Positions 1 through 64,000 of a DNA stretch of 64,000 nucleotides are shown here, piece after piece (positions within the stretch are counted from its first letter, which is position 1; each line of letters begins with the position of its first letter). Source of the stretch: a virus (taxonomy: Duplodnaviria; Caudoviricetes); the IMG/VR virus record IMGVR_UViG_3300012031_000005, positions 1-64,000 of that record, one strand, 5' to 3'. The position numbers and the translations under genes were made by a program. The notes beneath the pieces were generated by a model that was given only the letters and a program-made list of their open reading frames with translations, did not search any database and had not been told where the DNA came from.

Positions 1-47
1 GTCTGCTTTCTTGCTCATAATAACCTCTTTATCTAATTTGTTTATGT

Positions 48-76
48 AGTATAGCACTTGTTTGCTACGCTGTCAA
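48..76 (-). promoter_or_regulatory. sigma70-type promoter (TTGACA-N17-TATACT, extended TG) for a gene starting at ATG ~18 and running off the window
   Basis: Minus strand reads TTGACAgcgtagcaaacaagTGcTATACT. Confidence 0.7.
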
Positions 77-996
77 CGCCAAAAGCACATTCCTCGACCG
101 TCGTTTACTTTTTCTTTTTCTACGAACTGCAATGTTTTCTTTTCAAAGTTAAGTTTAAGTGTAAACCTATGACCGATACCATAGCTGCCTTTGCAGCCGC
201 CGTCGGCCTCGATGAATACTTTACTAGTGTCAAAAGTAGTTATCTCGTCTTCGTTAACGTCATACAGTCGTTTGACGTTCATTTTAGACTTCGAGACACT
301 AAACGAGGTTTCGTTAAAGTTGTATTTGGTCGAGAGGTGTTTGGCGAAGCGGTTTCTGTAGTACACGTGGACAGTATTATCACTGTAGTCAGTCCGCTCT
401 TGCACATCACCATACGGGTTGTAGGTTTCGTCTTTGGTACAAGTGAACGAACCCATGTAGGTGTATACTTGTTCGTGTGCACCAACAAACGGAACGCCAA
501 TCTCTATAGCTGTACTGGTAGCAGTCTTGGGTGCGTTGTTAATCGTAAACGTCTCTTTAAACTTTTGGAACGACCCTGCTGTAGGAACAAAGTAATAGTT
601 GCTGCCAGCAAATCGGAACGACATAGGAGCATTAAACTTTCCGTTAGCGATTCCGTCGGCCATAACACTTTCGATTAGTCCGTCTACTCGAAAGTCGAAC
701 TCAAAGTAGCAATCTTTCTCTTTACAGTAAACAACCGCTTGAGGAACCTTTGCGCTTTGTCCTCGACTGTCGATAGAATTAATTACCTCACACGCTGTGA
801 ACAGATTGGGCATAGTTATAAACCCACAATCGTATGTATTGCCGTAATAGCTTTCGGCCCACGATACAGCCGGACCGCTATCGTGATGTTCAAGTTTGGG
901 CCACGATGTGTACTTGGGCTTGTTGTTGTGAAGATCAGCATTGCCGTTCTTGGGCATGCGATAGTAGAAAACGACGTTATTACAGTTCTTTGTCAT
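73..996 (-). CDS. hypothetical phage protein
   Basis: Long ORF; ATG at 996 preceded by AAAGGTGA. Confidence 0.75.
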   Translation of the reverse strand: MTKNCNNVVFYYRMPKNGNADLHNNKPKYTSWPKLEHHDSGPAVSWAESYYGNTYDCGFITMPNLFTACEVINSIDSRGQSAKVPQAVVYCKEKDCYFEFDFRVDGLIESVMADGIANGKFNAPMSFRFAGSNYYFVPTAGSFQKFKETFTINNAPKTATSTAIEIGVPFVGAHEQVYTYMGSFTCTKDETYNPYGDVQERTDYSDNTVHVYYRNRFAKHLSTKYNFNETSFSVSKSKMNVKRLYDVNEDEITTFDTSKVFIEADGGCKGSYGIGHRFTLKLNFEKKTLQFVEKEKVNDGRGMCFWR

Positions 997-1009
997 ACAA
1001 TCACCTTTC

Positions 1010-1041
1010 AAAAAAAATAGCGCAGGTCTTACGCTGCGCTA
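1010..1041 (-). terminator. intrinsic terminator
   Basis: TAGCGCAG/CTGCGCTA stem followed by T8 on the minus strand, just after the ATPase stop. Confidence 0.7.
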
Positions 1042-1050
1042 ATCTTGTGT

Positions 1051-2142
1051 CTATACGCCTTGAGCAGCTTTGATGTACTTACCGTAACGTTCATGGAACT
1101 CATCAAAACAAGCAACAGCGTCTGGATCAATTGGCAAGCTGTATTGTGTTAGCGCCAACTTAATACCCATAACAACCAACTCGGTATCAAAGTTGTCCAT
1201 TGAAAACCGCAGGAAGTTATTGACTTTGTTATCGAACTTTTTATCGTTCTTGTCGCATGCTTCCTTGAGCTCGTAGCACATTGCAACAGTCAAAGAGTAC
1301 ATTGCGCTGATTTCGCGTGTCTCCATTTCTTTGACCTTGCCTGCTAAGATGTCAGTTGGGTTAGGCATGCTAGCCGAAACGCGTCGATGTGCCATAAACT
1401 TTACAGCTAGACCTTCGCCAATTGACCCACTGACCAAGTCAGTAGTAGTAGCATCATCGATGTCGTCTTCAATTAGCTCGCTTACAAAAGTCCAACTACG
1501 CGGAGTAGCAAATGAACGACTTGGTGACTTAGGGTCGAAGTCGTAAAGGTCTTTCTTAGCAAACGTAACGTAGCCTACAACGTCTCTGTGGATCTTGTTG
1601 TCTACAGCCCATTGAAACCAATCGTTAAAGTCGACTTTCATTTCCAAGTGAACAAATCGGTTGGCCAACGGTGCCGGCATACGATAGGTTACACCTTTAT
1701 CGCTTTCTCGGTTACCAGCAGCAACAATCATTACGTTATCTGGTAGCTCGTAAGTACCTACCTTACGGTTAAGAATCAGCTGATAGGCAGCCGCTTGTAC
1801 TGCTGGAGCGGCACTGTTCATCTCGTCCAGGAACAGGATGATGTTTTCGTACTTTGCTCCCATTGCTTGGTCTGGCAATTCGCTAGGTGCACCCCATACC
1901 ATTTTCTTCTGCTCAGGATCGTAATACGGAATGCCTTTAATGTCAGTTGGATCCCAAAGGCTTAGACGAATGTCAATAACCTTTGCGTTGATCTGACCAG
2001 CAATCTGCTCTACAATTTCACTTTTGCCAATGCCCGGGGGGCCCCACAAAAATATAGGACGCTTTTTGCGGATAGCGTGTAGAATGCTGCGTTTTGCGCC
2101 GTTAGGACTAACTGTACGTGCTTGTGTTTCTGCTTGGGCCAC
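1051..2142 (-). CDS. MoxR-like AAA+ ATPase
   Basis: Walker A GPPGIGKS, Walker B LFLDE, AAGN, LANRF. Confidence 0.9.
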   Translation of the reverse strand: MAQAETQARTVSPNGAKRSILHAIRKKRPIFLWGPPGIGKSEIVEQIAGQINAKVIDIRLSLWDPTDIKGIPYYDPEQKKMVWGAPSELPDQAMGAKYENIILFLDEMNSAAPAVQAAAYQLILNRKVGTYELPDNVMIVAAGNRESDKGVTYRMPAPLANRFVHLEMKVDFNDWFQWAVDNKIHRDVVGYVTFAKKDLYDFDPKSPSRSFATPRSWTFVSELIEDDIDDATTTDLVSGSIGEGLAVKFMAHRRVSASMPNPTDILAGKVKEMETREISAMYSLTVAMCYELKEACDKNDKKFDNKVNNFLRFSMDNFDTELVVMGIKLALTQYSLPIDPDAVACFDEFHERYGKYIKAAQGV

Positions 2143-2208
2143 GGTGTAATACCTTTGTCGTTTATAGTTTGTTTAGTTTCGTTCGCGTTTTGTTTAACGC
2201 ACTTAAAC

Positions 2209-2236
2209 ATGATAGCATCTTTAGCAACAATGTCAA
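2209..2236 (-). promoter_or_regulatory. sigma70-type promoter
   Basis: TTGACA-N16-TATCAT with extended TG. Confidence 0.6.
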
Positions 2237-2250
2237 CTATTTTTTTAAAA

Positions 2251-2643
2251 TTATTTTTCTTTTTTTGACTGACTCATAGCCTTTATCATTCCGTACTTGC
2301 GTATGTCGCCCGAAAATAGAGTAAGCTCTACTGCCTTCCGTTCGTTCGTGACTATAACTCCTTTGCTGGTGAGATAGTACGGACACTCGATAAAGTGATC
2401 TAGGAAGATTATTATTTGAGTAGTAGTGGCCATTCCGGGTGGGTAGGGTATATTGTATGTGCGTAACCCAATCTCTGTCAACACGTCCATGCCTTGCTCA
2501 GTTAGTCTCAGTCCGCCTATCTCTTTAACTCGTGTGTTCTGCCACCACAGAGACAGATGTTGCTTAACACTTAGCTCGTTTGTACTCTGGTCCAGGGCAG
2601 CTAAAAACATTTTAGTGTATAGTTCTTTCCAGTTCATGGACAT
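2251..2643 (-). CDS. hypothetical protein
   Basis: ORF in tightly packed minus-strand operon. Confidence 0.75.
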   Translation of the reverse strand: MSMNWKELYTKMFLAALDQSTNELSVKQHLSLWWQNTRVKEIGGLRLTEQGMDVLTEIGLRTYNIPYPPGMATTTQIIIFLDHFIECPYYLTSKGVIVTNERKAVELTLFSGDIRKYGMIKAMSQSKKEK

Positions 2644-2921
2644 ACTTTCTCACCTGACTCTAGTTTGTGCACAGAAAAGTCGCAACACTTAAATAAGTCG
2701 TTTAGTTTTTTTGCAAGATTAATGGCGTGCCCTGGATTTGAAAAGCTAGTCTTTTTGTATTTTGGTCCAGGGTAGTTCGTAAGGGCGTTTGAGCTTTTTA
2801 AATTAAAGGGCCGGTCCTGATAAAACACGGCCCAAATTGCTTCTGCTTCGAGTACTTGCTCTGATCGGTATGTCTTGTTGTTTATATTTTCGAGTATGAC
2901 TGTTGGTTTAGGTCGTGACAT
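2634..2921 (-). CDS. hypothetical protein
   Basis: ORF with AAGGA RBS; TAAATA motif at 2950-2955. Confidence 0.75.
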   Translation of the reverse strand: MSRPKPTVILENINNKTYRSEQVLEAEAIWAVFYQDRPFNLKSSNALTNYPGPKYKKTSFSNPGHAINLAKKLNDLFKCCDFSVHKLESGEKVCP

Positions 2922-2979
2922 ATACGTGGTTCCTTATTAACTACGTATATATTTAGCGTATTAGTGATATCTGTGCAGT

Positions 2980-3225
2980 TTACTTCCAGCTGGTTCCGCC
3001 GTCCACTTGTACTTGTAATACAGCACTGTCGTTGCTTTTACTTTCTGTGATTAGCTTCTCAAGGTCGCCATTAAGCCTCGCCATTACTGCTCCTAGTGTA
3101 AACGCAAGATTCTTTGCTTGGATTATATCCATCTTTACTTCTTTTGCTCGGCTATTATCAGCAGATTTAACCTGCTGCATAAACTGCTGTATAGGCATAG
3201 TATTTAACGGCTCAATTGACTGCAC
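2980..3225 (-). CDS. hypothetical protein
   Basis: ORF with AGGAG RBS. Confidence 0.7.
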   Translation of the reverse strand: MQSIEPLNTMPIQQFMQQVKSADNSRAKEVKMDIIQAKNLAFTLGAVMARLNGDLEKLITESKSNDSAVLQVQVDGGTSWK

Positions 3226-3688
3226 GGATTAGCTCCTGCCTCATTTCGAACTCTGTCTTAAAGGGGCCTTTTGTTTCGTACTGTTCGACAGTACTAAGTT
3301 TAGGGCAAAAACTTCTAACCCAGCCTTTATTGAACTTTATAATATGATACCCTGCACAATACATACTTTTAGACTTTTCGCTTTTTGTAAATAAAGGCAA
3401 GTGACGCTTAACGTCATAGATACGGTTAAACGGCGCAACGCTAGTAGGATATCCGTATGCTTCGAGTGTTACATCATTAGTATTATCTACTGAACTAGAT
3501 TTGTCACTCCACGTAATGTTGAAACCAAATTTCTTTTTAATTTGTTGAGTATTGTCAAAGTAACATGTTTCTGCTTTGTTACTAAACATATAGCGATCAT
3601 CGTTTAAGCTCAGTGTACCAATTCGGTCTCCGTCTTCTTCGACAATCCAAAACTTATCTTTAATAATCATTTTAACTTTTGTTGCCAT
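3212..3688 (-). CDS. hypothetical protein
   Basis: ORF, coupled to neighbours. Confidence 0.75.
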   Translation of the reverse strand: MATKVKMIIKDKFWIVEEDGDRIGTLSLNDDRYMFSNKAETCYFDNTQQIKKKFGFNITWSDKSSSVDNTNDVTLEAYGYPTSVAPFNRIYDVKRHLPLFTKSEKSKSMYCAGYHIIKFNKGWVRSFCPKLSTVEQYETKGPFKTEFEMRQELIRAVN

Positions 3689-3990
3689 TAATCTACGTAC
3701 TCCTCGTCTGCTTCTGCTTCTTCGTCCTCTATATAGAAAATATCACCGTGTAGCCCACAGACTATTTGATTGTTCTTTCCTACTACTACATAATGCCCAG
3801 GCATATTTTTAACCTCAGACAATATAGTGCATATCTTCCACTTCTCTTTTCCGTTGAATCCTAGCGTCGCAAAGTAGTTCTTTTGATATTGCGCCTCGTA
3901 ATCATCGACATTAAGAAAAACCGATACAGCAATTCCATTAGCTGCTGCTTCTACAAGCTCTAATTGATCTTCGAACGGCAATAGTTTCAT
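3688..3990 (-). CDS. hypothetical protein
   Basis: Start MKLLPF overlaps the rnh stop (ATGA). Confidence 0.65.
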   Translation of the reverse strand: MKLLPFEDQLELVEAAANGIAVSVFLNVDDYEAQYQKNYFATLGFNGKEKWKICTILSEVKNMPGHYVVVGKNNQIVCGLHGDIFYIEDEEAEADEEYVD

Positions 3991-4973
3991 TTTGTATACC
4001 TTGCATTTAGTGCATTTGCATAGGACTGTGCTTGATCTGCAATTCGCTGCATATCCCACTTGGCACAGAACTTCATTAGTCGCATGCCCACTTGTGTAAC
4101 TTGTTTAGTTTCAATATTATCAATGGTCTCGTTAATCATAGCACGTATGTCTTGTGGCTGTGCAGTTAGGTCGCACAGTATTACATTACGATGATAGTCA
4201 TCAAGTACCCTGTGCTCGTTACCGTCATGATCAGACCAACGTTGCAACATCATGTTATTCCAACTGAATCCTTTTGCATGCTTATCGTTAAATGCTTCCA
4301 ACAAGCCCACTCGATTCTTGGTGCTTTTTTTAGGCACGCCTGGATACGCTGAAAATACATTGTCGCTAGTATCACCCCTCATGCACTTTTCAAACAATTG
4401 CCACTCTGGGTGCGGAGCGGGTTTAGGTTCTTTGGTTGCCTTTTCAATTATTTCCTTACCCTTATCGTCAAAGTAACCTTTGTGTGTAATGGTTATATTA
4501 GCTACACCATTATATTGCGTCACGTTAGGAGCAATTAGCTGAGCAAAGTCACCGTCTGTGCTGATAATAACGTGCGAGTCGTCTGGGTGCAGTTGAATAA
4601 AGCCACCTATGAGGTCATCTGCTTCGAGATTAGGATGACGAATAACAGTGCAGTTAGTTTTTTCTTTAACAAAGTTAGTAAACTCTTCATAGATTTCCCA
4701 AAATGCAGTATCTTCGTCTTCCTCTTGTGCGGTCATTGCTGATCGAACTGCTGCTCTATTACGCTTGTAAGGAGCATAAAAGTCCTTGCGCCAACTGCGT
4801 CCTTCGAGACAGAAGATGACGTGGTCTGCGTTAAAGTCAGTCCAGGCTTTCTTTATACAGTTTAGGGTAATGTGCAGAGCCATACCAACTTTAGTGTCGA
4901 TGTCACCGCGTACGACGTGACGTGCTCGAAAAAACAAATTTGACGTGTCAATTAGTATGTAAGTTTTATTCAT
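3987..4973 (-). CDS. rnh: T4-type RNase H / 5'-3' exonuclease
   Basis: ILIDxSN, EADD, STDGDF, GDTSDNV motifs of the FEN/RNase H family. Confidence 0.9.
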   Translation of the reverse strand: MNKTYILIDTSNLFFRARHVVRGDIDTKVGMALHITLNCIKKAWTDFNADHVIFCLEGRSWRKDFYAPYKRNRAAVRSAMTAQEEDEDTAFWEIYEEFTNFVKEKTNCTVIRHPNLEADDLIGGFIQLHPDDSHVIISTDGDFAQLIAPNVTQYNGVANITITHKGYFDDKGKEIIEKATKEPKPAPHPEWQLFEKCMRGDTSDNVFSAYPGVPKKSTKNRVGLLEAFNDKHAKGFSWNNMMLQRWSDHDGNEHRVLDDYHRNVILCDLTAQPQDIRAMINETIDNIETKQVTQVGMRLMKFCAKWDMQRIADQAQSYANALNARYTK

Positions 4974-5007
4974 GAAAAAGATCCAGTTAATGTTTCATTT
5001 AAAGTAT

Positions 5008-5036
5008 ATTGTAGCATATAGGTTACTGGATGTCAA
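5008..5036 (-). promoter_or_regulatory. sigma70-type promoter for rnh
   Basis: TTGACA-N17-TACAAT with extended TG. Confidence 0.7.
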
Positions 5037-5341
5037 CTCCATTTCATAATTAGCAGAGTACGGTGTTTTTCTTGTTCAAACCATATGTGCTCTTCGAATT
5101 CTCCTGTAATCTTGTATAAGTCTGGCTCAAACGTTTTCTCAACCCATTCAAATAAATCGCGGCGCCGCGAAATAGATAGCAGTCTAGAATCTACACCAAA
5201 AGTAAATTTATTATCCTCTCCCTCTAACAGAGGCATTCTATTATCAGGCAGGCCTGGAAGAGGATCAAGCAATGTCCATGTACCTATTGAGTACCCGCGT
5301 GGGTTCAATTTCGTACTTGGCTTTAGTGAATTTACTTCCAT
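5033..5341 (-). CDS. hypothetical protein
   Basis: ORF with RBS. Confidence 0.65.
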   Translation of the reverse strand: MEVNSLKPSTKLNPRGYSIGTWTLLDPLPGLPDNRMPLLEGEDNKFTFGVDSRLLSISRRRDLFEWVEKTFEPDLYKITGEFEEHIWFEQEKHRTLLIMKWS

Positions 5342-5343
5342 GA

Positions 5344-5592
5344 TCAGTCCTTCTTGGTGTTGTCAAGCTCGTCGTTCTTAAGCCAAGGAAAGTCGTTTAC
5401 AAAAAGTTCAGGGCGAGTTAATACAAACCACCACAGCCTGATATGGTTAATTCTATTACTCTTATCCATTGGCAGACTTTTAGAGCGAGCAAATTGTACT
5501 AATGTTAGCAGACCAATTGCAGTAGCAAAGATGCCAGCGATTACTATAAGTGCTAGCAAGACCTTTAATAAGAATAGTAAAATGAATGTCAT
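5344..5592 (-). CDS. small membrane protein
   Basis: Long hydrophobic N-terminal segment; GGAGG RBS. Confidence 0.7.
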   Translation of the reverse strand: MTFILLFLLKVLLALIVIAGIFATAIGLLTLVQFARSKSLPMDKSNRINHIRLWWFVLTRPELFVNDFPWLKNDELDNTKKD

Positions 5593-6089
5593 GACACCTC
5601 CGACTTGTTATTACTAATTGGCTCCACGTTGATATAACCGTATCCTCTGTCGGTGGCCAACCCGTCTTCTTGTAGCATGTTAAAGATAATATCACGGAAC
5701 CATCGATCTACTATTTCTTCTTCTGGATCAGCTTCGAGCCCGTATCCTTCTGCTCTTAATCGTATAATAAAAAACTCATTCCAATCAAGTTCAAAAAACC
5801 CGTTTCTGATATTGTCTTTATTTACGTGGGTGTCAAGTATTTGAACCCACTCTTCGCCTTTTTGGGTTGCTTGGGCTTTTGGGTCTAGCGCATTAAATAC
5901 AGCTTCTTTATCAAGTCTTTCTTTTTCGGCTGCTGCTTCCTTGGCTGCCTCTTCACGAGCTTGTTTTCTCTCAAACTCTTCGGCTGCCGCTCGGGTAACA
6001 TCTTCCATTACCTTTTCAAGCCGAGCCTCGACAATCGCTCTTTCTCTTTCAATTTTTTCAAGTCCTGTAATCTTTTTCCAAAAACTCAT
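5589..6089 (-). CDS. hypothetical protein (coiled-coil N-terminus)
   Basis: ORF with AGGAG RBS. Confidence 0.75.
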   Translation of the reverse strand: MSFWKKITGLEKIERERAIVEARLEKVMEDVTRAAAEEFERKQAREEAAKEAAAEKERLDKEAVFNALDPKAQATQKGEEWVQILDTHVNKDNIRNGFFELDWNEFFIIRLRAEGYGLEADPEEEIVDRWFRDIIFNMLQEDGLATDRGYGYINVEPISNNKSEVS

Positions 6090-6108
6090 CTGTTTCTCCT
6101 ATGTAGTA

Positions 6109-6981
6109 CTACGTGCCCCACTTATTACCATACAATTGAATTTGTAGCCTCGGTGAGAACCTCCATCCCTGCTTTATAGCAATATCAGCTACTCGCTGTT
6201 CGTTCATTTCGTATTCTTCACTGCGGCCGCCCAACGGCATCAAATATACAGGACACGCTACTCCTGTTGATTGATACTCACCAACTGCTGTGTGTACTTC
6301 TTCAACATCAACTTCGTCTGCTACAACAAACTTGAGGTATATGTCGCTGTTAGGAAGTTCTTGAGTATAGCTTGCAACTATTTCAGGCTTTATCGCAGCT
6401 TTCCACGCCTCACCGGATACTGTTAGTTTAGGTGAGCAACTCCACATCAACTTCACCTCGGGCCTGCTCAACAATGCGGCAACTAATTCCGGTGACAATG
6501 GCTGGGTGCCATTGGTTTCAATAGTTATGTTTTTAAGATCATGCATTCCGGGGTGTTCTAGCAGTTTAGGCCAAAACTTCTGCCATAGCATTGGTTCACC
6601 TCCGGTAAGTATTAAGTGGATGTCTTGACCGTTGTCCATGGTCCATTTGCCTTGTGGGGTAACACTAAGTAAGTGTTTGACCACACTATCAACTTCTCCA
6701 TCTTTCATGTATTTCTTAAATTCAGGGTAGATACTAGCGTATGTATCACAGCCTGTATGAATTATAGGCAAGTCCTCAAACTTGTCGATGTCATTAAGTC
6801 TGTCACTTGTGATAAGTTCCTTAACTTCAGGATTGTGTTTAGCTTTAGGAGTCCCCCGTTCCAGGCCGAAATTTTCACAGCGAAAATTACAACCAAAGGT
6901 TCTCAAAAATACGCTAGGAACGCCTACAAATAAACCTTCACCTTGCAAACTGGAGAAAACTTCTGAGTACCTCAATTTCAT
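6109..6981 (-). CDS. queE: 7-carboxy-7-deazaguanine synthase (radical SAM)
   Basis: SEVFSSLQGEG, FLRTFGCNFRC...CDT, LTGGEP, ETNGT, SPK, SPRLQ. Confidence 0.92.
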   Translation of the reverse strand: MKLRYSEVFSSLQGEGLFVGVPSVFLRTFGCNFRCENFGLERGTPKAKHNPEVKELITSDRLNDIDKFEDLPIIHTGCDTYASIYPEFKKYMKDGEVDSVVKHLLSVTPQGKWTMDNGQDIHLILTGGEPMLWQKFWPKLLEHPGMHDLKNITIETNGTQPLSPELVAALLSRPEVKLMWSCSPKLTVSGEAWKAAIKPEIVASYTQELPNSDIYLKFVVADEVDVEEVHTAVGEYQSTGVACPVYLMPLGGRSEEYEMNEQRVADIAIKQGWRFSPRLQIQLYGNKWGT

Positions 6982-6982
6982 A

Positions 6983-7684
6983 TTAGTAAACTCCCTTACC
7001 ACCCGACGACTGTTGTAGTTTAATGTTATCAAAAAATTCTTTCTTTGTACTTGGGTCAGATTTAAATGCTCCTCTCAGCACAGTAGTTTGGGTTAACGAG
7101 CTAGTAGCCATAATTCCCCTATTAGTACAGCATCCGTGTTCGGCGCCTACGTGCACAGCCACATCCAATGATTCAGTTGCTTTTTGTATTTCCTCAGCAA
7201 TGTTGTTAGCCAATTGCTCCTGTAGAGTGCCGCGCCTTGAACACCATTGAGCAATGCGAGTGTACTTACTGAGACCGATTACTTTCTTACCTGGGATAAT
7301 TCCAATGTAGGCAACACCAGTTACGGGCTGGTGATGATGCGAACACATACTACGCAGCTCTGAACGCACTACTAACATGCCAGTATAAGCTTCGATGCCT
7401 TCGTTTGGGAATGCAGTTGCCTTTGGGGCAGGGTTATAGCGGCCGCTCATTACTTCGTTGATGTACATTTTAGCAAGACGTCGACCAGTGTCCATTGAAT
7501 TTGGATCAGTGTATCGGTCAATTACTAAACTGTCAAGAACGCTTGTAAACTGATCTGCTAGTTCTAGAATTAGTTCTTCCTTCTCACCATCGAGAATGTA
7601 TTCTGAAATGTTATCACCTGCCCAGTACCGGGCACCAGCGTTATTCAACCGTTGCTTAATTACTTCCGAAATTGTTTGTGTCAT
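6983..7684 (-). CDS. folE: GTP cyclohydrolase I
   Basis: SMCSHHHQP, GLSK, LQEQL, HGCCTNRG. Confidence 0.95.
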   Translation of the reverse strand: MTQTISEVIKQRLNNAGARYWAGDNISEYILDGEKEELILELADQFTSVLDSLVIDRYTDPNSMDTGRRLAKMYINEVMSGRYNPAPKATAFPNEGIEAYTGMLVVRSELRSMCSHHHQPVTGVAYIGIIPGKKVIGLSKYTRIAQWCSRRGTLQEQLANNIAEEIQKATESLDVAVHVGAEHGCCTNRGIMATSSLTQTTVLRGAFKSDPSTKKEFFDNIKLQQSSGGKGVY

Positions 7685-7735
7685 TATTTCTCCGAGTTAT
7701 GAAAGGACGAGGATGTCCTTATTCTGACTTAATAC

Positions 7736-7764
7736 ATTGTACCACGTATTTAGATTTTTGTCAA
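7736..7764 (-). promoter_or_regulatory. sigma70 promoter with an embedded late TAAATA motif, for folE-queE
   Basis: TTGACA-N17-TACAAT; TAAATA at 7747-7752. Confidence 0.7.
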
Positions 7765-7816
7765 TGTCTGTGATTATTTGTGGCCAAGCGTAAAAGTCAT
7801 TCTCCCCAAGGAGCAA

Positions 7817-7840
7817 AACGAGTCGACTCCCAAGGAAAAG
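7817..7840. repeat. imperfect direct repeat of 8624-8648 flanking the homing endonuclease
   Basis: AACGAGTCgaCTCCCAAGGAAAAG vs AACGAGTCtctCTCCCAAGGAAAAG. Confidence 0.75.
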
Positions 7841-7985
7841 TGATAGAAGCTTGTATTCATAATTGATAGCTCTCAGTTAGTACATTATATTTGAATTTTA
7901 ATAGGTCGTCAACGAAAGGATAAATAAAGTGTAATCCACGGTACAGCAATACCTGACTACTCTATTATTAAAGGACAACAACAGC

Positions 7986-8618
7986 ATGATTATTTATTCT
8001 ATATACCTTATTACGAACAACATTAACGGCAAGCAATACGTAGGCTTTACATCACACCATCCAAAAAATAGATTCCAAAGGCATTGTCAATCTGCAAACA
8101 ATGGCAGCAAAACAGTATTCCATAAAGCTATGCGTAAGTATTCCTCAAAGAAATTTTCTGTTCAATGTCTATACCAAACTCTTGATAAAGATCATGCGTT
8201 GACGGAAATGGAGGAGCATTTTATTAAAGAATATAATACTCACTTCATTCACGGAACTGGCTACAACATGAACTATGGCGGCGTAGGTGGCGACAATTCA
8301 TCTAGCCCAAATTTTAAGGAATACATCGCAAATAGGAATTATTATGGAGAGAATAATCCTTGCTACGGCCTAAAGCATGCCTATAAGCCTCGCTGGTCTA
8401 GAAGAGGCAAGTTACCGTTAAATTTCGAATCTTGGTCTACTGCTGCAAAGGGTAAAAGCTATTATCACAATACTATGTTACAAACAGAAAAAAGATTCCT
8501 CCCTTCTGAGATTCCTCAGGGATGGGAGAAAGGGCGTCTTAAGATTGCATGTTCTTGCGGTAAGGATGTAGACATCTCTAATCTGAAGAAGTACCACGCC
8601 TCTTGTCAGAAACTCTAG
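7986..8618 (+). mobile_element. free-standing GIY-YIG (Seg-like) homing endonuclease gene
   Basis: IYLITNNINGKQYVG, RFQRH, E..FI, GYNM..GG, GENNP NUMOD-like repeat; opposite strand to the operon; TAAATA at 7921-7926. Confidence 0.88.
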
Positions 8619-9180
8619 CTAATAACGAGTCTCTCTCCCAAGGAAAAGATAGCCATTGGTCTTTTTCTTTTTTATCTATTGCGGCCCAGAAGTATTGTAC
8701 GTCACGAAAGTCGCCACTAGTATTTTCTGTCATAGCAGCAAACCGCACGTTTTTGGTCCAAACAGAATCCCAAGCGTATTGTTCGGACGGCAAGCATCCG
8801 CTCTGCCAGTCCTCCTTAATCCAGCTGAAGGTAGCACCTGTGTCATTAATATCGTCTACAATAAGGATATTCTTACGCTTGCTAATATCCCAACGGCAGC
8901 TAGGCGCTGGTTGATCCAGTTCGTTTGACACATAGCCGAACGCATCTTCAGCCATCCATAAATTGCTCTCAGGTCCCATATCAGTAGTGTCGCGCAGTCT
9001 AACATCTAGTGTGTGCATAGGAACATCAATTAAGTGACTGAGCATAGTTGCAATGGGTAACCCGCCTCTAGTAATTCCAGCAATGTAATCAGGGCGCCAT
9101 TTGTCTTTGTACATTTGTAGTGCAATGGCAGTAACCGCAGTTTCAACATCTTGCCACGTGTAATACTTTTTAGTTGTCAT
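8578..9180 (-). CDS. purine phosphoribosyltransferase (Gpt/Hpt-like)
   Basis: GITRGG, ILIVDDINDTGAT PRPP loop, W..FPWE. Confidence 0.9.
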   Translation of the reverse strand: MTTKKYYTWQDVETAVTAIALQMYKDKWRPDYIAGITRGGLPIATMLSHLIDVPMHTLDVRLRDTTDMGPESNLWMAEDAFGYVSNELDQPAPSCRWDISKRKNILIVDDINDTGATFSWIKEDWQSGCLPSEQYAWDSVWTKNVRFAAMTENTSGDFRDVQYFWAAIDKKEKDQWLSFPWERDSLLARVSDKRRGTSSD

Positions 9181-9514
9181 TTTCTACTAGTGCTCTAATT
9201 GTGTTGTAGTTTTCCTTTGCTTTTTTCAGCGCAGGGTATTTGTTCATTAGTTTCTTTTCTGTTTCCTCCTCCAGCATCTTATCTTTTGCCCAACGCAGAG
9301 CGTTAATATCGTCATCTCGTAAGCTTACGTCTGCTACATTACTAAACAGTGTAGTCCAGCATCCGCTTGCAAATACCTGGAACATGTGGTTGCTATATCT
9401 TACATCTCCGGGCACTGCTCGAGGGTCATCTGGACCGCAGTTAACATAAGGACCGCTATTACTAGCACCAGCGACTATTAACGACCCGTTGGACGAATGT
9501 ATATCATCTAGCAT
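9170..9514 (-). CDS. hypothetical protein
   Basis: ORF; C-terminal KYPALKKAKENY motif shared with the next gene. Confidence 0.7.
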   Translation of the reverse strand: MLDDIHSSNGSLIVAGASNSGPYVNCGPDDPRAVPGDVRYSNHMFQVFASGCWTTLFSNVADVSLRDDDINALRWAKDKMLEEETEKKLMNKYPALKKAKENYNTIRALVENDN

Positions 9515-9833
9515 CTTGCTTTCCTTTCCAGTCCTGCTCTACTAGCACATACGCAGTTCTAAAATTCTCGTATGCTCGCTCAAGTCCCGGATACTGGTCA
9601 CACATCAGTTGTACTTGATCAAACGCCGGAAACGCTGTTTTGAACGGTATTTGGTTGTACCTGCTCGGGAAAAAGAAATCATCATTGGTATTAAAAAGAC
9701 TGCCGTTTACTGAGACTGCACTGATGCTATTTACACTCCAGTTAGCAGGGTTAATCCAATTGATGTTGCTTGCAATAGTGCCAGTCTCGTCATTCGTAAC
9801 CAACGAAGTTTCACCTTGCTTTAATAATGTCAT
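9504..9833 (-). CDS. hypothetical protein
   Basis: ORF; QYPGLERAYENF motif. Confidence 0.7.
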   Translation of the reverse strand: MTLLKQGETSLVTNDETGTIASNINWINPANWSVNSISAVSVNGSLFNTNDDFFFPSRYNQIPFKTAFPAFDQVQLMCDQYPGLERAYENFRTAYVLVEQDWKGKQDAR

Positions 9834-10893
9834 ACATTGTGTCTCCGCTAAAGAATTCTTTCGCTAGCACTTCTTTTTGTTTAGCCAGTGCCGGAAGGTA
9901 TCTGTCGTAATTTTCCATGTACACTTTGATTCTAGCTTTTATTTCTTGTTTATTTTCGCAGTATGCTGCAAAGTTCTCAGTCCATCTGCTAGGGTACTTA
10001 AATACATCACTGCCCATTTCGCTGTAGCTTAGTCTGTTAGGCACCATTGGAATTGCTCCCACACACACGCCTTCATACCAGCTGATGCCCAGTGTTTCTT
10101 GCAGGTTTGCACTAAACACTAGTTTTGCTCTAGCTAGCAGCGCATGGTACTCATCCTTGGTTAGCTCAGTGTCTTGGCAAACTACAAATTCGTACTCTGG
10201 CATTTCCTTTGCTAGATCACGGAATATCTCCACTTGCTTTTCTGGCGCAACACGATGAGGGAAAAGGATTAAGTTTTCTTTTTCTTGTCCTGCAAACTTG
10301 CTCAAGTTTTCTTGTAAATATTCCATCGGCCAGCCGGTACGCACTATTTTACCTGACTTAACTAACTCTGCGCCGACACAGTCTTTCATACTGCGGATGA
10401 CAAAGGCACTCAAGTACATATCAATATGGAAGTCAGTAGCAAAGAAGTTATGATCATAACAGTGAAACATTGACTGTTCGGCATATCTTACCCATGGCTT
10501 ATTACCTATAAGTCTGCCCAAGAAGTCATTTTTATCGTAACTTCCTGCGTGCCAAAGTCCGCCTATTTTAATATCTACGCTCAATAGTTCTGCCATGTAG
10601 CGCAATTGTATTACGGTAGGATTCCATGCATCAGTATACAAGAAGTAATCGCCGTTGTTTATCTCGCCTTTGCAGAATAGTTCACCAATCTGTTCTAACT
10701 GTTTACTCTTGTAAACATTGGTTCCGCCAAAGTTAAGGAACGCCCCAGGCGTTGTAGCCTGAGGAGTTTCTCCACCTGAGATAACGACAATATCTTCCAT
10801 TGTAGCTTGACGCAGTTGCGCAGGTAAGTGTTGCTTCCACTCACCAGTGTATCGTGTTGATACACTTTCAACGTCTACAATGTAAATAGTCAT
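9811..10893 (-). CDS. GT-B fold glycosyltransferase (GT4-like)
   Basis: FPHRVAPEK and SANLQETLGISWYEG (E-x7-E) donor-binding signature. Confidence 0.8.
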   Translation of the reverse strand: MTIYIVDVESVSTRYTGEWKQHLPAQLRQATMEDIVVISGGETPQATTPGAFLNFGGTNVYKSKQLEQIGELFCKGEINNGDYFLYTDAWNPTVIQLRYMAELLSVDIKIGGLWHAGSYDKNDFLGRLIGNKPWVRYAEQSMFHCYDHNFFATDFHIDMYLSAFVIRSMKDCVGAELVKSGKIVRTGWPMEYLQENLSKFAGQEKENLILFPHRVAPEKQVEIFRDLAKEMPEYEFVVCQDTELTKDEYHALLARAKLVFSANLQETLGISWYEGVCVGAIPMVPNRLSYSEMGSDVFKYPSRWTENFAAYCENKQEIKARIKVYMENYDRYLPALAKQKEVLAKEFFSGDTMYDIIKAR

Positions 10894-11084
10894 TAGCCTC
10901 TCCGAAAGTTTCCGCGGGCTTTTGCTCGCAACCACCCTTGATATTTTTGATATGCCTGCCATACTGGCGACTGTCCCCGGTACAAATCAGCTTCGTTATA
11001 GACTTTGCCCTCTAGTCGGCAAAAGTCGCGGTATGCATCCAAGTCGTTAAAGATCTTGTTTACTGTAGGGTTTTTAATAGCCAT
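10893..11084 (-). CDS. hypothetical protein
   Basis: ORF with AAGGA RBS; UUCG hairpin upstream (11113-11126). Confidence 0.7.
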   Translation of the reverse strand: MAIKNPTVNKIFNDLDAYRDFCRLEGKVYNEADLYRGQSPVWQAYQKYQGWLRAKARGNFRRG

Positions 11085-11146
11085 TATATTGTATTCCTTA
11101 GTAATTGTAATTAAGGCCGAAGCCTTGTTGGGTTAGTGTTTATTAA

Positions 11147-11506
11147 TTACGGCAAATATTCAATAATGCCGTCGGACTCGCCGTCTTCTGAGACTACGAT
11201 TTCATAGTACCGTTCACCGTATAAGGGTAAGAGGTGCTTTTCTAGTATATCATCAGCAATCATCTCACAAGATTTGTGGTCTTGATTTCCTGCTTTTATA
11301 AAATCTTGTAATGCCCATTTAACTAAGAAAAATTCTAGTTCTCTGTCTAAATGGTCTACTGAAAGTTTTACTTCTACGTAAAATAAATGCCGGTGCTCAT
11401 GTTCAAGAAACTGTATTCTGGGGTCGATTTGACCTGCATTTGGATACTTATGAAATCCTTCAAAGCTAGTACGCACTTTAATAAATGTACGCTTACTGGC
11501 TATCAT
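11147..11506 (-). CDS. T-fold QueD paralog, DpdL-like (putative CDG decarboxylase)
   Basis: FEGFH..., LEHEHRHLF instead of the QueD CxxxHGH motif, SCEMIA, VSED. Confidence 0.7.
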   Translation of the reverse strand: MIASKRTFIKVRTSFEGFHKYPNAGQIDPRIQFLEHEHRHLFYVEVKLSVDHLDRELEFFLVKWALQDFIKAGNQDHKSCEMIADDILEKHLLPLYGERYYEIVVSEDGESDGIIEYLP

Positions 11507-11769
11507 TGCGGCACTCCGATTGCTGCACTGCCCCGTGTCATTTGGCATTCCAGTATTTCTACGCTCTCGCCTCGCATTTCGATACCAGATGCAATTGCTT
11601 CCATCTTTTTATCTAAATCCGCAAGAGCGTCATGATCAGCAGCTAGCTCGCCCGGCAAGGCTGGCCTAACAGTTGCATGGATATTGTAATCAGCTAGCAC
11701 TTTTTTAATTAAAGCACTAATAGTGCTCTTACCACTATTTGCTGTGCCTGATACGTATATTTCTAACAT
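11503..11769 (-). CDS. small P-loop protein
   Basis: IYVSGTANSGKST. Confidence 0.6.
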   Translation of the reverse strand: MLEIYVSGTANSGKSTISALIKKVLADYNIHATVRPALPGELAADHDALADLDKKMEAIASGIEMRGESVEILECQMTRGSAAIGVPQ

Positions 11770-11798
11770 TGCTTTTACCTCTTAGTTTGTATACTGTA

Positions 11799-11827
11799 AG
11801 TATACGATTACTTTACGATTTTGTCAA
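11799..11827 (-). promoter_or_regulatory. sigma70-type promoter
   Basis: TTGACA-N17-TATACT. Confidence 0.65.
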
Positions 11828-12326
11828 GTGTATATTCATTCCAATTTGTAAATCTGTCACGACTCATTAGGTCATGCAGGTTATGACACCATACACCAGG
11901 GTTAGTAGCTTTGAAGTCACGGTCGTCAAGTTTGACCATTGTGTTGTAATTCCACTGCTTAATATAAGGCATGGGAATTCTTATTTGCGGAATAAAGTTA
12001 TTGTATTCTACTAGCTCGCTTTCGAGAAAGTCTTCAGCAAGTGTAACGTCAATATCCAAGCTACACAGGAAGTCCTGTTTAAGAAAAGTTTTGATCATCT
12101 CATCCCATTCGAACCAGTCATCATTACTGTTTATTTTAAAACTATGATTGGCTCCAAAGAAGATGTGTGTACACTCTTCCTCGTCTGCGATTGCTCGTAT
12201 CTCGTTTACGTCCTGTAGTCCAGTAACAAACAGAGTACGCATTCCGAACGCTGGAGTCTTTTCGACCTCTATGCCCACAAAGAACACTACACCCTCTGCT
12301 GTTTGTCCTTCATAATCACGCTTCAT
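11808..12326 (-). CDS. hypothetical protein in the modification cluster
   Basis: ORF, 172 aa. Confidence 0.8.
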   Translation of the reverse strand: MKRDYEGQTAEGVVFFVGIEVEKTPAFGMRTLFVTGLQDVNEIRAIADEEECTHIFFGANHSFKINSNDDWFEWDEMIKTFLKQDFLCSLDIDVTLAEDFLESELVEYNNFIPQIRIPMPYIKQWNYNTMVKLDDRDFKATNPGVWCHNLHDLMSRDRFTNWNEYTLDKIVK

Positions 12327-12335
12327 GTTGTACCT

Positions 12336-12513
12336 TTAGTTTTTATTAAGTCGGTGGATTTTGTCTTTGTACCATAGTTTGATGGTTTTTAAAACGATTA
12401 ATTTCGTAGTTCGAAGCATACTCAGTATAGCGCCGTTTAACTAGCGTGTCAACCTTGTTGTGTTGAAATTTAAGTTCTTCTAGTCGATTTACTTCTTTAC
12501 TCGGGTTGTTCAT
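12336..12513 (-). pseudogene. DUF465/YdcH-like small coiled-coil protein with a +1 frameshift
   Basis: MNNPSKEVNRLEELKFQHNKVD...EINR, then LKTIKLWYKDKIHRL in the +1 frame at TTTTAAAAAC. Confidence 0.55.
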
Positions 12514-14029
12514 CTTCTAAAATCTCCAAGTTCTGTTCTGCATCTTCTGCAAGATCATCATCTTTTTGTGACGAAGATTCAAACAAGTTATCAAAATAAG
12601 TACTGGCGTTTACTGTTTTTTTACCTACTGCTCCTCGGGTGCCAGGAATTGACATCCAAAAACGGCTGTGGTCGTTTACTATATCCAGAGCAGCTTCTCG
12701 CGTTGTCTGTGCAAATATCTTGTCCACTACATCACGAAAGAATATTTGATCAAACTGTTCTTCAACTAGCATCTTAGGTACAATACCGTTGTCGTACTGT
12801 CTGTTTGCTTCTTGTACAGCGTTGATGTGACTCCACACGTTGTGACCCATTTGAATAGCGTAACTAAATGAATCCCAGCTAGTCTTTCCTTCTTTACCGA
12901 TCTTATTTAGATCACCCGGCGCATAGATACACACATCTGATACTTTTAGTTCTTTTGTAAGAGGACTGTCTGTAAAGTTCTTAAAGACGCCATCAGTTAG
13001 CACAGTGTCACGAAATAGTCGACTGTCAGTAGAATACTTCTTGTTGTCTATGCTGGGCTGCATCCTGTAGACCCATTTCTTGCGATCAGGTGTTTCGGTA
13101 TGAATATAAATTTGTCCGTTTGCTGTAGCAAGGAACGGTGACGCACAGTCAAAAGTAACCATGAAGTTCGGGTTATGATACTTGCGAACCGCACGTTGTA
13201 TATCGGTTAACAAAGTAGCCCACTCTAGCTTGCTTGTTCCCAGGAAGTGCATTACGTCATGTATGCCTTGCTCTAATAAGCCGTCAAATCGCAGTGCTAC
13301 AAGCCGTTTAAGCACGAGATGAACGTCACACATGTTTTGCCCACCCATACTCCATCCATTGAAATGGCGGTCTGGATAGATAGTTGGATCGCAGTAGTCT
13401 TTCATCTGCTGATACCAGTCTTCGGCGTCTGCATGATTTTCACCTTGTAATACGTTGAGAAACTTGCATGCTCCGGTTCTGTGCTTCATCCAATAGTCGT
13501 TATTAATACGAGTTGCTGCTACTGCTTCACTGTAAGTGCTTATTCCCGTTGCTTTGGCGCCTTCTGGGCTACGTGCTACCCATGCAGGGATGTCAAGGAT
13601 CATGCCATAGTCCATGTACGCATCCATCCAGCGCAGAACTCCATCGCGCTTCTTCTGCGCTTTAGGACAGTTTGGATCTTTCCAGTCACCTTCCCAAACA
13701 CCCTTCCCGATTTGAAATCCACCGGAATCCGCCAACATCCATGTGTTCTCACGATCACGGTTGCGTATCATGTCTTCTTTAGGTGAGTGCTTGTTAATAT
13801 CAAGCTCAGCGTGACCAGCAGAATACAAACTCCATTTGTACTGGAACTGGCCTTCTTTATGGTTTAGGTAATTTAGACTTTCAACTCCGTGATTAAAGTT
13901 ACTGGGAATGCGTGATGTTAACACATATTCACCGTACCGTTGCTTACCTACGTAGGTGGCATAAAAACCACTAAGTGCTGGCAGGAAAAATGCGTAATCT
14001 TTTTGTTCTGCTGTTAGGTTTTTATTCAT
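12497..14029 (-). CDS. tRNA-guanine transglycosylase-like protein (DpdA-like DNA deazaguanine insertase)
   Basis: TGT motifs DSGGFQ, MILD, VLQG, GWSMGG, HFLG, TFDCASP; clustered with folE/queE. Confidence 0.8.
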   Translation of the reverse strand: MNKNLTAEQKDYAFFLPALSGFYATYVGKQRYGEYVLTSRIPSNFNHGVESLNYLNHKEGQFQYKWSLYSAGHAELDINKHSPKEDMIRNRDRENTWMLADSGGFQIGKGVWEGDWKDPNCPKAQKKRDGVLRWMDAYMDYGMILDIPAWVARSPEGAKATGISTYSEAVAATRINNDYWMKHRTGACKFLNVLQGENHADAEDWYQQMKDYCDPTIYPDRHFNGWSMGGQNMCDVHLVLKRLVALRFDGLLEQGIHDVMHFLGTSKLEWATLLTDIQRAVRKYHNPNFMVTFDCASPFLATANGQIYIHTETPDRKKWVYRMQPSIDNKKYSTDSRLFRDTVLTDGVFKNFTDSPLTKELKVSDVCIYAPGDLNKIGKEGKTSWDSFSYAIQMGHNVWSHINAVQEANRQYDNGIVPKMLVEEQFDQIFFRDVVDKIFAQTTREAALDIVNDHSRFWMSIPGTRGAVGKKTVNASTYFDNLFESSSQKDDDLAEDAEQNLEILEDEQPE

Positions 14030-14415
14030 TACTTTCCTTTAGTATTCAGTAAGTCGTCAAAGTTTCCGTACACTGTACTGTTTGTCGGAATTTTATACTT
14101 TGCTGTACCCACGTTACTGCCAACAGGTAGGTTACCGACGTCCCAGCGGCCAATGCCGTTAAAGTATTGCCCGTCGTTATAGTCTTTATACCTTGCTGCT
14201 TGATTGATAGTTATAACTTCTTTTTCAAGAGTAGATATACGACTGAGAATACTAGCTAACGGTCCAGGACCTGCAGATATTTCCTCAGCCTCGACAATGC
14301 TTGCTACTAGCATAAAGTTACGCAGTGCTTTTTTGACACTGCGGTTATTTGACGCTAACGCAGCGTCAAATAATCTTGCAAGTTCGTAAAGGTCTACTTC
14401 GTTGTCTTCGTTCAT
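14029..14415 (-). CDS. hypothetical protein
   Basis: ORF with GAGG RBS. Confidence 0.7.
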   Translation of the reverse strand: MNEDNEVDLYELARLFDAALASNNRSVKKALRNFMLVASIVEAEEISAGPGPLASILSRISTLEKEVITINQAARYKDYNDGQYFNGIGRWDVGNLPVGSNVGTAKYKIPTNSTVYGNFDDLLNTKGK

Positions 14416-14427
14416 ATTGACCTCGCT

Positions 14428-15156
14428 TTATTTAGACTGAGCTGGCAAAATGTAATCGTACTTGGCCATGCCGCTGTCAACTGAAATCATCATAGCACCC
14501 TGGTCTGAAATGCACATAGTCAGCTCACCGTCCAGATTTAGGATGCTTTGAATCTGTGCAACAGGCCAGCTCCAGGTGTGTTTAAGTGTACCTTCCACTC
14601 CGTGCTGAAAAACAAACTCGCCAGCGTGAGTACTTGCATCACCGAAGCTAAACACTAGGTTACCGCCTTTGGTTTTTACATTAAAGATAATTTCTTCTGA
14701 ATGTGCTGCACTCATTAGCTTCATTCGAGCAATAGAAGCCATAGTAGGTTCTATTTGAATGTTCCAAGCTGCTCCTTTGAACTTTACAGTCTTAAGTCTT
14801 TCCTCAACTACGTTTTGCGAAATAAAGCGATAGTCGTTTTCAAAGTCACCGGCAGCATTCTCAAAGTGTACATAGGTCGGAATATCAACGCCGTCCTTTT
14901 GCTTGGATACTACTTCAATCTTAGCATCGTTCTTGTACTCGGGATTCTTTAGGTGGAGGCTTAGCTTGTCCAAGTTAGTCATACCAAAGGTACCGTGAAA
15001 CTGTGGTACCGGAGTGTGGGTAGTTGCACTCATTATTACACTTCGATCTTCGGCCATTGAATCAATCTGAGTGTTTTCGTCGTTGGTTATCTTAATAATT
15101 GTCAGGAAGCCCAATGCGTGGGTGTGAGCTACTACGTCTTGCAAAATATCCTTCAT
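14428..15156 (-). CDS. probable sliding clamp (gp45/PCNA-like)
   Basis: 242 aa, beta-rich, ends YDYILPA; next to polB; clamp loader in the window. Confidence 0.65.
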   Translation of the reverse strand: MKDILQDVVAHTHALGFLTIIKITNDENTQIDSMAEDRSVIMSATTHTPVPQFHGTFGMTNLDKLSLHLKNPEYKNDAKIEVVSKQKDGVDIPTYVHFENAAGDFENDYRFISQNVVEERLKTVKFKGAAWNIQIEPTMASIARMKLMSAAHSEEIIFNVKTKGGNLVFSFGDASTHAGEFVFQHGVEGTLKHTWSWPVAQIQSILNLDGELTMCISDQGAMMISVDSGMAKYDYILPAQSK

Positions 15157-15189
15157 TTTTAATCCTTTTAGTTTAATTATACTTCGTAC

Positions 15190-15218
15190 AGTATATGATA
15201 TAACCTGTTGATTGTCAA
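15190..15218 (-). promoter_or_regulatory. sigma70-type promoter
   Basis: TTGACA-N17-TATACT. Confidence 0.7.
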
Positions 15219-15233
15219 CAAGTTTATTTAGGT

Positions 15234-16220
15234 TTAGCTTCCAAAGTCAAAAAGACTATTGAACGTAGTTGTTTGTTTTGTGCTTTCTAAGTCGTAATCA
15301 AGTACTCCTATAAGATTGCCTAGCTTATTATCGATAATAGTTCCTGCCATTGCACCATCGTCAAACGGCAACTCTTTAAACCATTCCGGCAAACGTAACT
15401 CATCAGTTGGATATGCAATGCTAGTATATCCCAATGGATTAGGTTTTAGTTTGCAAACAATGCATTTCATTCCATCAGTTGCTTCTTGTGAATATTGGTC
15501 TCCGTGCATGCGTCTAAGGGCGTTCCAATTTATTGCTGCTCTTACGTGGCCTGGCATGTTGGCCTTGCCCTGCTTTTCTTCAAGACGTTGATAATGTCCT
15601 AGATTGTTTACACGTTTGGGAGTGCCTTTTTCCCAAGCAGGTCTATCTATAAATTCTTTTCTAAATACAGTAATTCGATCTAGTACTATTTCTCGATCAA
15701 CATTTGTCAAAACCATATACAGTATTTCTTTCAAAAAGTCCTGCATATACACTGGAGTGTCGCTGCGTCGTAAGTCTAGCCCCATTGCCTTGACTTTACC
15801 TTCCGCCCCATCTACATCTTTGCGCTTTCCTTCGTCGTCGTATACTAGTGTAGCGTATCGCTTTTTAGTAATAAATAATCCCGAGCTAGCAACAATCTCT
15901 CTGCCTGCTTTGATAACTTCTGCTCTAGACTTAGCACAATGAAATGCTTTTGCTGCAAAGTCTACAAACGTAGTGTCTACTTGTGCACTAACTTGGTCAT
16001 ATAGAGAAACTACACTGTCCTTATCCCAAGGGATACTACCTTCCTTGATGTCTTTTTTCAGCGTAGGATACGCACTGAAGTAGACTGAGTCAGTGTTGTG
16101 TACTAGTATGTCGTTAGCAAAAAAGAACGGATCTTGTTGAACCATTGACACATCGTACACATAGTCGTCTACTTCGCCTAAGCAAGTAACTTTCTTTACT
16201 TTTGTTCTAATAGTATTCAA
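15234..16220 (-). CDS. DNA polymerase B, C-terminal part, with N-terminal split-intein IntC
   Basis: TTG start with AGGAGG RBS; ...ILVHN|TDSVYF, KKRYA, MGLDLRRSDTP, C-terminal clamp-binding-like FNSLFDF. Confidence 0.92.
   Translation of the reverse strand: MNTIRTKVKKVTCLGEVDDYVYDVSMVQQDPFFFANDILVHNTDSVYFSAYPTLKKDIKEGSIPWDKDSVVSLYDQVSAQVDTTFVDFAAKAFHCAKSRAEVIKAGREIVASSGLFITKKRYATLVYDDEGKRKDVDGAEGKVKAMGLDLRRSDTPVYMQDFLKEILYMVLTNVDREIVLDRITVFRKEFIDRPAWEKGTPKRVNNLGHYQRLEEKQGKANMPGHVRAAINWNALRRMHGDQYSQEATDGMKCIVCKLKPNPLGYTSIAYPTDELRLPEWFKELPFDDGAMAGTIIDNKLGNLIGVLDYDLESTKQTTTFNSLFDFGS
16095..16220 (-). mobile_element. split intein C-fragment (42 aa; ends His-Asn, +1 Thr)
   Basis: VYDVSM block F, FFANDILVHN block G. 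Confidence 0.9.
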
Positions 16221-16249
16221 TTGGATACCTCCTGTAGATAATTTGTCAG

Positions 16250-19200
16250 TTAGATAGTAATAATTAAGTCATCTTCTTCTAAGTTTTTCGGAGTAACCTC
16301 AGTAGTAATTCCGTGTCGGTCTACAATTAAACTATGATCTTCTGTTACTGTGACCTTCTTCCCGTCATCAGTTTCAATTTCGTATAACTTCTTTTTGGTC
16401 TTGTGTCGCATCACGTAAGCTATTTCTCCAAATACCGCTTCATCTTCAAAAGCATTGTAACCAAGCACTGCGTTATTTTCTTTTTCCATTTCAGTTCTAG
16501 GAATTGCGTATTCCTTGCCTTGATCTTGTATTACTCTGTAATCAAAACGATTAAATAGATCTTCGATAGAAATCTTTTTATCATTAAGCGTAATTAAAGT
16601 GTCTCCGGTCACACTGTCACCATAAATTACAGCTTCTCCGACATGGTCATACACCCCAGTAATGGTTTTATTTACTTCTGCGCTCATATGTTTAACGATC
16701 TGTCTACCGGTTAGTGTAGTTGACTGTCCGATTCGCTTGTCAAAAAATCTACAGCCCGGATTCAAAATTGCCCCATAAAGAGAGTTCAACGAAATTTTCT
16801 TTACCAGTTGACGCTTGTCCCAAAATGTTATTTCGGTTTTGTTACCGGCTGTAATAGCTTTCTTTAACATTCCCTGTAGGTCTTTACGTTCAGCGTACCA
16901 ACGCTTTAAAAGACCCGGAATAACTCCTTCAAACTCAGTTGTAAAGATTGTGCCATTAGCACTGATCATCCAAGGCATTCGACTTTCAAATATCAGTTTG
17001 TATATTTCTGCACCGCTGAGCACATCGTGTCTACCATCCTCCCAGTCAATAGTCAACGCAACGTCTTTTCGTTTGTCCATTACAGCAACATATTCAAGAC
17101 TTCCAAAATGACCTTCCCATGCACCTGCAAACGTTTTCTTTTGAAGTGTCATTGCTTCATGGACCATTCTGTCTGTCATGTCTGGCCGAAGTTGCCCTAC
17201 AACAGTTTCGGGCCCCATGTTTAGTGCTCGAATCACACTAGGATACAGTGAATTTAAGTCCATTGAACCTATAGCTAAGTGTAGTCCTTTTTTTGGAAAG
17301 GCAACGTATGCACCTGCTGCCTGCGTGTTTTCGGTACTATGCTTTTTTCTATTTGGTACCTGCAGACCTCTGTGATGTGCTTCATTTATAATTGCCTGCT
17401 CAGTAATAGCAACAGCTCCCATAACTGTTTTCAACATCACTGTGTTAGCGTGTGCAAGTTCGTTGGACAAGTCAATAAATTTCAGCTTCTTGTCTAGCTT
17501 GTCTAACAGTGCAGTGTCCTGTCTGTTGTATTCAACAAACGTTTCAAAGTCGTTGTTATACAACTGATCTAGTGTTCCTTCATATACCGTCTTATTTTCG
17601 CCTATCTCTAGCTCGCCGATTGCATCAAGTCTATAAGTGTGTCGTTCTTCGTAAGTGTATTTCCTATAAAGATTTAGACTGTCAAGATGCACACGTCCAA
17701 CAAAGTCATAGGTCTCAGATGTCTTTCCAAACTTTTCGTATTCTCGCTTCTTAGGAAGTTCTCCCCATAGGCAAAACTTTCGCGTGTCGTCTTTGCTTAA
17801 TACGCGCTGTATACGATTTACAGTGTAGGGCACGTCATACCCCTCTGAATTATGAACTTTTGTCCCATTGCAAACAAAGTAATGTGAGGTAGTTTCAATA
17901 TCACCCATTGGTATCATTTCGTCTGTTTCAACAATACGTTTGACTTTTACAATGACCTCGTTTGAATCTGCGTCGTGGAACCACCGAATTTTGCAGTTGG
18001 CTGAATTTTTCTTATCAAATAATGCCGGCAACTTTTGCTTTTTACTATGCAAAGGCTTGATTTTGAGTAGTTGCTCTTTGCAAAACGCTACATATTTAAT
18101 ACGAACAATGTTGTCATTTACTGTGGTAATAAATCCGTTCCACTTCAATAATACATTCAGTTTACGTGATTGGTTCTCAAAATTGCATATCTCCGCATGC
18201 CAAGTCGCCACTGAGCCATCACCATCAATACAGCCACTGATAAACGCACAGAACTGGTCCTCAGACAGCATAGACAATAGTTCGACATTTAACTCTTTTT
18301 TAGCTGATTCACTGTATATCATATTTCGAAGAACAGAGAATTTATTGTGCCTACTAAAACCAACGTAGAAACAACCATCCTTTCTACGATTTATTAAATT
18401 CACATATCCAATGCCCTCGTTGTTTATAATGTCAACTGCTGCCTGGGCCAATACTTGATTAGAGTTGCAAAATGAATAAGTGCCGCCATAACTGTCAAAC
18501 GTACCGTCAGTAAACATCATTCCAAGCAACCTGCACATATCAGCCGATATAACTTCGTCTTTTGATATACACTTTTCTTTGGATAGATGACTTTGTTGGA
18601 ATTTAAGTGAGTCCTCTATCTCCTCGACCGTAGTTATAATAGGCAGTGTATTTTCTGTAAACAGCTTACCGTAAGTCATTGCATTATTAGTGTTGCGGTG
18701 TATTGGCTGCCGTAAATAAACATCTTGAGTTTTCATTCTTTCTTTAATAGAGGATATGTTACCTTCGACGCTATTTAATTTTAGCGTATTAAGGTTTTTG
18801 TATTTTCTCTTATCTTTAAAATAATGCGGAATAACATGCTCATCCGATATATCTATTGTTGCGCCAAAATCGTCAACTAGTACATTTTTTTGTTTTAAGC
18901 CAGAATCAAACGTGTTTACAACACTTGCGTTAGATAGTGTGTCTCCCTTTTTTATATTTCCTAGTGTCTTAATTCTATCGTCTAGGTATACCTGCTCATT
19001 TATGCCAATGCAGTTCCAACCGCTGTGCACATCAGCATCTTCCAACAGGTCCAAGAACGTAAGCAGCATATCCTGCTCACCTTTGCCTTTGGAATCGTTA
19101 GGAAACAGTATTACCTCATCTCCCCATCTCTTTTGACACATTGCCCTGGCTTCCTCTAGTGGGAGACCTTTGGGCGGTACTGCTAGTGTGATCAACATGC

Positions 19201-19612
19201 TGTCTAGCCACTGTAGGCATACTGTGATAGCTGTAATGGGCATAAACGGGTCGTCAATCGGAGCCCATCCACGCACTGGGTCGAAGTCAGTTTCGATGTC
19301 CCAAAACAATACGTTTAGCTTAGGGGAATCCTGATTGAGATAGTTTTCACTTAGGCATTGGAAAATTGGATTAATGTCGCTTTCAAACAGTGTCTTGTCT
19401 CTGTTAATAGCAACTTCTTTTCGGAAGTCTTTAGTATTCTTTGCAACAATTCTACTTAGACTATCGCCAAAGATACTCTGATGCTTTCCTTTTGGGTCTT
19501 TGTAATAAAACGTATACTTAACCGGATATTCTACAAAGGTTCGTTTTCCTTCGCGTCTTTCAACAACGCGAATAACGTCTTCTTTTCTATCAAATAATGC
19601 GTCAACGTACAT
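16250..19612 (-). CDS. DNA polymerase B, N-terminal part (exonuclease + palm) with a cis intein and a C-terminal IntN
   Basis: DIETD ExoI, YNRQD ExoIII, DLNSLYPS motif A, KISLNSLYG motif B, YGD|S; start MYVDA with AAGGAG RBS. Confidence 0.95.
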   Translation of the reverse strand: MYVDALFDRKEDVIRVVERREGKRTFVEYPVKYTFYYKDPKGKHQSIFGDSLSRIVAKNTKDFRKEVAINRDKTLFESDINPIFQCLSENYLNQDSPKLNVLFWDIETDFDPVRGWAPIDDPFMPITAITVCLQWLDSMLITLAVPPKGLPLEEARAMCQKRWGDEVILFPNDSKGKGEQDMLLTFLDLLEDADVHSGWNCIGINEQVYLDDRIKTLGNIKKGDTLSNASVVNTFDSGLKQKNVLVDDFGATIDISDEHVIPHYFKDKRKYKNLNTLKLNSVEGNISSIKERMKTQDVYLRQPIHRNTNNAMTYGKLFTENTLPIITTVEEIEDSLKFQQSHLSKEKCISKDEVISADMCRLLGMMFTDGTFDSYGGTYSFCNSNQVLAQAAVDIINNEGIGYVNLINRRKDGCFYVGFSRHNKFSVLRNMIYSESAKKELNVELLSMLSEDQFCAFISGCIDGDGSVATWHAEICNFENQSRKLNVLLKWNGFITTVNDNIVRIKYVAFCKEQLLKIKPLHSKKQKLPALFDKKNSANCKIRWFHDADSNEVIVKVKRIVETDEMIPMGDIETTSHYFVCNGTKVHNSEGYDVPYTVNRIQRVLSKDDTRKFCLWGELPKKREYEKFGKTSETYDFVGRVHLDSLNLYRKYTYEERHTYRLDAIGELEIGENKTVYEGTLDQLYNNDFETFVEYNRQDTALLDKLDKKLKFIDLSNELAHANTVMLKTVMGAVAITEQAIINEAHHRGLQVPNRKKHSTENTQAAGAYVAFPKKGLHLAIGSMDLNSLYPSVIRALNMGPETVVGQLRPDMTDRMVHEAMTLQKKTFAGAWEGHFGSLEYVAVMDKRKDVALTIDWEDGRHDVLSGAEIYKLIFESRMPWMISANGTIFTTEFEGVIPGLLKRWYAERKDLQGMLKKAITAGNKTEITFWDKRQLVKKISLNSLYGAILNPGCRFFDKRIGQSTTLTGRQIVKHMSAEVNKTITGVYDHVGEAVIYGDSVTGDTLITLNDKKISIEDLFNRFDYRVIQDQGKEYAIPRTEMEKENNAVLGYNAFEDEAVFGEIAYVMRHKTKKKLYEIETDDGKKVTVTEDHSLIVDRHGITTEVTPKNLEEDDLIITI
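16253..16615 (-). mobile_element. split intein N-fragment (121 aa, Ser1)
   Basis: YGD|SVTGDT block A, VTEDHS block B, then a stop codon. Confidence 0.9.
17849..19012 (-). mobile_element. cis intein with LAGLIDADG endonuclease in the ExoII region of polB (388 aa)
   Basis: SGWN|CIG ... KVHN|SEGYD; LLGMMFTDG and FISGCIDGDG. Confidence 0.92.
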
Positions 19613-19684
19613 CGTTGGGTATTCTCCTTGTTTATGGCCAATTGTGCCATGCTGCATGTTCGTAAGTGAACGACTCTTTAATAA

Positions 19685-19861
19685 TTATGTTTTGGCATGT
19701 TTAAGCATATACAAAGTGACTCTTGGGTCATTCACGACTAAGCAGTCCTCAGGATATACTCTTTTGTCGCCGCAATAACCAGTCATACAAACAACTATCA
19801 TCTTAGCTCCTAGTTTCTTAACAGTGCCCAGAAGGTCTTTGTGTTCTGGTATTTCTGTCAT
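19685..19861 (-). CDS. small hypothetical protein (58 aa, MTEIPEHKDLLG...)
   Basis: ORF below the track cutoff that fills the gap; AGGA RBS. Confidence 0.5.
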   Translation of the reverse strand: MTEIPEHKDLLGTVKKLGAKMIVVCMTGYCGDKRVYPEDCLVVNDPRVTLYMLKHAKT

Positions 19862-19869
19862 TTTATTTC

Positions 19870-20097
19870 CTAAAAGAATAGTCCTATTACGTAGATCAAT
19901 GTAAGTGTACCGTTTAATACAATCAAACTACGTTCTTTCCACAGCCAAGCAACTACGGTCCAAAGTCCACTGCTGACTACAAACGCAATAATGTAATAAG
20001 GATATATGTTAAATGAAGATAAGATAGCAGCGGTGATCAGCAACGCTGTTGCTAACCACGCCAGCTTCTGATAAGGTTTCTCATCAGGTGCCTTCAT
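19870..20097 (-). CDS. small multi-TM membrane protein
   Basis: Three hydrophobic helices. Confidence 0.7.
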   Translation of the reverse strand: MKAPDEKPYQKLAWLATALLITAAILSSFNIYPYYIIAFVVSSGLWTVVAWLWKERSLIVLNGTLTLIYVIGLFF

Positions 20098-20098
20098 A

Positions 20099-20359
20099 TT
20101 ACTTGTCTGCTCCGATAGTGGTTATGATAGTTTCGAGGTCATCAAAGTCATCGTAGTAATTTTCCCAATCGCGATTCTTAGCAATCTTAATTGCTTTGTT
20201 AATCAACGAGGATTTAATATCTAATTCTTCTGCTACAGCTTTTACGGTGTCTTTAAGACCACCTTTCAAATCTTCAATCTCTTGTAATGCAGTAATAGCT
20301 TCTCTTACTAGATTTTCTAATTTGGCTTTTTCTTCAGGTCCGTAGGTACGATCACTCAT
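20099..20359 (-). CDS. DsbA/GapR-like small dsDNA-binding protein
   Basis: Coiled coil plus LKDTVKAVAEELDIKSSLINKAIK pattern. Confidence 0.6.
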   Translation of the reverse strand: MSDRTYGPEEKAKLENLVREAITALQEIEDLKGGLKDTVKAVAEELDIKSSLINKAIKIAKNRDWENYYDDFDDLETIITTIGADK

Positions 20360-20395
20360 AGTTTCTCCTTTGTGTGTTACTCTAAGTTACTGTTT

Positions 20396-20424
20396 ATTAT
20401 ACGGTTTTTTTGACAGGATGTCAA
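20396..20424 (-). promoter_or_regulatory. consensus sigma70 promoter for the polB operon
   Basis: TTGACA-N17-TATAAT. Confidence 0.8.
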
Positions 20425-21059
20425 CCGGTAAATACTTTTCGATTGTCGAATGCACGGTGCCACCCGAAGAATTTTGCCTTATAGTCACTCTGGTCATCGC
20501 TTGAAAGATCCTTCCATTCAGATTCACGTGCAAGTAGGTTCTTAACACCTTGCTCCCAATCTGTGGTTTCAATAATAATTTCTAACTGCTTTTTTGCTAA
20601 TATAGCAGTTTTGATGTCAGAAAAGTCTTGTTCGATGTGAATTACTTCCATACATATAGCATGAGTGACATAATCTAGTGAAAAGTCAATGCCCCATTTG
20701 GGATTAACACTTAATAGTTTGTTAAGTATAGGGCGAGTTTCGGATACTTCCTGAATACGCTGGCGGGCCTCACCTGCGAATGCACCACGGAATAATAGCA
20801 TACAGTGATCTAATACCAGTCCTTCTTCTGAGTCTTCACTATCGATATACCATGTCTGAACTGGAGCAACATGGTACTGTATATCTTTGTTTAATCTAAC
20901 ACCGTTCGCAATGTAATGCAAATGTTCAAGCTCGGCAGGAACTTCGTAACCGTCTTTATCAAAATCTTTAAAAGGAAGGGTTCTTAATTTTTCATAAGAA
21001 ATAGGAACTGTTAGGAACGGATTAGTTTCAAATTTATTATTAACGTTTGTTAATTTCAT
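20421..21059 (-). CDS. hypothetical protein
   Basis: ORF, 212 aa. Confidence 0.8.
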   Translation of the reverse strand: MKLTNVNNKFETNPFLTVPISYEKLRTLPFKDFDKDGYEVPAELEHLHYIANGVRLNKDIQYHVAPVQTWYIDSEDSEEGLVLDHCMLLFRGAFAGEARQRIQEVSETRPILNKLLSVNPKWGIDFSLDYVTHAICMEVIHIEQDFSDIKTAILAKKQLEIIIETTDWEQGVKNLLARESEWKDLSSDDQSDYKAKFFGWHRAFDNRKVFTG

Positions 21060-21119
21060 ATAGCCCCTGCACTTTTGCCGACGTTGTTATAACCATTTGG
21101 TATAGTCAAGCACTAATTA

Positions 21120-21821
21120 CTAGTTATCTTTTTTCTTCTTGTCGAACTCGCCAAGTGCTTTAAGCAATGATTCTTTAATAGAATCTTTGTTTTTTGTTGA
21201 CGCAGATTCTTGCCGAGGGGCCTTTGCGTTTAAAAATTGTTCGAATTCTCTTGTTAGCCTAGCGTTGTTAAAAATAACGTCTAGCTGAGCAGAATATTTC
21301 TCTATCTTACTCGACACGTTAGAATTAGTTCTAGTTGTTGCAGCCTTTTGCTTAGGTACTGATCCTTTCTTCTCTGACGATTTTCCTTGGTTACTCCCGA
21401 TACCAAACGCCTTTTTAAAATTCTGAGGATTCTTATATCCTTGTTTAACTTCATCGGCGAGTCCTTCTTCGACATCGTCTTCGTCTTCGTAATCATAGGA
21501 TCCTACTAGCTTATCGTCTAGCGGATGATTAGTCCGTCCAGATTTAGCCTTGGGCATAGGAACATTACCTTTAGCATAATCTCCGTTTTTTTGACTCTCG
21601 GTCAACTGTACTCCTGCAAGCGCAGCAAAATCTGATATACTATAATCTCGATCCATGTTTAGCGATCCTGCTTCAACCTCTAAACTCTCTTCCAAGTAGT
21701 TTTTAGTTTCGTTAGTTAAAGAAGCACTTTTCTTAGCAGACTCTTGTAATTTTCGTAGTTCTTCTTGGGTGTTCGAAGGCTCTATGTCATATAGAGTCCT
21801 TTGCAGTTTATTGTAGTCCAT
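21120..21821 (-). CDS. probable virion head/internal protein
   Basis: Multiple L/I/V-x-E-S/G motifs; ALAGV. Confidence 0.6.
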   Translation of the reverse strand: MDYNKLQRTLYDIEPSNTQEELRKLQESAKKSASLTNETKNYLEESLEVEAGSLNMDRDYSISDFAALAGVQLTESQKNGDYAKGNVPMPKAKSGRTNHPLDDKLVGSYDYEDEDDVEEGLADEVKQGYKNPQNFKKAFGIGSNQGKSSEKKGSVPKQKAATTRTNSNVSSKIEKYSAQLDVIFNNARLTREFEQFLNAKAPRQESASTKNKDSIKESLLKALGEFDKKKKDN

Positions 21822-21833
21822 AAATAATTCCTG

Positions 21834-22841
21834 TTACTTCTTTTTTCGAGTTCTTGATTCTTGGAACTCGTCACTAGGCATATTGGTACCTTTACGAACA
21901 CTACCTTGATTTGTTTGACGCTTGTGTGCAGCTTGCATGTACTTTTCAATCATGTCTTGCGGAATGCCAGTTTGCTTAATTATGTCTCTAATACTTGACG
22001 GCCCGGCACTAGTGCCGAAACGAGTAAACGCATCACCTAATGTGCTTAACTGGTTTGATACATTGTCGTCCTTTTGACTAACTGCCATATCCATCATAGT
22101 ACGCCCTAATTCAACTACTTCGGAATTTTCGTTTAGCTTATTTGACCCATTACGCTGACTGGTAGAGCGTTCTGCTAATTTAGCACCCAAGCGACCAGCA
22201 AACTTGCGTCTAACACTTTCAGTTGTTGGATCACTTGACTTAGTTGTTATTTGCACTTTTTTATCAGGATACTTTTTCCTAATGGTCCCCGCGGCTTTCT
22301 TAGCTGCATCAAAGTTTCTAAACTCAACCGGCTGGCCATCTTTTTTCCACAACTTGCCGTTTATTAGCATATAATGTGGAGACATCTTAGACATTTTTCT
22401 TGCAGTGTTAATGCTGCCAGCCTTTTCGTCATCTTTGGTATCGTAAGCAATATCCTTGCCCATCTGGTCGCGCTTGGCCGGTCCGCCCATTACACCCCCG
22501 GACCGATTATCAAATCTACCTTCGCCTACTGTGATCTCACTAGACGGCATTCCGCCTGGCATGTTGATTTCGCCCTTGGACTTAATCTTGTATTCTAGAT
22601 TGTGATACACTGTATCCATGTAGTCTGCGGCTTTGGTAATTTTTGCTTGCTGCCATGCTTCTAGATCATAAGTATCTGGTAGTGTTTTCATTAAGTCATG
22701 AAGTTTTATTGCATACTCTGCAATGCGGTATAGTTGTGATCGAGCCATTTGTAACTCGTGATCAGCGTCGGCTGTTCCTGCTAGATCAGATATTGATTCA
22801 TTCACCCTACTGACTTTTCTTTTAATTTTGGTGTTAGCCAT
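21834..22841 (-). CDS. probable virion internal polyprotein
   Basis: Modules separated by VNES, VGEG, TTES, LNEN. Confidence 0.6.
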   Translation of the reverse strand: MANTKIKRKVSRVNESISDLAGTADADHELQMARSQLYRIAEYAIKLHDLMKTLPDTYDLEAWQQAKITKAADYMDTVYHNLEYKIKSKGEINMPGGMPSSEITVGEGRFDNRSGGVMGGPAKRDQMGKDIAYDTKDDEKAGSINTARKMSKMSPHYMLINGKLWKKDGQPVEFRNFDAAKKAAGTIRKKYPDKKVQITTKSSDPTTESVRRKFAGRLGAKLAERSTSQRNGSNKLNENSEVVELGRTMMDMAVSQKDDNVSNQLSTLGDAFTRFGTSAGPSSIRDIIKQTGIPQDMIEKYMQAAHKRQTNQGSVRKGTNMPSDEFQESRTRKKK

Positions 22842-22866
22842 AGTTTTAATCTCCTAATAATCTTAT

Positions 22867-23538
22867 TTATCGTTTAACCGGCCGCCCACCCATTATGTTG
22901 TCATTGACATCAAGGGCATTTTTTGCTGTACCGTTTTTATTTTTCTTCTGCGGGGCAATCGGAACTCCGTTTTTATCTAATTTAGCTTTAGCTTTTGCTG
23001 CTGTAGGATTAGCTACGCTTGCAACTGCGCCTGCGCTAGTTCCGCCTGCTGTTGCAGACTCTTTAACCGCAGGATCGTCTTGCGGGTTTGGAGTTTCTTC
23101 TGAATCAATGTCGTAAATGTCTTTATAATAGGTCTTAGGAAAAGCATGTACTAACTTTAGTAACTGTTTTACCGGAACGTCTGCACGAATTACGCTGACT
23201 GATGCAAGGGTGTTTACTGCTGCTAGCCATCGGTGGTGACCGTCAATAATATAGTTATCCGAACTTGCAATAATAGGCTTTTCATTCTTTCTTTTTAGAA
23301 GAGCTTTCATAACCCCTTTGTCACTAAACTCTTTTTGTACTGGTTTTAGCGTTCTTGCTGGTAGCCGACCTCGAGTAATAGTAACACCGTTGCTTTCTAA
23401 GTATTTAAGGAATTCCGGATAATCTTTCTCTTTAATTTGTGGCATCTTTCTGCGAGGAATACCAAGCGTCTGTGAAGGATCTGGTTTGTCGATTCGAAAT
23501 TCGCTTAATATGTTCTCGTCTAGGTCGGTTATTTTCAC
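22867..23538 (-). CDS. ParB/Srx-like domain protein
   Basis: PIIASSDNYIIDGHHRWLA; N-terminal MKITDLDE. Confidence 0.75.
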   Translation of the reverse strand: MKITDLDENILSEFRIDKPDPSQTLGIPRRKMPQIKEKDYPEFLKYLESNGVTITRGRLPARTLKPVQKEFSDKGVMKALLKRKNEKPIIASSDNYIIDGHHRWLAAVNTLASVSVIRADVPVKQLLKLVHAFPKTYYKDIYDIDSEETPNPQDDPAVKESATAGGTSAGAVASVANPTAAKAKAKLDKNGVPIAPQKKNKNGTAKNALDVNDNIMGGRPVKR

Positions 23539-23705
23539 TTCTTAATATCCTTTTTATGTCTTAGTGTGGGTGGCCGGCCGTCTTTATCTACTATGTTACC
23601 AAACTTGGCAGCTTGTATCTTTACTTCGTCAGGACCAACATCAGGAGTAGTGTTTACTCCTTTAACAATTCTGCCTACTGCTTCTGTAATTTCTTCTATT
23701 TTCAT
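23535..23705 (-). CDS. small protein (56 aa, MKIEEITEAVGRIVKGVNTT...)
   Basis: Fills the gap; GTGA coupling to the next gene. Confidence 0.65.
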   Translation of the reverse strand: MKIEEITEAVGRIVKGVNTTPDVGPDEVKIQAAKFGNIVDKDGRPPTLRHKKDIKK

Positions 23706-23707
23706 TC

Positions 23708-24022
23708 TTACCTTTTCGGCGACTTTGCACCCATTTGGTCTAGTGATGCATCTATGTGCAGTGCAAGTTCAAAATCTAAATCTGTTAATCCCCCTGCATC
23801 ATGAGTTGTAATAGCAATTGTAACTTCGTTATAAAAGAACATAAAATCAGCAAAATGATCTAATTTTACTTGCGCTTCTTCAATATCCATAAAGAAACGT
23901 AAAGTTTGATTATAGTCATCGAACGTAACCTCTTTATAGAGATAGGTGCCTTTGCGCATTTCCCAGTCAGGAGTATGCTTTTTGCGTATCTCTTCTGCTT
24001 GTAAGGGCTTTAACTTGTTCAT
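23708..24022 (-). CDS. pterin-4a-carbinolamine dehydratase-like protein
   Basis: YNEVTIAITTHDAGGLTDLDFELA. Confidence 0.85.
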   Translation of the reverse strand: MNKLKPLQAEEIRKKHTPDWEMRKGTYLYKEVTFDDYNQTLRFFMDIEEAQVKLDHFADFMFFYNEVTIAITTHDAGGLTDLDFELALHIDASLDQMGAKSPKR

Positions 24023-24249
24023 TTATTGCGTCCTCTAAAAGTAGGAGTCTGATTAAGGTTATTAACTTGTTTAAACCATAAATCGAACCATTCAGGTGTG
24101 CCTGGCGCAAAACCTTGCTCACGTTGCGTTTCTTTAATTTCTGCTGCTTTATAACTGCGTTCTTCTATTGTAATAGCAGGGGAGTATTCCTGATACCCTT
24201 TAAACTCGTTTACTCCAGCCAACTGTTTAATTCGAGCTAATTCATCCAT
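24019..24249 (-). CDS. hypothetical virion-associated protein
   Basis: MDELARIKQLAGVNE; PGTPEWF. Confidence 0.7.
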   Translation of the reverse strand: MDELARIKQLAGVNEFKGYQEYSPAITIEERSYKAAEIKETQREQGFAPGTPEWFDLWFKQVNNLNQTPTFRGRNK

Positions 24250-24250
24250 G

Positions 24251-25594
24251 TTAAGTAAGAGGATTCCATTTGTTTGTCACACTATCCCAACATAAATTTT
24301 GTTGGCGGGCAGCTTCGTTAATACTTGCATGTTCTATTCTAATCATTTCAGCAATGGACTCGTACGCAAATTCCTTCCCGGCTAACTTTGTGCCAGTGTA
24401 TTCTTGTACAATCTTCCAAACAGCTTGATCCTGTCCGTCGTCAATAAGACTTCTTACCTTGTCGATTAATGCACTGTCATCATTCTCTTTAGCTTTTCTG
24501 TAGAACTGAACTAACTCCATCATTCCAATATTACCAGTATATGATGCCATCTCATTAGTACCTCGATGCACTTTAGAGCAAGTGTTTTCTACTTGTAGCA
24601 CTTGATTAGAAGTTTGAAAGTTCTTTTTACGCATTACAGTCTTGGCAACAAGATCAATACCTTCGCCAGTTTCGTCCCAATTTAAAACAAATGGTAGGTT
24701 TATATCAGTGGACATAGACTTAATGACAGCCTGGGCCTCTGGCCTCATCTGTGATATCTTCTGTCCCCACTTGCGATAGGCATTATTAAACAGCGTAACA
24801 ATCTCAGCAATAGTAATTTTCGGACTGTTTCTTGAATGATTAATCTGATTAAAGAAATGTCGTGTAAATATAAAGTCAATGTCTAAACTAGAAAATAATT
24901 GATTAAGATACTTTTCTAGTTTTTGTAGATCCTGACCAGTAACATCAGGTGTGGACGTATTCTGATCGTCCTCAGAAGTTGCAACTTCATTTGACCCTAG
25001 CGCATCGTCTAACAATTTTGCCGCTACGCTACCATTTTTTCCGTACATTAATTGTGCGGCCTTCGACTTGTCCTGGCTGCTCATAGTCGGCCAACCTGAT
25101 CTAAGTTCGCTGGCACTTTTAATCTGCATTCCGCCGAAGTCAAAGTCAACAGCAGGACCGTATACCATGTAACCCATCTCGTCAGCAGTGTTTAAATCTT
25201 TGCCGGCATAACTTCTTAAGTAGCCGGGCTCACCGTTCTTTTTTATTTGGTCTGGCTTTGGATGATTATCTTTGTCTTTTGTGCTGCGTACAAATACCAA
25301 AGCTGAGTTGTCATCAATAAGTTGTTTGTAACTAGCTGCATTAAATGGACTTTTAACTTCAATGAAGTTGTTTTGGGGTACTCCCGACATAATTGCAAGT
25401 TTTTTCTTTACATCGAACGGGAAAGGTCTTGATAAGGTATCACTTGTTGCAGCAACATAGACATTAGATTGTCCAAAACTTTTCACAGCCCAGTCGTATA
25501 GACTTTTGTGCCCAGGATGGAAGGGATGAAATCCCCCAGGCATTATTGCCACTATACGTTTTGCTTTAGCTTCATATAATTGTCTTAATAACAT
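24251..25594 (-). CDS. HIGH-class nucleotidyltransferase with extra C-terminal domains
   Basis: MPGGFHPFHPGH, SASELR; further module FTRHFFNQIN...KTVMRK. Confidence 0.8.
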   Translation of the reverse strand: MLLRQLYEAKAKRIVAIMPGGFHPFHPGHKSLYDWAVKSFGQSNVYVAATSDTLSRPFPFDVKKKLAIMSGVPQNNFIEVKSPFNAASYKQLIDDNSALVFVRSTKDKDNHPKPDQIKKNGEPGYLRSYAGKDLNTADEMGYMVYGPAVDFDFGGMQIKSASELRSGWPTMSSQDKSKAAQLMYGKNGSVAAKLLDDALGSNEVATSEDDQNTSTPDVTGQDLQKLEKYLNQLFSSLDIDFIFTRHFFNQINHSRNSPKITIAEIVTLFNNAYRKWGQKISQMRPEAQAVIKSMSTDINLPFVLNWDETGEGIDLVAKTVMRKKNFQTSNQVLQVENTCSKVHRGTNEMASYTGNIGMMELVQFYRKAKENDDSALIDKVRSLIDDGQDQAVWKIVQEYTGTKLAGKEFAYESIAEMIRIEHASINEAARQQNLCWDSVTNKWNPLT

Positions 25595-25603
25595 TCCCTG
25601 TTC

Positions 25604-27160
25604 CTAGTGTGGTTGCCATCTTTGTCTAGGCACAAGTTTAATCTTTGAATCTTGTGCTACGTATCCCTCACCGCCTCGCACTCCGTCAGTGCTTGCACTA
25701 ACGTCACTATCTGCGCTATCTAATTGATCGATCACATTATCTTTAACGGCCATGATTTCTTTAACTAATCTAAAAATTAGTGGAATAGCATTAGGTGACG
25801 CTTGTGCCATATCAATAATTTTCTTTTGTTTATTAGCACTTACTTTTGAGTTTTCGAGCCACTTAAAGAATCCAGTTTCTAGTCCTGCTAAATTTTTTGC
25901 CTTGCTAGTTTGATTTACATAAGTGTAAATTATGTTCTTCATATCAGACAGTCCTTTGATCGGAGCTAGAAATTGATCAATAATTGGAGCAAACTTTTTA
26001 GCGTCTTGTCGTATCCTATCAATACCAGAAGTGTCAATTTCTGGCTGGTGAGTTACATAGGTCTGACCTAAAACAACTGCATCCCTGCTGGCTAATTCAT
26101 TAACATCAGTAATCGGAGTACCGTTTTTACTTCCAAACTCGCTAAACTTTGTGTGAACAACAACACCAACTCTACTAGCTGCAATGCGCTTACCAAGCTC
26201 GCTATCGCTGCTCACAGTGTATTTAACTTGATTAGGAGTAAACTCAATTCCTGCCTTGGTCGTTTCAAAGGGATCGCGTGGAGTATACAGTAAGTCCCCA
26301 AACACATACCCTCGAAACTGCGGCGGAGTTGCTCGCTGCATAATTTTAAATACCACACCCATGCTCGAAGCAAACTCTGCTCGCTTAGGATCACCCTGGT
26401 CCTTGCCGGTGCTATTAATAAAATCTTCTAGCTGTTGAGCAGAAGTGGCTTTGATCCTACCCCATGCGTTCTTATTGACTAACACAAACTGCCCTTGATC
26501 ATCACGCCCCCAGTAGACCGTTGGCATGCCATCATACTTAATACTTACGTCAGAACTATCGGATCCTAGTTTGTCTAGTATGTCTGCTGCTTTGATTGCG
26601 CCTACGCTACCGTCAACAAAAACTAGGTCTTCTAGATGTTGATATTCTCGCCCAACAGTAGCTTCCGTTAATTTCTTTGATTCTCTAAGTGCGTCGACGT
26701 TAAAACGTAATGACATAACACTCATGAACTTGTCAAATTTTGAAATATCATTAAATACAAACAGTTGTGAGTAAGAAGTGTTGCTTAAACGGGTATCTGG
26801 GTACTTTTTATTCTGTTCGAACTGGTATATTGTTATGCCGTTGCTGTCAACAAAGATTTCTAAAAGTTCTAACGGAGTCGTCGAACCAAATAGTCTCATT
26901 TGATTATTACCTGTGTAGAATGCAAAAGCAGGAATATACTTGTTGCCCACAACTGGCTTTGTTACGCTTAAACTTAGCAGCTTCTCTACTTGTTTGATTG
27001 TGCGTTGATCAAGATCTTCGCTTAGTAGTTTACCGGATATTTCTGCATCCACAACCTGGAGGTAATCCAGTACATTTAATACTCCGTTAATATCTCTAAA
27101 CGATTCAGGTACCTCTTCTAGCGGAAGATTTTTAATTTTGCTAAACTCAGCAAATCGCAT
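25604..27160 (-). CDS. RNA-ligase-like nucleotidyltransferase (DUF6267-like) with an N-terminal extension
   Basis: HLEDL, SIKYDG (KxDG), GDLLY, GEGYV, KLVPR. Confidence 0.65.
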   Translation of the reverse strand: MRFAEFSKIKNLPLEEVPESFRDINGVLNVLDYLQVVDAEISGKLLSEDLDQRTIKQVEKLLSLSVTKPVVGNKYIPAFAFYTGNNQMRLFGSTTPLELLEIFVDSNGITIYQFEQNKKYPDTRLSNTSYSQLFVFNDISKFDKFMSVMSLRFNVDALRESKKLTEATVGREYQHLEDLVFVDGSVGAIKAADILDKLGSDSSDVSIKYDGMPTVYWGRDDQGQFVLVNKNAWGRIKATSAQQLEDFINSTGKDQGDPKRAEFASSMGVVFKIMQRATPPQFRGYVFGDLLYTPRDPFETTKAGIEFTPNQVKYTVSSDSELGKRIAASRVGVVVHTKFSEFGSKNGTPITDVNELASRDAVVLGQTYVTHQPEIDTSGIDRIRQDAKKFAPIIDQFLAPIKGLSDMKNIIYTYVNQTSKAKNLAGLETGFFKWLENSKVSANKQKKIIDMAQASPNAIPLIFRLVKEIMAVKDNVIDQLDSADSDVSASTDGVRGGEGYVAQDSKIKLVPRQRWQPH

Positions 27161-27481
27161 TTAGTAAGCTCCATTTCTTATCTGAGTTAATTCTTCTGCA
27201 AATAATTTGTCAACAATCGCTCGTTTGTCGTCTTTCTTAAATACTCGATTAAGACTGCCTAATTGAAACTGATCGCAGTAAGACTCCATTGCACTCCCTA
27301 CAGCTTGCCCTAGACATTTATTAGGGTCAATATGTTTTTTTGAATCATGCAGATCTTTCATTTTCATTATAGCAGGAAATAACGACTTGCGATAAATTAT
27401 AGGATCATTTCTCATGTAGATAATGACATCCTCGACAGTGCCTTCTGTATCAAACGAGTCTTCAAATTCTACTAATCTCAT
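27161..27481 (-). CDS. hypothetical protein
   Basis: ORF, MRLVEFE start. Confidence 0.75.
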   Translation of the reverse strand: MRLVEFEDSFDTEGTVEDVIIYMRNDPIIYRKSLFPAIMKMKDLHDSKKHIDPNKCLGQAVGSAMESYCDQFQLGSLNRVFKKDDKRAIVDKLFAEELTQIRNGAY

Positions 27482-27517
27482 AATATTTCCTTTACCGCTA
27501 GACGATCATTTGATTCG

Positions 27518-27991
27518 TTAATCCTCATCTGACTCTTCCTCACTTGGAAATGTGGACTTGTCCTGCCACTGATAACTGATTTTGTCTTCATCAATCGGCC
27601 CACCTTTTGCCCAAGTTCGACAAGCTCTTGCAGAATGGCACTTGAAATGATGCATCCAGCAGTATCCTAACTCGCCATCTTCGTCTGATGTAGGCCCTGG
27701 CAAACAGTCATTCATTCTTTCAGAAATATCAAATGCTACACAATTACCGCAAACACTCGACTTTGCTGCCTTTACTGTTGTACTCCAAAACTCTGCAATG
27801 TCTTCCCAGTATGTTCCTGGTTCGTCTACATTAAGAGGTCCGTACTGAACATGCTCTGCTTGTACAGCATCGTTTCTATTTATTGTGTTTATTTTCAAAT
27901 CTTTTGTTGCAGGGGGACACTCCATCTTTGCTTCTATTAATCGCAAAGAAAATTCTCTGTTTTGTACTGCTGCTACGTCTTGCATTCTCAT
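27518..27991 (-). CDS. Cys/His-rich metal-binding protein
   Basis: CGNC...GYC...KC....C.TW; start MRMQDV. Confidence 0.7.
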   Translation of the reverse strand: MRMQDVAAVQNREFSLRLIEAKMECPPATKDLKINTINRNDAVQAEHVQYGPLNVDEPGTYWEDIAEFWSTTVKAAKSSVCGNCVAFDISERMNDCLPGPTSDEDGELGYCWMHHFKCHSARACRTWAKGGPIDEDKISYQWQDKSTFPSEEESDED

Positions 27992-28001
27992 AATATTTCC
28001 C

Positions 28002-37103: not shown

Positions 37104-37355
37104 CTAACCCCTTATTCCTTTTAACGAAAAATAAGTTTCCCACTTGGCATCATCAAACCATAGTATTACTGTATGATGTTCAGTGTCCCATACCACAGTA
37201 GTGTCGCTATTGCATTGTTCACAAAGCCTAACAACTCTAGAAATAACGCCAGCCATTTCATAACCAGTGTTAACGTTAATAACTACTGGACAAGACGTTT
37301 TGAAGTTCGATATCCAATGTGACGGCTTAATATCTTCCATATGCATTAGTTTCAT
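37104..37355 (-). CDS. hypothetical protein
   Basis: Start MKLMH with GGAG RBS. Confidence 0.6.
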   Translation of the reverse strand: MKLMHMEDIKPSHWISNFKTSCPVVINVNTGYEMAGVISRVVRLCEQCNSDTTVVWDTEHHTVILWFDDAKWETYFSLKGIRG

Positions 37356-37391
37356 ACTACTCCCTTTCCTTTGTATGCCGGTCAAGTATTT

Positions 37392-38258
37392 CTATGTAGC
37401 AAACGGAATGTCTATTGCTGGGTGATGTTGGTAACCTATTAACTCATAATCACTGGTTTTTGTTTGAAGCAGCTCTTCTAGATTTGTAAATGCTGGCATT
37501 ATCAAAATAGGGCCAGGTAACGGATCTCTTTTTAGCTGCTCTCTAACAGCGTCTATTTGATTGTGATATATGTGTAGGTCACCTGAAGTGTGTACAAACT
37601 CACCTACTCCTAGTCCTAGTATCTGAGCAAACATATGAACCAGTAAACTGTAGCTAGCAATATTAAACGGCAGTCCAAGCGGAGCATCGACGCTGCGCTG
37701 GTACAGTTGGCAGCTTAGCTCACCGTCGCACACATAGAATTGGAAAAATGCATGACACGGAGGAAGTGCCATTGCACCTACTTTATCGGCATTCCACGCA
37801 CTTACAATATGTCGTCGACCATCAGGATTATTGCGTAATCCTTCAAGAACATTTGCAATTTGATCTACGTAACCTAGTGCAGCATCCCAGTGTCGCCATT
37901 GATGGCCATAAATTGGTCCCAGTTCTTTTACTAGGTCTGTATTAGTGTATCCTAGGTCCTTGCCCTGCTTGTTAGCATTGGCTGTCCAGATAGTTCTTTT
38001 GCCAATAAGGTTTTCTCGTTTGTCTTCGTAACGTATTTCAGCTAGCCTGCGTTCGTCACTGCTGCCTTCTAACATCCATAGCAGTTCACTAACTACTCCA
38101 CGAAACGCTAATTTCTTAGTTGTAACAGCTGGAAATTCTTTGCGCAGATCAAATCGCATTTGATAGCCGAATACACTTTTAGTTCCTGTGCCAGTCCTAT
38201 CATTTTTATTCTTGCCGTTTTCTAAAATATATTCTAGTGCTCGTAGGTATTCTTTCAT
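37392..38258 (-). CDS. thyA: thymidylate synthase
   Basis: DRTGTG, MALPPCH, YQRSVD, LPFNIASY, HIY. Confidence 0.95.
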   Translation of the reverse strand: MKEYLRALEYILENGKNKNDRTGTGTKSVFGYQMRFDLRKEFPAVTTKKLAFRGVVSELLWMLEGSSDERRLAEIRYEDKRENLIGKRTIWTANANKQGKDLGYTNTDLVKELGPIYGHQWRHWDAALGYVDQIANVLEGLRNNPDGRRHIVSAWNADKVGAMALPPCHAFFQFYVCDGELSCQLYQRSVDAPLGLPFNIASYSLLVHMFAQILGLGVGEFVHTSGDLHIYHNQIDAVREQLKRDPLPGPILIMPAFTNLEELLQTKTSDYELIGYQHHPAIDIPFAT

Positions 38259-38264
38259 TCAGCG

Positions 38265-38456
38265 TTATCCTTTTTTTACTATGCCAGACATTTTCAATAA
38301 CCATTCTTGATTTGCTCGACGTTCGGCTTTAGTTGCCCACGGTTCTACATCATTGAACCTGGCATTTGTAAGCTTGTCAATGTAGTTTTGTCCATACTTG
38401 ATCTCTAAAAGTAATCGATCTTTTTCAGTTAACGAAGTTTCTGATTTATTACTCAT
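38265..38456 (-). CDS. hypothetical protein
   Basis: Small ORF in operon. Confidence 0.55.
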   Translation of the reverse strand: MSNKSETSLTEKDRLLLEIKYGQNYIDKLTNARFNDVEPWATKAERRANQEWLLKMSGIVKKG

Positions 38457-38635
38457 TATTTCTTTTTCTGGTCAATTCCTGCACCTCTCCTAATCCAATC
38501 TAGTGATACTTCGAACTGATAGTCAGTAAAGTCTTTCTCGGCCGCTGTACCTATTGATTTTTCTGTTTCTTCGTGATAGCGATTAGCGTTTGTTAGTAGC
38601 TCAATTGTTTCTTTTTTTTCTTTTGATGATTTCAT
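38449..38635 (-). pseudogene. possible frameshifted small gene (MKSSKEKK...DWIRRGAGI)
   Basis: Two frames offset by +1 fill the gap exactly, with start/stop overlaps to the neighbours. Confidence 0.35.
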
Positions 38636-38889
38636 TTGCTTTGGTCCTTTGCTAGGTTGATAATATTGTCTATCAATTCTCGGTCTATTTCTTTTTTGAT
38701 CTCGTCTGCTTGTATCAGTTCTGCTTGGTTACGGTGCCGTTCAAACAGTTTTGCTGCTCTTCTTTCTAGCTCAGTTAGTCCACTAGCACCGCCTGCCCAT
38801 AAGTAATAAAGATCAAGTAGATAGTTTACACCCCACTTTAGCACAAGGTATGTGTGTTCTTTGTCAGTAACAGTTACTTTTTCTTCCAT
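38632..38889 (-). CDS. hypothetical protein
   Basis: Small ORF in operon. Confidence 0.6.
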   Translation of the reverse strand: MEEKVTVTDKEHTYLVLKWGVNYLLDLYYLWAGGASGLTELERRAAKLFERHRNQAELIQADEIKKEIDRELIDNIINLAKDQSK

Positions 38890-39374
38890 ATCTCAAATGT
38901 AACCTCAGGATGTACCTCTTGGAACGTTAACTCAAACTGGTCCTCAATAGCAGCAACATCTAGAAATGTGTCACAATCGTAACTACCTGGAATTCTGCTT
39001 AGATAGAACTCGTCAATGACATCCAGTGTTTGATCAATTAGGTTGCGGCCGCCTATTACCCAAGTGATTAGATTTGGAAATGCATCAGCAACCAAGCACA
39101 CTTGATCAGCAATGTTGCCGCTAATATATTGGGCCGCACCAGGAAACTCATCTGGCCTAGTTGTAGCTAACACGTTTATACGTAGAGGCATTGGCCTGGG
39201 GAAATCAGGTGCGCACCAAGTTGTGGAACCCAGTACGATAACGTGTCCTTTAGTATGCTCTTGGTACCAACGCATATCTGTATAGTTATGTGGCCACGGA
39301 AGGGCTCCATTTGCTGCTATGCCGCCGTGATCATCACAAGCTAATATTGCTTTAATTGTATTTATTTTGGTCAC
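38874..39374 (-). CDS. folA: dihydrofolate reductase
   Basis: GIAANGALPW...DM, RPMPLRIN, VIGG, CDTF. Confidence 0.92.
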   Translation of the reverse strand: MTKINTIKAILACDDHGGIAANGALPWPHNYTDMRWYQEHTKGHVIVLGSTTWCAPDFPRPMPLRINVLATTRPDEFPGAAQYISGNIADQVCLVADAFPNLITWVIGGRNLIDQTLDVIDEFYLSRIPGSYDCDTFLDVAAIEDQFELTFQEVHPEVTFEIWKKK

Positions 39375-39681
39375 GTGTGTTTCCTTTTATTGTGTTTAAT
39401 ATTTGAGTATTCTCGTATTTGATTCGTTTTCTTGCTCGGATTACTATATTTACGATCCAGAGAATTAGCGCAGTAACAGCCAAAGACGAAAATATAGAAA
39501 CCGGCGCTGCCTCTCCTGGAAGGAGTCCAACAACAGTTTCTAAAAAGCAAGCGAACCAAACTACGAACACTGCCCAACTAACGACACCTGCTATAAACAG
39601 AATCACTTTAATGTTGAATAGTGAAAATATAGATTTTATATCATTTCTAATTTCACGAAGTATCGTTTTAACGAATCTCAT
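39352..39681 (-). CDS. 2-TM membrane protein, paralog 4 of tandem array
   Basis: Shared MRxxK.. start and KxEN..ILN C-terminus. Confidence 0.7.
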   Translation of the reverse strand: MRFVKTILREIRNDIKSIFSLFNIKVILFIAGVVSWAVFVVWFACFLETVVGLLPGEAAPVSIFSSLAVTALILWIVNIVIRARKRIKYENTQILNTIKGNTRDQNKYN

Positions 39682-39983
39682 CGTGGATACCTAACGTTGT
39701 TTATTAGCATTTTGTTTTCTTTTTTAATTTTTTCTCTTGCTTTGACGTAAGCATTATTTGTCCAAGCTATTAGAAAGATCTCAGTTACTACTACTACAAG
39801 TATAAGTATTATGACAGAAAACCCGCCGGCGGTTAATGGTAATAAGATTATAAGACCAATTGCAGATGCAACTACAAAGGCAATTGATAGTACGACAACA
39901 CAAATAGGCCTAAGCCATTCTCCAGCCCATTCTTGAAAATCTGTCTGCATCTGCGTTACTGTTTCTTTATATACTCGTTTCAT
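39678..39983 (-). CDS. 2-TM membrane protein, paralog 3
   Basis: Same architecture as its neighbours. Confidence 0.7.
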   Translation of the reverse strand: MKRVYKETVTQMQTDFQEWAGEWLRPICVVVLSIAFVVASAIGLIILLPLTAGGFSVIILILVVVVTEIFLIAWTNNAYVKAREKIKKENKMLINNVRYPR

Positions 39984-40007
39984 TTCTCTTACCTTGTTAG
40001 CTCAGTG

Positions 40008-40322
40008 TTAGTTGCGTGACTTAGTGTGTTTAATGTTTCTCAACAGCTCGTCGTTCTCTTTCTTGACATTCTTTGCTGCTGTTTTATATGCGCCCCATGC
40101 CCAGGTAGCTAGGAATATTTGGATAATGCCTACAATTAATATAGTTATTAACACGCCATCACCGCCAAAAGGAGTGAATGCAGCCATTAGTGCTGTGATA
40201 ATAGCATCTGCATTTATTGTTGCAGTAATTAACAAAAACACAAGAAGTGGTACCAAATGACCTTTAGCCCAAATCCTAAGGTCTTTTTTCATCAGTTTAA
40301 TCGTTTCTTTAAGTACTCGCAT
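40008..40322 (-). CDS. 2-TM membrane protein, paralog 2
   Basis: Same architecture as its neighbours. Confidence 0.7.
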   Translation of the reverse strand: MRVLKETIKLMKKDLRIWAKGHLVPLLVFLLITATINADAIITALMAAFTPFGGDGVLITILIVGIIQIFLATWAWGAYKTAAKNVKKENDELLRNIKHTKSRN

Positions 40323-40630
40323 TATCGTGTCTCATTAATGAGGTTGATGAGATTTTTGTTTTCTGCAATGATCATAGTCTTAGCTTTGCGGCAAGCCACG
40401 TGTATCCAAAAACCGCCACCGAGTAGAATTATTGATTGGGCTACAATTACCAAAAACATACCCGCGTCCGACAATGATGTATAATGCATTAGCAAACTCA
40501 GTGTGCCCACCATTGATGCTAATAAAACAAGGAGAGCGCATACATAACCTAGATAAGGTAATAGTACCTCCTTTAAAACGTAGCAGGTATCATTCCAGAG
40601 TAGGGAACAAGTTTTCTTAAATACTCTCAT
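40322..40630 (-). CDS. 2-TM membrane protein, paralog 1
   Basis: Same architecture as its neighbours. Confidence 0.7.
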   Translation of the reverse strand: MRVFKKTCSLLWNDTCYVLKEVLLPYLGYVCALLVLLASMVGTLSLLMHYTSLSDAGMFLVIVAQSIILLGGGFWIHVACRKAKTMIIAENKNLINLINETR

Positions 40631-40661
40631 TTTTCTTTCCTTGTTTGCTTAGTGTCTTGAC

Positions 40662-40690
40662 AGTATAAGCTCACAAGGAAGGAGCGTCAA
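40662..40690 (-). promoter_or_regulatory. sigma70-type promoter
   Basis: TTGACG-N17-TATACT. Confidence 0.65.
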
Positions 40691-40691
40691 C

Positions 40692-42095
40692 CTATTTCTC
40701 TAGATTACGTGCAAGTCTGATCATAGTTGCTGCTAAATTTATCTCCGGATCAACGACCAATGCATGGTCTACTAACCCTTGTTTGATAATTAGCACTGCA
40801 CTGTCTTGCTGGTGCTCGCTGGCACCAAAAAGCTCAATGTTATTATAGAGCCAGCGGTACACTTCATCCATTTCCTCCGGCTGTGCTTGACTACAGACTA
40901 GCTTACGGGCTTCTGTAATCTTACCTGCCTTGAACAAATCTGTCATTGCCAAGTGGAAGTCAGCACTGGTGCTGGCAGTAGCTGCGGCCTCCAGCTCACC
41001 ACTTTGTGAGTTTAGCTGTACGGTATTAATACATTTACGCATGTCTGGATAGTATGCTTTTACATAACTATCTATAGTTTCAAGATCAAATGTTACATTC
41101 TCAGTAATAAGTATTTCGGCAACTCGAGCAGTAAACTCTGTTTGATCAATTTTTTCAAAGTGAAGGTGCTGACACCTGCTGTGAATGGCCGGCATAATCT
41201 TGTTGGGATAATTACAAGTTAGAATAAATCTAACATCTGCACTATATGATTCCATGAGGTTACGCAGGGCAGGCTGCACACTGTTGATGTTCATATAGTC
41301 TGCTTCGTCAATCAGCACAATTTTATAGTCACCAAATGCCATGGTCTGACAAAACATAATCAGCTTATCAACCCATTCGATCTTTCTGCCTTCTTTTGAA
41401 CCGTTAGCAATCAACACATCAGTATCTTGCACGTCCAACTGATTAATTAGTATTTTAGCTAGAGTAGTGTTATGATGTATAATGCCATTGGGTGTTACAT
41501 ACTGGTGTGGTGTGTCTAATGCCACATCATACACGTCTTGTTCGTCTCCTGATAACATTCCAACTATACTAGCCGGCCCGTTTATAGTATCTACTACGTC
41601 ACATTTACTAATCTTCTTAGGAATACCATTACTAAAGACCAAATGTTCTGTAGAACATTTAAGTTCTGTATTGTTATCAAATACATAAGTAGCAACAGTG
41701 TGTCTTTTCTTTACAAGCCCATTAACAGGTACATAGCCTGTGGGGCTATCAATTTTTATACAGTGCTTGCTAACAACAGGCACGTTATATTCAATCTCGT
41801 CCAGTTCTAGTATTTTGAAAAGTTCTTTGATCGGTATTTTATAATGCTTATCAATTGATTGGTATTTTAATAGCTGCTCTTTTTGTAAAGAAGTCAATGT
41901 AGCAGTGTCGATTTCTATACAAACTTCTTCGGTACCGGCTAGGCACTTACCAATTCCGGCCGACCCCGATAAAAGCAGGTGCGGAATACTGCCCTGTTTG
42001 ATCCATCCTTCTATCTGTTCTTTTTGCGAGTTGTCTTTAAAGACATAGCCGTTTAGATCATTTGGCCGATACTTTTCGGTCCATAATTGATTCAT
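40692..42095 (-). CDS. clamp loader AAA+ subunit (gp44/RFC-small-like) with intein
   Basis: WTEKYRP, GSAGIGK|..|TT, DEAD, SRC. Confidence 0.92.
   Translation of the reverse strand: MNQLWTEKYRPNDLNGYVFKDNSQKEQIEGWIKQGSIPHLLLSGSAGIGKCLAGTEEVCIEIDTATLTSLQKEQLLKYQSIDKHYKIPIKELFKILELDEIEYNVPVVSKHCIKIDSPTGYVPVNGLVKKRHTVATYVFDNNTELKCSTEHLVFSNGIPKKISKCDVVDTINGPASIVGMLSGDEQDVYDVALDTPHQYVTPNGIIHHNTTLAKILINQLDVQDTDVLIANGSKEGRKIEWVDKLIMFCQTMAFGDYKIVLIDEADYMNINSVQPALRNLMESYSADVRFILTCNYPNKIMPAIHSRCQHLHFEKIDQTEFTARVAEILITENVTFDLETIDSYVKAYYPDMRKCINTVQLNSQSGELEAAATASTSADFHLAMTDLFKAGKITEARKLVCSQAQPEEMDEVYRWLYNNIELFGASEHQQDSAVLIIKQGLVDHALVVDPEINLAATMIRLARNLEK
41469..41945 (-). mobile_element. mini-intein (159 aa) in the clamp-loader Walker A motif
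   Basis: GK|CLAG...STEH...VYD...IIHHN|T; no endonuclease. Confidence 0.9.
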
Positions 42096-42098
42096 AAT

Positions 42099-43262
42099 TT
42101 ACCTTTTAGTTTTAGTTTTAGTTTTTAAAATATTTGCTATTTTTTGAGCAAGCTGGCAGAACCATTCCGATCCATGCCCGCGAGTCGTTTCTGCTGCTGT
42201 TCCTATTCTGATGCCTGACGTCTCAACAAAGGAGCGTGGGTCATTAGGTATGCTGTTTTTGTTAACGGTAATTCCGCATTCTTCAAGTAAGTCAGCAGCA
42301 GCTCTTCCCGAAAGTTTGCTAGTACTTAAGTCTAGTAGTATTATATGAGAATCTGTACCGTGTGTCAATGTTTTAATACCATGATTGTTAAATACGTCAC
42401 ACATTATTCTAGCGTTGTTAACTACTTGCGCTGCGTATTGCTTAAATGACACAGTGTCTGCTTCAATAAAGCATTGCGCTTTGGCTGCAATTGTATTCAT
42501 CAGCGGGCCGCCCTGTGTGCCCGGAAAGATTGCACTGTTGATCTTTCTAGTGTAGGCAGGGTCATTCCACATGATTATGCCACCGCGTGGACCACGTAGG
42601 GTTTTGTGTGTGGTAGAAGTAATGACGTCAGCTAGTCCTACTGGAGTTTGATATACTCCTCCGGCAATTAGACCTGAGTAATGTGCAATGTCAGCTAGTA
42701 ATACTGCGCCTACAGCGTCTGCGATGTCCCTAAAACGCACAAAGTCAATCTGTCGTGGGTATGCACTAGCTCCACATATGATCATTTTGGGACGGTGCTG
42801 GTAAGCAAGCTGTTCGACTTGGTTGTAGTCTATCCAGCCGTTTGCATCCACTCCGTAGCTGAATGCATTGTAGATTTTGCCGGATATGTTTGGTAAAGAT
42901 CCGTGTGACAGGTGTCCGCCACTTGCAAGATCCATACCTAGTATAGTGTCTCCTGGGTTGAGGAATGCTTGAAACGCTGCTGTATTTGCATTAGCTCCAC
43001 TATGCGGTTGTACGTTTGCAAACGTGCAGCCAAACAGTGTTTTGAGTTTATCAATTGCTAACTGTTCAATTTCGTCAATATATTCACAGCCATTGTAATA
43101 GCGTTTGCCTGGGTAACCTTCTGCATACTTGTTAGTGAAAACACTTCCACAAAGCTGCATCACTTCTGGGCTAGCAAAATTCTCGCTGGCTATCAGCTCT
43201 ATTGTTTCCTGTTGTCTGGTAGTTTCTCTTGCAAGAATTTGTTGTATTTTAGTATGAATCAT
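42099..43262 (-). CDS. glyA: serine hydroxymethyltransferase
   Basis: LIASEN, KYAEGYPG, GGHLSHG, TTHKTLRGPRGG. Confidence 0.97.
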   Translation of the reverse strand: MIHTKIQQILARETTRQQETIELIASENFASPEVMQLCGSVFTNKYAEGYPGKRYYNGCEYIDEIEQLAIDKLKTLFGCTFANVQPHSGANANTAAFQAFLNPGDTILGMDLASGGHLSHGSLPNISGKIYNAFSYGVDANGWIDYNQVEQLAYQHRPKMIICGASAYPRQIDFVRFRDIADAVGAVLLADIAHYSGLIAGGVYQTPVGLADVITSTTHKTLRGPRGGIIMWNDPAYTRKINSAIFPGTQGGPLMNTIAAKAQCFIEADTVSFKQYAAQVVNNARIMCDVFNNHGIKTLTHGTDSHIILLDLSTSKLSGRAAADLLEECGITVNKNSIPNDPRSFVETSGIRIGTAAETTRGHGSEWFCQLAQKIANILKTKTKTKR

Positions 43263-43748
43263 TTATACAGTTTCGTCCTCAGTAGGACGGTATTCGTAAA
43301 TTGGCTCGTCAGGCTTTGTGTAGGGGAACCCCACAGGTGTTGCGCAGCCACTGCCTGAGAAGTAGATTTTAGACTTCTCACCGGATTCTTCGTCGGTGTA
43401 CCATTCCCAAAATACTTTGCCGTCAATATCCCATGCGCTGTTGTTGTCTTTAAATACGCTGCTCAATCGCTTGTTTTGGTACATTACATTACCTCCTGAC
43501 TCTTCGGTGACGTCTATCCACTCGCTGTCTTCGCCGGTAAGCGGTGTTAACGGCTCGAACGCCAGCAGCTTCTTGAGAATACCTAATGCATAGCTTGCGC
43601 TGTATCCACTGTGGCCTTCTTTGCTAAACTCTTCAACCATGCGCAAAATGTGATCACGCATACAAAAGTTTATGTCTTCGCCGCTTAAATCGTCATCTGT
43701 CATTCCGATACAGTCTAGTTCTGATTTTGCAAAGTCTAACATACTCAT
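43263..43748 (-). CDS. conserved phage protein (GHSG motif)
   Basis: FSKEGHSGYSA, PLTPLTGED.EW. Confidence 0.75.
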   Translation of the reverse strand: MSMLDFAKSELDCIGMTDDDLSGEDINFCMRDHILRMVEEFSKEGHSGYSASYALGILKKLLAFEPLTPLTGEDSEWIDVTEESGGNVMYQNKRLSSVFKDNNSAWDIDGKVFWEWYTDEESGEKSKIYFSGSGCATPVGFPYTKPDEPIYEYRPTEDETV

Positions 43749-43942
43749 TTTTTAAACTCCATAAACGGTTCAATATCGTTATTAAATATCTGTGTCATCT
43801 GTCTCCAAAGATACTCTTTCTCACTAATAGTTAGTGCACAATTAAGGAGATTATCGTCGTCATCAGCCTTAGTAGGTAGAAAATATGCGTGGTTGTAGGT
43901 CAAACACATGTTTCGGATAATTCCTTCGGGGGTGTTAATCAT
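43745..43942 (-). CDS. hypothetical protein
   Basis: ATGA-coupled ORF. Confidence 0.6.
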   Translation of the reverse strand: MINTPEGIIRNMCLTYNHAYFLPTKADDDDNLLNCALTISEKEYLWRQMTQIFNNDIEPFMEFKK

Positions 43943-44214
43943 AAATCTTGTCCTAGAAGTCTGGTCCAGACTTCTTGTATAATGCCTTGACTCAAAGCAT
44001 CAGGGTGACCGGAGCTACAGTCAACACCGTCCTGTAGCTCCGGTGTCCACTTAGCTTCCCATAAACTGAACTCATTGCGTATCTTGCGACCCAGCGTGTG
44101 ATGATACAGTATTAGGTCCGATTCTTTTGTTTCTAAAAACGCCATCTTAGACTGTTTTGCTTCGTTGTGGAACCAGTTAATAACTTCTTCAACTATTTCT
44201 TCACGTGGTTTCAT
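43939..44214 (-). CDS. hypothetical protein
   Basis: HHTLGRKIRNEF.LW, HPD.LS. Confidence 0.7.
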   Translation of the reverse strand: MKPREEIVEEVINWFHNEAKQSKMAFLETKESDLILYHHTLGRKIRNEFSLWEAKWTPELQDGVDCSSGHPDALSQGIIQEVWTRLLGQDL

Positions 44215-44750
44215 CGCTGTATGTTTAACTCCTTGTAGGCAATTTGAATACTTTTAGACTGGAAGTATGCATCTGATAGTGCATTGTGCAAATTATTCTG
44301 CCCCAACGTCTTTCTCGGATCCTGCTTACATGCTGAGAACAGTGTACGACTGTCACGGATCTGCCAAAAGTTCCAAGGAATCGGCTTTCCTACACAGCGA
44401 TATAAGTCTTCAAGAATAGTATAGTCAAAGCCGTAGCCTTGCCCCCAAAGCACACTGGTTCCTACGCACCACTTGGATAACTGTCGCAATGCGTCTTCTA
44501 CGCTGAGTCTGCCTACGGGATCAAACGCTTCTTCCATAACGGCAGGGTCTTGCCTGCCCCACCACTCAATTGTACTGTCACTTGCTGATCGTCCCAGCTG
44601 ATCCTGCTCGTCAATATCAATCTTAAAGTATAATTCTGAATGCGGTTCAGAATCTGATTTGGGGTCAAACTTAACTGCACCTATACTTAGGATAGTTGCG
44701 CCAGGTTTAACGTCAAGTGTTTCTAAATCTATGGTTCCATGAGTAGCCAT
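44211..44750 (-). CDS. DEDDh 3'-5' exonuclease (DexA/Rv2179c-like)
   Basis: IDLETL, FD, RDSRT, HNALSDA. Confidence 0.88.
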   Translation of the reverse strand: MATHGTIDLETLDVKPGATILSIGAVKFDPKSDSEPHSELYFKIDIDEQDQLGRSASDSTIEWWGRQDPAVMEEAFDPVGRLSVEDALRQLSKWCVGTSVLWGQGYGFDYTILEDLYRCVGKPIPWNFWQIRDSRTLFSACKQDPRKTLGQNNLHNALSDAYFQSKSIQIAYKELNIQR

Positions 44751-44920
44751 TAAGTTTTCCTGTTTTCCTGACCAATGCCAGATATGATTAAGAATATATA
44801 CAGGATGGGCCAACCCCATCCTGTAATGGAGCTAGTAAGGTGCAGGAACATCAAGACAATGCCTGCGAGCCCAGTAGTAGTAAGACTTTTGTTGTTTGTT
44901 GCTGTTTCTGGAAGTTTCAA
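44750..44920 (-). CDS. small membrane protein (56 aa)
   Basis: TTG start with AGGAG RBS; two hydrophobic segments. Confidence 0.55.
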   Translation of the reverse strand: MKLPETATNNKSLTTTGLAGIVLMFLHLTSSITGWGWPILYIFLIISGIGQENRKT

Positions 44921-44944
44921 AATCTGCTCCTATACTGTCAATAC

Positions 44945-44973
44945 AGTGTAGCGCAGAATTTAAGGAATGTCAA
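44945..44973 (-). promoter_or_regulatory. sigma70-type promoter
   Basis: TTGACA-N17-TACACT. Confidence 0.6.
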
Positions 44974-44977
44974 TGAC

Positions 44978-45238
44978 TTATTTAATTAGTCGAATTTTGT
45001 ATATTGCACCTGTGGGTGCTGACATAGGTTGAACACTAGCTAGCTCACTCATAAAGTTTCGTGAACCTTCTAATATATATTCAGCGTAAGAAAAGCCAGC
45101 TAATACCTTGTAGGTCTCAAACAGTTCAAGCTTATCTTGCTTCCACAATGTAGCAAGAGCAGGCACATGCTCTATTAGGTATTCGTTCCAATCATCTTCA
45201 GAAAGTATATTATTACTTGGTAACGGTAAATTCAACAT
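44978..45238 (-). CDS. small protein with a gp23-like VQPM..PTG tail
   Basis: Paralog of the next ORF; ELASVQPMSAPTGAIY. Confidence 0.7.
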   Translation of the reverse strand: MLNLPLPSNNILSEDDWNEYLIEHVPALATLWKQDKLELFETYKVLAGFSYAEYILEGSRNFMSELASVQPMSAPTGAIYKIRLIK

Positions 45239-45470
45239 TTGTAAACTCTATTGGAATATAAGGGCAGTAGAAAAGACCGGCATTAGGATGATATTTGTTC
45301 TTTTCTATGTAATCTTTGTAGGTTAATCCCGCTAGGGCTTTGTAGGTCTCAAACTGTTCAAACTTGCCCTGACTCCATAATTTATCAAGAGCCGGCACAT
45401 TGTCTAACAGATACATATCCCAAGCAACGGCTGTGCGTATTTTATTTCCTGCATCAAGTAGTAAACTCAT
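45213..45470 (-). CDS. small protein with a gp23-like AGLFYCPYIP tail
   Basis: Paralog of the previous ORF. Confidence 0.7.
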   Translation of the reverse strand: MSLLLDAGNKIRTAVAWDMYLLDNVPALDKLWSQGKFEQFETYKALAGLTYKDYIEKNKYHPNAGLFYCPYIPIEFTNVEFTVTK

Positions 45471-45639
45471 AATACTAGTCCTGTGTGTTGAATATTTTTC
45501 TATTGTCTAAGATAAGTAGTTTCTTTTAATTCAGAGCATGCCATTAATATAATTGGTGTTTGACTGTATGTGTGTACGCTTCGCTTAACACAAGCTTTCG
45601 CTTGCGCTCAATCTAACTTCTCTTTGTGAATAATGTTTG

Positions 45640-46030
45640 GTTAATCAAATACCACTTGTACTGCATGACTGCTAGCAGGCAGGTTCAGTTGGTTCATCTA
45701 GATAGTAGAGCCATAACTCACCCATTTGGGTGAATTGAAGGTAACTCATTTTCATCTGAGTGAGCATGGACCATCTTAATAAAAGAGATTTACATTTCTG
45801 TATCAGAGGCGGTTGACCGGTACCCCTTACTCTAGCTTCACAATATCAACGGATGGTAGTTAATCCCTATTAAGCGAAATTACTTGCCTGTAGGTTGTAT
45901 CTTTATCACAGCGCCTACTTCATTTAAAGCCTTTAGTTAGCTTTTGCCTTCCAGTGCATCGATATCCGTCGACGATGTTACATCGCAAACTCTTGATGAG
46001 TCGAGCAGCCCCGACCAAACAGTACTGGTT
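45640..46030 (-). ncRNA. putative large structured ncRNA
   Basis: ORF-free; dense nested hairpins and long-range complementarity. Confidence 0.5.
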
Positions 46031-46072
46031 AATGTGCCTAAGTGTGACTAAGTGTGCCTAAGTGTGCCTGAG
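46031..46072. repeat. four 10-bp tandem repeats (AGTGTGCCTA)
   Basis: aatgtgccta agtgtgacta agtgtgccta agtgtgcctg. Confidence 0.9.
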
Positions 46073-46076
46073 TAAT

Positions 46077-46373
46077 CTATGTAAGATCAGCTGATTTTAC
46101 AAAGATTCCGTCTATCATTTTTCCTTTACGATCTTTAATATCGTCATAAGCAACTGCAAGACAATCGTCCATAGTATGACCATTGCGCACCATAATGTTA
46201 ATTAGTACAACCATCATATCACCAATGTCGTCCTTAATGTCTTTACCTTTGCAGATGTTAGAGGAAAGTTCTCCCATTTCCTCTACTAATTTACAAAATT
46301 GTGACTTGTCGTCAGATCCGTTAATCAAGTTTCGGTCGTGGTGCCATTGCGTAATTAATTCTTCGTAATTCAT
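46077..46373 (-). CDS. MazG-like NTP pyrophosphohydrolase
   Basis: KLVEEMGEL, DDIGD, IKDRKG. Confidence 0.88.
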   Translation of the reverse strand: MNYEELITQWHHDRNLINGSDDKSQFCKLVEEMGELSSNICKGKDIKDDIGDMMVVLINIMVRNGHTMDDCLAVAYDDIKDRKGKMIDGIFVKSADLT

Positions 46374-46386
46374 TTGAGCCTCTTGG

Positions 46387-46797
46387 TTAGTATTGTGGAT
46401 TTATAAACGAACTTGGGTCTACAGTAGCGTGTTCACCGTCTCTGTATTCTGCACCCATGTTTAAACTATTAGGCGCAGTTACTGAATAAGCTAGAATGCT
46501 TTCAGTTTCTACCATTCTAACTTCAAATTCAGTGTTGTTAGCTTCAAGGTTAATTCCTCTAGTCCAACGGCCGTGTTCGACTAATATCCAATTACCTACA
46601 GCGTATACATCGTTATTAATTGTCCCTTTGCTGTATACCTTGCCCCATCGAGGGTAGATGCCTCGAGTCTTACCGTCATCGTTGGATATTACTATTCCAG
46701 TAGTAGTAGTTTGTTCACCAAAGTGCATCTCGGTAACTAGTACTCGATTATTGATTGCTCTAAGGTTGCCTTGTATATTATTAATGTTAGTGGCCAT
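46387..46797 (-). CDS. GroES-like co-chaperonin
   Basis: LRAINNRVLV, TTTGIV, GKVYSKG. Confidence 0.8.
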   Translation of the reverse strand: MATNINNIQGNLRAINNRVLVTEMHFGEQTTTTGIVISNDDGKTRGIYPRWGKVYSKGTINNDVYAVGNWILVEHGRWTRGINLEANNTEFEVRMVETESILAYSVTAPNSLNMGAEYRDGEHATVDPSSFINPQY

Positions 46798-47215
46798 CGT
46801 TTACCTTTTTTATAAAGTTGCCCTTTGCATCTTCGGCCCAGTTATCTTCATTGTTGTCTTGCTCTTCTATTTCTAATGTTGTTAATTGTTGTTCGACTTT
46901 GGTTTGAGACTTCTTTGAAGATTTCTTTGCAGGTGCTAATTTAGTAGTCGGCTGCTCTACTTCTGCTTGTTTGTCGGATGACTCCGCTCTTCCACTATCT
47001 GGACGTGCTTTGCCTGCTTGGGCGTAGTGCTCTTGTACAATTGCTTCACGCTTGCGTGTAATTTCGCCGCCTGGGCCTAGCTCGTCACCACGTGCATTTA
47101 CTCTTGCATTTCCCACTGCCGGAGTTAATTCGTTTCTTTTGCGAAGCAAGTCCATATCAACTTGCTTTCCTCTCATGCTGATGTGCTGTTTTTTTCCTGA
47201 TGATACTTTTGACAT
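46787..47215 (-). CDS. hypothetical protein
   Basis: AVGNARVNARGDELG; AGGAG RBS. Confidence 0.75.
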   Translation of the reverse strand: MSKVSSGKKQHISMRGKQVDMDLLRKRNELTPAVGNARVNARGDELGPGGEITRKREAIVQEHYAQAGKARPDSGRAESSDKQAEVEQPTTKLAPAKKSSKKSQTKVEQQLTTLEIEEQDNNEDNWAEDAKGNFIKKVNDGH

Positions 47216-47239
47216 GTGTGTCTCCTATTATATACTTAC

Positions 47240-47761
47240 TTATCTCATGAACTCATGGAAGTCTAGGCCATATTGAATTGAGTGTATTTTGTGCACTCCG
47301 ATTAAATACAGTACAAAACTTGCTACACTAGATCCTCTGCCGACTCCCCAAACTATTTCATTCTCTCTCATAAAATCAACTAAAAATATCATATACCTAA
47401 GTATATTAATCATATTACGAGATTGATATTCTTCTAGTTCACTAGTTAGTCTGTTTATTTCGTTTTGATTCGAGCATAATCCAACAAGGTGATCGTAAAT
47501 ATCTATCTTTAGATACTCGTCAGGCATGAACCACTCAGACTGGCAGGCATTATCGAATTCTACCATTGTTGTAGTTGATGAGTTGTAGACTTGTAATCCT
47601 GAAGTATACCTTTCTTTTGCAACGGCATTAAACCGTTGTACGTCAGCTGTGTCTTCACACTGTACAAGGTGTACTTTATCTGCATGTCCGCTGTAGATCA
47701 TGTTTACGAGATCTAAAGTGGTGAAGATTGGTGTTCCTAACTTGTCTGTTTTTACAATCAT
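47240..47761 (-). CDS. stand-alone DnaE (Pol III alpha) fragment
   Basis: RL..EL, WGVGRGSSVAS.VLYLIG, LDFHEF; no catalytic PDID. Confidence 0.8.
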   Translation of the reverse strand: MIVKTDKLGTPIFTTLDLVNMIYSGHADKVHLVQCEDTADVQRFNAVAKERYTSGLQVYNSSTTTMVEFDNACQSEWFMPDEYLKIDIYDHLVGLCSNQNEINRLTSELEEYQSRNMINILRYMIFLVDFMRENEIVWGVGRGSSVASFVLYLIGVHKIHSIQYGLDFHEFMR

Positions 47762-47770
47762 ACAAACAGT

Positions 47771-48016
47771 TTAGTTGATATTGATTAGATTGTCAACACT
47801 TTTGTGGCCGTTTTCTGCCATTTGTTCTCTTTCTTTTTGTGCTGCGACTACTCGACGATCGGCTACTTCAGCATGATAGATATCAAGGAACACAGTGATT
47901 TGATGCTTAACACTGGGATTAGAACTTTGAAAATATTTGTGCTGAAGCTCAGATATTTTCGAATCCAGTTGACTTTCGCTTAGATCACTTAGTGAATGTA
48001 TTAATGGACTTATCAC
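47771..48016 (-). CDS. hypothetical protein
   Basis: GTG start overlapping the upstream stop. Confidence 0.6.
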   Translation of the reverse strand: MISPLIHSLSDLSESQLDSKISELQHKYFQSSNPSVKHQITVFLDIYHAEVADRRVVAAQKEREQMAENGHKSVDNLININ

Positions 48017-48588
48017 GAGAACTCTCCGATGTAGTTTGCAAACACAGTGTGTCCTTGGGTTGCAGTCCAAAATTCAATAATGACCGATGTGTTATTACTG
48101 GCAACCGTTAATGTTGTAGGAAAGTCTGACGAATACTTAATTGTTCCGGCATTGGTCGTTAACCCTATTTCGTGTACGGTAGAATCACTTCCTTTAAATT
48201 CTACAGTCATTTTTGAAACATAGACTCCATTGTCGCGGGTCGGCCAATCAGTCAGCATAAACGTAGCGTCAGTTGCTAGTGCAATTGTTTGGTAGTGTCC
48301 TTCTAGAAAACTAATTTCTAAGTTTGACGATCCCGAGTTTATTGTTAGGGGATTACGTGATGAGTGAGTGGACAACGACAATTCTGCGCTAGCAATTACA
48401 CTGCCGTCGAAGTTGTTGGACTGATCCAGCTTAGCAGTATTACTCTGCAGAATTGTAATTTCATTTTTTGCAATGCCTAATCCTGCCTTAATGATACTAA
48501 AGTTATCGCGAAAGCCCTGGGTGTCATTATCCACTCCAGCAACTGGGTACGCTGCATCCAGCGTGTCGCTTATAATTTGACTTGCCAT
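48013..48588 (-). CDS. virion structural (tail/baseplate) protein
   Basis: YPVAGVDNDTQGFRDNF; TAAATA at 48613-48618. Confidence 0.7.
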   Translation of the reverse strand: MASQIISDTLDAAYPVAGVDNDTQGFRDNFSIIKAGLGIAKNEITILQSNTAKLDQSNNFDGSVIASAELSLSTHSSRNPLTINSGSSNLEISFLEGHYQTIALATDATFMLTDWPTRDNGVYVSKMTVEFKGSDSTVHEIGLTTNAGTIKYSSDFPTTLTVASNNTSVIIEFWTATQGHTVFANYIGEFS

Positions 48589-48624
48589 AATTATTCCTCT
48601 GTTATATAATCCTATTTATTATTA

Positions 48625-51600
48625 TCATACGTTGAATAGGTAGTTTGCGAATAGTATAAATTTTTCTTCCAATGAGTCTTTGCTTCGCTTAACAATATAC
48701 CTATCTATGTCGTAGTTAATAATATTAGGATTAAAGTTACTATTATTTATAGCTGCTAGAACATTCTTTGCTTGTCCTGGCACACAATAGCAAACTGGAA
48801 TAGCACTTACATATCCTAGTTCTTGCAATTTGTTTTGAGGAGTTCGCATCCAAAGAGGCAGATAATTTCTTTCATTCTGCCCAATTGCCTTGATGTTATC
48901 TCGCATGTGTTCAATACTAGCTCTATATTTTACGACATCCGAACTCTGACCAGCAAGTATGGCATTACTATCCACTTTCAATGTGTTTGTAGGATTCGGT
49001 CTAATTCTGTATGGTTCACTGTCGCTTCTTTCAAGAGCAACTACAACACTGGAAGTGTCATTTATTTCTACCTCAAAGTCTGCATTGTCTGTTGAAAGTT
49101 CAACATCGCCTTCCCTGGTTTCGATAATTAGCTGGTTTAGAGTAGAGGGAATAAATCTAACAAAGCCGCCACGACCATATACTGGCAAAGAATCAAAGCC
49201 TGATCCAGTGTTTGTATTATCGTCGATAGCTGCATACTGTAAACTGTCAACTGTGATTTTTTTAGTATTACGTATGTTAAACTTACTTTGTGTTTTACCT
49301 TTATCAGTCTGTGCAAAATCGTTAACATCAATATAAATTACTTCGTATACCTGTTCTTGAGTATCTGGATCAATTGCAATTGCTGTCTTGAACTCTCCCA
49401 ACCCGTACTTTGTTCTTTTATGATTCTTTGCTGCGGCTGCAACAAACTCTGCAATGTTTTTGGCTTCAATTCCAGCATAGATCAGCATATCTAGGTTCTT
49501 TTGTATGCCAAATGTAGCGTTACCTAGTCTATAAATTTTATCAGGTGTAAATATGCTGGGATCGCTTGTAAAGTCTCTAAACGCATCTCGTTGACTCTGT
49601 TGAAGCATGGGTCTTGCGTAGATATCTGTATATTGCGTGTTGTCAAAACTTTCTACTCGAACGGTAAATGTACGGTCGATTGCTGCAATGCCAAATCGAT
49701 CAACTGCTCTAACAGTGAAATCGTATTGTCGATCGAAAGTTGTTTCGCCAGGTATTTTACCATCCCAGGACACATTGTTATTATCAAATATGCTTAGTCC
49801 TAGACCTTCTGCATCAGCAAACTGCTTAGGAGCTCCGACTATTTCTCCATTGTATTGCAGTCTCATGCCGAACGGTAGTCTGCCGTTTATTAGTTTATAT
49901 GTCATCTTTGAAAAGGGCACGGTTGTTTCTGCTTCTAATCTAAAAATACTAGTGAAGTTGGCATTAATAGTTCCTAGGTCCGCAGCAGTAATCCAACTTA
50001 TGTTACTGTCAACTTCTCCAATTATCTGCAGGTTAAATGTTTTTATACTGCTGGGCATGACTACTTCGTCGTTTTCTGCAACAATTATGTCCTCAGAGAA
50101 AAAGTCTCGGGCAAATAGTGCTATGCCAATATTTCTTCCTTGTGCTAGCACAACAGTAAGATTTTTATCTAGCTGTACAAAATCCTCATTGTCACGCAGC
50201 ACTTTTACAACAATAGTTCCGTTATTGCCAAAGAAGTTGCGAATATTTGAAACAGCTCTAGAACTAGCAGTACTAGGTATTTTAATTATCCATTGTCGAG
50301 GTTCAACAGCACTGACAAATGCCCTGTTGTTATAGGTGTCTTCAAGCGCCTGTACGGTTGCAATTACTCGGTCGTTAACACTTAGCTCATTAGACGTTTC
50401 GGCAACTTCGGACCACTTATTTTGTTCAAATAATATCTGAACATTTCCTTGGTCGTCGAAGATAATATCACCGTTAGCATCAAGTTGTGGCTCAGTTGCG
50501 TGTGCTGCTATGCACACATAGATAAACCCGTCTCCCCCGCTGGACACTGAGCGAACAATATAATCACCCACAATATAATCTTCGCCTACTTGTATATCTC
50601 TAGGACTGCCTGAAGGAAATATTCCTGTAATATTGAGATCAGTTTGTGTTATTTCGTATTCAATATACGGAGTAATACTACTTATAGTATAGGCTTTGTT
50701 TTGTTCAAACTCTAATTGACGTTGAGTGTACCTTTGCCTATTGATTTCAGACAGGCGGTTAACAAATAAGTAGTCGCTGCTGGTAACACTGGCCCTGCTG
50801 AGTATTAACGGAACACTGGTGATAAGAGGCGACCCTAAAAAAATTACGTCATAGTCTGCGTTTGAGTCATCAACATTTATAACTCTATACAGTCTTTCTT
50901 CGAGAAGAATTTCTCGATTGACCAAAGCCAATAGGTCATTAATACCGTCTATATCACCGGTACGATCTATCTTAAATATTTTAAACGAGGTTGCCTCTCG
51001 CGGAGTGTCTTCAAAGTAGTTTGCAAATATGCTAACTATTCCAGTATCTGGTGATATCCTAGTAGCGCGTATTGTAAATGTGTAGTCTATTGTAATAGCT
51101 GGCTGATAGGGAATTTGTCCTGTAATCTCACCAGTTCTGCTGTCTAATAATAATCCTGGTGGTAATCTACTTATAGTGCCTAGATTGTTTATGTTTTCGA
51201 GTGTGTATATTAGTTCACCGTCTAGCTGATTATTGTCAATTGTTTCTAAATATATAGTAGCGTAATTGTTTGCACGTCTAACTCCTAAGTCTCTTGGTGT
51301 TAGCCAAGTGGGCGTTCTTATGTTGGTTAAATCAGCAGTAAATGTCCCTGTGCTGGATTGCATTAGTGTATTATCGGCAGTTAGAAAATCGTCTCCTACT
51401 ACGTATATTTTAAATTCTCTTCGAATAAAGCTAGTACCGTCTGTTACAGTGACAGCAAAAGGATAATATCTGTTTAGTTTTCTAGAAAAAATCGAAGTTG
51501 CACTAAATCCATAGGGTACTGAATCGTAAACATAACTGCTGTAGCCTGTTGTTGTTACATCATTGCTATCAGTAACAAAGTCCAGGTCCAAACTTAACAG

Positions 51601-52095
51601 GGGTTCTACGATGCCCTGTAGTTTACCGTCGTTTGATAATTCTATTCCTGGTGGTAGCTCACCGTCGTCGTTTGCAATATAGTATCTTAGCTGGTCGCCT
51701 GCTGGAAGATCGGTATCTGTGGCCAGTAATTGAAAATCTACCAGTACATTGTCTAGAATGAATAACGAATCGTTTGCGCCAATTGGTAAAAGCCCTGAGT
51801 TTGTAACCCAGCGTGGGTCATCAGGACCGGTAACTATTAGTTCTACAGTTCGATCTTCAAATAGATCATCTAATTCTGCTCGGATAACAACGTTAAAGCT
51901 TTGGTTGTAGGCTACTTCAAACAGTGTACCTACTATACGATTACCTTCTAATCTTGCACCTGGTGGGAGACGTCCGCTTATAATTTCAGTAATAGTTTCG
52001 TTATTGTTTGTTAAGGGCAGCAGAATATTAACAGCTTCTCTTTCGATTGAAGTTGCTATTCTATCCCCTGTCTGTATGTTCCAAATACTGCTCAT
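48625..52095 (-). CDS. baseplate wedge-like protein with Ig/He_PIG repeats
   Basis: Repeated G.LPPG..L...G.I.G; C-terminal YDIDRYIV. Confidence 0.75.
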   Translation of the reverse strand: MSSIWNIQTGDRIATSIEREAVNILLPLTNNNETITEIISGRLPPGARLEGNRIVGTLFEVAYNQSFNVVIRAELDDLFEDRTVELIVTGPDDPRWVTNSGLLPIGANDSLFILDNVLVDFQLLATDTDLPAGDQLRYYIANDDGELPPGIELSNDGKLQGIVEPLLSLDLDFVTDSNDVTTTGYSSYVYDSVPYGFSATSIFSRKLNRYYPFAVTVTDGTSFIRREFKIYVVGDDFLTADNTLMQSSTGTFTADLTNIRTPTWLTPRDLGVRRANNYATIYLETIDNNQLDGELIYTLENINNLGTISRLPPGLLLDSRTGEITGQIPYQPAITIDYTFTIRATRISPDTGIVSIFANYFEDTPREATSFKIFKIDRTGDIDGINDLLALVNREILLEERLYRVINVDDSNADYDVIFLGSPLITSVPLILSRASVTSSDYLFVNRLSEINRQRYTQRQLEFEQNKAYTISSITPYIEYEITQTDLNITGIFPSGSPRDIQVGEDYIVGDYIVRSVSSGGDGFIYVCIAAHATEPQLDANGDIIFDDQGNVQILFEQNKWSEVAETSNELSVNDRVIATVQALEDTYNNRAFVSAVEPRQWIIKIPSTASSRAVSNIRNFFGNNGTIVVKVLRDNEDFVQLDKNLTVVLAQGRNIGIALFARDFFSEDIIVAENDEVVMPSSIKTFNLQIIGEVDSNISWITAADLGTINANFTSIFRLEAETTVPFSKMTYKLINGRLPFGMRLQYNGEIVGAPKQFADAEGLGLSIFDNNNVSWDGKIPGETTFDRQYDFTVRAVDRFGIAAIDRTFTVRVESFDNTQYTDIYARPMLQQSQRDAFRDFTSDPSIFTPDKIYRLGNATFGIQKNLDMLIYAGIEAKNIAEFVAAAAKNHKRTKYGLGEFKTAIAIDPDTQEQVYEVIYIDVNDFAQTDKGKTQSKFNIRNTKKITVDSLQYAAIDDNTNTGSGFDSLPVYGRGGFVRFIPSTLNQLIIETREGDVELSTDNADFEVEINDTSSVVVALERSDSEPYRIRPNPTNTLKVDSNAILAGQSSDVVKYRASIEHMRDNIKAIGQNERNYLPLWMRTPQNKLQELGYVSAIPVCYCVPGQAKNVLAAINNSNFNPNIINYDIDRYIVKRSKDSLEEKFILFANYLFNV

Positions 52096-52131
52096 CTATA
52101 GTACTCTCCATGCAGAGTATTTATCGGAATA

Positions 52132-52797
52132 TTAAATCACACCCTCGTCAATACTAATTGCTGACGGGTTAGTGAAAGTTCCTAGATCAAAGTCTGATGT
52201 TGCAGTAAGTAATTCGATTGTGTTGGTAACAGAAAATAGTATTCCACCTAGCTCAATATTTTCAAAGTAAACAGCATAGGCCGCTGGGTCAACTCCATTT
52301 ACTAATCCGGTAAGGTTGCCTACATTAAGTATGTCGTACCCACCGGCATTAAGATTCCCACTCAGTTCCGGAGTAATATCTTGTGACAGTTCTGCAAGAT
52401 AATCGTTGTTAATAACAAGGTTACCGTCTACTATGCGAGTGGATATACCGGGTCCACCCTGAATAGTTAGTTCTGCGCTGCCTTCTAGCAGAGTGGCGCC
52501 ACCGTCGGTTGTTATTGCAAGTGAAACAACGCCTGTGTTACTAATTGTAACTTTTTCAAAATCTGAGCTTAGAGCAATGCCGGTACCGCTATTAAGTTTT
52601 TTAAACTGTAGATCGTCGTTAATGCTAGCAGAAAAAAGTCCTTGCCCCACAGTACCAAGATTACTAGCAGTTGATGTTGCGCCAATTGTCAGATCAAGTA
52701 TTTCGAAGTTTTCATTTATTTTTATCATTGCTTCGCGAAGATCATCACCTGTTCCGTCGTTAGCAATTTGTCCTACGTTAATTAAGTTTACTGCCAT
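52132..52797 (-). CDS. baseplate/tail protein (gp9/gp10-like N-terminus)
   Basis: INVG..ANDGTGDDLREAM.KINENF. Confidence 0.75.
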   Translation of the reverse strand: MAVNLINVGQIANDGTGDDLREAMIKINENFEILDLTIGATSTASNLGTVGQGLFSASINDDLQFKKLNSGTGIALSSDFEKVTISNTGVVSLAITTDGGATLLEGSAELTIQGGPGISTRIVDGNLVINNDYLAELSQDITPELSGNLNAGGYDILNVGNLTGLVNGVDPAAYAVYFENIELGGILFSVTNTIELLTATSDFDLGTFTNPSAISIDEGVI

Positions 52798-52807
52798 TGT
52801 CTTTTCC

Positions 52808-53569
52808 TTACGCTGTTTGTATTTGCTTCCATGCGCCGCCTAGGTACACAACCATTGTTTGTACTCCTGAGCTTGTTGGATTCCAATTTGTTCCGTCCGC
52901 AATTGCAATCATTCCGTTTTGAGGAGAGCCTGGCTCTGCTGTTATTATGCCTAATGTTAATAGATTGCTAACAGTAATGCTAGATGTGCTAACTGACGGC
53001 AGGTTATTAATTGTAGTGCTTAGATCATTAACCTTTAGATATCCAACGTCGTCATTGAATTCAGAAAGACTTGACGGCGCGCCCTGTATTGCAGCATATG
53101 ATATCAGCCCTGTGCCAGCATTAAATACAAGCTCGTCATTTAAACTTAGCAAGTTTCCTTTTAGATTAGTAGCAGTGATCCTCGCAAATGATGCCTGGTC
53201 AGTACCTATGCTACCACTAGCATTAACACTAGGTATGATATCGCTGTTTAGTGTTAGACTATCAAGTTGAATATTTCCGAGGTCGCTTAGCGGTCGATAG
53301 ACAATGCCGTCGCCTGCCGCATTAACTTTTAAAAAGTAGTCTTGTGAACCTTGAAAACTAGACGGTGTTTCTATTAGATCAGAAAACGTCTGAGCTACTA
53401 GTCTATTGCCATTTAACCTAATATCGCCTGCGTTAATAGTTCCTGTTGCTGTAATATCCTGAACTTGAACAATAGAAGATCCTTGTAAAGTAAGATTATC
53501 ACCTGTAGGTATCTCTTTTATTTTATTATTGTCATTGACATCAATTATTAGGGGATATCTATTGGCCAT
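52808..53569 (-). CDS. tail fibre-like structural protein
   Basis: Beta-repeat composition; ADGTNWNP C-terminus; TAAATA at 53592-53597. Confidence 0.7.
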   Translation of the reverse strand: MANRYPLIIDVNDNNKIKEIPTGDNLTLQGSSIVQVQDITATGTINAGDIRLNGNRLVAQTFSDLIETPSSFQGSQDYFLKVNAAGDGIVYRPLSDLGNIQLDSLTLNSDIIPSVNASGSIGTDQASFARITATNLKGNLLSLNDELVFNAGTGLISYAAIQGAPSSLSEFNDDVGYLKVNDLSTTINNLPSVSTSSITVSNLLTLGIITAEPGSPQNGMIAIADGTNWNPTSSGVQTMVVYLGGAWKQIQTA

Positions 53570-53605
53570 TCTTGCGTCCTGTTTGTTTATATATTTATCG
53601 TATCT

Positions 53606-53648
53606 ATGTGAACTACTGAGTGACTAAAGATCACTCAGTAGTTCACAT
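53606..53648. terminator. 18-bp perfect hairpin after the giant tail gene
   Basis: ATGTGAACTACTGAGTGA-ctaaaga-TCACTCAGTAGTTCACAT. Confidence 0.6.
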
Positions 53649-56600
53649 TATCTTCCTACTACTACTTCAACAATGCCGCGTTCGTTGGTATTTTTAGCAC
53701 CTACTGCCTTACCAATCATTGTGCCATTAACTGGGTTGTTGTTTACACAACCGTATCCAAATATTCCGCTTGTAACAATTATGTCTCCTTTGCTAACTTT
53801 GCCAACTACTTTACATGGAACTCGTCCTTGAAGTGCCAGAGCAACTACATTATCACCTGACAGTGCAGTGTTCATTAGATGCGCTGGATTAGTTGATACC
53901 ACTCCGGCAGCTCTAAAGTTGTCCTTTTGGTTAGTTGTAGTTACTTCGGCATCGCCACCAAATACTAGAACAGTGCCGGCTTCGTAAGCTGCATCAGCTT
54001 GATAATTTTCAGCTAGGTCAGCGTAGTATGCTGTGGTTGCAGTACCATTAAATATATTTGCGTAAACGTTATCATATTTTAATGCTGCGCTGCCAATGTC
54101 GTGGGAGTTGGTAACATCTGGTAAGAATCCTTTACCAGTGTATTCACCTGCAACAATACTGGCTCCATTTACAAACAAGTTTCCACTTGAATATATATTA
54201 CGATATCTTAGTGAATTACTACCAATATCATAAGTGTTAGTAACATCAGGAAGTACACCTGCTGAGCTAAAAGTAAACGGAATTACACTAGTGTTTGAAC
54301 TAGTATTTGCTGTTACTATTGCAACTCTGCCTGCTGAGGATAATCCTGACGCTGCGCCTATAGATATTCCTGTTGAAGCTGCACCTTTTTCACTTTGTGC
54401 TTCTATAAAGCTGGAGTAGATCCAATTGACTCCGATGGCCTTCTTGCTTGCAAGTGTAGAGTTGGCTTTTAATACAGACTGTGCAGTATTGGAGTCTCCA
54501 ATATTTACTCCACCTGCTATCTGTACAGTAGGTGCTACACTTGGTGAGCCCCCTACTGATCGAAGTATTTCACCCTGCGTTGGAGTTTTGAACAGAACAG
54601 TGGTCGTATCAAGGCTTAATATTTCATAAGATGGGTTACCCCCTAATATTAAGGAGTTGACTTGAATACTACCAATGGCATTTGTTTTGAGTATTGAATT
54701 TGTTTCGCCAGAGTTGGTAACATTTGAAATACTGTATGCACCTGTACCAGTTCTTATCAGTGCTTGTCCTGGATCACTTGCTACTGCAAGTACGGAACCT
54801 GTGAAGTCTTTATCCTCTAGACCAAGTCCCTGCGCTACAACATTAGAAAAAGATATCTGGTCTATATTACTAGCACCGTCATCACCACTCCAATTACCTA
54901 ATACTGAGCCATTAGATATGCGCTGTAGTTTGTTAATGCTTAGTGCACCGTTGTTTATTGTAATCCAGCCAGTAGTTGAATTAAACACTGCTGAGTCAAA
55001 TGATGCAGATCCTAGATCACTTTGTGATATGCCTGTTGAATTTGCCCTTGTGGATGCAGATGCAAGTGCTAGTTTACTTTGTGCTATGCCAGCATTTGCA
55101 TTAACATCAGCATTAACAATAACTCCTGCTTTAATCTGCAGGTTAATTTCTTCTCGACTGGTTGTTATACTGATATCGCTGCTAGCAGATGCCAAGACGT
55201 TAGCCCATTCGTCTACAGGACCATCTATTACAATTCCTTGCGCGCCTGCTGGCAACACTTCAGCTCTGTCTTGCCCAGGCGAGTTACCAGCAGGAGTTCC
55301 ATCACTAAATTCTCCTGATAGCGGTGTGTAAACCAATATAACAATGTCGCCGTCTACTGATCCTGTCTCTTCAATGACCTCGACTATTTCACCTGTAGCT
55401 CCAGTTACTGATCCGGTTATAACATCTCCGGGAACATACGGCCCTGCTACAACACTGCCGGCAGGTAATATAAGGCGTTTAGCACCAGTGGAAGACAATA
55501 CTTGTCCTGATTGGTAACTGTTATAGCTGACTGATCGCAGGTCTTGAATCTCGTCGCCGCCGCTGGCAGTGTTATCAACATAGCGTTTGGTTGCTGCATC
55601 TGCTGCATTACTGGGTATACCCAAGTTAGAAATTGTGTTGTTGGCTGCATTCAAATCACCTGTCAGCGGAATTGAACCGTTAGGCGCCAGCGCACCGGGT
55701 CCTAATCTGTTCGAGACCGGATTGCCTGCTGCATCGTAACCTAATCGTCGGTTTACATATCCTCTAACAGCAAGTTCTGTAGGCACAGTATCCGAAGCAT
55801 TGTCAGTCATTGCAGTGTCTGTTGAAAACTCTGTTACTACAACACCACGTTTAAAACCTAGCCCGTCTACATCACTTAGTGCTATGGAAGCACTAAAAGT
55901 CACAGTACCTGTACCTTGGTCTACGCTAAAGAATCTGCCTACTCTAAATACGCCGTTCTGATCAGTGCTTACATAGAAAACTCGACCCTTGCCTCGTTCC
56001 TCTACTTCGTTTGCACTATTTTTATCTTCAGGCTCTCCAAATAACACGTTTGGATAATTGGTAGAGTTGTAACCTCCTGTGCCAATGTCAAGGAAGTCGT
56101 GGCCGGTGACTCTGCAAGTAGAAATGTTAACAGTAATATCGCCAATGCTTCCAGCTTTTAGACCAGCACGTATTACAACAATACTATTTCCTAAAATTGT
56201 TGTGCCTGCAAGTCCCTCGGCACTAAGAGGATAGTTTATATCTATTCCCACATCTTCAATGTCTACGATTGCATAATCGTTATCTTCTGCTGGCGCTACT
56301 TCGGTTTCGACACCTTGAATAGTCTTCACACCACGGAAGTTGTAAACATAATGCTGCTTGCCAGCCCATGTTATAATGGAAGGAAGTGGAGTTAATGAAT
56401 CCGCAGTCCAGCCGACTGGACGGTTGCCTTCAGGCGTAAACAAGTTATTATTTAATCGAAAAATTTCATTAAAATCTGAAGCTGCCAATAATGCAATTCT
56501 GGTATCACCGACTGTGCCGCCTTTAGTAGTACCGTCACCTGAAAGACTAGACTCTCCTGCTCGCTGAGAGTCTACCAACAGCCTTATGTAGTCATAACTT

Positions 56601-59600
56601 GTATCAAATCCAGTTTGTAGTTGATCTTGTTCTAATTCATTGCCCAACGAATCAGATGTGAGGAAACTAACTGATCTGTACACAAATTCAGGATTTTCAT
56701 TAAAAATGATAGCAGTAGATGGTCTAATTGTTAGAAGTTCTGCCCTTGCAACGTCACCTAAAATGTGTGTTGAGTTACGACGATACTGAATAATAGTATC
56801 AAATGCAACTTCCTCTAGCAAACCACTCTCACTAAACTGAGAATCTCCTGTTGAGAAGTTCAGCTTATAAACAGTGTTACTAACTGTTGGAGTTGTTGGC
56901 TCGATGTATATCGTACCTGTTACTAAAATACCGGTTATTATGCCGTTGCCTTCGGTATTGTTTATAGCAGTAATTGCAATAGTACAATCGTGCGTGCCGT
57001 TTTGCCCACCAAGTAACGAACCTGTAATATTGAAGGAGTCGTCTACTCTATAGTCATTGCCGCCATTTTCTATAGTTGCGGTATACCCCCCGTTAATAGT
57101 TTTTCTAATAGTGAAAATTGCGCCGGTTGCAGTACCTGTTGCTGCTGCGCCGGTGTTGTAGTTATATGAAATATCAGTACCTACGTTGAGATACGCTCCT
57201 ACATATTCTCCCGTTTTTTCTGCATTTGCAACTTCATATCTTGCAAAAACGTTACGTGCTGGATGATATAGGTCTATTTCGGATCTATTAGATGGTACAT
57301 CCTTCATGTCGTATACGTAAATGGACAAGCTTTCGACGTCGTTGCCGTATCCTATAGCATTTACGTTTATTGGAACACTATTTGACCCTAGTGCACTTGC
57401 TGTGCCCTGTGGGTCAAGTGTTAGTTGATCAACTGTATTAAATATACCTGTAGAATTTTTTAAGTAAACAGTGGTTGACCCAGTACCTCCGTTGCTAGTC
57501 TGTGACGTGCTGGCACTTACTGTTGCAATAGCATCTGAGTTTGCCTGCTGTACAACATCTCCAACTGTAAGTTGTATTGGATTTGTTACGGTTAACACCA
57601 CATCAGCAGTAAATGATTTAGCAGGCTGAACCATATCCTGTATCAGATCAACTACGTCAGGAATTTCGTTAGGATCAGCTCCTTCTGCAATTAATCCATA
57701 TTCTCCGTAGCAAGACGAACCACTTATTGAACGTATTTGGCCGCCATTGGCAGCATAATAAGACACCCAGCAATAGTAAGTAAACATACTCACCATTTCT
57801 GATAATGCACCGTTCAATACCACTAGTCCGTAGCCAAGATCGTTAATCTGCGTAAAGTCGTTTCCTAGTATGGAACGGTTGCCAGCTGTTTGCAAAGTAA
57901 TAGGTATTTGTGTTTCGGAATCTCCGATAGCATCCAGATCAACACCAGTAAGCAATTGACTAGTTAATCCTGCAAAACCTTGACCGTTGTTTGAACTACG
58001 ATCTAGAATAAGCTCAGCTGAGCCTAAATCCGGATCGTAGTTAGTAACTGCGTTTACTTGAAAACGCCTTCCGTCAATGTAGAATGCACATGGAGTTTGA
58101 GGACGCCTTACAAATAACCCTTGCGGATCGTCTTGACTTCCAAAACTTTGTATCTTAAGCCTAAACGCTGATCCGTCAACCCTATCAGATACTTGAACTG
58201 CGGTGTTACCTACGAACGCGTCAACAAACATTCCGCCTCGGAACGACTGTTTATTAAGGCTTTTTGAAAAGCTTGAACCGGTTTGAATATATGGTGATTT
58301 AGTTAGAACTTGCCCTTCTGGGTCTAGTGCTAGCATGAATCCACCGTGACCTTGCACTGTTACATTACGAATGATAGTGGCATTGTCCATGAGGAACACG
58401 TCCATTTCGTTGTTACGAAGAGGTGGACTATACTCAGGTTCGAATGCAAATGCAATCGTGTTGATTAGATTACTAATTACTAGCTCAGGTCCATCAATTT
58501 CCCTCCAAAAATTATTTTCTTCAGTTTGATTGAACTCATCTCCGGAAAGATGTTCGATAGTTGTAGTGTAAAACCGAGTTGTTCCTGATACTGTATTAGA
58601 TACAACAGTTCTTGCTCTATATCTAATGCCGCTACTCCACATATCTGGAATAGTATCGCCGTTAAATGTGTCTATTGCATACTGATTATCTAGGCCGTAT
58701 ATGGTATCTGGCCCCTGACCTCTAATTATCTTGTTAGCTATAGTTGCAATATACTGTATTCCTTCAACAGTTCCGTTTGGAGATTGCCCAACATAGTACT
58801 CTCCCTGCGCTTCTAGTGAGAACTCGTTGCTGCCCAGCCGCACATCCTTAATCAATGCATCGACAATTTTACCAACGCCATTAAAGTATGCAACTTTGTC
58901 AGCGGTGTTATTAAAGATAGAAAACTGATCGTCTAGGTATTCAGCTACTTGTTCCTGTATAAATTCTTTGTTGTCAACTAACGCCAGTGCTGAAGTGTTC
59001 CACGATCCTACGTTTGTGTAACCAGCCCCAATTTGTTTCTGTTGATTTGGTTTTTCTAGGTAGTGATAGCCAAAGTAACCGTCTACTTCACCAGTTAGTG
59101 AATTTACATACTCGACCCCGTTTGGGATTCTAGATACCGACAGAATAACCGGAGCAGCCCCACTACCGCCTAATGCACTGTCTGGTATTGTGATTAATTC
59201 GTTTTTAACAAAGTCTACGCCAGGGTTTAGTATAGTAACGCCAATTACTGTGCCGGATGTATTAACGTCTACTTCAAACACAGCGTCTTTACCTAGATTG
59301 TTTGAAGTCCAATCGGAGTTATCGATTCGCCAGACTCCGCCAGCCCTGTTAGAATCATCCGGGTTCGTGACACTAACTGATTCAATTATACTGCGACCAA
59401 GTACCAGGCCGTCAAACTGTGCATCTCTATAGAAATATAAGTTAGCCCAGCGTGATTGTGAAACTCGTTTCTTAGGGCGAATTATTACTCGTCTAAACTC
59501 GTCACCTTTAATAGACACGTTAGCAGATACCCTGATTGGATAATCTTCTTCGTAGATACCAGTTTCTACCCTTATTGAAACTTGTGTTTCGCGTACAATG

Positions 59601-61594
59601 TTTCCAAATTCTAAAGTTTCACTGTCTTGAAATTCTATAGGTTCCAGTAGTTGCACTTCAACTTCATCTGTTTCTGCTAGGCTAACTGCTCTGTCACCCG
59701 ACTCGTTTTTATAGTCAACAATGCGACCAACTGCGCCTGAGGACTTACCTCGTATTACCTTGCCGGGGATTATATCTGCATTTAACGGGTTGGCTTGGTC
59801 AATAAATCCATAATTGCCGTTAGAGATGTTAATTTTGTAATTAGTTAATCCGTCTACAATTGTAGGAGCGTTTAAAACGCCTTGGTTAATCACGTCGAGC
59901 AATACGTTAAACTTAGCATCGATGGTTTCGTCAGCTGCACTATCTGGTATGATAGTATTATCAATTACTTGATCAACTCTGTCTTGATACTGCACAGGTG
60001 GCGCAGTATTAGTTAATATATAATTTACTACAAGATTCCTAGCATAGTTTATTCCTGCTAGGGTATACAGTCTTTGTGAACCAATTGCAGCACTTGCACT
60101 AGCGTTTGAAAAGTATCTAATTCCAGCCCAACGAGATAAGTAGTTGGCATTGTTGCCCAGCAGCGCATCAAGTGAAACTGAATCTAGAATATATTCTACG
60201 TCTCTTTCGCACGTAGATGTATTATATCTTCCTGCAAATTCAGGATATGTTGCGTCTATGTATGCAGTTACTTCTTTACTAACAAACTCTTTATTCAGCG
60301 TAATCAGCTGTCTTGCGTTTATTCTGTTAACTATTGTAGGAGTTATACCTTGCGAAACTACTATTCCATCTGTAGCTCCTGAGTTATAAGTAACTGTTTG
60401 TACGTATGGTCCAGGTTCAAATGGCGCTGCTTGTATAATTTCTTCTGCTTTTTCTGCTGCGGCGTTAACAGTTTTGTATGCGTATGCTGGGCTGCGTCCT
60501 TGTTTGCCATCTGGAGTATTTTTTTGTGAGTCATCACCTACTGTGGTTACATACAAGTTTACAGTGCTTGCAGCAGATGCATTGTCCACATATAACTTAG
60601 TAGCTGCTTGAAGATCATCAAGGCCGTTTGGAAGGCCGGTCCCTGCTAGATCACCAGGATGGTCTGAAAGGTTTAAAATACCTTCCATAGTGTCGCCTTG
60701 TCTTCGTACAATTGACTTGCGTGGTAATGCTATGTTGTCCAGCCAATTTCCTTCGAGGGCAAGATCTAGAGCAGCATCTGTAATAGTAAATACGCCGGTG
60801 CCACCAGCCAACAATATTCTGCCGGAACCGTCTAGTGCAGCTTGTTGTGATCCATAGAGAGAAATTGTATCCTTATTCTTAATTCTAATGTATACATCAC
60901 CGCCAGACGTAACGTTGTTAGGATCTGTTTCAGTTGAATTAAACACAAATCCGGCACCGTTAAACGCATCTGAAAGTCCGTGATCAACAATTACTAAACT
61001 TCCTTGATCTAGCCCAGATGCAGTAAGAGTATATTGTGATATAGTGTCTGGTTCGTCAGGTAGTCTTACGCCACCTCCAGGCACTGTTTTAGTCTGGTAA
61101 TTTCTGTCTGCAAAGGATTTATTAATAACCAGATCACCAACTGTATAGTCAGTATTATAAACCGAGTTAAATGTATCAATTGCTGCTTGAGATACAGTAA
61201 CGCCTGCAATAGGTTGTGTTGCGGCATTTAGTGGTCCACTTAGACTTGGCTCTGGATCATTTGAAACTCTTGAGACCAGCTGCCTAACTATAACCTTGCC
61301 GTCAACACTAAAGTCGAATCCAATGGTATTAACAGCTTCGCCGTCGTACCCGTCTGACACAAGTTCGAGAAAACTAAGTCCAGAACCATCAGGGCGCACC
61401 GCAGGGATCTTATTTTCGTTATCGAGATAGCTGTCGGGTGTATCGCTTAGATCAGTGAACGATATCTGGCCACCAATTCCAAACACTGCGTACAGTTCTT
61501 GAAAGTTTTCGTTTACCTTGCGAAACGATTCACGAATACTGTCGCCTGTTCCGTCGTTGCCTTCTACACCAATGTCAACGCCTTGTCTTGCCAT
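53648..61594 (-). CDS. giant (2648 aa) baseplate/tail fibre protein
   Basis: NDGTGDS.R..F.K.N.NF start, AATKxYVD repeats, C-terminal ADLAE...GRVPCK domain. Confidence 0.85.
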   Translation of the reverse strand: MARQGVDIGVEGNDGTGDSIRESFRKVNENFQELYAVFGIGGQISFTDLSDTPDSYLDNENKIPAVRPDGSGLSFLELVSDGYDGEAVNTIGFDFSVDGKVIVRQLVSRVSNDPEPSLSGPLNAATQPIAGVTVSQAAIDTFNSVYNTDYTVGDLVINKSFADRNYQTKTVPGGGVRLPDEPDTISQYTLTASGLDQGSLVIVDHGLSDAFNGAGFVFNSTETDPNNVTSGGDVYIRIKNKDTISLYGSQQAALDGSGRILLAGGTGVFTITDAALDLALEGNWLDNIALPRKSIVRRQGDTMEGILNLSDHPGDLAGTGLPNGLDDLQAATKLYVDNASAASTVNLYVTTVGDDSQKNTPDGKQGRSPAYAYKTVNAAAEKAEEIIQAAPFEPGPYVQTVTYNSGATDGIVVSQGITPTIVNRINARQLITLNKEFVSKEVTAYIDATYPEFAGRYNTSTCERDVEYILDSVSLDALLGNNANYLSRWAGIRYFSNASASAAIGSQRLYTLAGINYARNLVVNYILTNTAPPVQYQDRVDQVIDNTIIPDSAADETIDAKFNVLLDVINQGVLNAPTIVDGLTNYKINISNGNYGFIDQANPLNADIIPGKVIRGKSSGAVGRIVDYKNESGDRAVSLAETDEVEVQLLEPIEFQDSETLEFGNIVRETQVSIRVETGIYEEDYPIRVSANVSIKGDEFRRVIIRPKKRVSQSRWANLYFYRDAQFDGLVLGRSIIESVSVTNPDDSNRAGGVWRIDNSDWTSNNLGKDAVFEVDVNTSGTVIGVTILNPGVDFVKNELITIPDSALGGSGAAPVILSVSRIPNGVEYVNSLTGEVDGYFGYHYLEKPNQQKQIGAGYTNVGSWNTSALALVDNKEFIQEQVAEYLDDQFSIFNNTADKVAYFNGVGKIVDALIKDVRLGSNEFSLEAQGEYYVGQSPNGTVEGIQYIATIANKIIRGQGPDTIYGLDNQYAIDTFNGDTIPDMWSSGIRYRARTVVSNTVSGTTRFYTTTIEHLSGDEFNQTEENNFWREIDGPELVISNLINTIAFAFEPEYSPPLRNNEMDVFLMDNATIIRNVTVQGHGGFMLALDPEGQVLTKSPYIQTGSSFSKSLNKQSFRGGMFVDAFVGNTAVQVSDRVDGSAFRLKIQSFGSQDDPQGLFVRRPQTPCAFYIDGRRFQVNAVTNYDPDLGSAELILDRSSNNGQGFAGLTSQLLTGVDLDAIGDSETQIPITLQTAGNRSILGNDFTQINDLGYGLVVLNGALSEMVSMFTYYCWVSYYAANGGQIRSISGSSCYGEYGLIAEGADPNEIPDVVDLIQDMVQPAKSFTADVVLTVTNPIQLTVGDVVQQANSDAIATVSASTSQTSNGGTGSTTVYLKNSTGIFNTVDQLTLDPQGTASALGSNSVPINVNAIGYGNDVESLSIYVYDMKDVPSNRSEIDLYHPARNVFARYEVANAEKTGEYVGAYLNVGTDISYNYNTGAAATGTATGAIFTIRKTINGGYTATIENGGNDYRVDDSFNITGSLLGGQNGTHDCTIAITAINNTEGNGIITGILVTGTIYIEPTTPTVSNTVYKLNFSTGDSQFSESGLLEEVAFDTIIQYRRNSTHILGDVARAELLTIRPSTAIIFNENPEFVYRSVSFLTSDSLGNELEQDQLQTGFDTSYDYIRLLVDSQRAGESSLSGDGTTKGGTVGDTRIALLAASDFNEIFRLNNNLFTPEGNRPVGWTADSLTPLPSIITWAGKQHYVYNFRGVKTIQGVETEVAPAEDNDYAIVDIEDVGIDINYPLSAEGLAGTTILGNSIVVIRAGLKAGSIGDITVNISTCRVTGHDFLDIGTGGYNSTNYPNVLFGEPEDKNSANEVEERGKGRVFYVSTDQNGVFRVGRFFSVDQGTGTVTFSASIALSDVDGLGFKRGVVVTEFSTDTAMTDNASDTVPTELAVRGYVNRRLGYDAAGNPVSNRLGPGALAPNGSIPLTGDLNAANNTISNLGIPSNAADAATKRYVDNTASGGDEIQDLRSVSYNSYQSGQVLSSTGAKRLILPAGSVVAGPYVPGDVITGSVTGATGEIVEVIEETGSVDGDIVILVYTPLSGEFSDGTPAGNSPGQDRAEVLPAGAQGIVIDGPVDEWANVLASASSDISITTSREEINLQIKAGVIVNADVNANAGIAQSKLALASASTRANSTGISQSDLGSASFDSAVFNSTTGWITINNGALSINKLQRISNGSVLGNWSGDDGASNIDQISFSNVVAQGLGLEDKDFTGSVLAVASDPGQALIRTGTGAYSISNVTNSGETNSILKTNAIGSIQVNSLILGGNPSYEILSLDTTTVLFKTPTQGEILRSVGGSPSVAPTVQIAGGVNIGDSNTAQSVLKANSTLASKKAIGVNWIYSSFIEAQSEKGAASTGISIGAASGLSSAGRVAIVTANTSSNTSVIPFTFSSAGVLPDVTNTYDIGSNSLRYRNIYSSGNLFVNGASIVAGEYTGKGFLPDVTNSHDIGSAALKYDNVYANIFNGTATTAYYADLAENYQADAAYEAGTVLVFGGDAEVTTTNQKDNFRAAGVVSTNPAHLMNTALSGDNVVALALQGRVPCKVVGKVSKGDIIVTSGIFGYGCVNNNPVNGTMIGKAVGAKNTNERGIVEVVVGR

Positions 61595-61608
61595 TCTTCA
61601 ATACTCCG

Positions 61609-61998
61609 TTATATTGCTGAACTAGTCAGCTGGTCAATTTCTTCTTGTGTGGATAGACTATTCATATCAAATTCTACTGAGACTCCGCAACCGCATGATG
61701 ATTTTGCGTTAGGGTTTGTTATTTCGAAATTCGACCCAACAATAGACCTTTTGTAATCAATTGCGGTGCCTGCTAAAAACATGAGACTAGCTGGACCGAT
61801 GACTAGATTGCCACCTAAGGCTTTTAACGTGTACGAGCCTGGCTCAACGTCTTCTATTGTGTCCACTGTGTTCCATTCGTATTCAAATCCAGCACACCCG
61901 CCACCTTTGAGGTTCAGGCTCACTGCGTAAACCTCATGTTCTTGGCAGATTTGCGTAACTTGTTTATTTGCTTGTTCAGTTAGGCTACAGATATTCAT
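61609..61998 (-). CDS. IscA/HesB Fe-S cluster carrier
   Basis: GGGCAGFEY, NPNA.SSCGCG.S; TAAATA at 62018-62023. Confidence 0.92.
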   Translation of the reverse strand: MNICSLTEQANKQVTQICQEHEVYAVSLNLKGGGCAGFEYEWNTVDTIEDVEPGSYTLKALGGNLVIGPASLMFLAGTAIDYKRSIVGSNFEITNPNAKSSCGCGVSVEFDMNSLSTQEEIDQLTSSAI

Positions 61999-62058
61999 GT
62001 TTATCCTTTTGTTAGTGTATTTAGTTGTTAATTTTATAATCTTAATGTAAATATAGTT

Positions 62059-62346
62059 ATGTATTTAGGCGAATCAAACGTAAGAAGAAGGTATAAACGA
62101 AAATCAAAGTCGGGCATAGAGCACGAGTACTTCCGCGACCTTACAGTGGTCAAACTTCGCTGTGATAACTGTGGGACTGAGTTTTCAAGGCCGAGGGGAA
62201 GCATGAATCCTAATCGACTAAACAACAACTATTTTCATGTATGCAGCAATTGTGACGTTAAACGATTCGCACAGAAGAAGGGAGTCGAGCGCAAGCAGGT
62301 ATGGAATATGTCTGCTAGCAGCTCTAGGAAAATAGGTCGTTTATAA
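62059..62346 (+). CDS. Zn-ribbon protein
   Basis: CDNC...HVCSNC; TAAATA 5 nt before the ATG. Confidence 0.75.
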   Translation: MYLGESNVRRRYKRKSKSGIEHEYFRDLTVVKLRCDNCGTEFSRPRGSMNPNRLNNNYFHVCSNCDVKRFAQKKGVERKQVWNMSASSSRKIGRL

Positions 62347-62358
62347 GGAGTAAACTAG

Positions 62359-62658
62359 TTAACCTCTGGGATTATTTTTAAGTTGATCTACTATTGCAGA
62401 AAGACGCTGAACATTAGTATCTTGTCTTGCTAGCTTTCTGCTAGTAAGCTGAGTTTCTTCTCGCAGCTTCCGGACCTGATCTTCTAAACTTTTTACATAG
62501 CGTTGGGTAGGCACCTCTTTATCAAAGCCATCTTCACCTAGCATAGTAAAACTGTCTTGTCCTTGTGCTTTAAGACCGCCGCTTACACGATTAGGATTCT
62601 TATCTGAGGGTGTAGCGTTTTGGGTACCACTGTTATACATTCTTTTTAATGGGTTCAT
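62359..62658 (-). CDS. hypothetical coiled-coil protein
   Basis: Start MNPLKR, 5 nt after TAAATA (62664-62669). Confidence 0.65.
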   Translation of the reverse strand: MNPLKRMYNSGTQNATPSDKNPNRVSGGLKAQGQDSFTMLGEDGFDKEVPTQRYVKSLEDQVRKLREETQLTSRKLARQDTNVQRLSAIVDQLKNNPRG

Positions 62659-62666
62659 GAACATAT

Positions 62667-62933
62667 TTATTCTCTTAGACACCACATAGTATATTGTTTT
62701 GGTTCAAAATAGTAGTTAGATAAATAGGCATAGTGTATCGCGGTAGTAATAAGACATCCTACCTTAACGCACTTCCTGCCAAACAGTCTCTTATTAGTAA
62801 CGAAACAACGAGCATTAAAATTAAAGCATCGTCCTTCAGAAGTTTTCTTGGGACTTAATCTCATCTCCATATTTGCAAACGCCTTTCTTGATACTGAGTC
62901 AATGTATTCTGCTCTACTGTCCCCAAAAATCAT
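62667..62933 (-). CDS. small paralog family member
   Basis: RCFVTNKRLFGRK; GAGGAG RBS before ATG 62933. Confidence 0.6.
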   Translation of the reverse strand: MIFGDSRAEYIDSVSRKAFANMEMRLSPKKTSEGRCFNFNARCFVTNKRLFGRKCVKVGCLITTAIHYAYLSNYYFEPKQYTMWCLRE

Positions 62934-63189
62934 AATCTGGCTCCTCAAGTTTGCCACTTAGTTGCAACAGTGTATATTCCCTAGGAGACACCCAGTAATC
63001 GAATAGAACAGGCGATCCCGGGCCGGTAATCACACGAGTTAACTTAACGGCCTGCTTCATAAACAATACCCTGTTGGAAATTGTACATCGCCAGAACCAC
63101 ATGCACCGAGCTTCTTTCACTACTAATCGGTGCTTAGTTAGTACACGAATTCTCTCTTTTCTAGTTCCGGTTATTTTTTCTACGCTCAT
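62914..63189 (-). CDS. small paralog family member
   Basis: RCTISNRVLFMKQA...W...EYTLLQL. Confidence 0.7.
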   Translation of the reverse strand: MSVEKITGTRKERIRVLTKHRLVVKEARCMWFWRCTISNRVLFMKQAVKLTRVITGPGSPVLFDYWVSPREYTLLQLSGKLEEPDYDFWGQ

Positions 63190-63428
63190 TGTTTACCCAT
63201 TTGGATTAAAAGAAATTCGTTTGCATCTACCCAAAAAAATTGTTTGATTGTGTAAGAGTCCCCACGCCGGATCTCCCGCTGTACTCGGGTAGCTTGCTTC
63301 ATAAACAAACTCTTGCCAGTAACAAAGCACTTACGTGGCAGCAAACTGATTTTTTCTTTAGGACTGTGGCATTGAATAATTACAATCCGACGCATTTGTC
63401 TGTCTTTTGGGATTAAGCTCATAAACAT
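63186..63428 (-). CDS. small paralog family member
   Basis: KCFVTGKSLFMKQA...WVDANEFLLIQM. Confidence 0.7.
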   Translation of the reverse strand: MFMSLIPKDRQMRRIVIIQCHSPKEKISLLPRKCFVTGKSLFMKQATRVQREIRRGDSYTIKQFFWVDANEFLLIQMGKQ

Positions 63429-63430
63429 AG

Positions 63431-63640
63431 TTACACTGCCATTAATTGCAGTAATAGATATGCACTAGATGCCATCCAATGTGTGTTAGTATGTACATAT
63501 CCGTTTTCTGTGTAGTGCTGGGTTGTAATCTTATAAGCATATTTGCCATGTAGATTACGACCGCTACTTATGCAATGCCGGGGTAGCCAAGACCTGCATA
63601 GTGTAGCTTTTATAATCTTACCTCTCAGAGTCAGATCCAT
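63431..63640 (-). CDS. small paralog family member
   Basis: HCISSGRNLHGKYA...W....YLLLQL. Confidence 0.7.
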   Translation of the reverse strand: MDLTLRGKIIKATLCRSWLPRHCISSGRNLHGKYAYKITTQHYTENGYVHTNTHWMASSAYLLLQLMAV

Positions 63641-63928
63641 TTATCCTCCTTTCAATAGCAGTAGTAAATATTCCTTACGGTCTATCCAGACTTCATTGTC
63701 TACAAACTTCGAGTAACCAATATTCATCTTTGCACTAACTCTTACTGCTTTCTTTAGGAATAATTTTTTGCCTGTTAAGAAACAATGTCGTCCAACCTGT
63801 AAGCAACGAGTCTCTTGCAATTTCTCGGCAGTGGCTATCATTCCTAGTACGCTTTCTCGCCACCAGGGCTCATAAATAGTTAGTTCGTACATCTTACTCA
63901 GCGACATTGGGTGGGTACCGCTCCTCAA
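63641..63928 (-). CDS. small paralog family member (frame stays open to the window edge)
   Basis: HCFLTGKKLFLKKA...WIDRKEYLLLLL. Confidence 0.7.
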   Translation of the reverse strand: MRSGTHPMSLSKMYELTIYEPWWRESVLGMIATAEKLQETRCLQVGRHCFLTGKKLFLKKAVRVSAKMNIGYSKFVDNEVWIDRKEYLLLLLKGG

Positions 63929-64000
63929 CCAAGCTCTATATGATTTAGTGCTGCTCCTTAACCAAGCTCTATATGATCTAGTGCCGCTCCTTAACCAAGC
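63920..64000. repeat. 33-bp tandem repeat, at least 2.4 copies, truncated by the window end
   Basis: GCTCCTYAACCAAGCTCTATATGATYTAGTGCY. Confidence 0.9.

What the first reader, a model, noticed from the sequence alone, without database searches (positions are those of the whole stretch)
45640..46030. ~400-nt ORF-free, densely structured region: candidate large ncRNA
Seen: the largest non-coding gap in the window. Minus-strand stems include GUCGG/UCGAC, CGAUG/CAUCG, AAAGC/GCUUU, GUAGG/CCUAC, GGCAAGUAAUU/UUAACUACC and AAUUCACCC/GGGUGAGUU. The loop CUUAAUA is complementary to a distal UAUUAAG (pseudoknot), and CU(C)AGAUGAA is repeated. Several pairs are G-U on the minus strand. It is not recognisable as tRNA, tmRNA, RNase P or a group I/II intron. 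Inference: an undescribed large phage RNA or ribozyme.
Basis: partly seen in the sequence, partly recalled or inferred. Interest (0 to 1): 0.72.

Follow-up and report, generated by a model that had tools for sequence, protein, structure and literature searches.

The report
New large structured jumbo-phage RNA
The gap holds a real gene for a folded RNA of about 350-470 bases that makes no protein, is shared by well over a hundred large lake-phage genome fragments, matches no catalogued RNA family, and carries the same short lineage-specific "word" twice, which suggests it binds two copies of one unknown partner.

Summary
The finding holds up. The 606-nt ORF-poor gap (45471-46076) contains, on the minus strand, a conserved RNA element: core 46034->45684, with 3' hairpins reaching about 45572.

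- **Spread:** an exact 19-mer from its core occurs in at least 119 IMG/VR stretches, and all 119 are true relatives. One complete 346.9-kb phage genome holds a single copy.
- **Structure:** on 95 sequences, a model of 95 pairs in 22 helices, with one pseudoknot, is 93.7% paired. Slid controls give 37-43%. 67 pairs change on both sides, and 0 of 500 shuffles reach this.
five of its six stems, its pseudoknot and its repeated motif are confirmed. Folding energy alone is not above chance (z -0.9 and -0.5).
- **Not a known family:** no Rfam 15 family, tRNA, tmRNA or coding signal fits.
- **Context:** the gene stands alone. Neighbours vary, downstream genes are mostly convergent, and about half the relatives end in a terminator. 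In 74 of 106 loci it directly follows a small SegE-type GIY-YIG endonuclease gene.
- **Oddest feature:** two direct repeats about 55 nt apart carry an identical 7-mer in 78 of 79 sequences, although six different 7-mers occur.

Function is unknown. I infer a trans-acting scaffold with two equivalent binding sites.

The parts
46033..46072 (-). Tandem 10-nt repeat (AGGCACACUU on the RNA strand), about 4 copies, directly 5' of the RNA. The copy number differs among the three close relatives. The same word, AGGCA(A/U)C, begins the element in most relatives.
45684..46034 (-). Conserved core of the RNA family, as matched by the family profile.
   Evidence: nhmmer E 1.2e-56, the only copy in the window. 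It is 27-30 of 30 identical to L003 per 30 columns, against 19-24 of 30 in the MazG 3' coding end.
45951..46028 (-). 5' domain. P1 (46028-46024 with 45955-45951) encloses hairpin P2 (46015-46000) and P3/P3a (45999-45956).
   Evidence: (helices 1-6)
45926..45944 (-). Hairpin P4 (AAAGC/GCUUU) with a conserved 9-nt loop.
   Evidence: 5 of 5 pairs change on both sides (helix 7); coordinates
45890..45918 (-). Hairpin P5 (GUAGG/CCUAC, with inner UGU/ACA) and a conserved A-rich loop ending in GAUAC.
   Evidence: (helices 8-10)
45858..45884 (-). Hairpin P6. Its loop (45874-45868, CUUAAUA) is the 5' strand of the pseudoknot.
   Evidence: (helices 11-13)
45836..45852 (-). Nearly invariant joining strand (CCGUUGAU..GUGAAG). 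Its partner is not resolved, because it never varies.
45781..45835 (-). Three-way junction. P8 encloses P9, which holds the 19-mer 45826-45808 that is identical in every relative found (those relatives were fetched by matching this 19-mer exactly), and the GAAA-capped hairpin P10.
   Evidence: (helices 14-18)
45775..45781 (-). 3' strand of the pseudoknot (UAUUAAG).
   Evidence: (helix 13)
45737..45774 (-). Hairpin H1. S1 (AUGGU, 45774-45770) plus a variable stem presents word copy R1 (ACUCAGAUGAA, 45761-45751) in its loop.
   Evidence: Cognate stems are more stable than non-cognate ones, 0 of 2000 permutations; coordinates
45715..45736 (-). Hairpin P12 (AAUUCACCC/GGGUGAGUU).
   Evidence: (helix 19: 5 of 9 pairs change on both sides)
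45693..45714 (-). S2 (AUGGC, 45714-45710) followed by word copy R2 (AUCUAGAUGAA, 45703-45693).
45572..45609 (-). Two 3' hairpins that align with the family's GAAA-capped hairpin and terminator hairpin. The window copy has no U-run after them.
   Evidence: (helices 20-22)

Best explanation
**Shown.**
- Window 46034->about 45572 (minus strand) is a free-standing gene for a large structured non-coding RNA.
- It belongs to a family that is widespread in large and jumbo lake phages, present once per genome where whole records could be checked, and absent from Rfam 15.
- The fold has a 5' domain (P1-P6), an H-type pseudoknot from the P6 loop to the strand after a three-way junction, an invariant junction core, and a 3' domain.
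- The 3' domain holds two direct repeats, 49-64 nt apart. Each is a short constant lead-in (CUC or UCU) followed by the same lineage-specific 6-8-nt word.

**Inferred.**
- The RNA acts in trans as a folded scaffold.
- It offers two equivalent recognition sites to two copies of one sequence-specific partner. The most likely partner is a dimeric or duplicated protein; less likely is a nucleic acid encoded outside the locus.
- The partner's specificity drifts between phage lineages, so both words must change together.
- The small GIY-YIG or PDDEXK endonuclease gene that usually precedes the RNA is most simply a homing endonuclease parked beside a very conserved target.
For: **Family and spread**
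- 123 of the 128 loci searched match the family profile at E < 1e-10. These are all 119 viral loci, plus L003, L004, L206 and L207.

**Structure**
- 93.7% of cells are paired, against 82.0% for shuffles and 37-43% for slid controls.
- 67 of 95 pairs change on both sides, and the covariation score is 0.323 against 0.130, with 0 of 500 shuffles as high.
- The pseudoknot has 6 of 8 pairs changing on both sides.

**Not coding**
- The median longest stop-free run is 66 aa. Only 1 of 95 sequences reaches 100 aa. Column variability shows no lag-3 periodicity.

**Free-standing gene**
- The upstream ORF is on the same strand in 100 of 105 loci, and the downstream ORF is on the opposite strand in 95 of 106.
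- Neighbours vary.
- 47 of 95 sequences end in a terminator-like hairpin.

**Copy number**
- G000, G001 (complete, 346,856 bp) and G002 each hold one copy.

**Twin words**
- Column pairs in parallel register: 282/337 give AA 54, GG 39, AG 2; 286/341 give AA 50, GG 43, CC 1, GA 1.
- The last 7 nt of R1 and R2 are identical in 78 of 79 parsed sequences, across six different words.
- All four combinations at two sites 4 nt apart occur. Linkage alone therefore cannot explain a perfect association over about 55 nt.
- Divergent members change or shorten both copies alike (L114, L126, L130, L132, L135).
- No complementary partner was found in the RNA, in the loci or in the complete genome G001.
- R1 sits in a hairpin loop whose stem covaries.
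Against: - **No expression data.** None of the 15 listed runs is RNA, so ends, abundance and trans action are all inferred.
- **No partner identified.**
- **The second site is poorly defined.** Support for a hairpin presenting R2 is weak: 41 of 2000 permutations, with duplex energies near zero. The two sites may therefore not be structurally equivalent.
- **Sampling bias.** All relatives were fetched through one exact 19-mer. The sample is biased towards one clade and the sequences are related by descent, so shuffle statistics overstate independence.
- **Nuclease link.** The SegE-type gene is the only one of its family in G001 and in G002, and lies exactly upstream of the RNA. That may point to a functional link rather than mere parking.
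- **Window copy.** It lacks a terminator and is followed by co-directional genes, so here it may be part of a longer transcript.
Confidence: 0.5

Rival explanations
1. It is a ribozyme, either self-processing or trans-acting. The invariant junction and the joining strand form the active site, and the twin words are substrate or processing-site recognition elements.
For: - A 19-mer that never varies, plus a nearly invariant 17-nt single strand, sit inside a pseudoknotted multi-helix core. However, the relatives were fetched by matching this 19-mer exactly, so its invariance among them is by construction.
- The size and complexity match known large ribozymes. That comparison is from recall.
- Two identical words would fit two cleavage or ligation sites read by a single guide.
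Against: - No Rfam ribozyme or intron model matches at E up to 10.
- No internal guide complementary to the words was found.
- No exon context exists.
- No chemistry was tested.
Confidence: 0.18
2. It is an RNA-only homo-oligomer in the manner of ROOL and GOLLD. Copies join through the self-complementary R2 word (AUCUAGAU, or AUCUGGAU with G-U pairs) and R1-R2 contacts.
For: - R2 is an 8-nt palindrome in the common variants, and stays self-complementary in the G variant.
- The RNA is large, phage-borne and free-standing.
- ROOL and GOLLD form multimers, according to the abstract of 10.1101/2024.12.08.627333 (seen in search listings).
Against: - R1 is not self-complementary, yet it must still equal R2.
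- The words of L114 and L132 are not palindromes.
- Kissing would favour the mixed A/G state, which is rare (2 of 95).
- The RNA is not next to tRNA genes (0 in 44 loci).
Confidence: 0.12
3. The RNA works together with the nuclease gene in front of it, either as a specificity or guide subunit or as an inhibitor (antitoxin-like). The nuclease is a 142-aa GIY-YIG in most loci and a PDDEXK in the window's subgroup.
For: - 74 of 106 upstream ORFs are the SegE-type protein, ending 0-20 nt before the RNA.
- At 142 aa it is little more than the Pfam catalytic domain: 1-123 of 123 profile positions are matched.
- It is the only member of that family in G001 and in G002.
- A second nuclease fold (PDDEXK_15) holds the same position in L103, L136, L162 and L149.
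- The twin words vary by lineage, as guides do.
Against: - About 30% of loci have an unrelated upstream gene (SGNH-like and others; MazG in the window).
- G000 has no SegE hit in 92.6 kb, though it is only 26% complete.
- Word type does not track nuclease type.
- No target complementary to the words was found in the loci or in G001.
- Free-standing homing endonuclease genes beside conserved genes are common in T4-like phages. This is established knowledge, recalled.
Confidence: 0.1
4. The stretch between the twin words is a template. The identical words at both ends let a polymerase re-align and copy it repeatedly, with the same logic as telomerase or DRT2.
For: - Exact identity of arbitrary words at both ends of a 49-64-nt unit, including concerted shortening, is what re-alignment would require.
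- Phage ncRNA arrays that template cDNA have been reported (10.64898/2026.09.22.753630, passages seen).
Against: - No RVT_1 reverse transcriptase is found in G000, G001 (complete) or G002.
- Concatemers of the unit have an endless reading frame in only 11 of 67 cases.
- The unit contains a conserved structured hairpin (P12).
Confidence: 0.04
5. It is a cis element, not a trans RNA. Candidates are a 3' UTR or terminator module of the upstream gene, a leader of the downstream gene, or a DNA-level site such as a homing target or a protein-binding repeat.
For: - It lies at the end of a transcription unit with a terminator.
- In the window it precedes co-directional genes, and the last 90 nt before the next start codon are also conserved.
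Against: - Upstream and downstream genes differ between loci while the RNA stays the same.
- Ninety-five covarying base pairs and a pseudoknot far exceed what a terminator or a DNA site needs.
- The G-U pairs are strand-specific.
Confidence: 0.05

Closest known systems
GOLLD, ROOL and OLE: large ornate bacterial and phage ncRNAs
   Same: Large, multi-helix, pseudoknotted RNAs of unknown biochemical role. They occur as free-standing genes, often in phages or prophages, and were found by comparative analysis of metagenomes.
   Different: No match to any Rfam 15 model. This RNA is shorter, at about 350-470 nt; the sizes of the others are recalled. It is not beside tRNA genes. It has twin co-varying words that, to my recollection, are not described for the others.
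Phage group I introns carrying GIY-YIG homing endonuclease genes (for example T4 td with I-TevI; recalled)
   Same: A pseudoknotted RNA of a few hundred nt sits next to a GIY-YIG endonuclease gene in a T4-like or jumbo phage setting.
   Different: There are no exons: the downstream ORF is on the other strand in 95 of 106 loci. Neighbours vary. Most copies have their own terminator. The Rfam group I model gives no hit at E up to 10. The endonuclease ORF lies before the RNA, not inside it.
CsrB/RsmZ-type protein-sponge RNAs (recalled)
   Same: They repeat one short motif, shown in hairpin loops, to bind a dimeric protein.
   Different: Here there are only two copies, attached to a large conserved folded domain. 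The motif is not GGA-centred and varies by lineage.
Guide or partner RNAs encoded beside nucleases or recombinases (omegaRNA of IscB/TnpB, IS110 bridge RNA, type III antitoxin ToxI; recalled)
   Same: A structured RNA of a few hundred nt is encoded directly next to a nuclease gene and carries short lineage-specific words.
   Different: The nucleases here are GIY-YIG or PDDEXK, not RuvC or DEDD types. No IS ends are present. The RNA persists without the nuclease in about 30% of loci. No complementary target was found. The repeats are not in tandem.

Membership tests
Any Rfam 15 family (including GOLLD, ROOL, HEARO, OLE, RNase P, tmRNA, group I and II introns, riboswitches) | Match to the family covariance model at its gathering score | tested here: not met
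   There are 0 matches in the whole window and 0 in 10 relatives covering 109 kb. At E up to 10 only chance hits appear: SCARNA7, snoR20 and mir-183.
Group I intron | Interrupts a host gene, with exons on both sides on the same strand | tested here: not met
   The downstream ORF is on the opposite strand in 95 of 106 loci. In the window the upstream MazG-like ORF is complete: it matches profile positions 8-119 of 123.
Group I intron | P3-P7 pseudoknot core with a guanosine-binding site | tested here: inconclusive
   A pseudoknot exists, but it is a hairpin-loop-to-downstream type. No mapping to P3/P7 was attempted beyond the negative Rfam scan.
tRNA / tmRNA | Cloverleaf or tRNA-like domain detectable by ARAGORN | tested here: not met
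   0 genes in the window and 0 in 44 relatives' loci.
Riboswitch or cis-regulatory leader | Sits in the 5' UTR of a recurring gene class, with an expression platform | tested here: not met
   Downstream genes are mostly convergent and vary between loci.
Protein-coding gene (missed ORF) | A conserved open frame and 3-nt periodicity of substitutions | tested here: not met
   The median longest stop-free run is 66 aa. Only 1 of 95 sequences reaches 100 aa. There is no lag-3 peak.
Retron or DRT-type template RNA | A reverse transcriptase gene in the same element or genome | tested here: not met
   No RVT_1 match in G000, G001 (complete) or G002, and the control genomes did give matches. Other RT families were not searched.
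CRISPR-like array | Identical repeats separated by variable spacers | tested here: not met
   There are only two repeats. The 'spacer' holds the conserved hairpin P12, and the repeats contain variable inner segments.
IscB/TnpB omegaRNA or IS110 bridge RNA | Encoded at the edge of the cognate nuclease or recombinase gene | not tested
   The neighbours examined are GIY-YIG, PDDEXK, MazG, SGNH-like and DUF6614 proteins. No genome-wide search for TnpB, IscB or IS110 families was run.

The most novel reading that the evidence does not exclude
The RNA is the programmable half of a two-part system with the small nuclease gene in front of it. That nuclease appears to lack a DNA-binding domain; it is a GIY-YIG in most lineages and a PDDEXK in the window's subgroup. 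The twin lineage-specific words act as guides, or as paired docking sites, that set where the nuclease acts. This would be a kind of RNA-directed nuclease not described so far.
Probability: 0.08. Interest if true: 0.95.

Novelty: new variant of a known kind. Interest (0 to 1): 0.8.

Why it matters
Very few large, intricately folded non-coding RNAs are known, and each one characterised so far has shown new RNA biology (ribozymes, RNA cages). That statement is from recall.

This family has several useful properties:
- It has at least 119 natural variants.
- Its secondary structure is well determined and includes a pseudoknot.
- Its core is invariant across the relatives found here (which were selected by that core).
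- It occurs in uncultured jumbo phages of lakes.

Its twin, concertedly evolving words are a clear handle. They predict a specific partner, and the prediction can be tested by mutating one copy or by pull-down.

The family also gives genome annotators a model for a 600-nt 'empty' gap that recurs in jumbo-phage assemblies.

Tried and rejected
- **Thermodynamics.** MFE z-scores on both strands and at two lengths are not significant. They are no use as evidence here.
- **Cultured phages.** blastn in 'distant' mode against 50,697 phage records found nothing, for both the window gap and the L085 copy. PA5oct and SCTP-2, the nearest by polymerase, lack the 19-mer at up to 3 mismatches.
- **Bacterial genomes.** The 19-mer hit 7 stretches. 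Five are chance matches. Two (L206, L207) are true copies on two contigs of one Haliscomenobacter MAG. This is only a lead to the host.
- **Expression.** No RNA holder is listed among the 15 runs.
- **MazG as a linked gene.** Of the 80 MazG loci kept, only the window's three close relatives carry the RNA.
- **Long-range helices.** RNAalifold proposed GGCA with UG-A-CC, GUUGAU with GUCAAC, and AGGC with GCCU. I did not adopt them, because the columns never vary or the pairs are contradicted in L084 and L085.
- **R1 pairing with R2 as an antiparallel helix or kissing pair.** Rejected as the cause of the concerted change. The most stable mixed state is rare (2 of 95).
- **V1-V3 and V2-V3 pairing.** No cognate advantage (907 and 518 of 2000 permutations).
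- **Motif enrichment.** TCTAGATGA with up to 1 mismatch occurs 24 times in the window against 15.2 expected, with no positional pattern.
- **Micro-ORF reading of the AUGA/UGAUG motifs.** Rejected: the variable segments have indels that are not multiples of 3, and L130 and L135 lose the stop codons.
- **Neo-like endless ORF.** Found in only 11 of 67 concatemers.
- **Literature.** Three searches and passages of four papers name no such RNA. The supplements of PMC10690425 could not be opened.
- **Closed or stopped steps.** Their exact frequency beyond the adjacent ORF therefore stays open.

Full report
**Setting**

All genes around the finding lie on the minus strand. A MazG-like ORF (46077-46373, PHROG E 2.5e-41) and an 85-aa ORF (45213-45470) bracket a 606-nt stretch with no ORF of 80 aa or more. 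This is the longest such gap in the window.

The window is part of a 92.6-kb IMG/VR record that CheckV rates 26% complete. Its family B DNA polymerase is closest, at 48% identity, to PA5oct-like Pseudomonas jumbo phages, followed by the 440-kb Salicola phage SCTP-2. It is therefore a fragment of a jumbo phage.

**First checks**

- Rfam 15 finds nothing at gathering score in the window. At E up to 10 it gives only a chance snoRNA hit.
- ARAGORN finds no tRNA or tmRNA.
- Folding energy is no better than for shuffled sequence on either strand. For the 606 nt, z is -0.92 on the minus strand and +0.72 on the plus strand. For the 271-nt core, z is -0.52 and +0.27.

**Relatives**

Two contigs that share the flanking genes (L003/L083 and L004/L082) carry the gap at 87% identity. 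In the three-way alignment the stretch 46031->45770 is 27-30 of 30 identical per 30 columns. The 3' end of the MazG coding sequence scores only 19-24 of 30. The hairpin CGAUG/CAUCG has become CGAUA/UAUCG.

About 0.4 hits would be expected by chance; that figure is my own rough estimate. With a family profile, 123 of the 128 loci searched match at E < 1e-10: all 119 viral loci, L003, L004, L206 and L207.

The same 19-mer found 7 stretches in 185,579 prokaryote genomes. Five are chance matches. Two are full-length copies on two contigs of one Haliscomenobacter MAG.

The window holds one copy, at 46034->45684 (E 1.2e-56). G001, a complete 346,856-bp genome with terminal repeats, and G002 each hold one copy as well. 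PA5oct and SCTP-2 hold none at up to 3 mismatches. No cultured phage in INPHARED matches by blastn.

**Structure**

I aligned 95 sequences as alignment A2:
- the window;
- 92 of the 105 full-length loci, kept after a redundancy filter;
- the two most divergent members, L114 and L132.

I derived a model from RNAalifold plus inspection. It has 95 pairs in 22 helices.

| Measure | Model | Shuffles | Partner slid by 1-3 columns |
|---|---|---|---|
| Cells forming standard pairs | 93.7% | 82.0% | 37-43% |
| Pairs changing on both sides | 67 | 43.4 (0 of 500 reach 67) | 28-37 |
| Covariation score | 0.323 | 0.130 | 0.037-0.077 |

Clear examples of changes on both sides:
- P1: GC 73, CG 15.
- P4: all 5 pairs change.
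- P5: UA 49, GC 33, CG 7.
- P8: UA 49, AU 44.
- P9: GC 68, AU 27.
- P10: AU 46, GC 16, UA 14.

The pseudoknot, from the P6 loop to the strand after the three-way junction, has 6 of 8 pairs changing on both sides.

These sequences are related by descent and were fetched through one exact word, so the shuffle counts are not probabilities. The slid controls and the number of distinct pair types still make the structure secure.

Many near-invariant G-U pairs fix the strand as minus in the window.

The window's own subgroup (5 sequences) folds into the same P1-P6, P10 and P12. MAFFT misplaces the window row by a base or so in several helices of A2. I therefore took the window coordinates from motif positions.

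**What it is not**

- *Not coding.* The longest stop-free run over the first 400 nt has a median of 66 aa and reaches 100 aa in 1 of 95 sequences. Column variability shows no 3-nt period.
- *Not an intron in a protein gene, and not a leader.* The upstream ORF is co-directional in 100 of 105 loci. The downstream ORF is convergent in 95 of 106. The neighbours differ between loci.
- *Not next to tRNA genes.* There are 0 in 44 loci.
- *Not accompanied by a reverse transcriptase.* No RVT_1 hit appears in G000, G001 or G002.

About half of the aligned copies (47 of 95) end in a stem followed by a U-run. The window's copy does not. Its downstream genes are co-directional.

**Neighbouring nuclease**

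In 74 of 106 loci the ORF that ends 0-20 nt before the RNA is a 142-aa protein. It matches Pfam SegE_GIY-YIG over the whole 123-position domain (E 2.2e-32). That family has exactly one hit in G001 and one in G002, each just upstream of the RNA. It has none in the 92.6 kb of G000.

In the window's subgroup (L103, L136, L162) and in L149, the same position holds a PDDEXK_15 endonuclease. In other loci it holds SGNH-like or other ORFs, and in the window it holds MazG.

The simplest reading is a free-standing homing endonuclease gene parked beside a very conserved target. A functional pairing is not excluded.

**The twin words**

After the pseudoknot the layout is: S1 (AUGAC) - V1 - R1 - V2 - hairpin P12 - S2 (AUGAC) - V3 - R2. 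R1 is CUC followed by a word, and R2 is UCU followed by the same word.

Mutual information picks out column pairs that covary with the same letter and in parallel register:
- 282/337: AA 54, GG 39, AG 2.
- 286/341: AA 50, GG 43, CC 1, GA 1.

In the 79 of 95 sequences that a pattern could parse, the last 7 nt of R1 and R2 are identical in 78. Six words occur: AGAUGAU 24, GGAUAAU 19, AGAUAAU 18, GGAUGAU 10, AGAUGAA 6 and AGAUCAA 1. The window carries AGAUGAA.

All four combinations of the two variable sites, which are 4 nt apart, exist. Yet each site is almost perfectly tied to its twin about 55 nt away. Linkage therefore cannot be the cause.

The most divergent members carry quite different words, again twice: ACGAAAU in L114, AUGAAG in L132, ACAUGAAG in L126 and AGACGAA in L135. 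S1 and S2 also change together (CGAC twice, UGUC twice, UGGU/UGGC).

S1 plus V1 pairs with V2. Cognate duplexes average -5.73 kcal/mol against -4.30 for non-cognate ones (0 of 2000 permutations), so R1 sits in a hairpin loop. A matching hairpin for R2 is only weakly supported (41 of 2000).

No complement of the words was found in three places:
- the RNA itself;
- the roughly 10-kb loci;
- the complete genome G001, for R1's 10-mer.

An antiparallel R1-R2 helix or kiss does not explain the pattern, because the most stable mixed state is the rare one. Concatemers of the unit rarely give an open frame (11 of 67), and the period varies from 49 to 64 nt.

**Interpretation**

Shown:
- a new, widespread, single-copy, free-standing structured RNA gene of large lake phages;
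- a defined fold with one pseudoknot;
- two concertedly evolving words.

Inferred (about 0.5): it acts in trans as a scaffold with two equivalent sites for two copies of one sequence-specific partner, whose specificity differs between lineages.

The rivals are a ribozyme, an RNA-only oligomer, a partner of the adjacent nuclease, a repeat-addition template and a cis element.

No expression data could be had: all 15 listed runs are DNA, from lake and salt-lake metagenomes.

**Novelty**

Nothing in Rfam 15 matches. Three literature searches, and the passages read in four papers, name no such RNA:
- PMC10690425;
- two 2026 preprints;
- PMC12619734, on aquatic jumbo phages with predicted Bacteroidota hosts.

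The element may be listed unnamed among the 10,006 candidates of PMC10690425, whose supplements I could not open.

Noticed in passing
window 46033-46072: A 10-nt tandem repeat (AGGCACACUU on the RNA strand) lies right after the MazG stop codon. The copy number differs among the window, L003 and L004. The same word, AGGCA(A/U)C, starts the RNA in most relatives and is sometimes doubled (L095, L167). It may be a promoter or a protein-binding word.
   Followed up: partly
window 45213-45470 and 44978-45238: Two adjacent small ORFs (85 and 86 aa) are paralogues, 52% identical over 48 aa. They have no family match and occur only in the window's two close relatives.
   Followed up: partly
window 47240-47761: A stand-alone 173-aa ORF matches only positions 20-94 of 260 of the DNA polymerase III alpha NTPase domain. 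It is either a fragment or a split gene.
   Followed up: no
window 16250-19657 and 40692-42095: The family B DNA polymerase ORF ends inside an intein N-terminal splicing domain (residues 1024-1134). The clamp-loader-like ORF carries an intein C-terminal piece at residues 183-209. These may be split or degraded inteins.
   Followed up: no
window 53648-61594: A 2648-aa ORF has no Pfam match at E up to 0.001.
   Followed up: no
window 44211-44819: An Rv2179c-like 3'-5' exoribonuclease (Pfam E 7e-36) lies three genes downstream of the RNA.
   Followed up: no
L206 and L207 (two contigs of one Haliscomenobacter MAG): Each contig (148 kb and 183 kb) carries a full-length copy of the RNA. They are probably phage contigs binned with a Bacteroidota host, which is a lead to the host.
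   Followed up: partly
L116, L179, L120 (P10 region) and L132 (between P5 and P6): Insertions of about 20-60 nt sit at hairpin tips or between helices while the rest of the fold is kept. The window itself has about 85 extra nt between R2 and the 3' hairpins (45692-45610).
   Followed up: no
Family consensus, loops of P3a and P5, and after R2: The pentamer GAUAC recurs in three loop contexts: UGAGAUAC, GAAAAAGAUAC and GAUGAUAC. I have no explanation for this.
   Followed up: no
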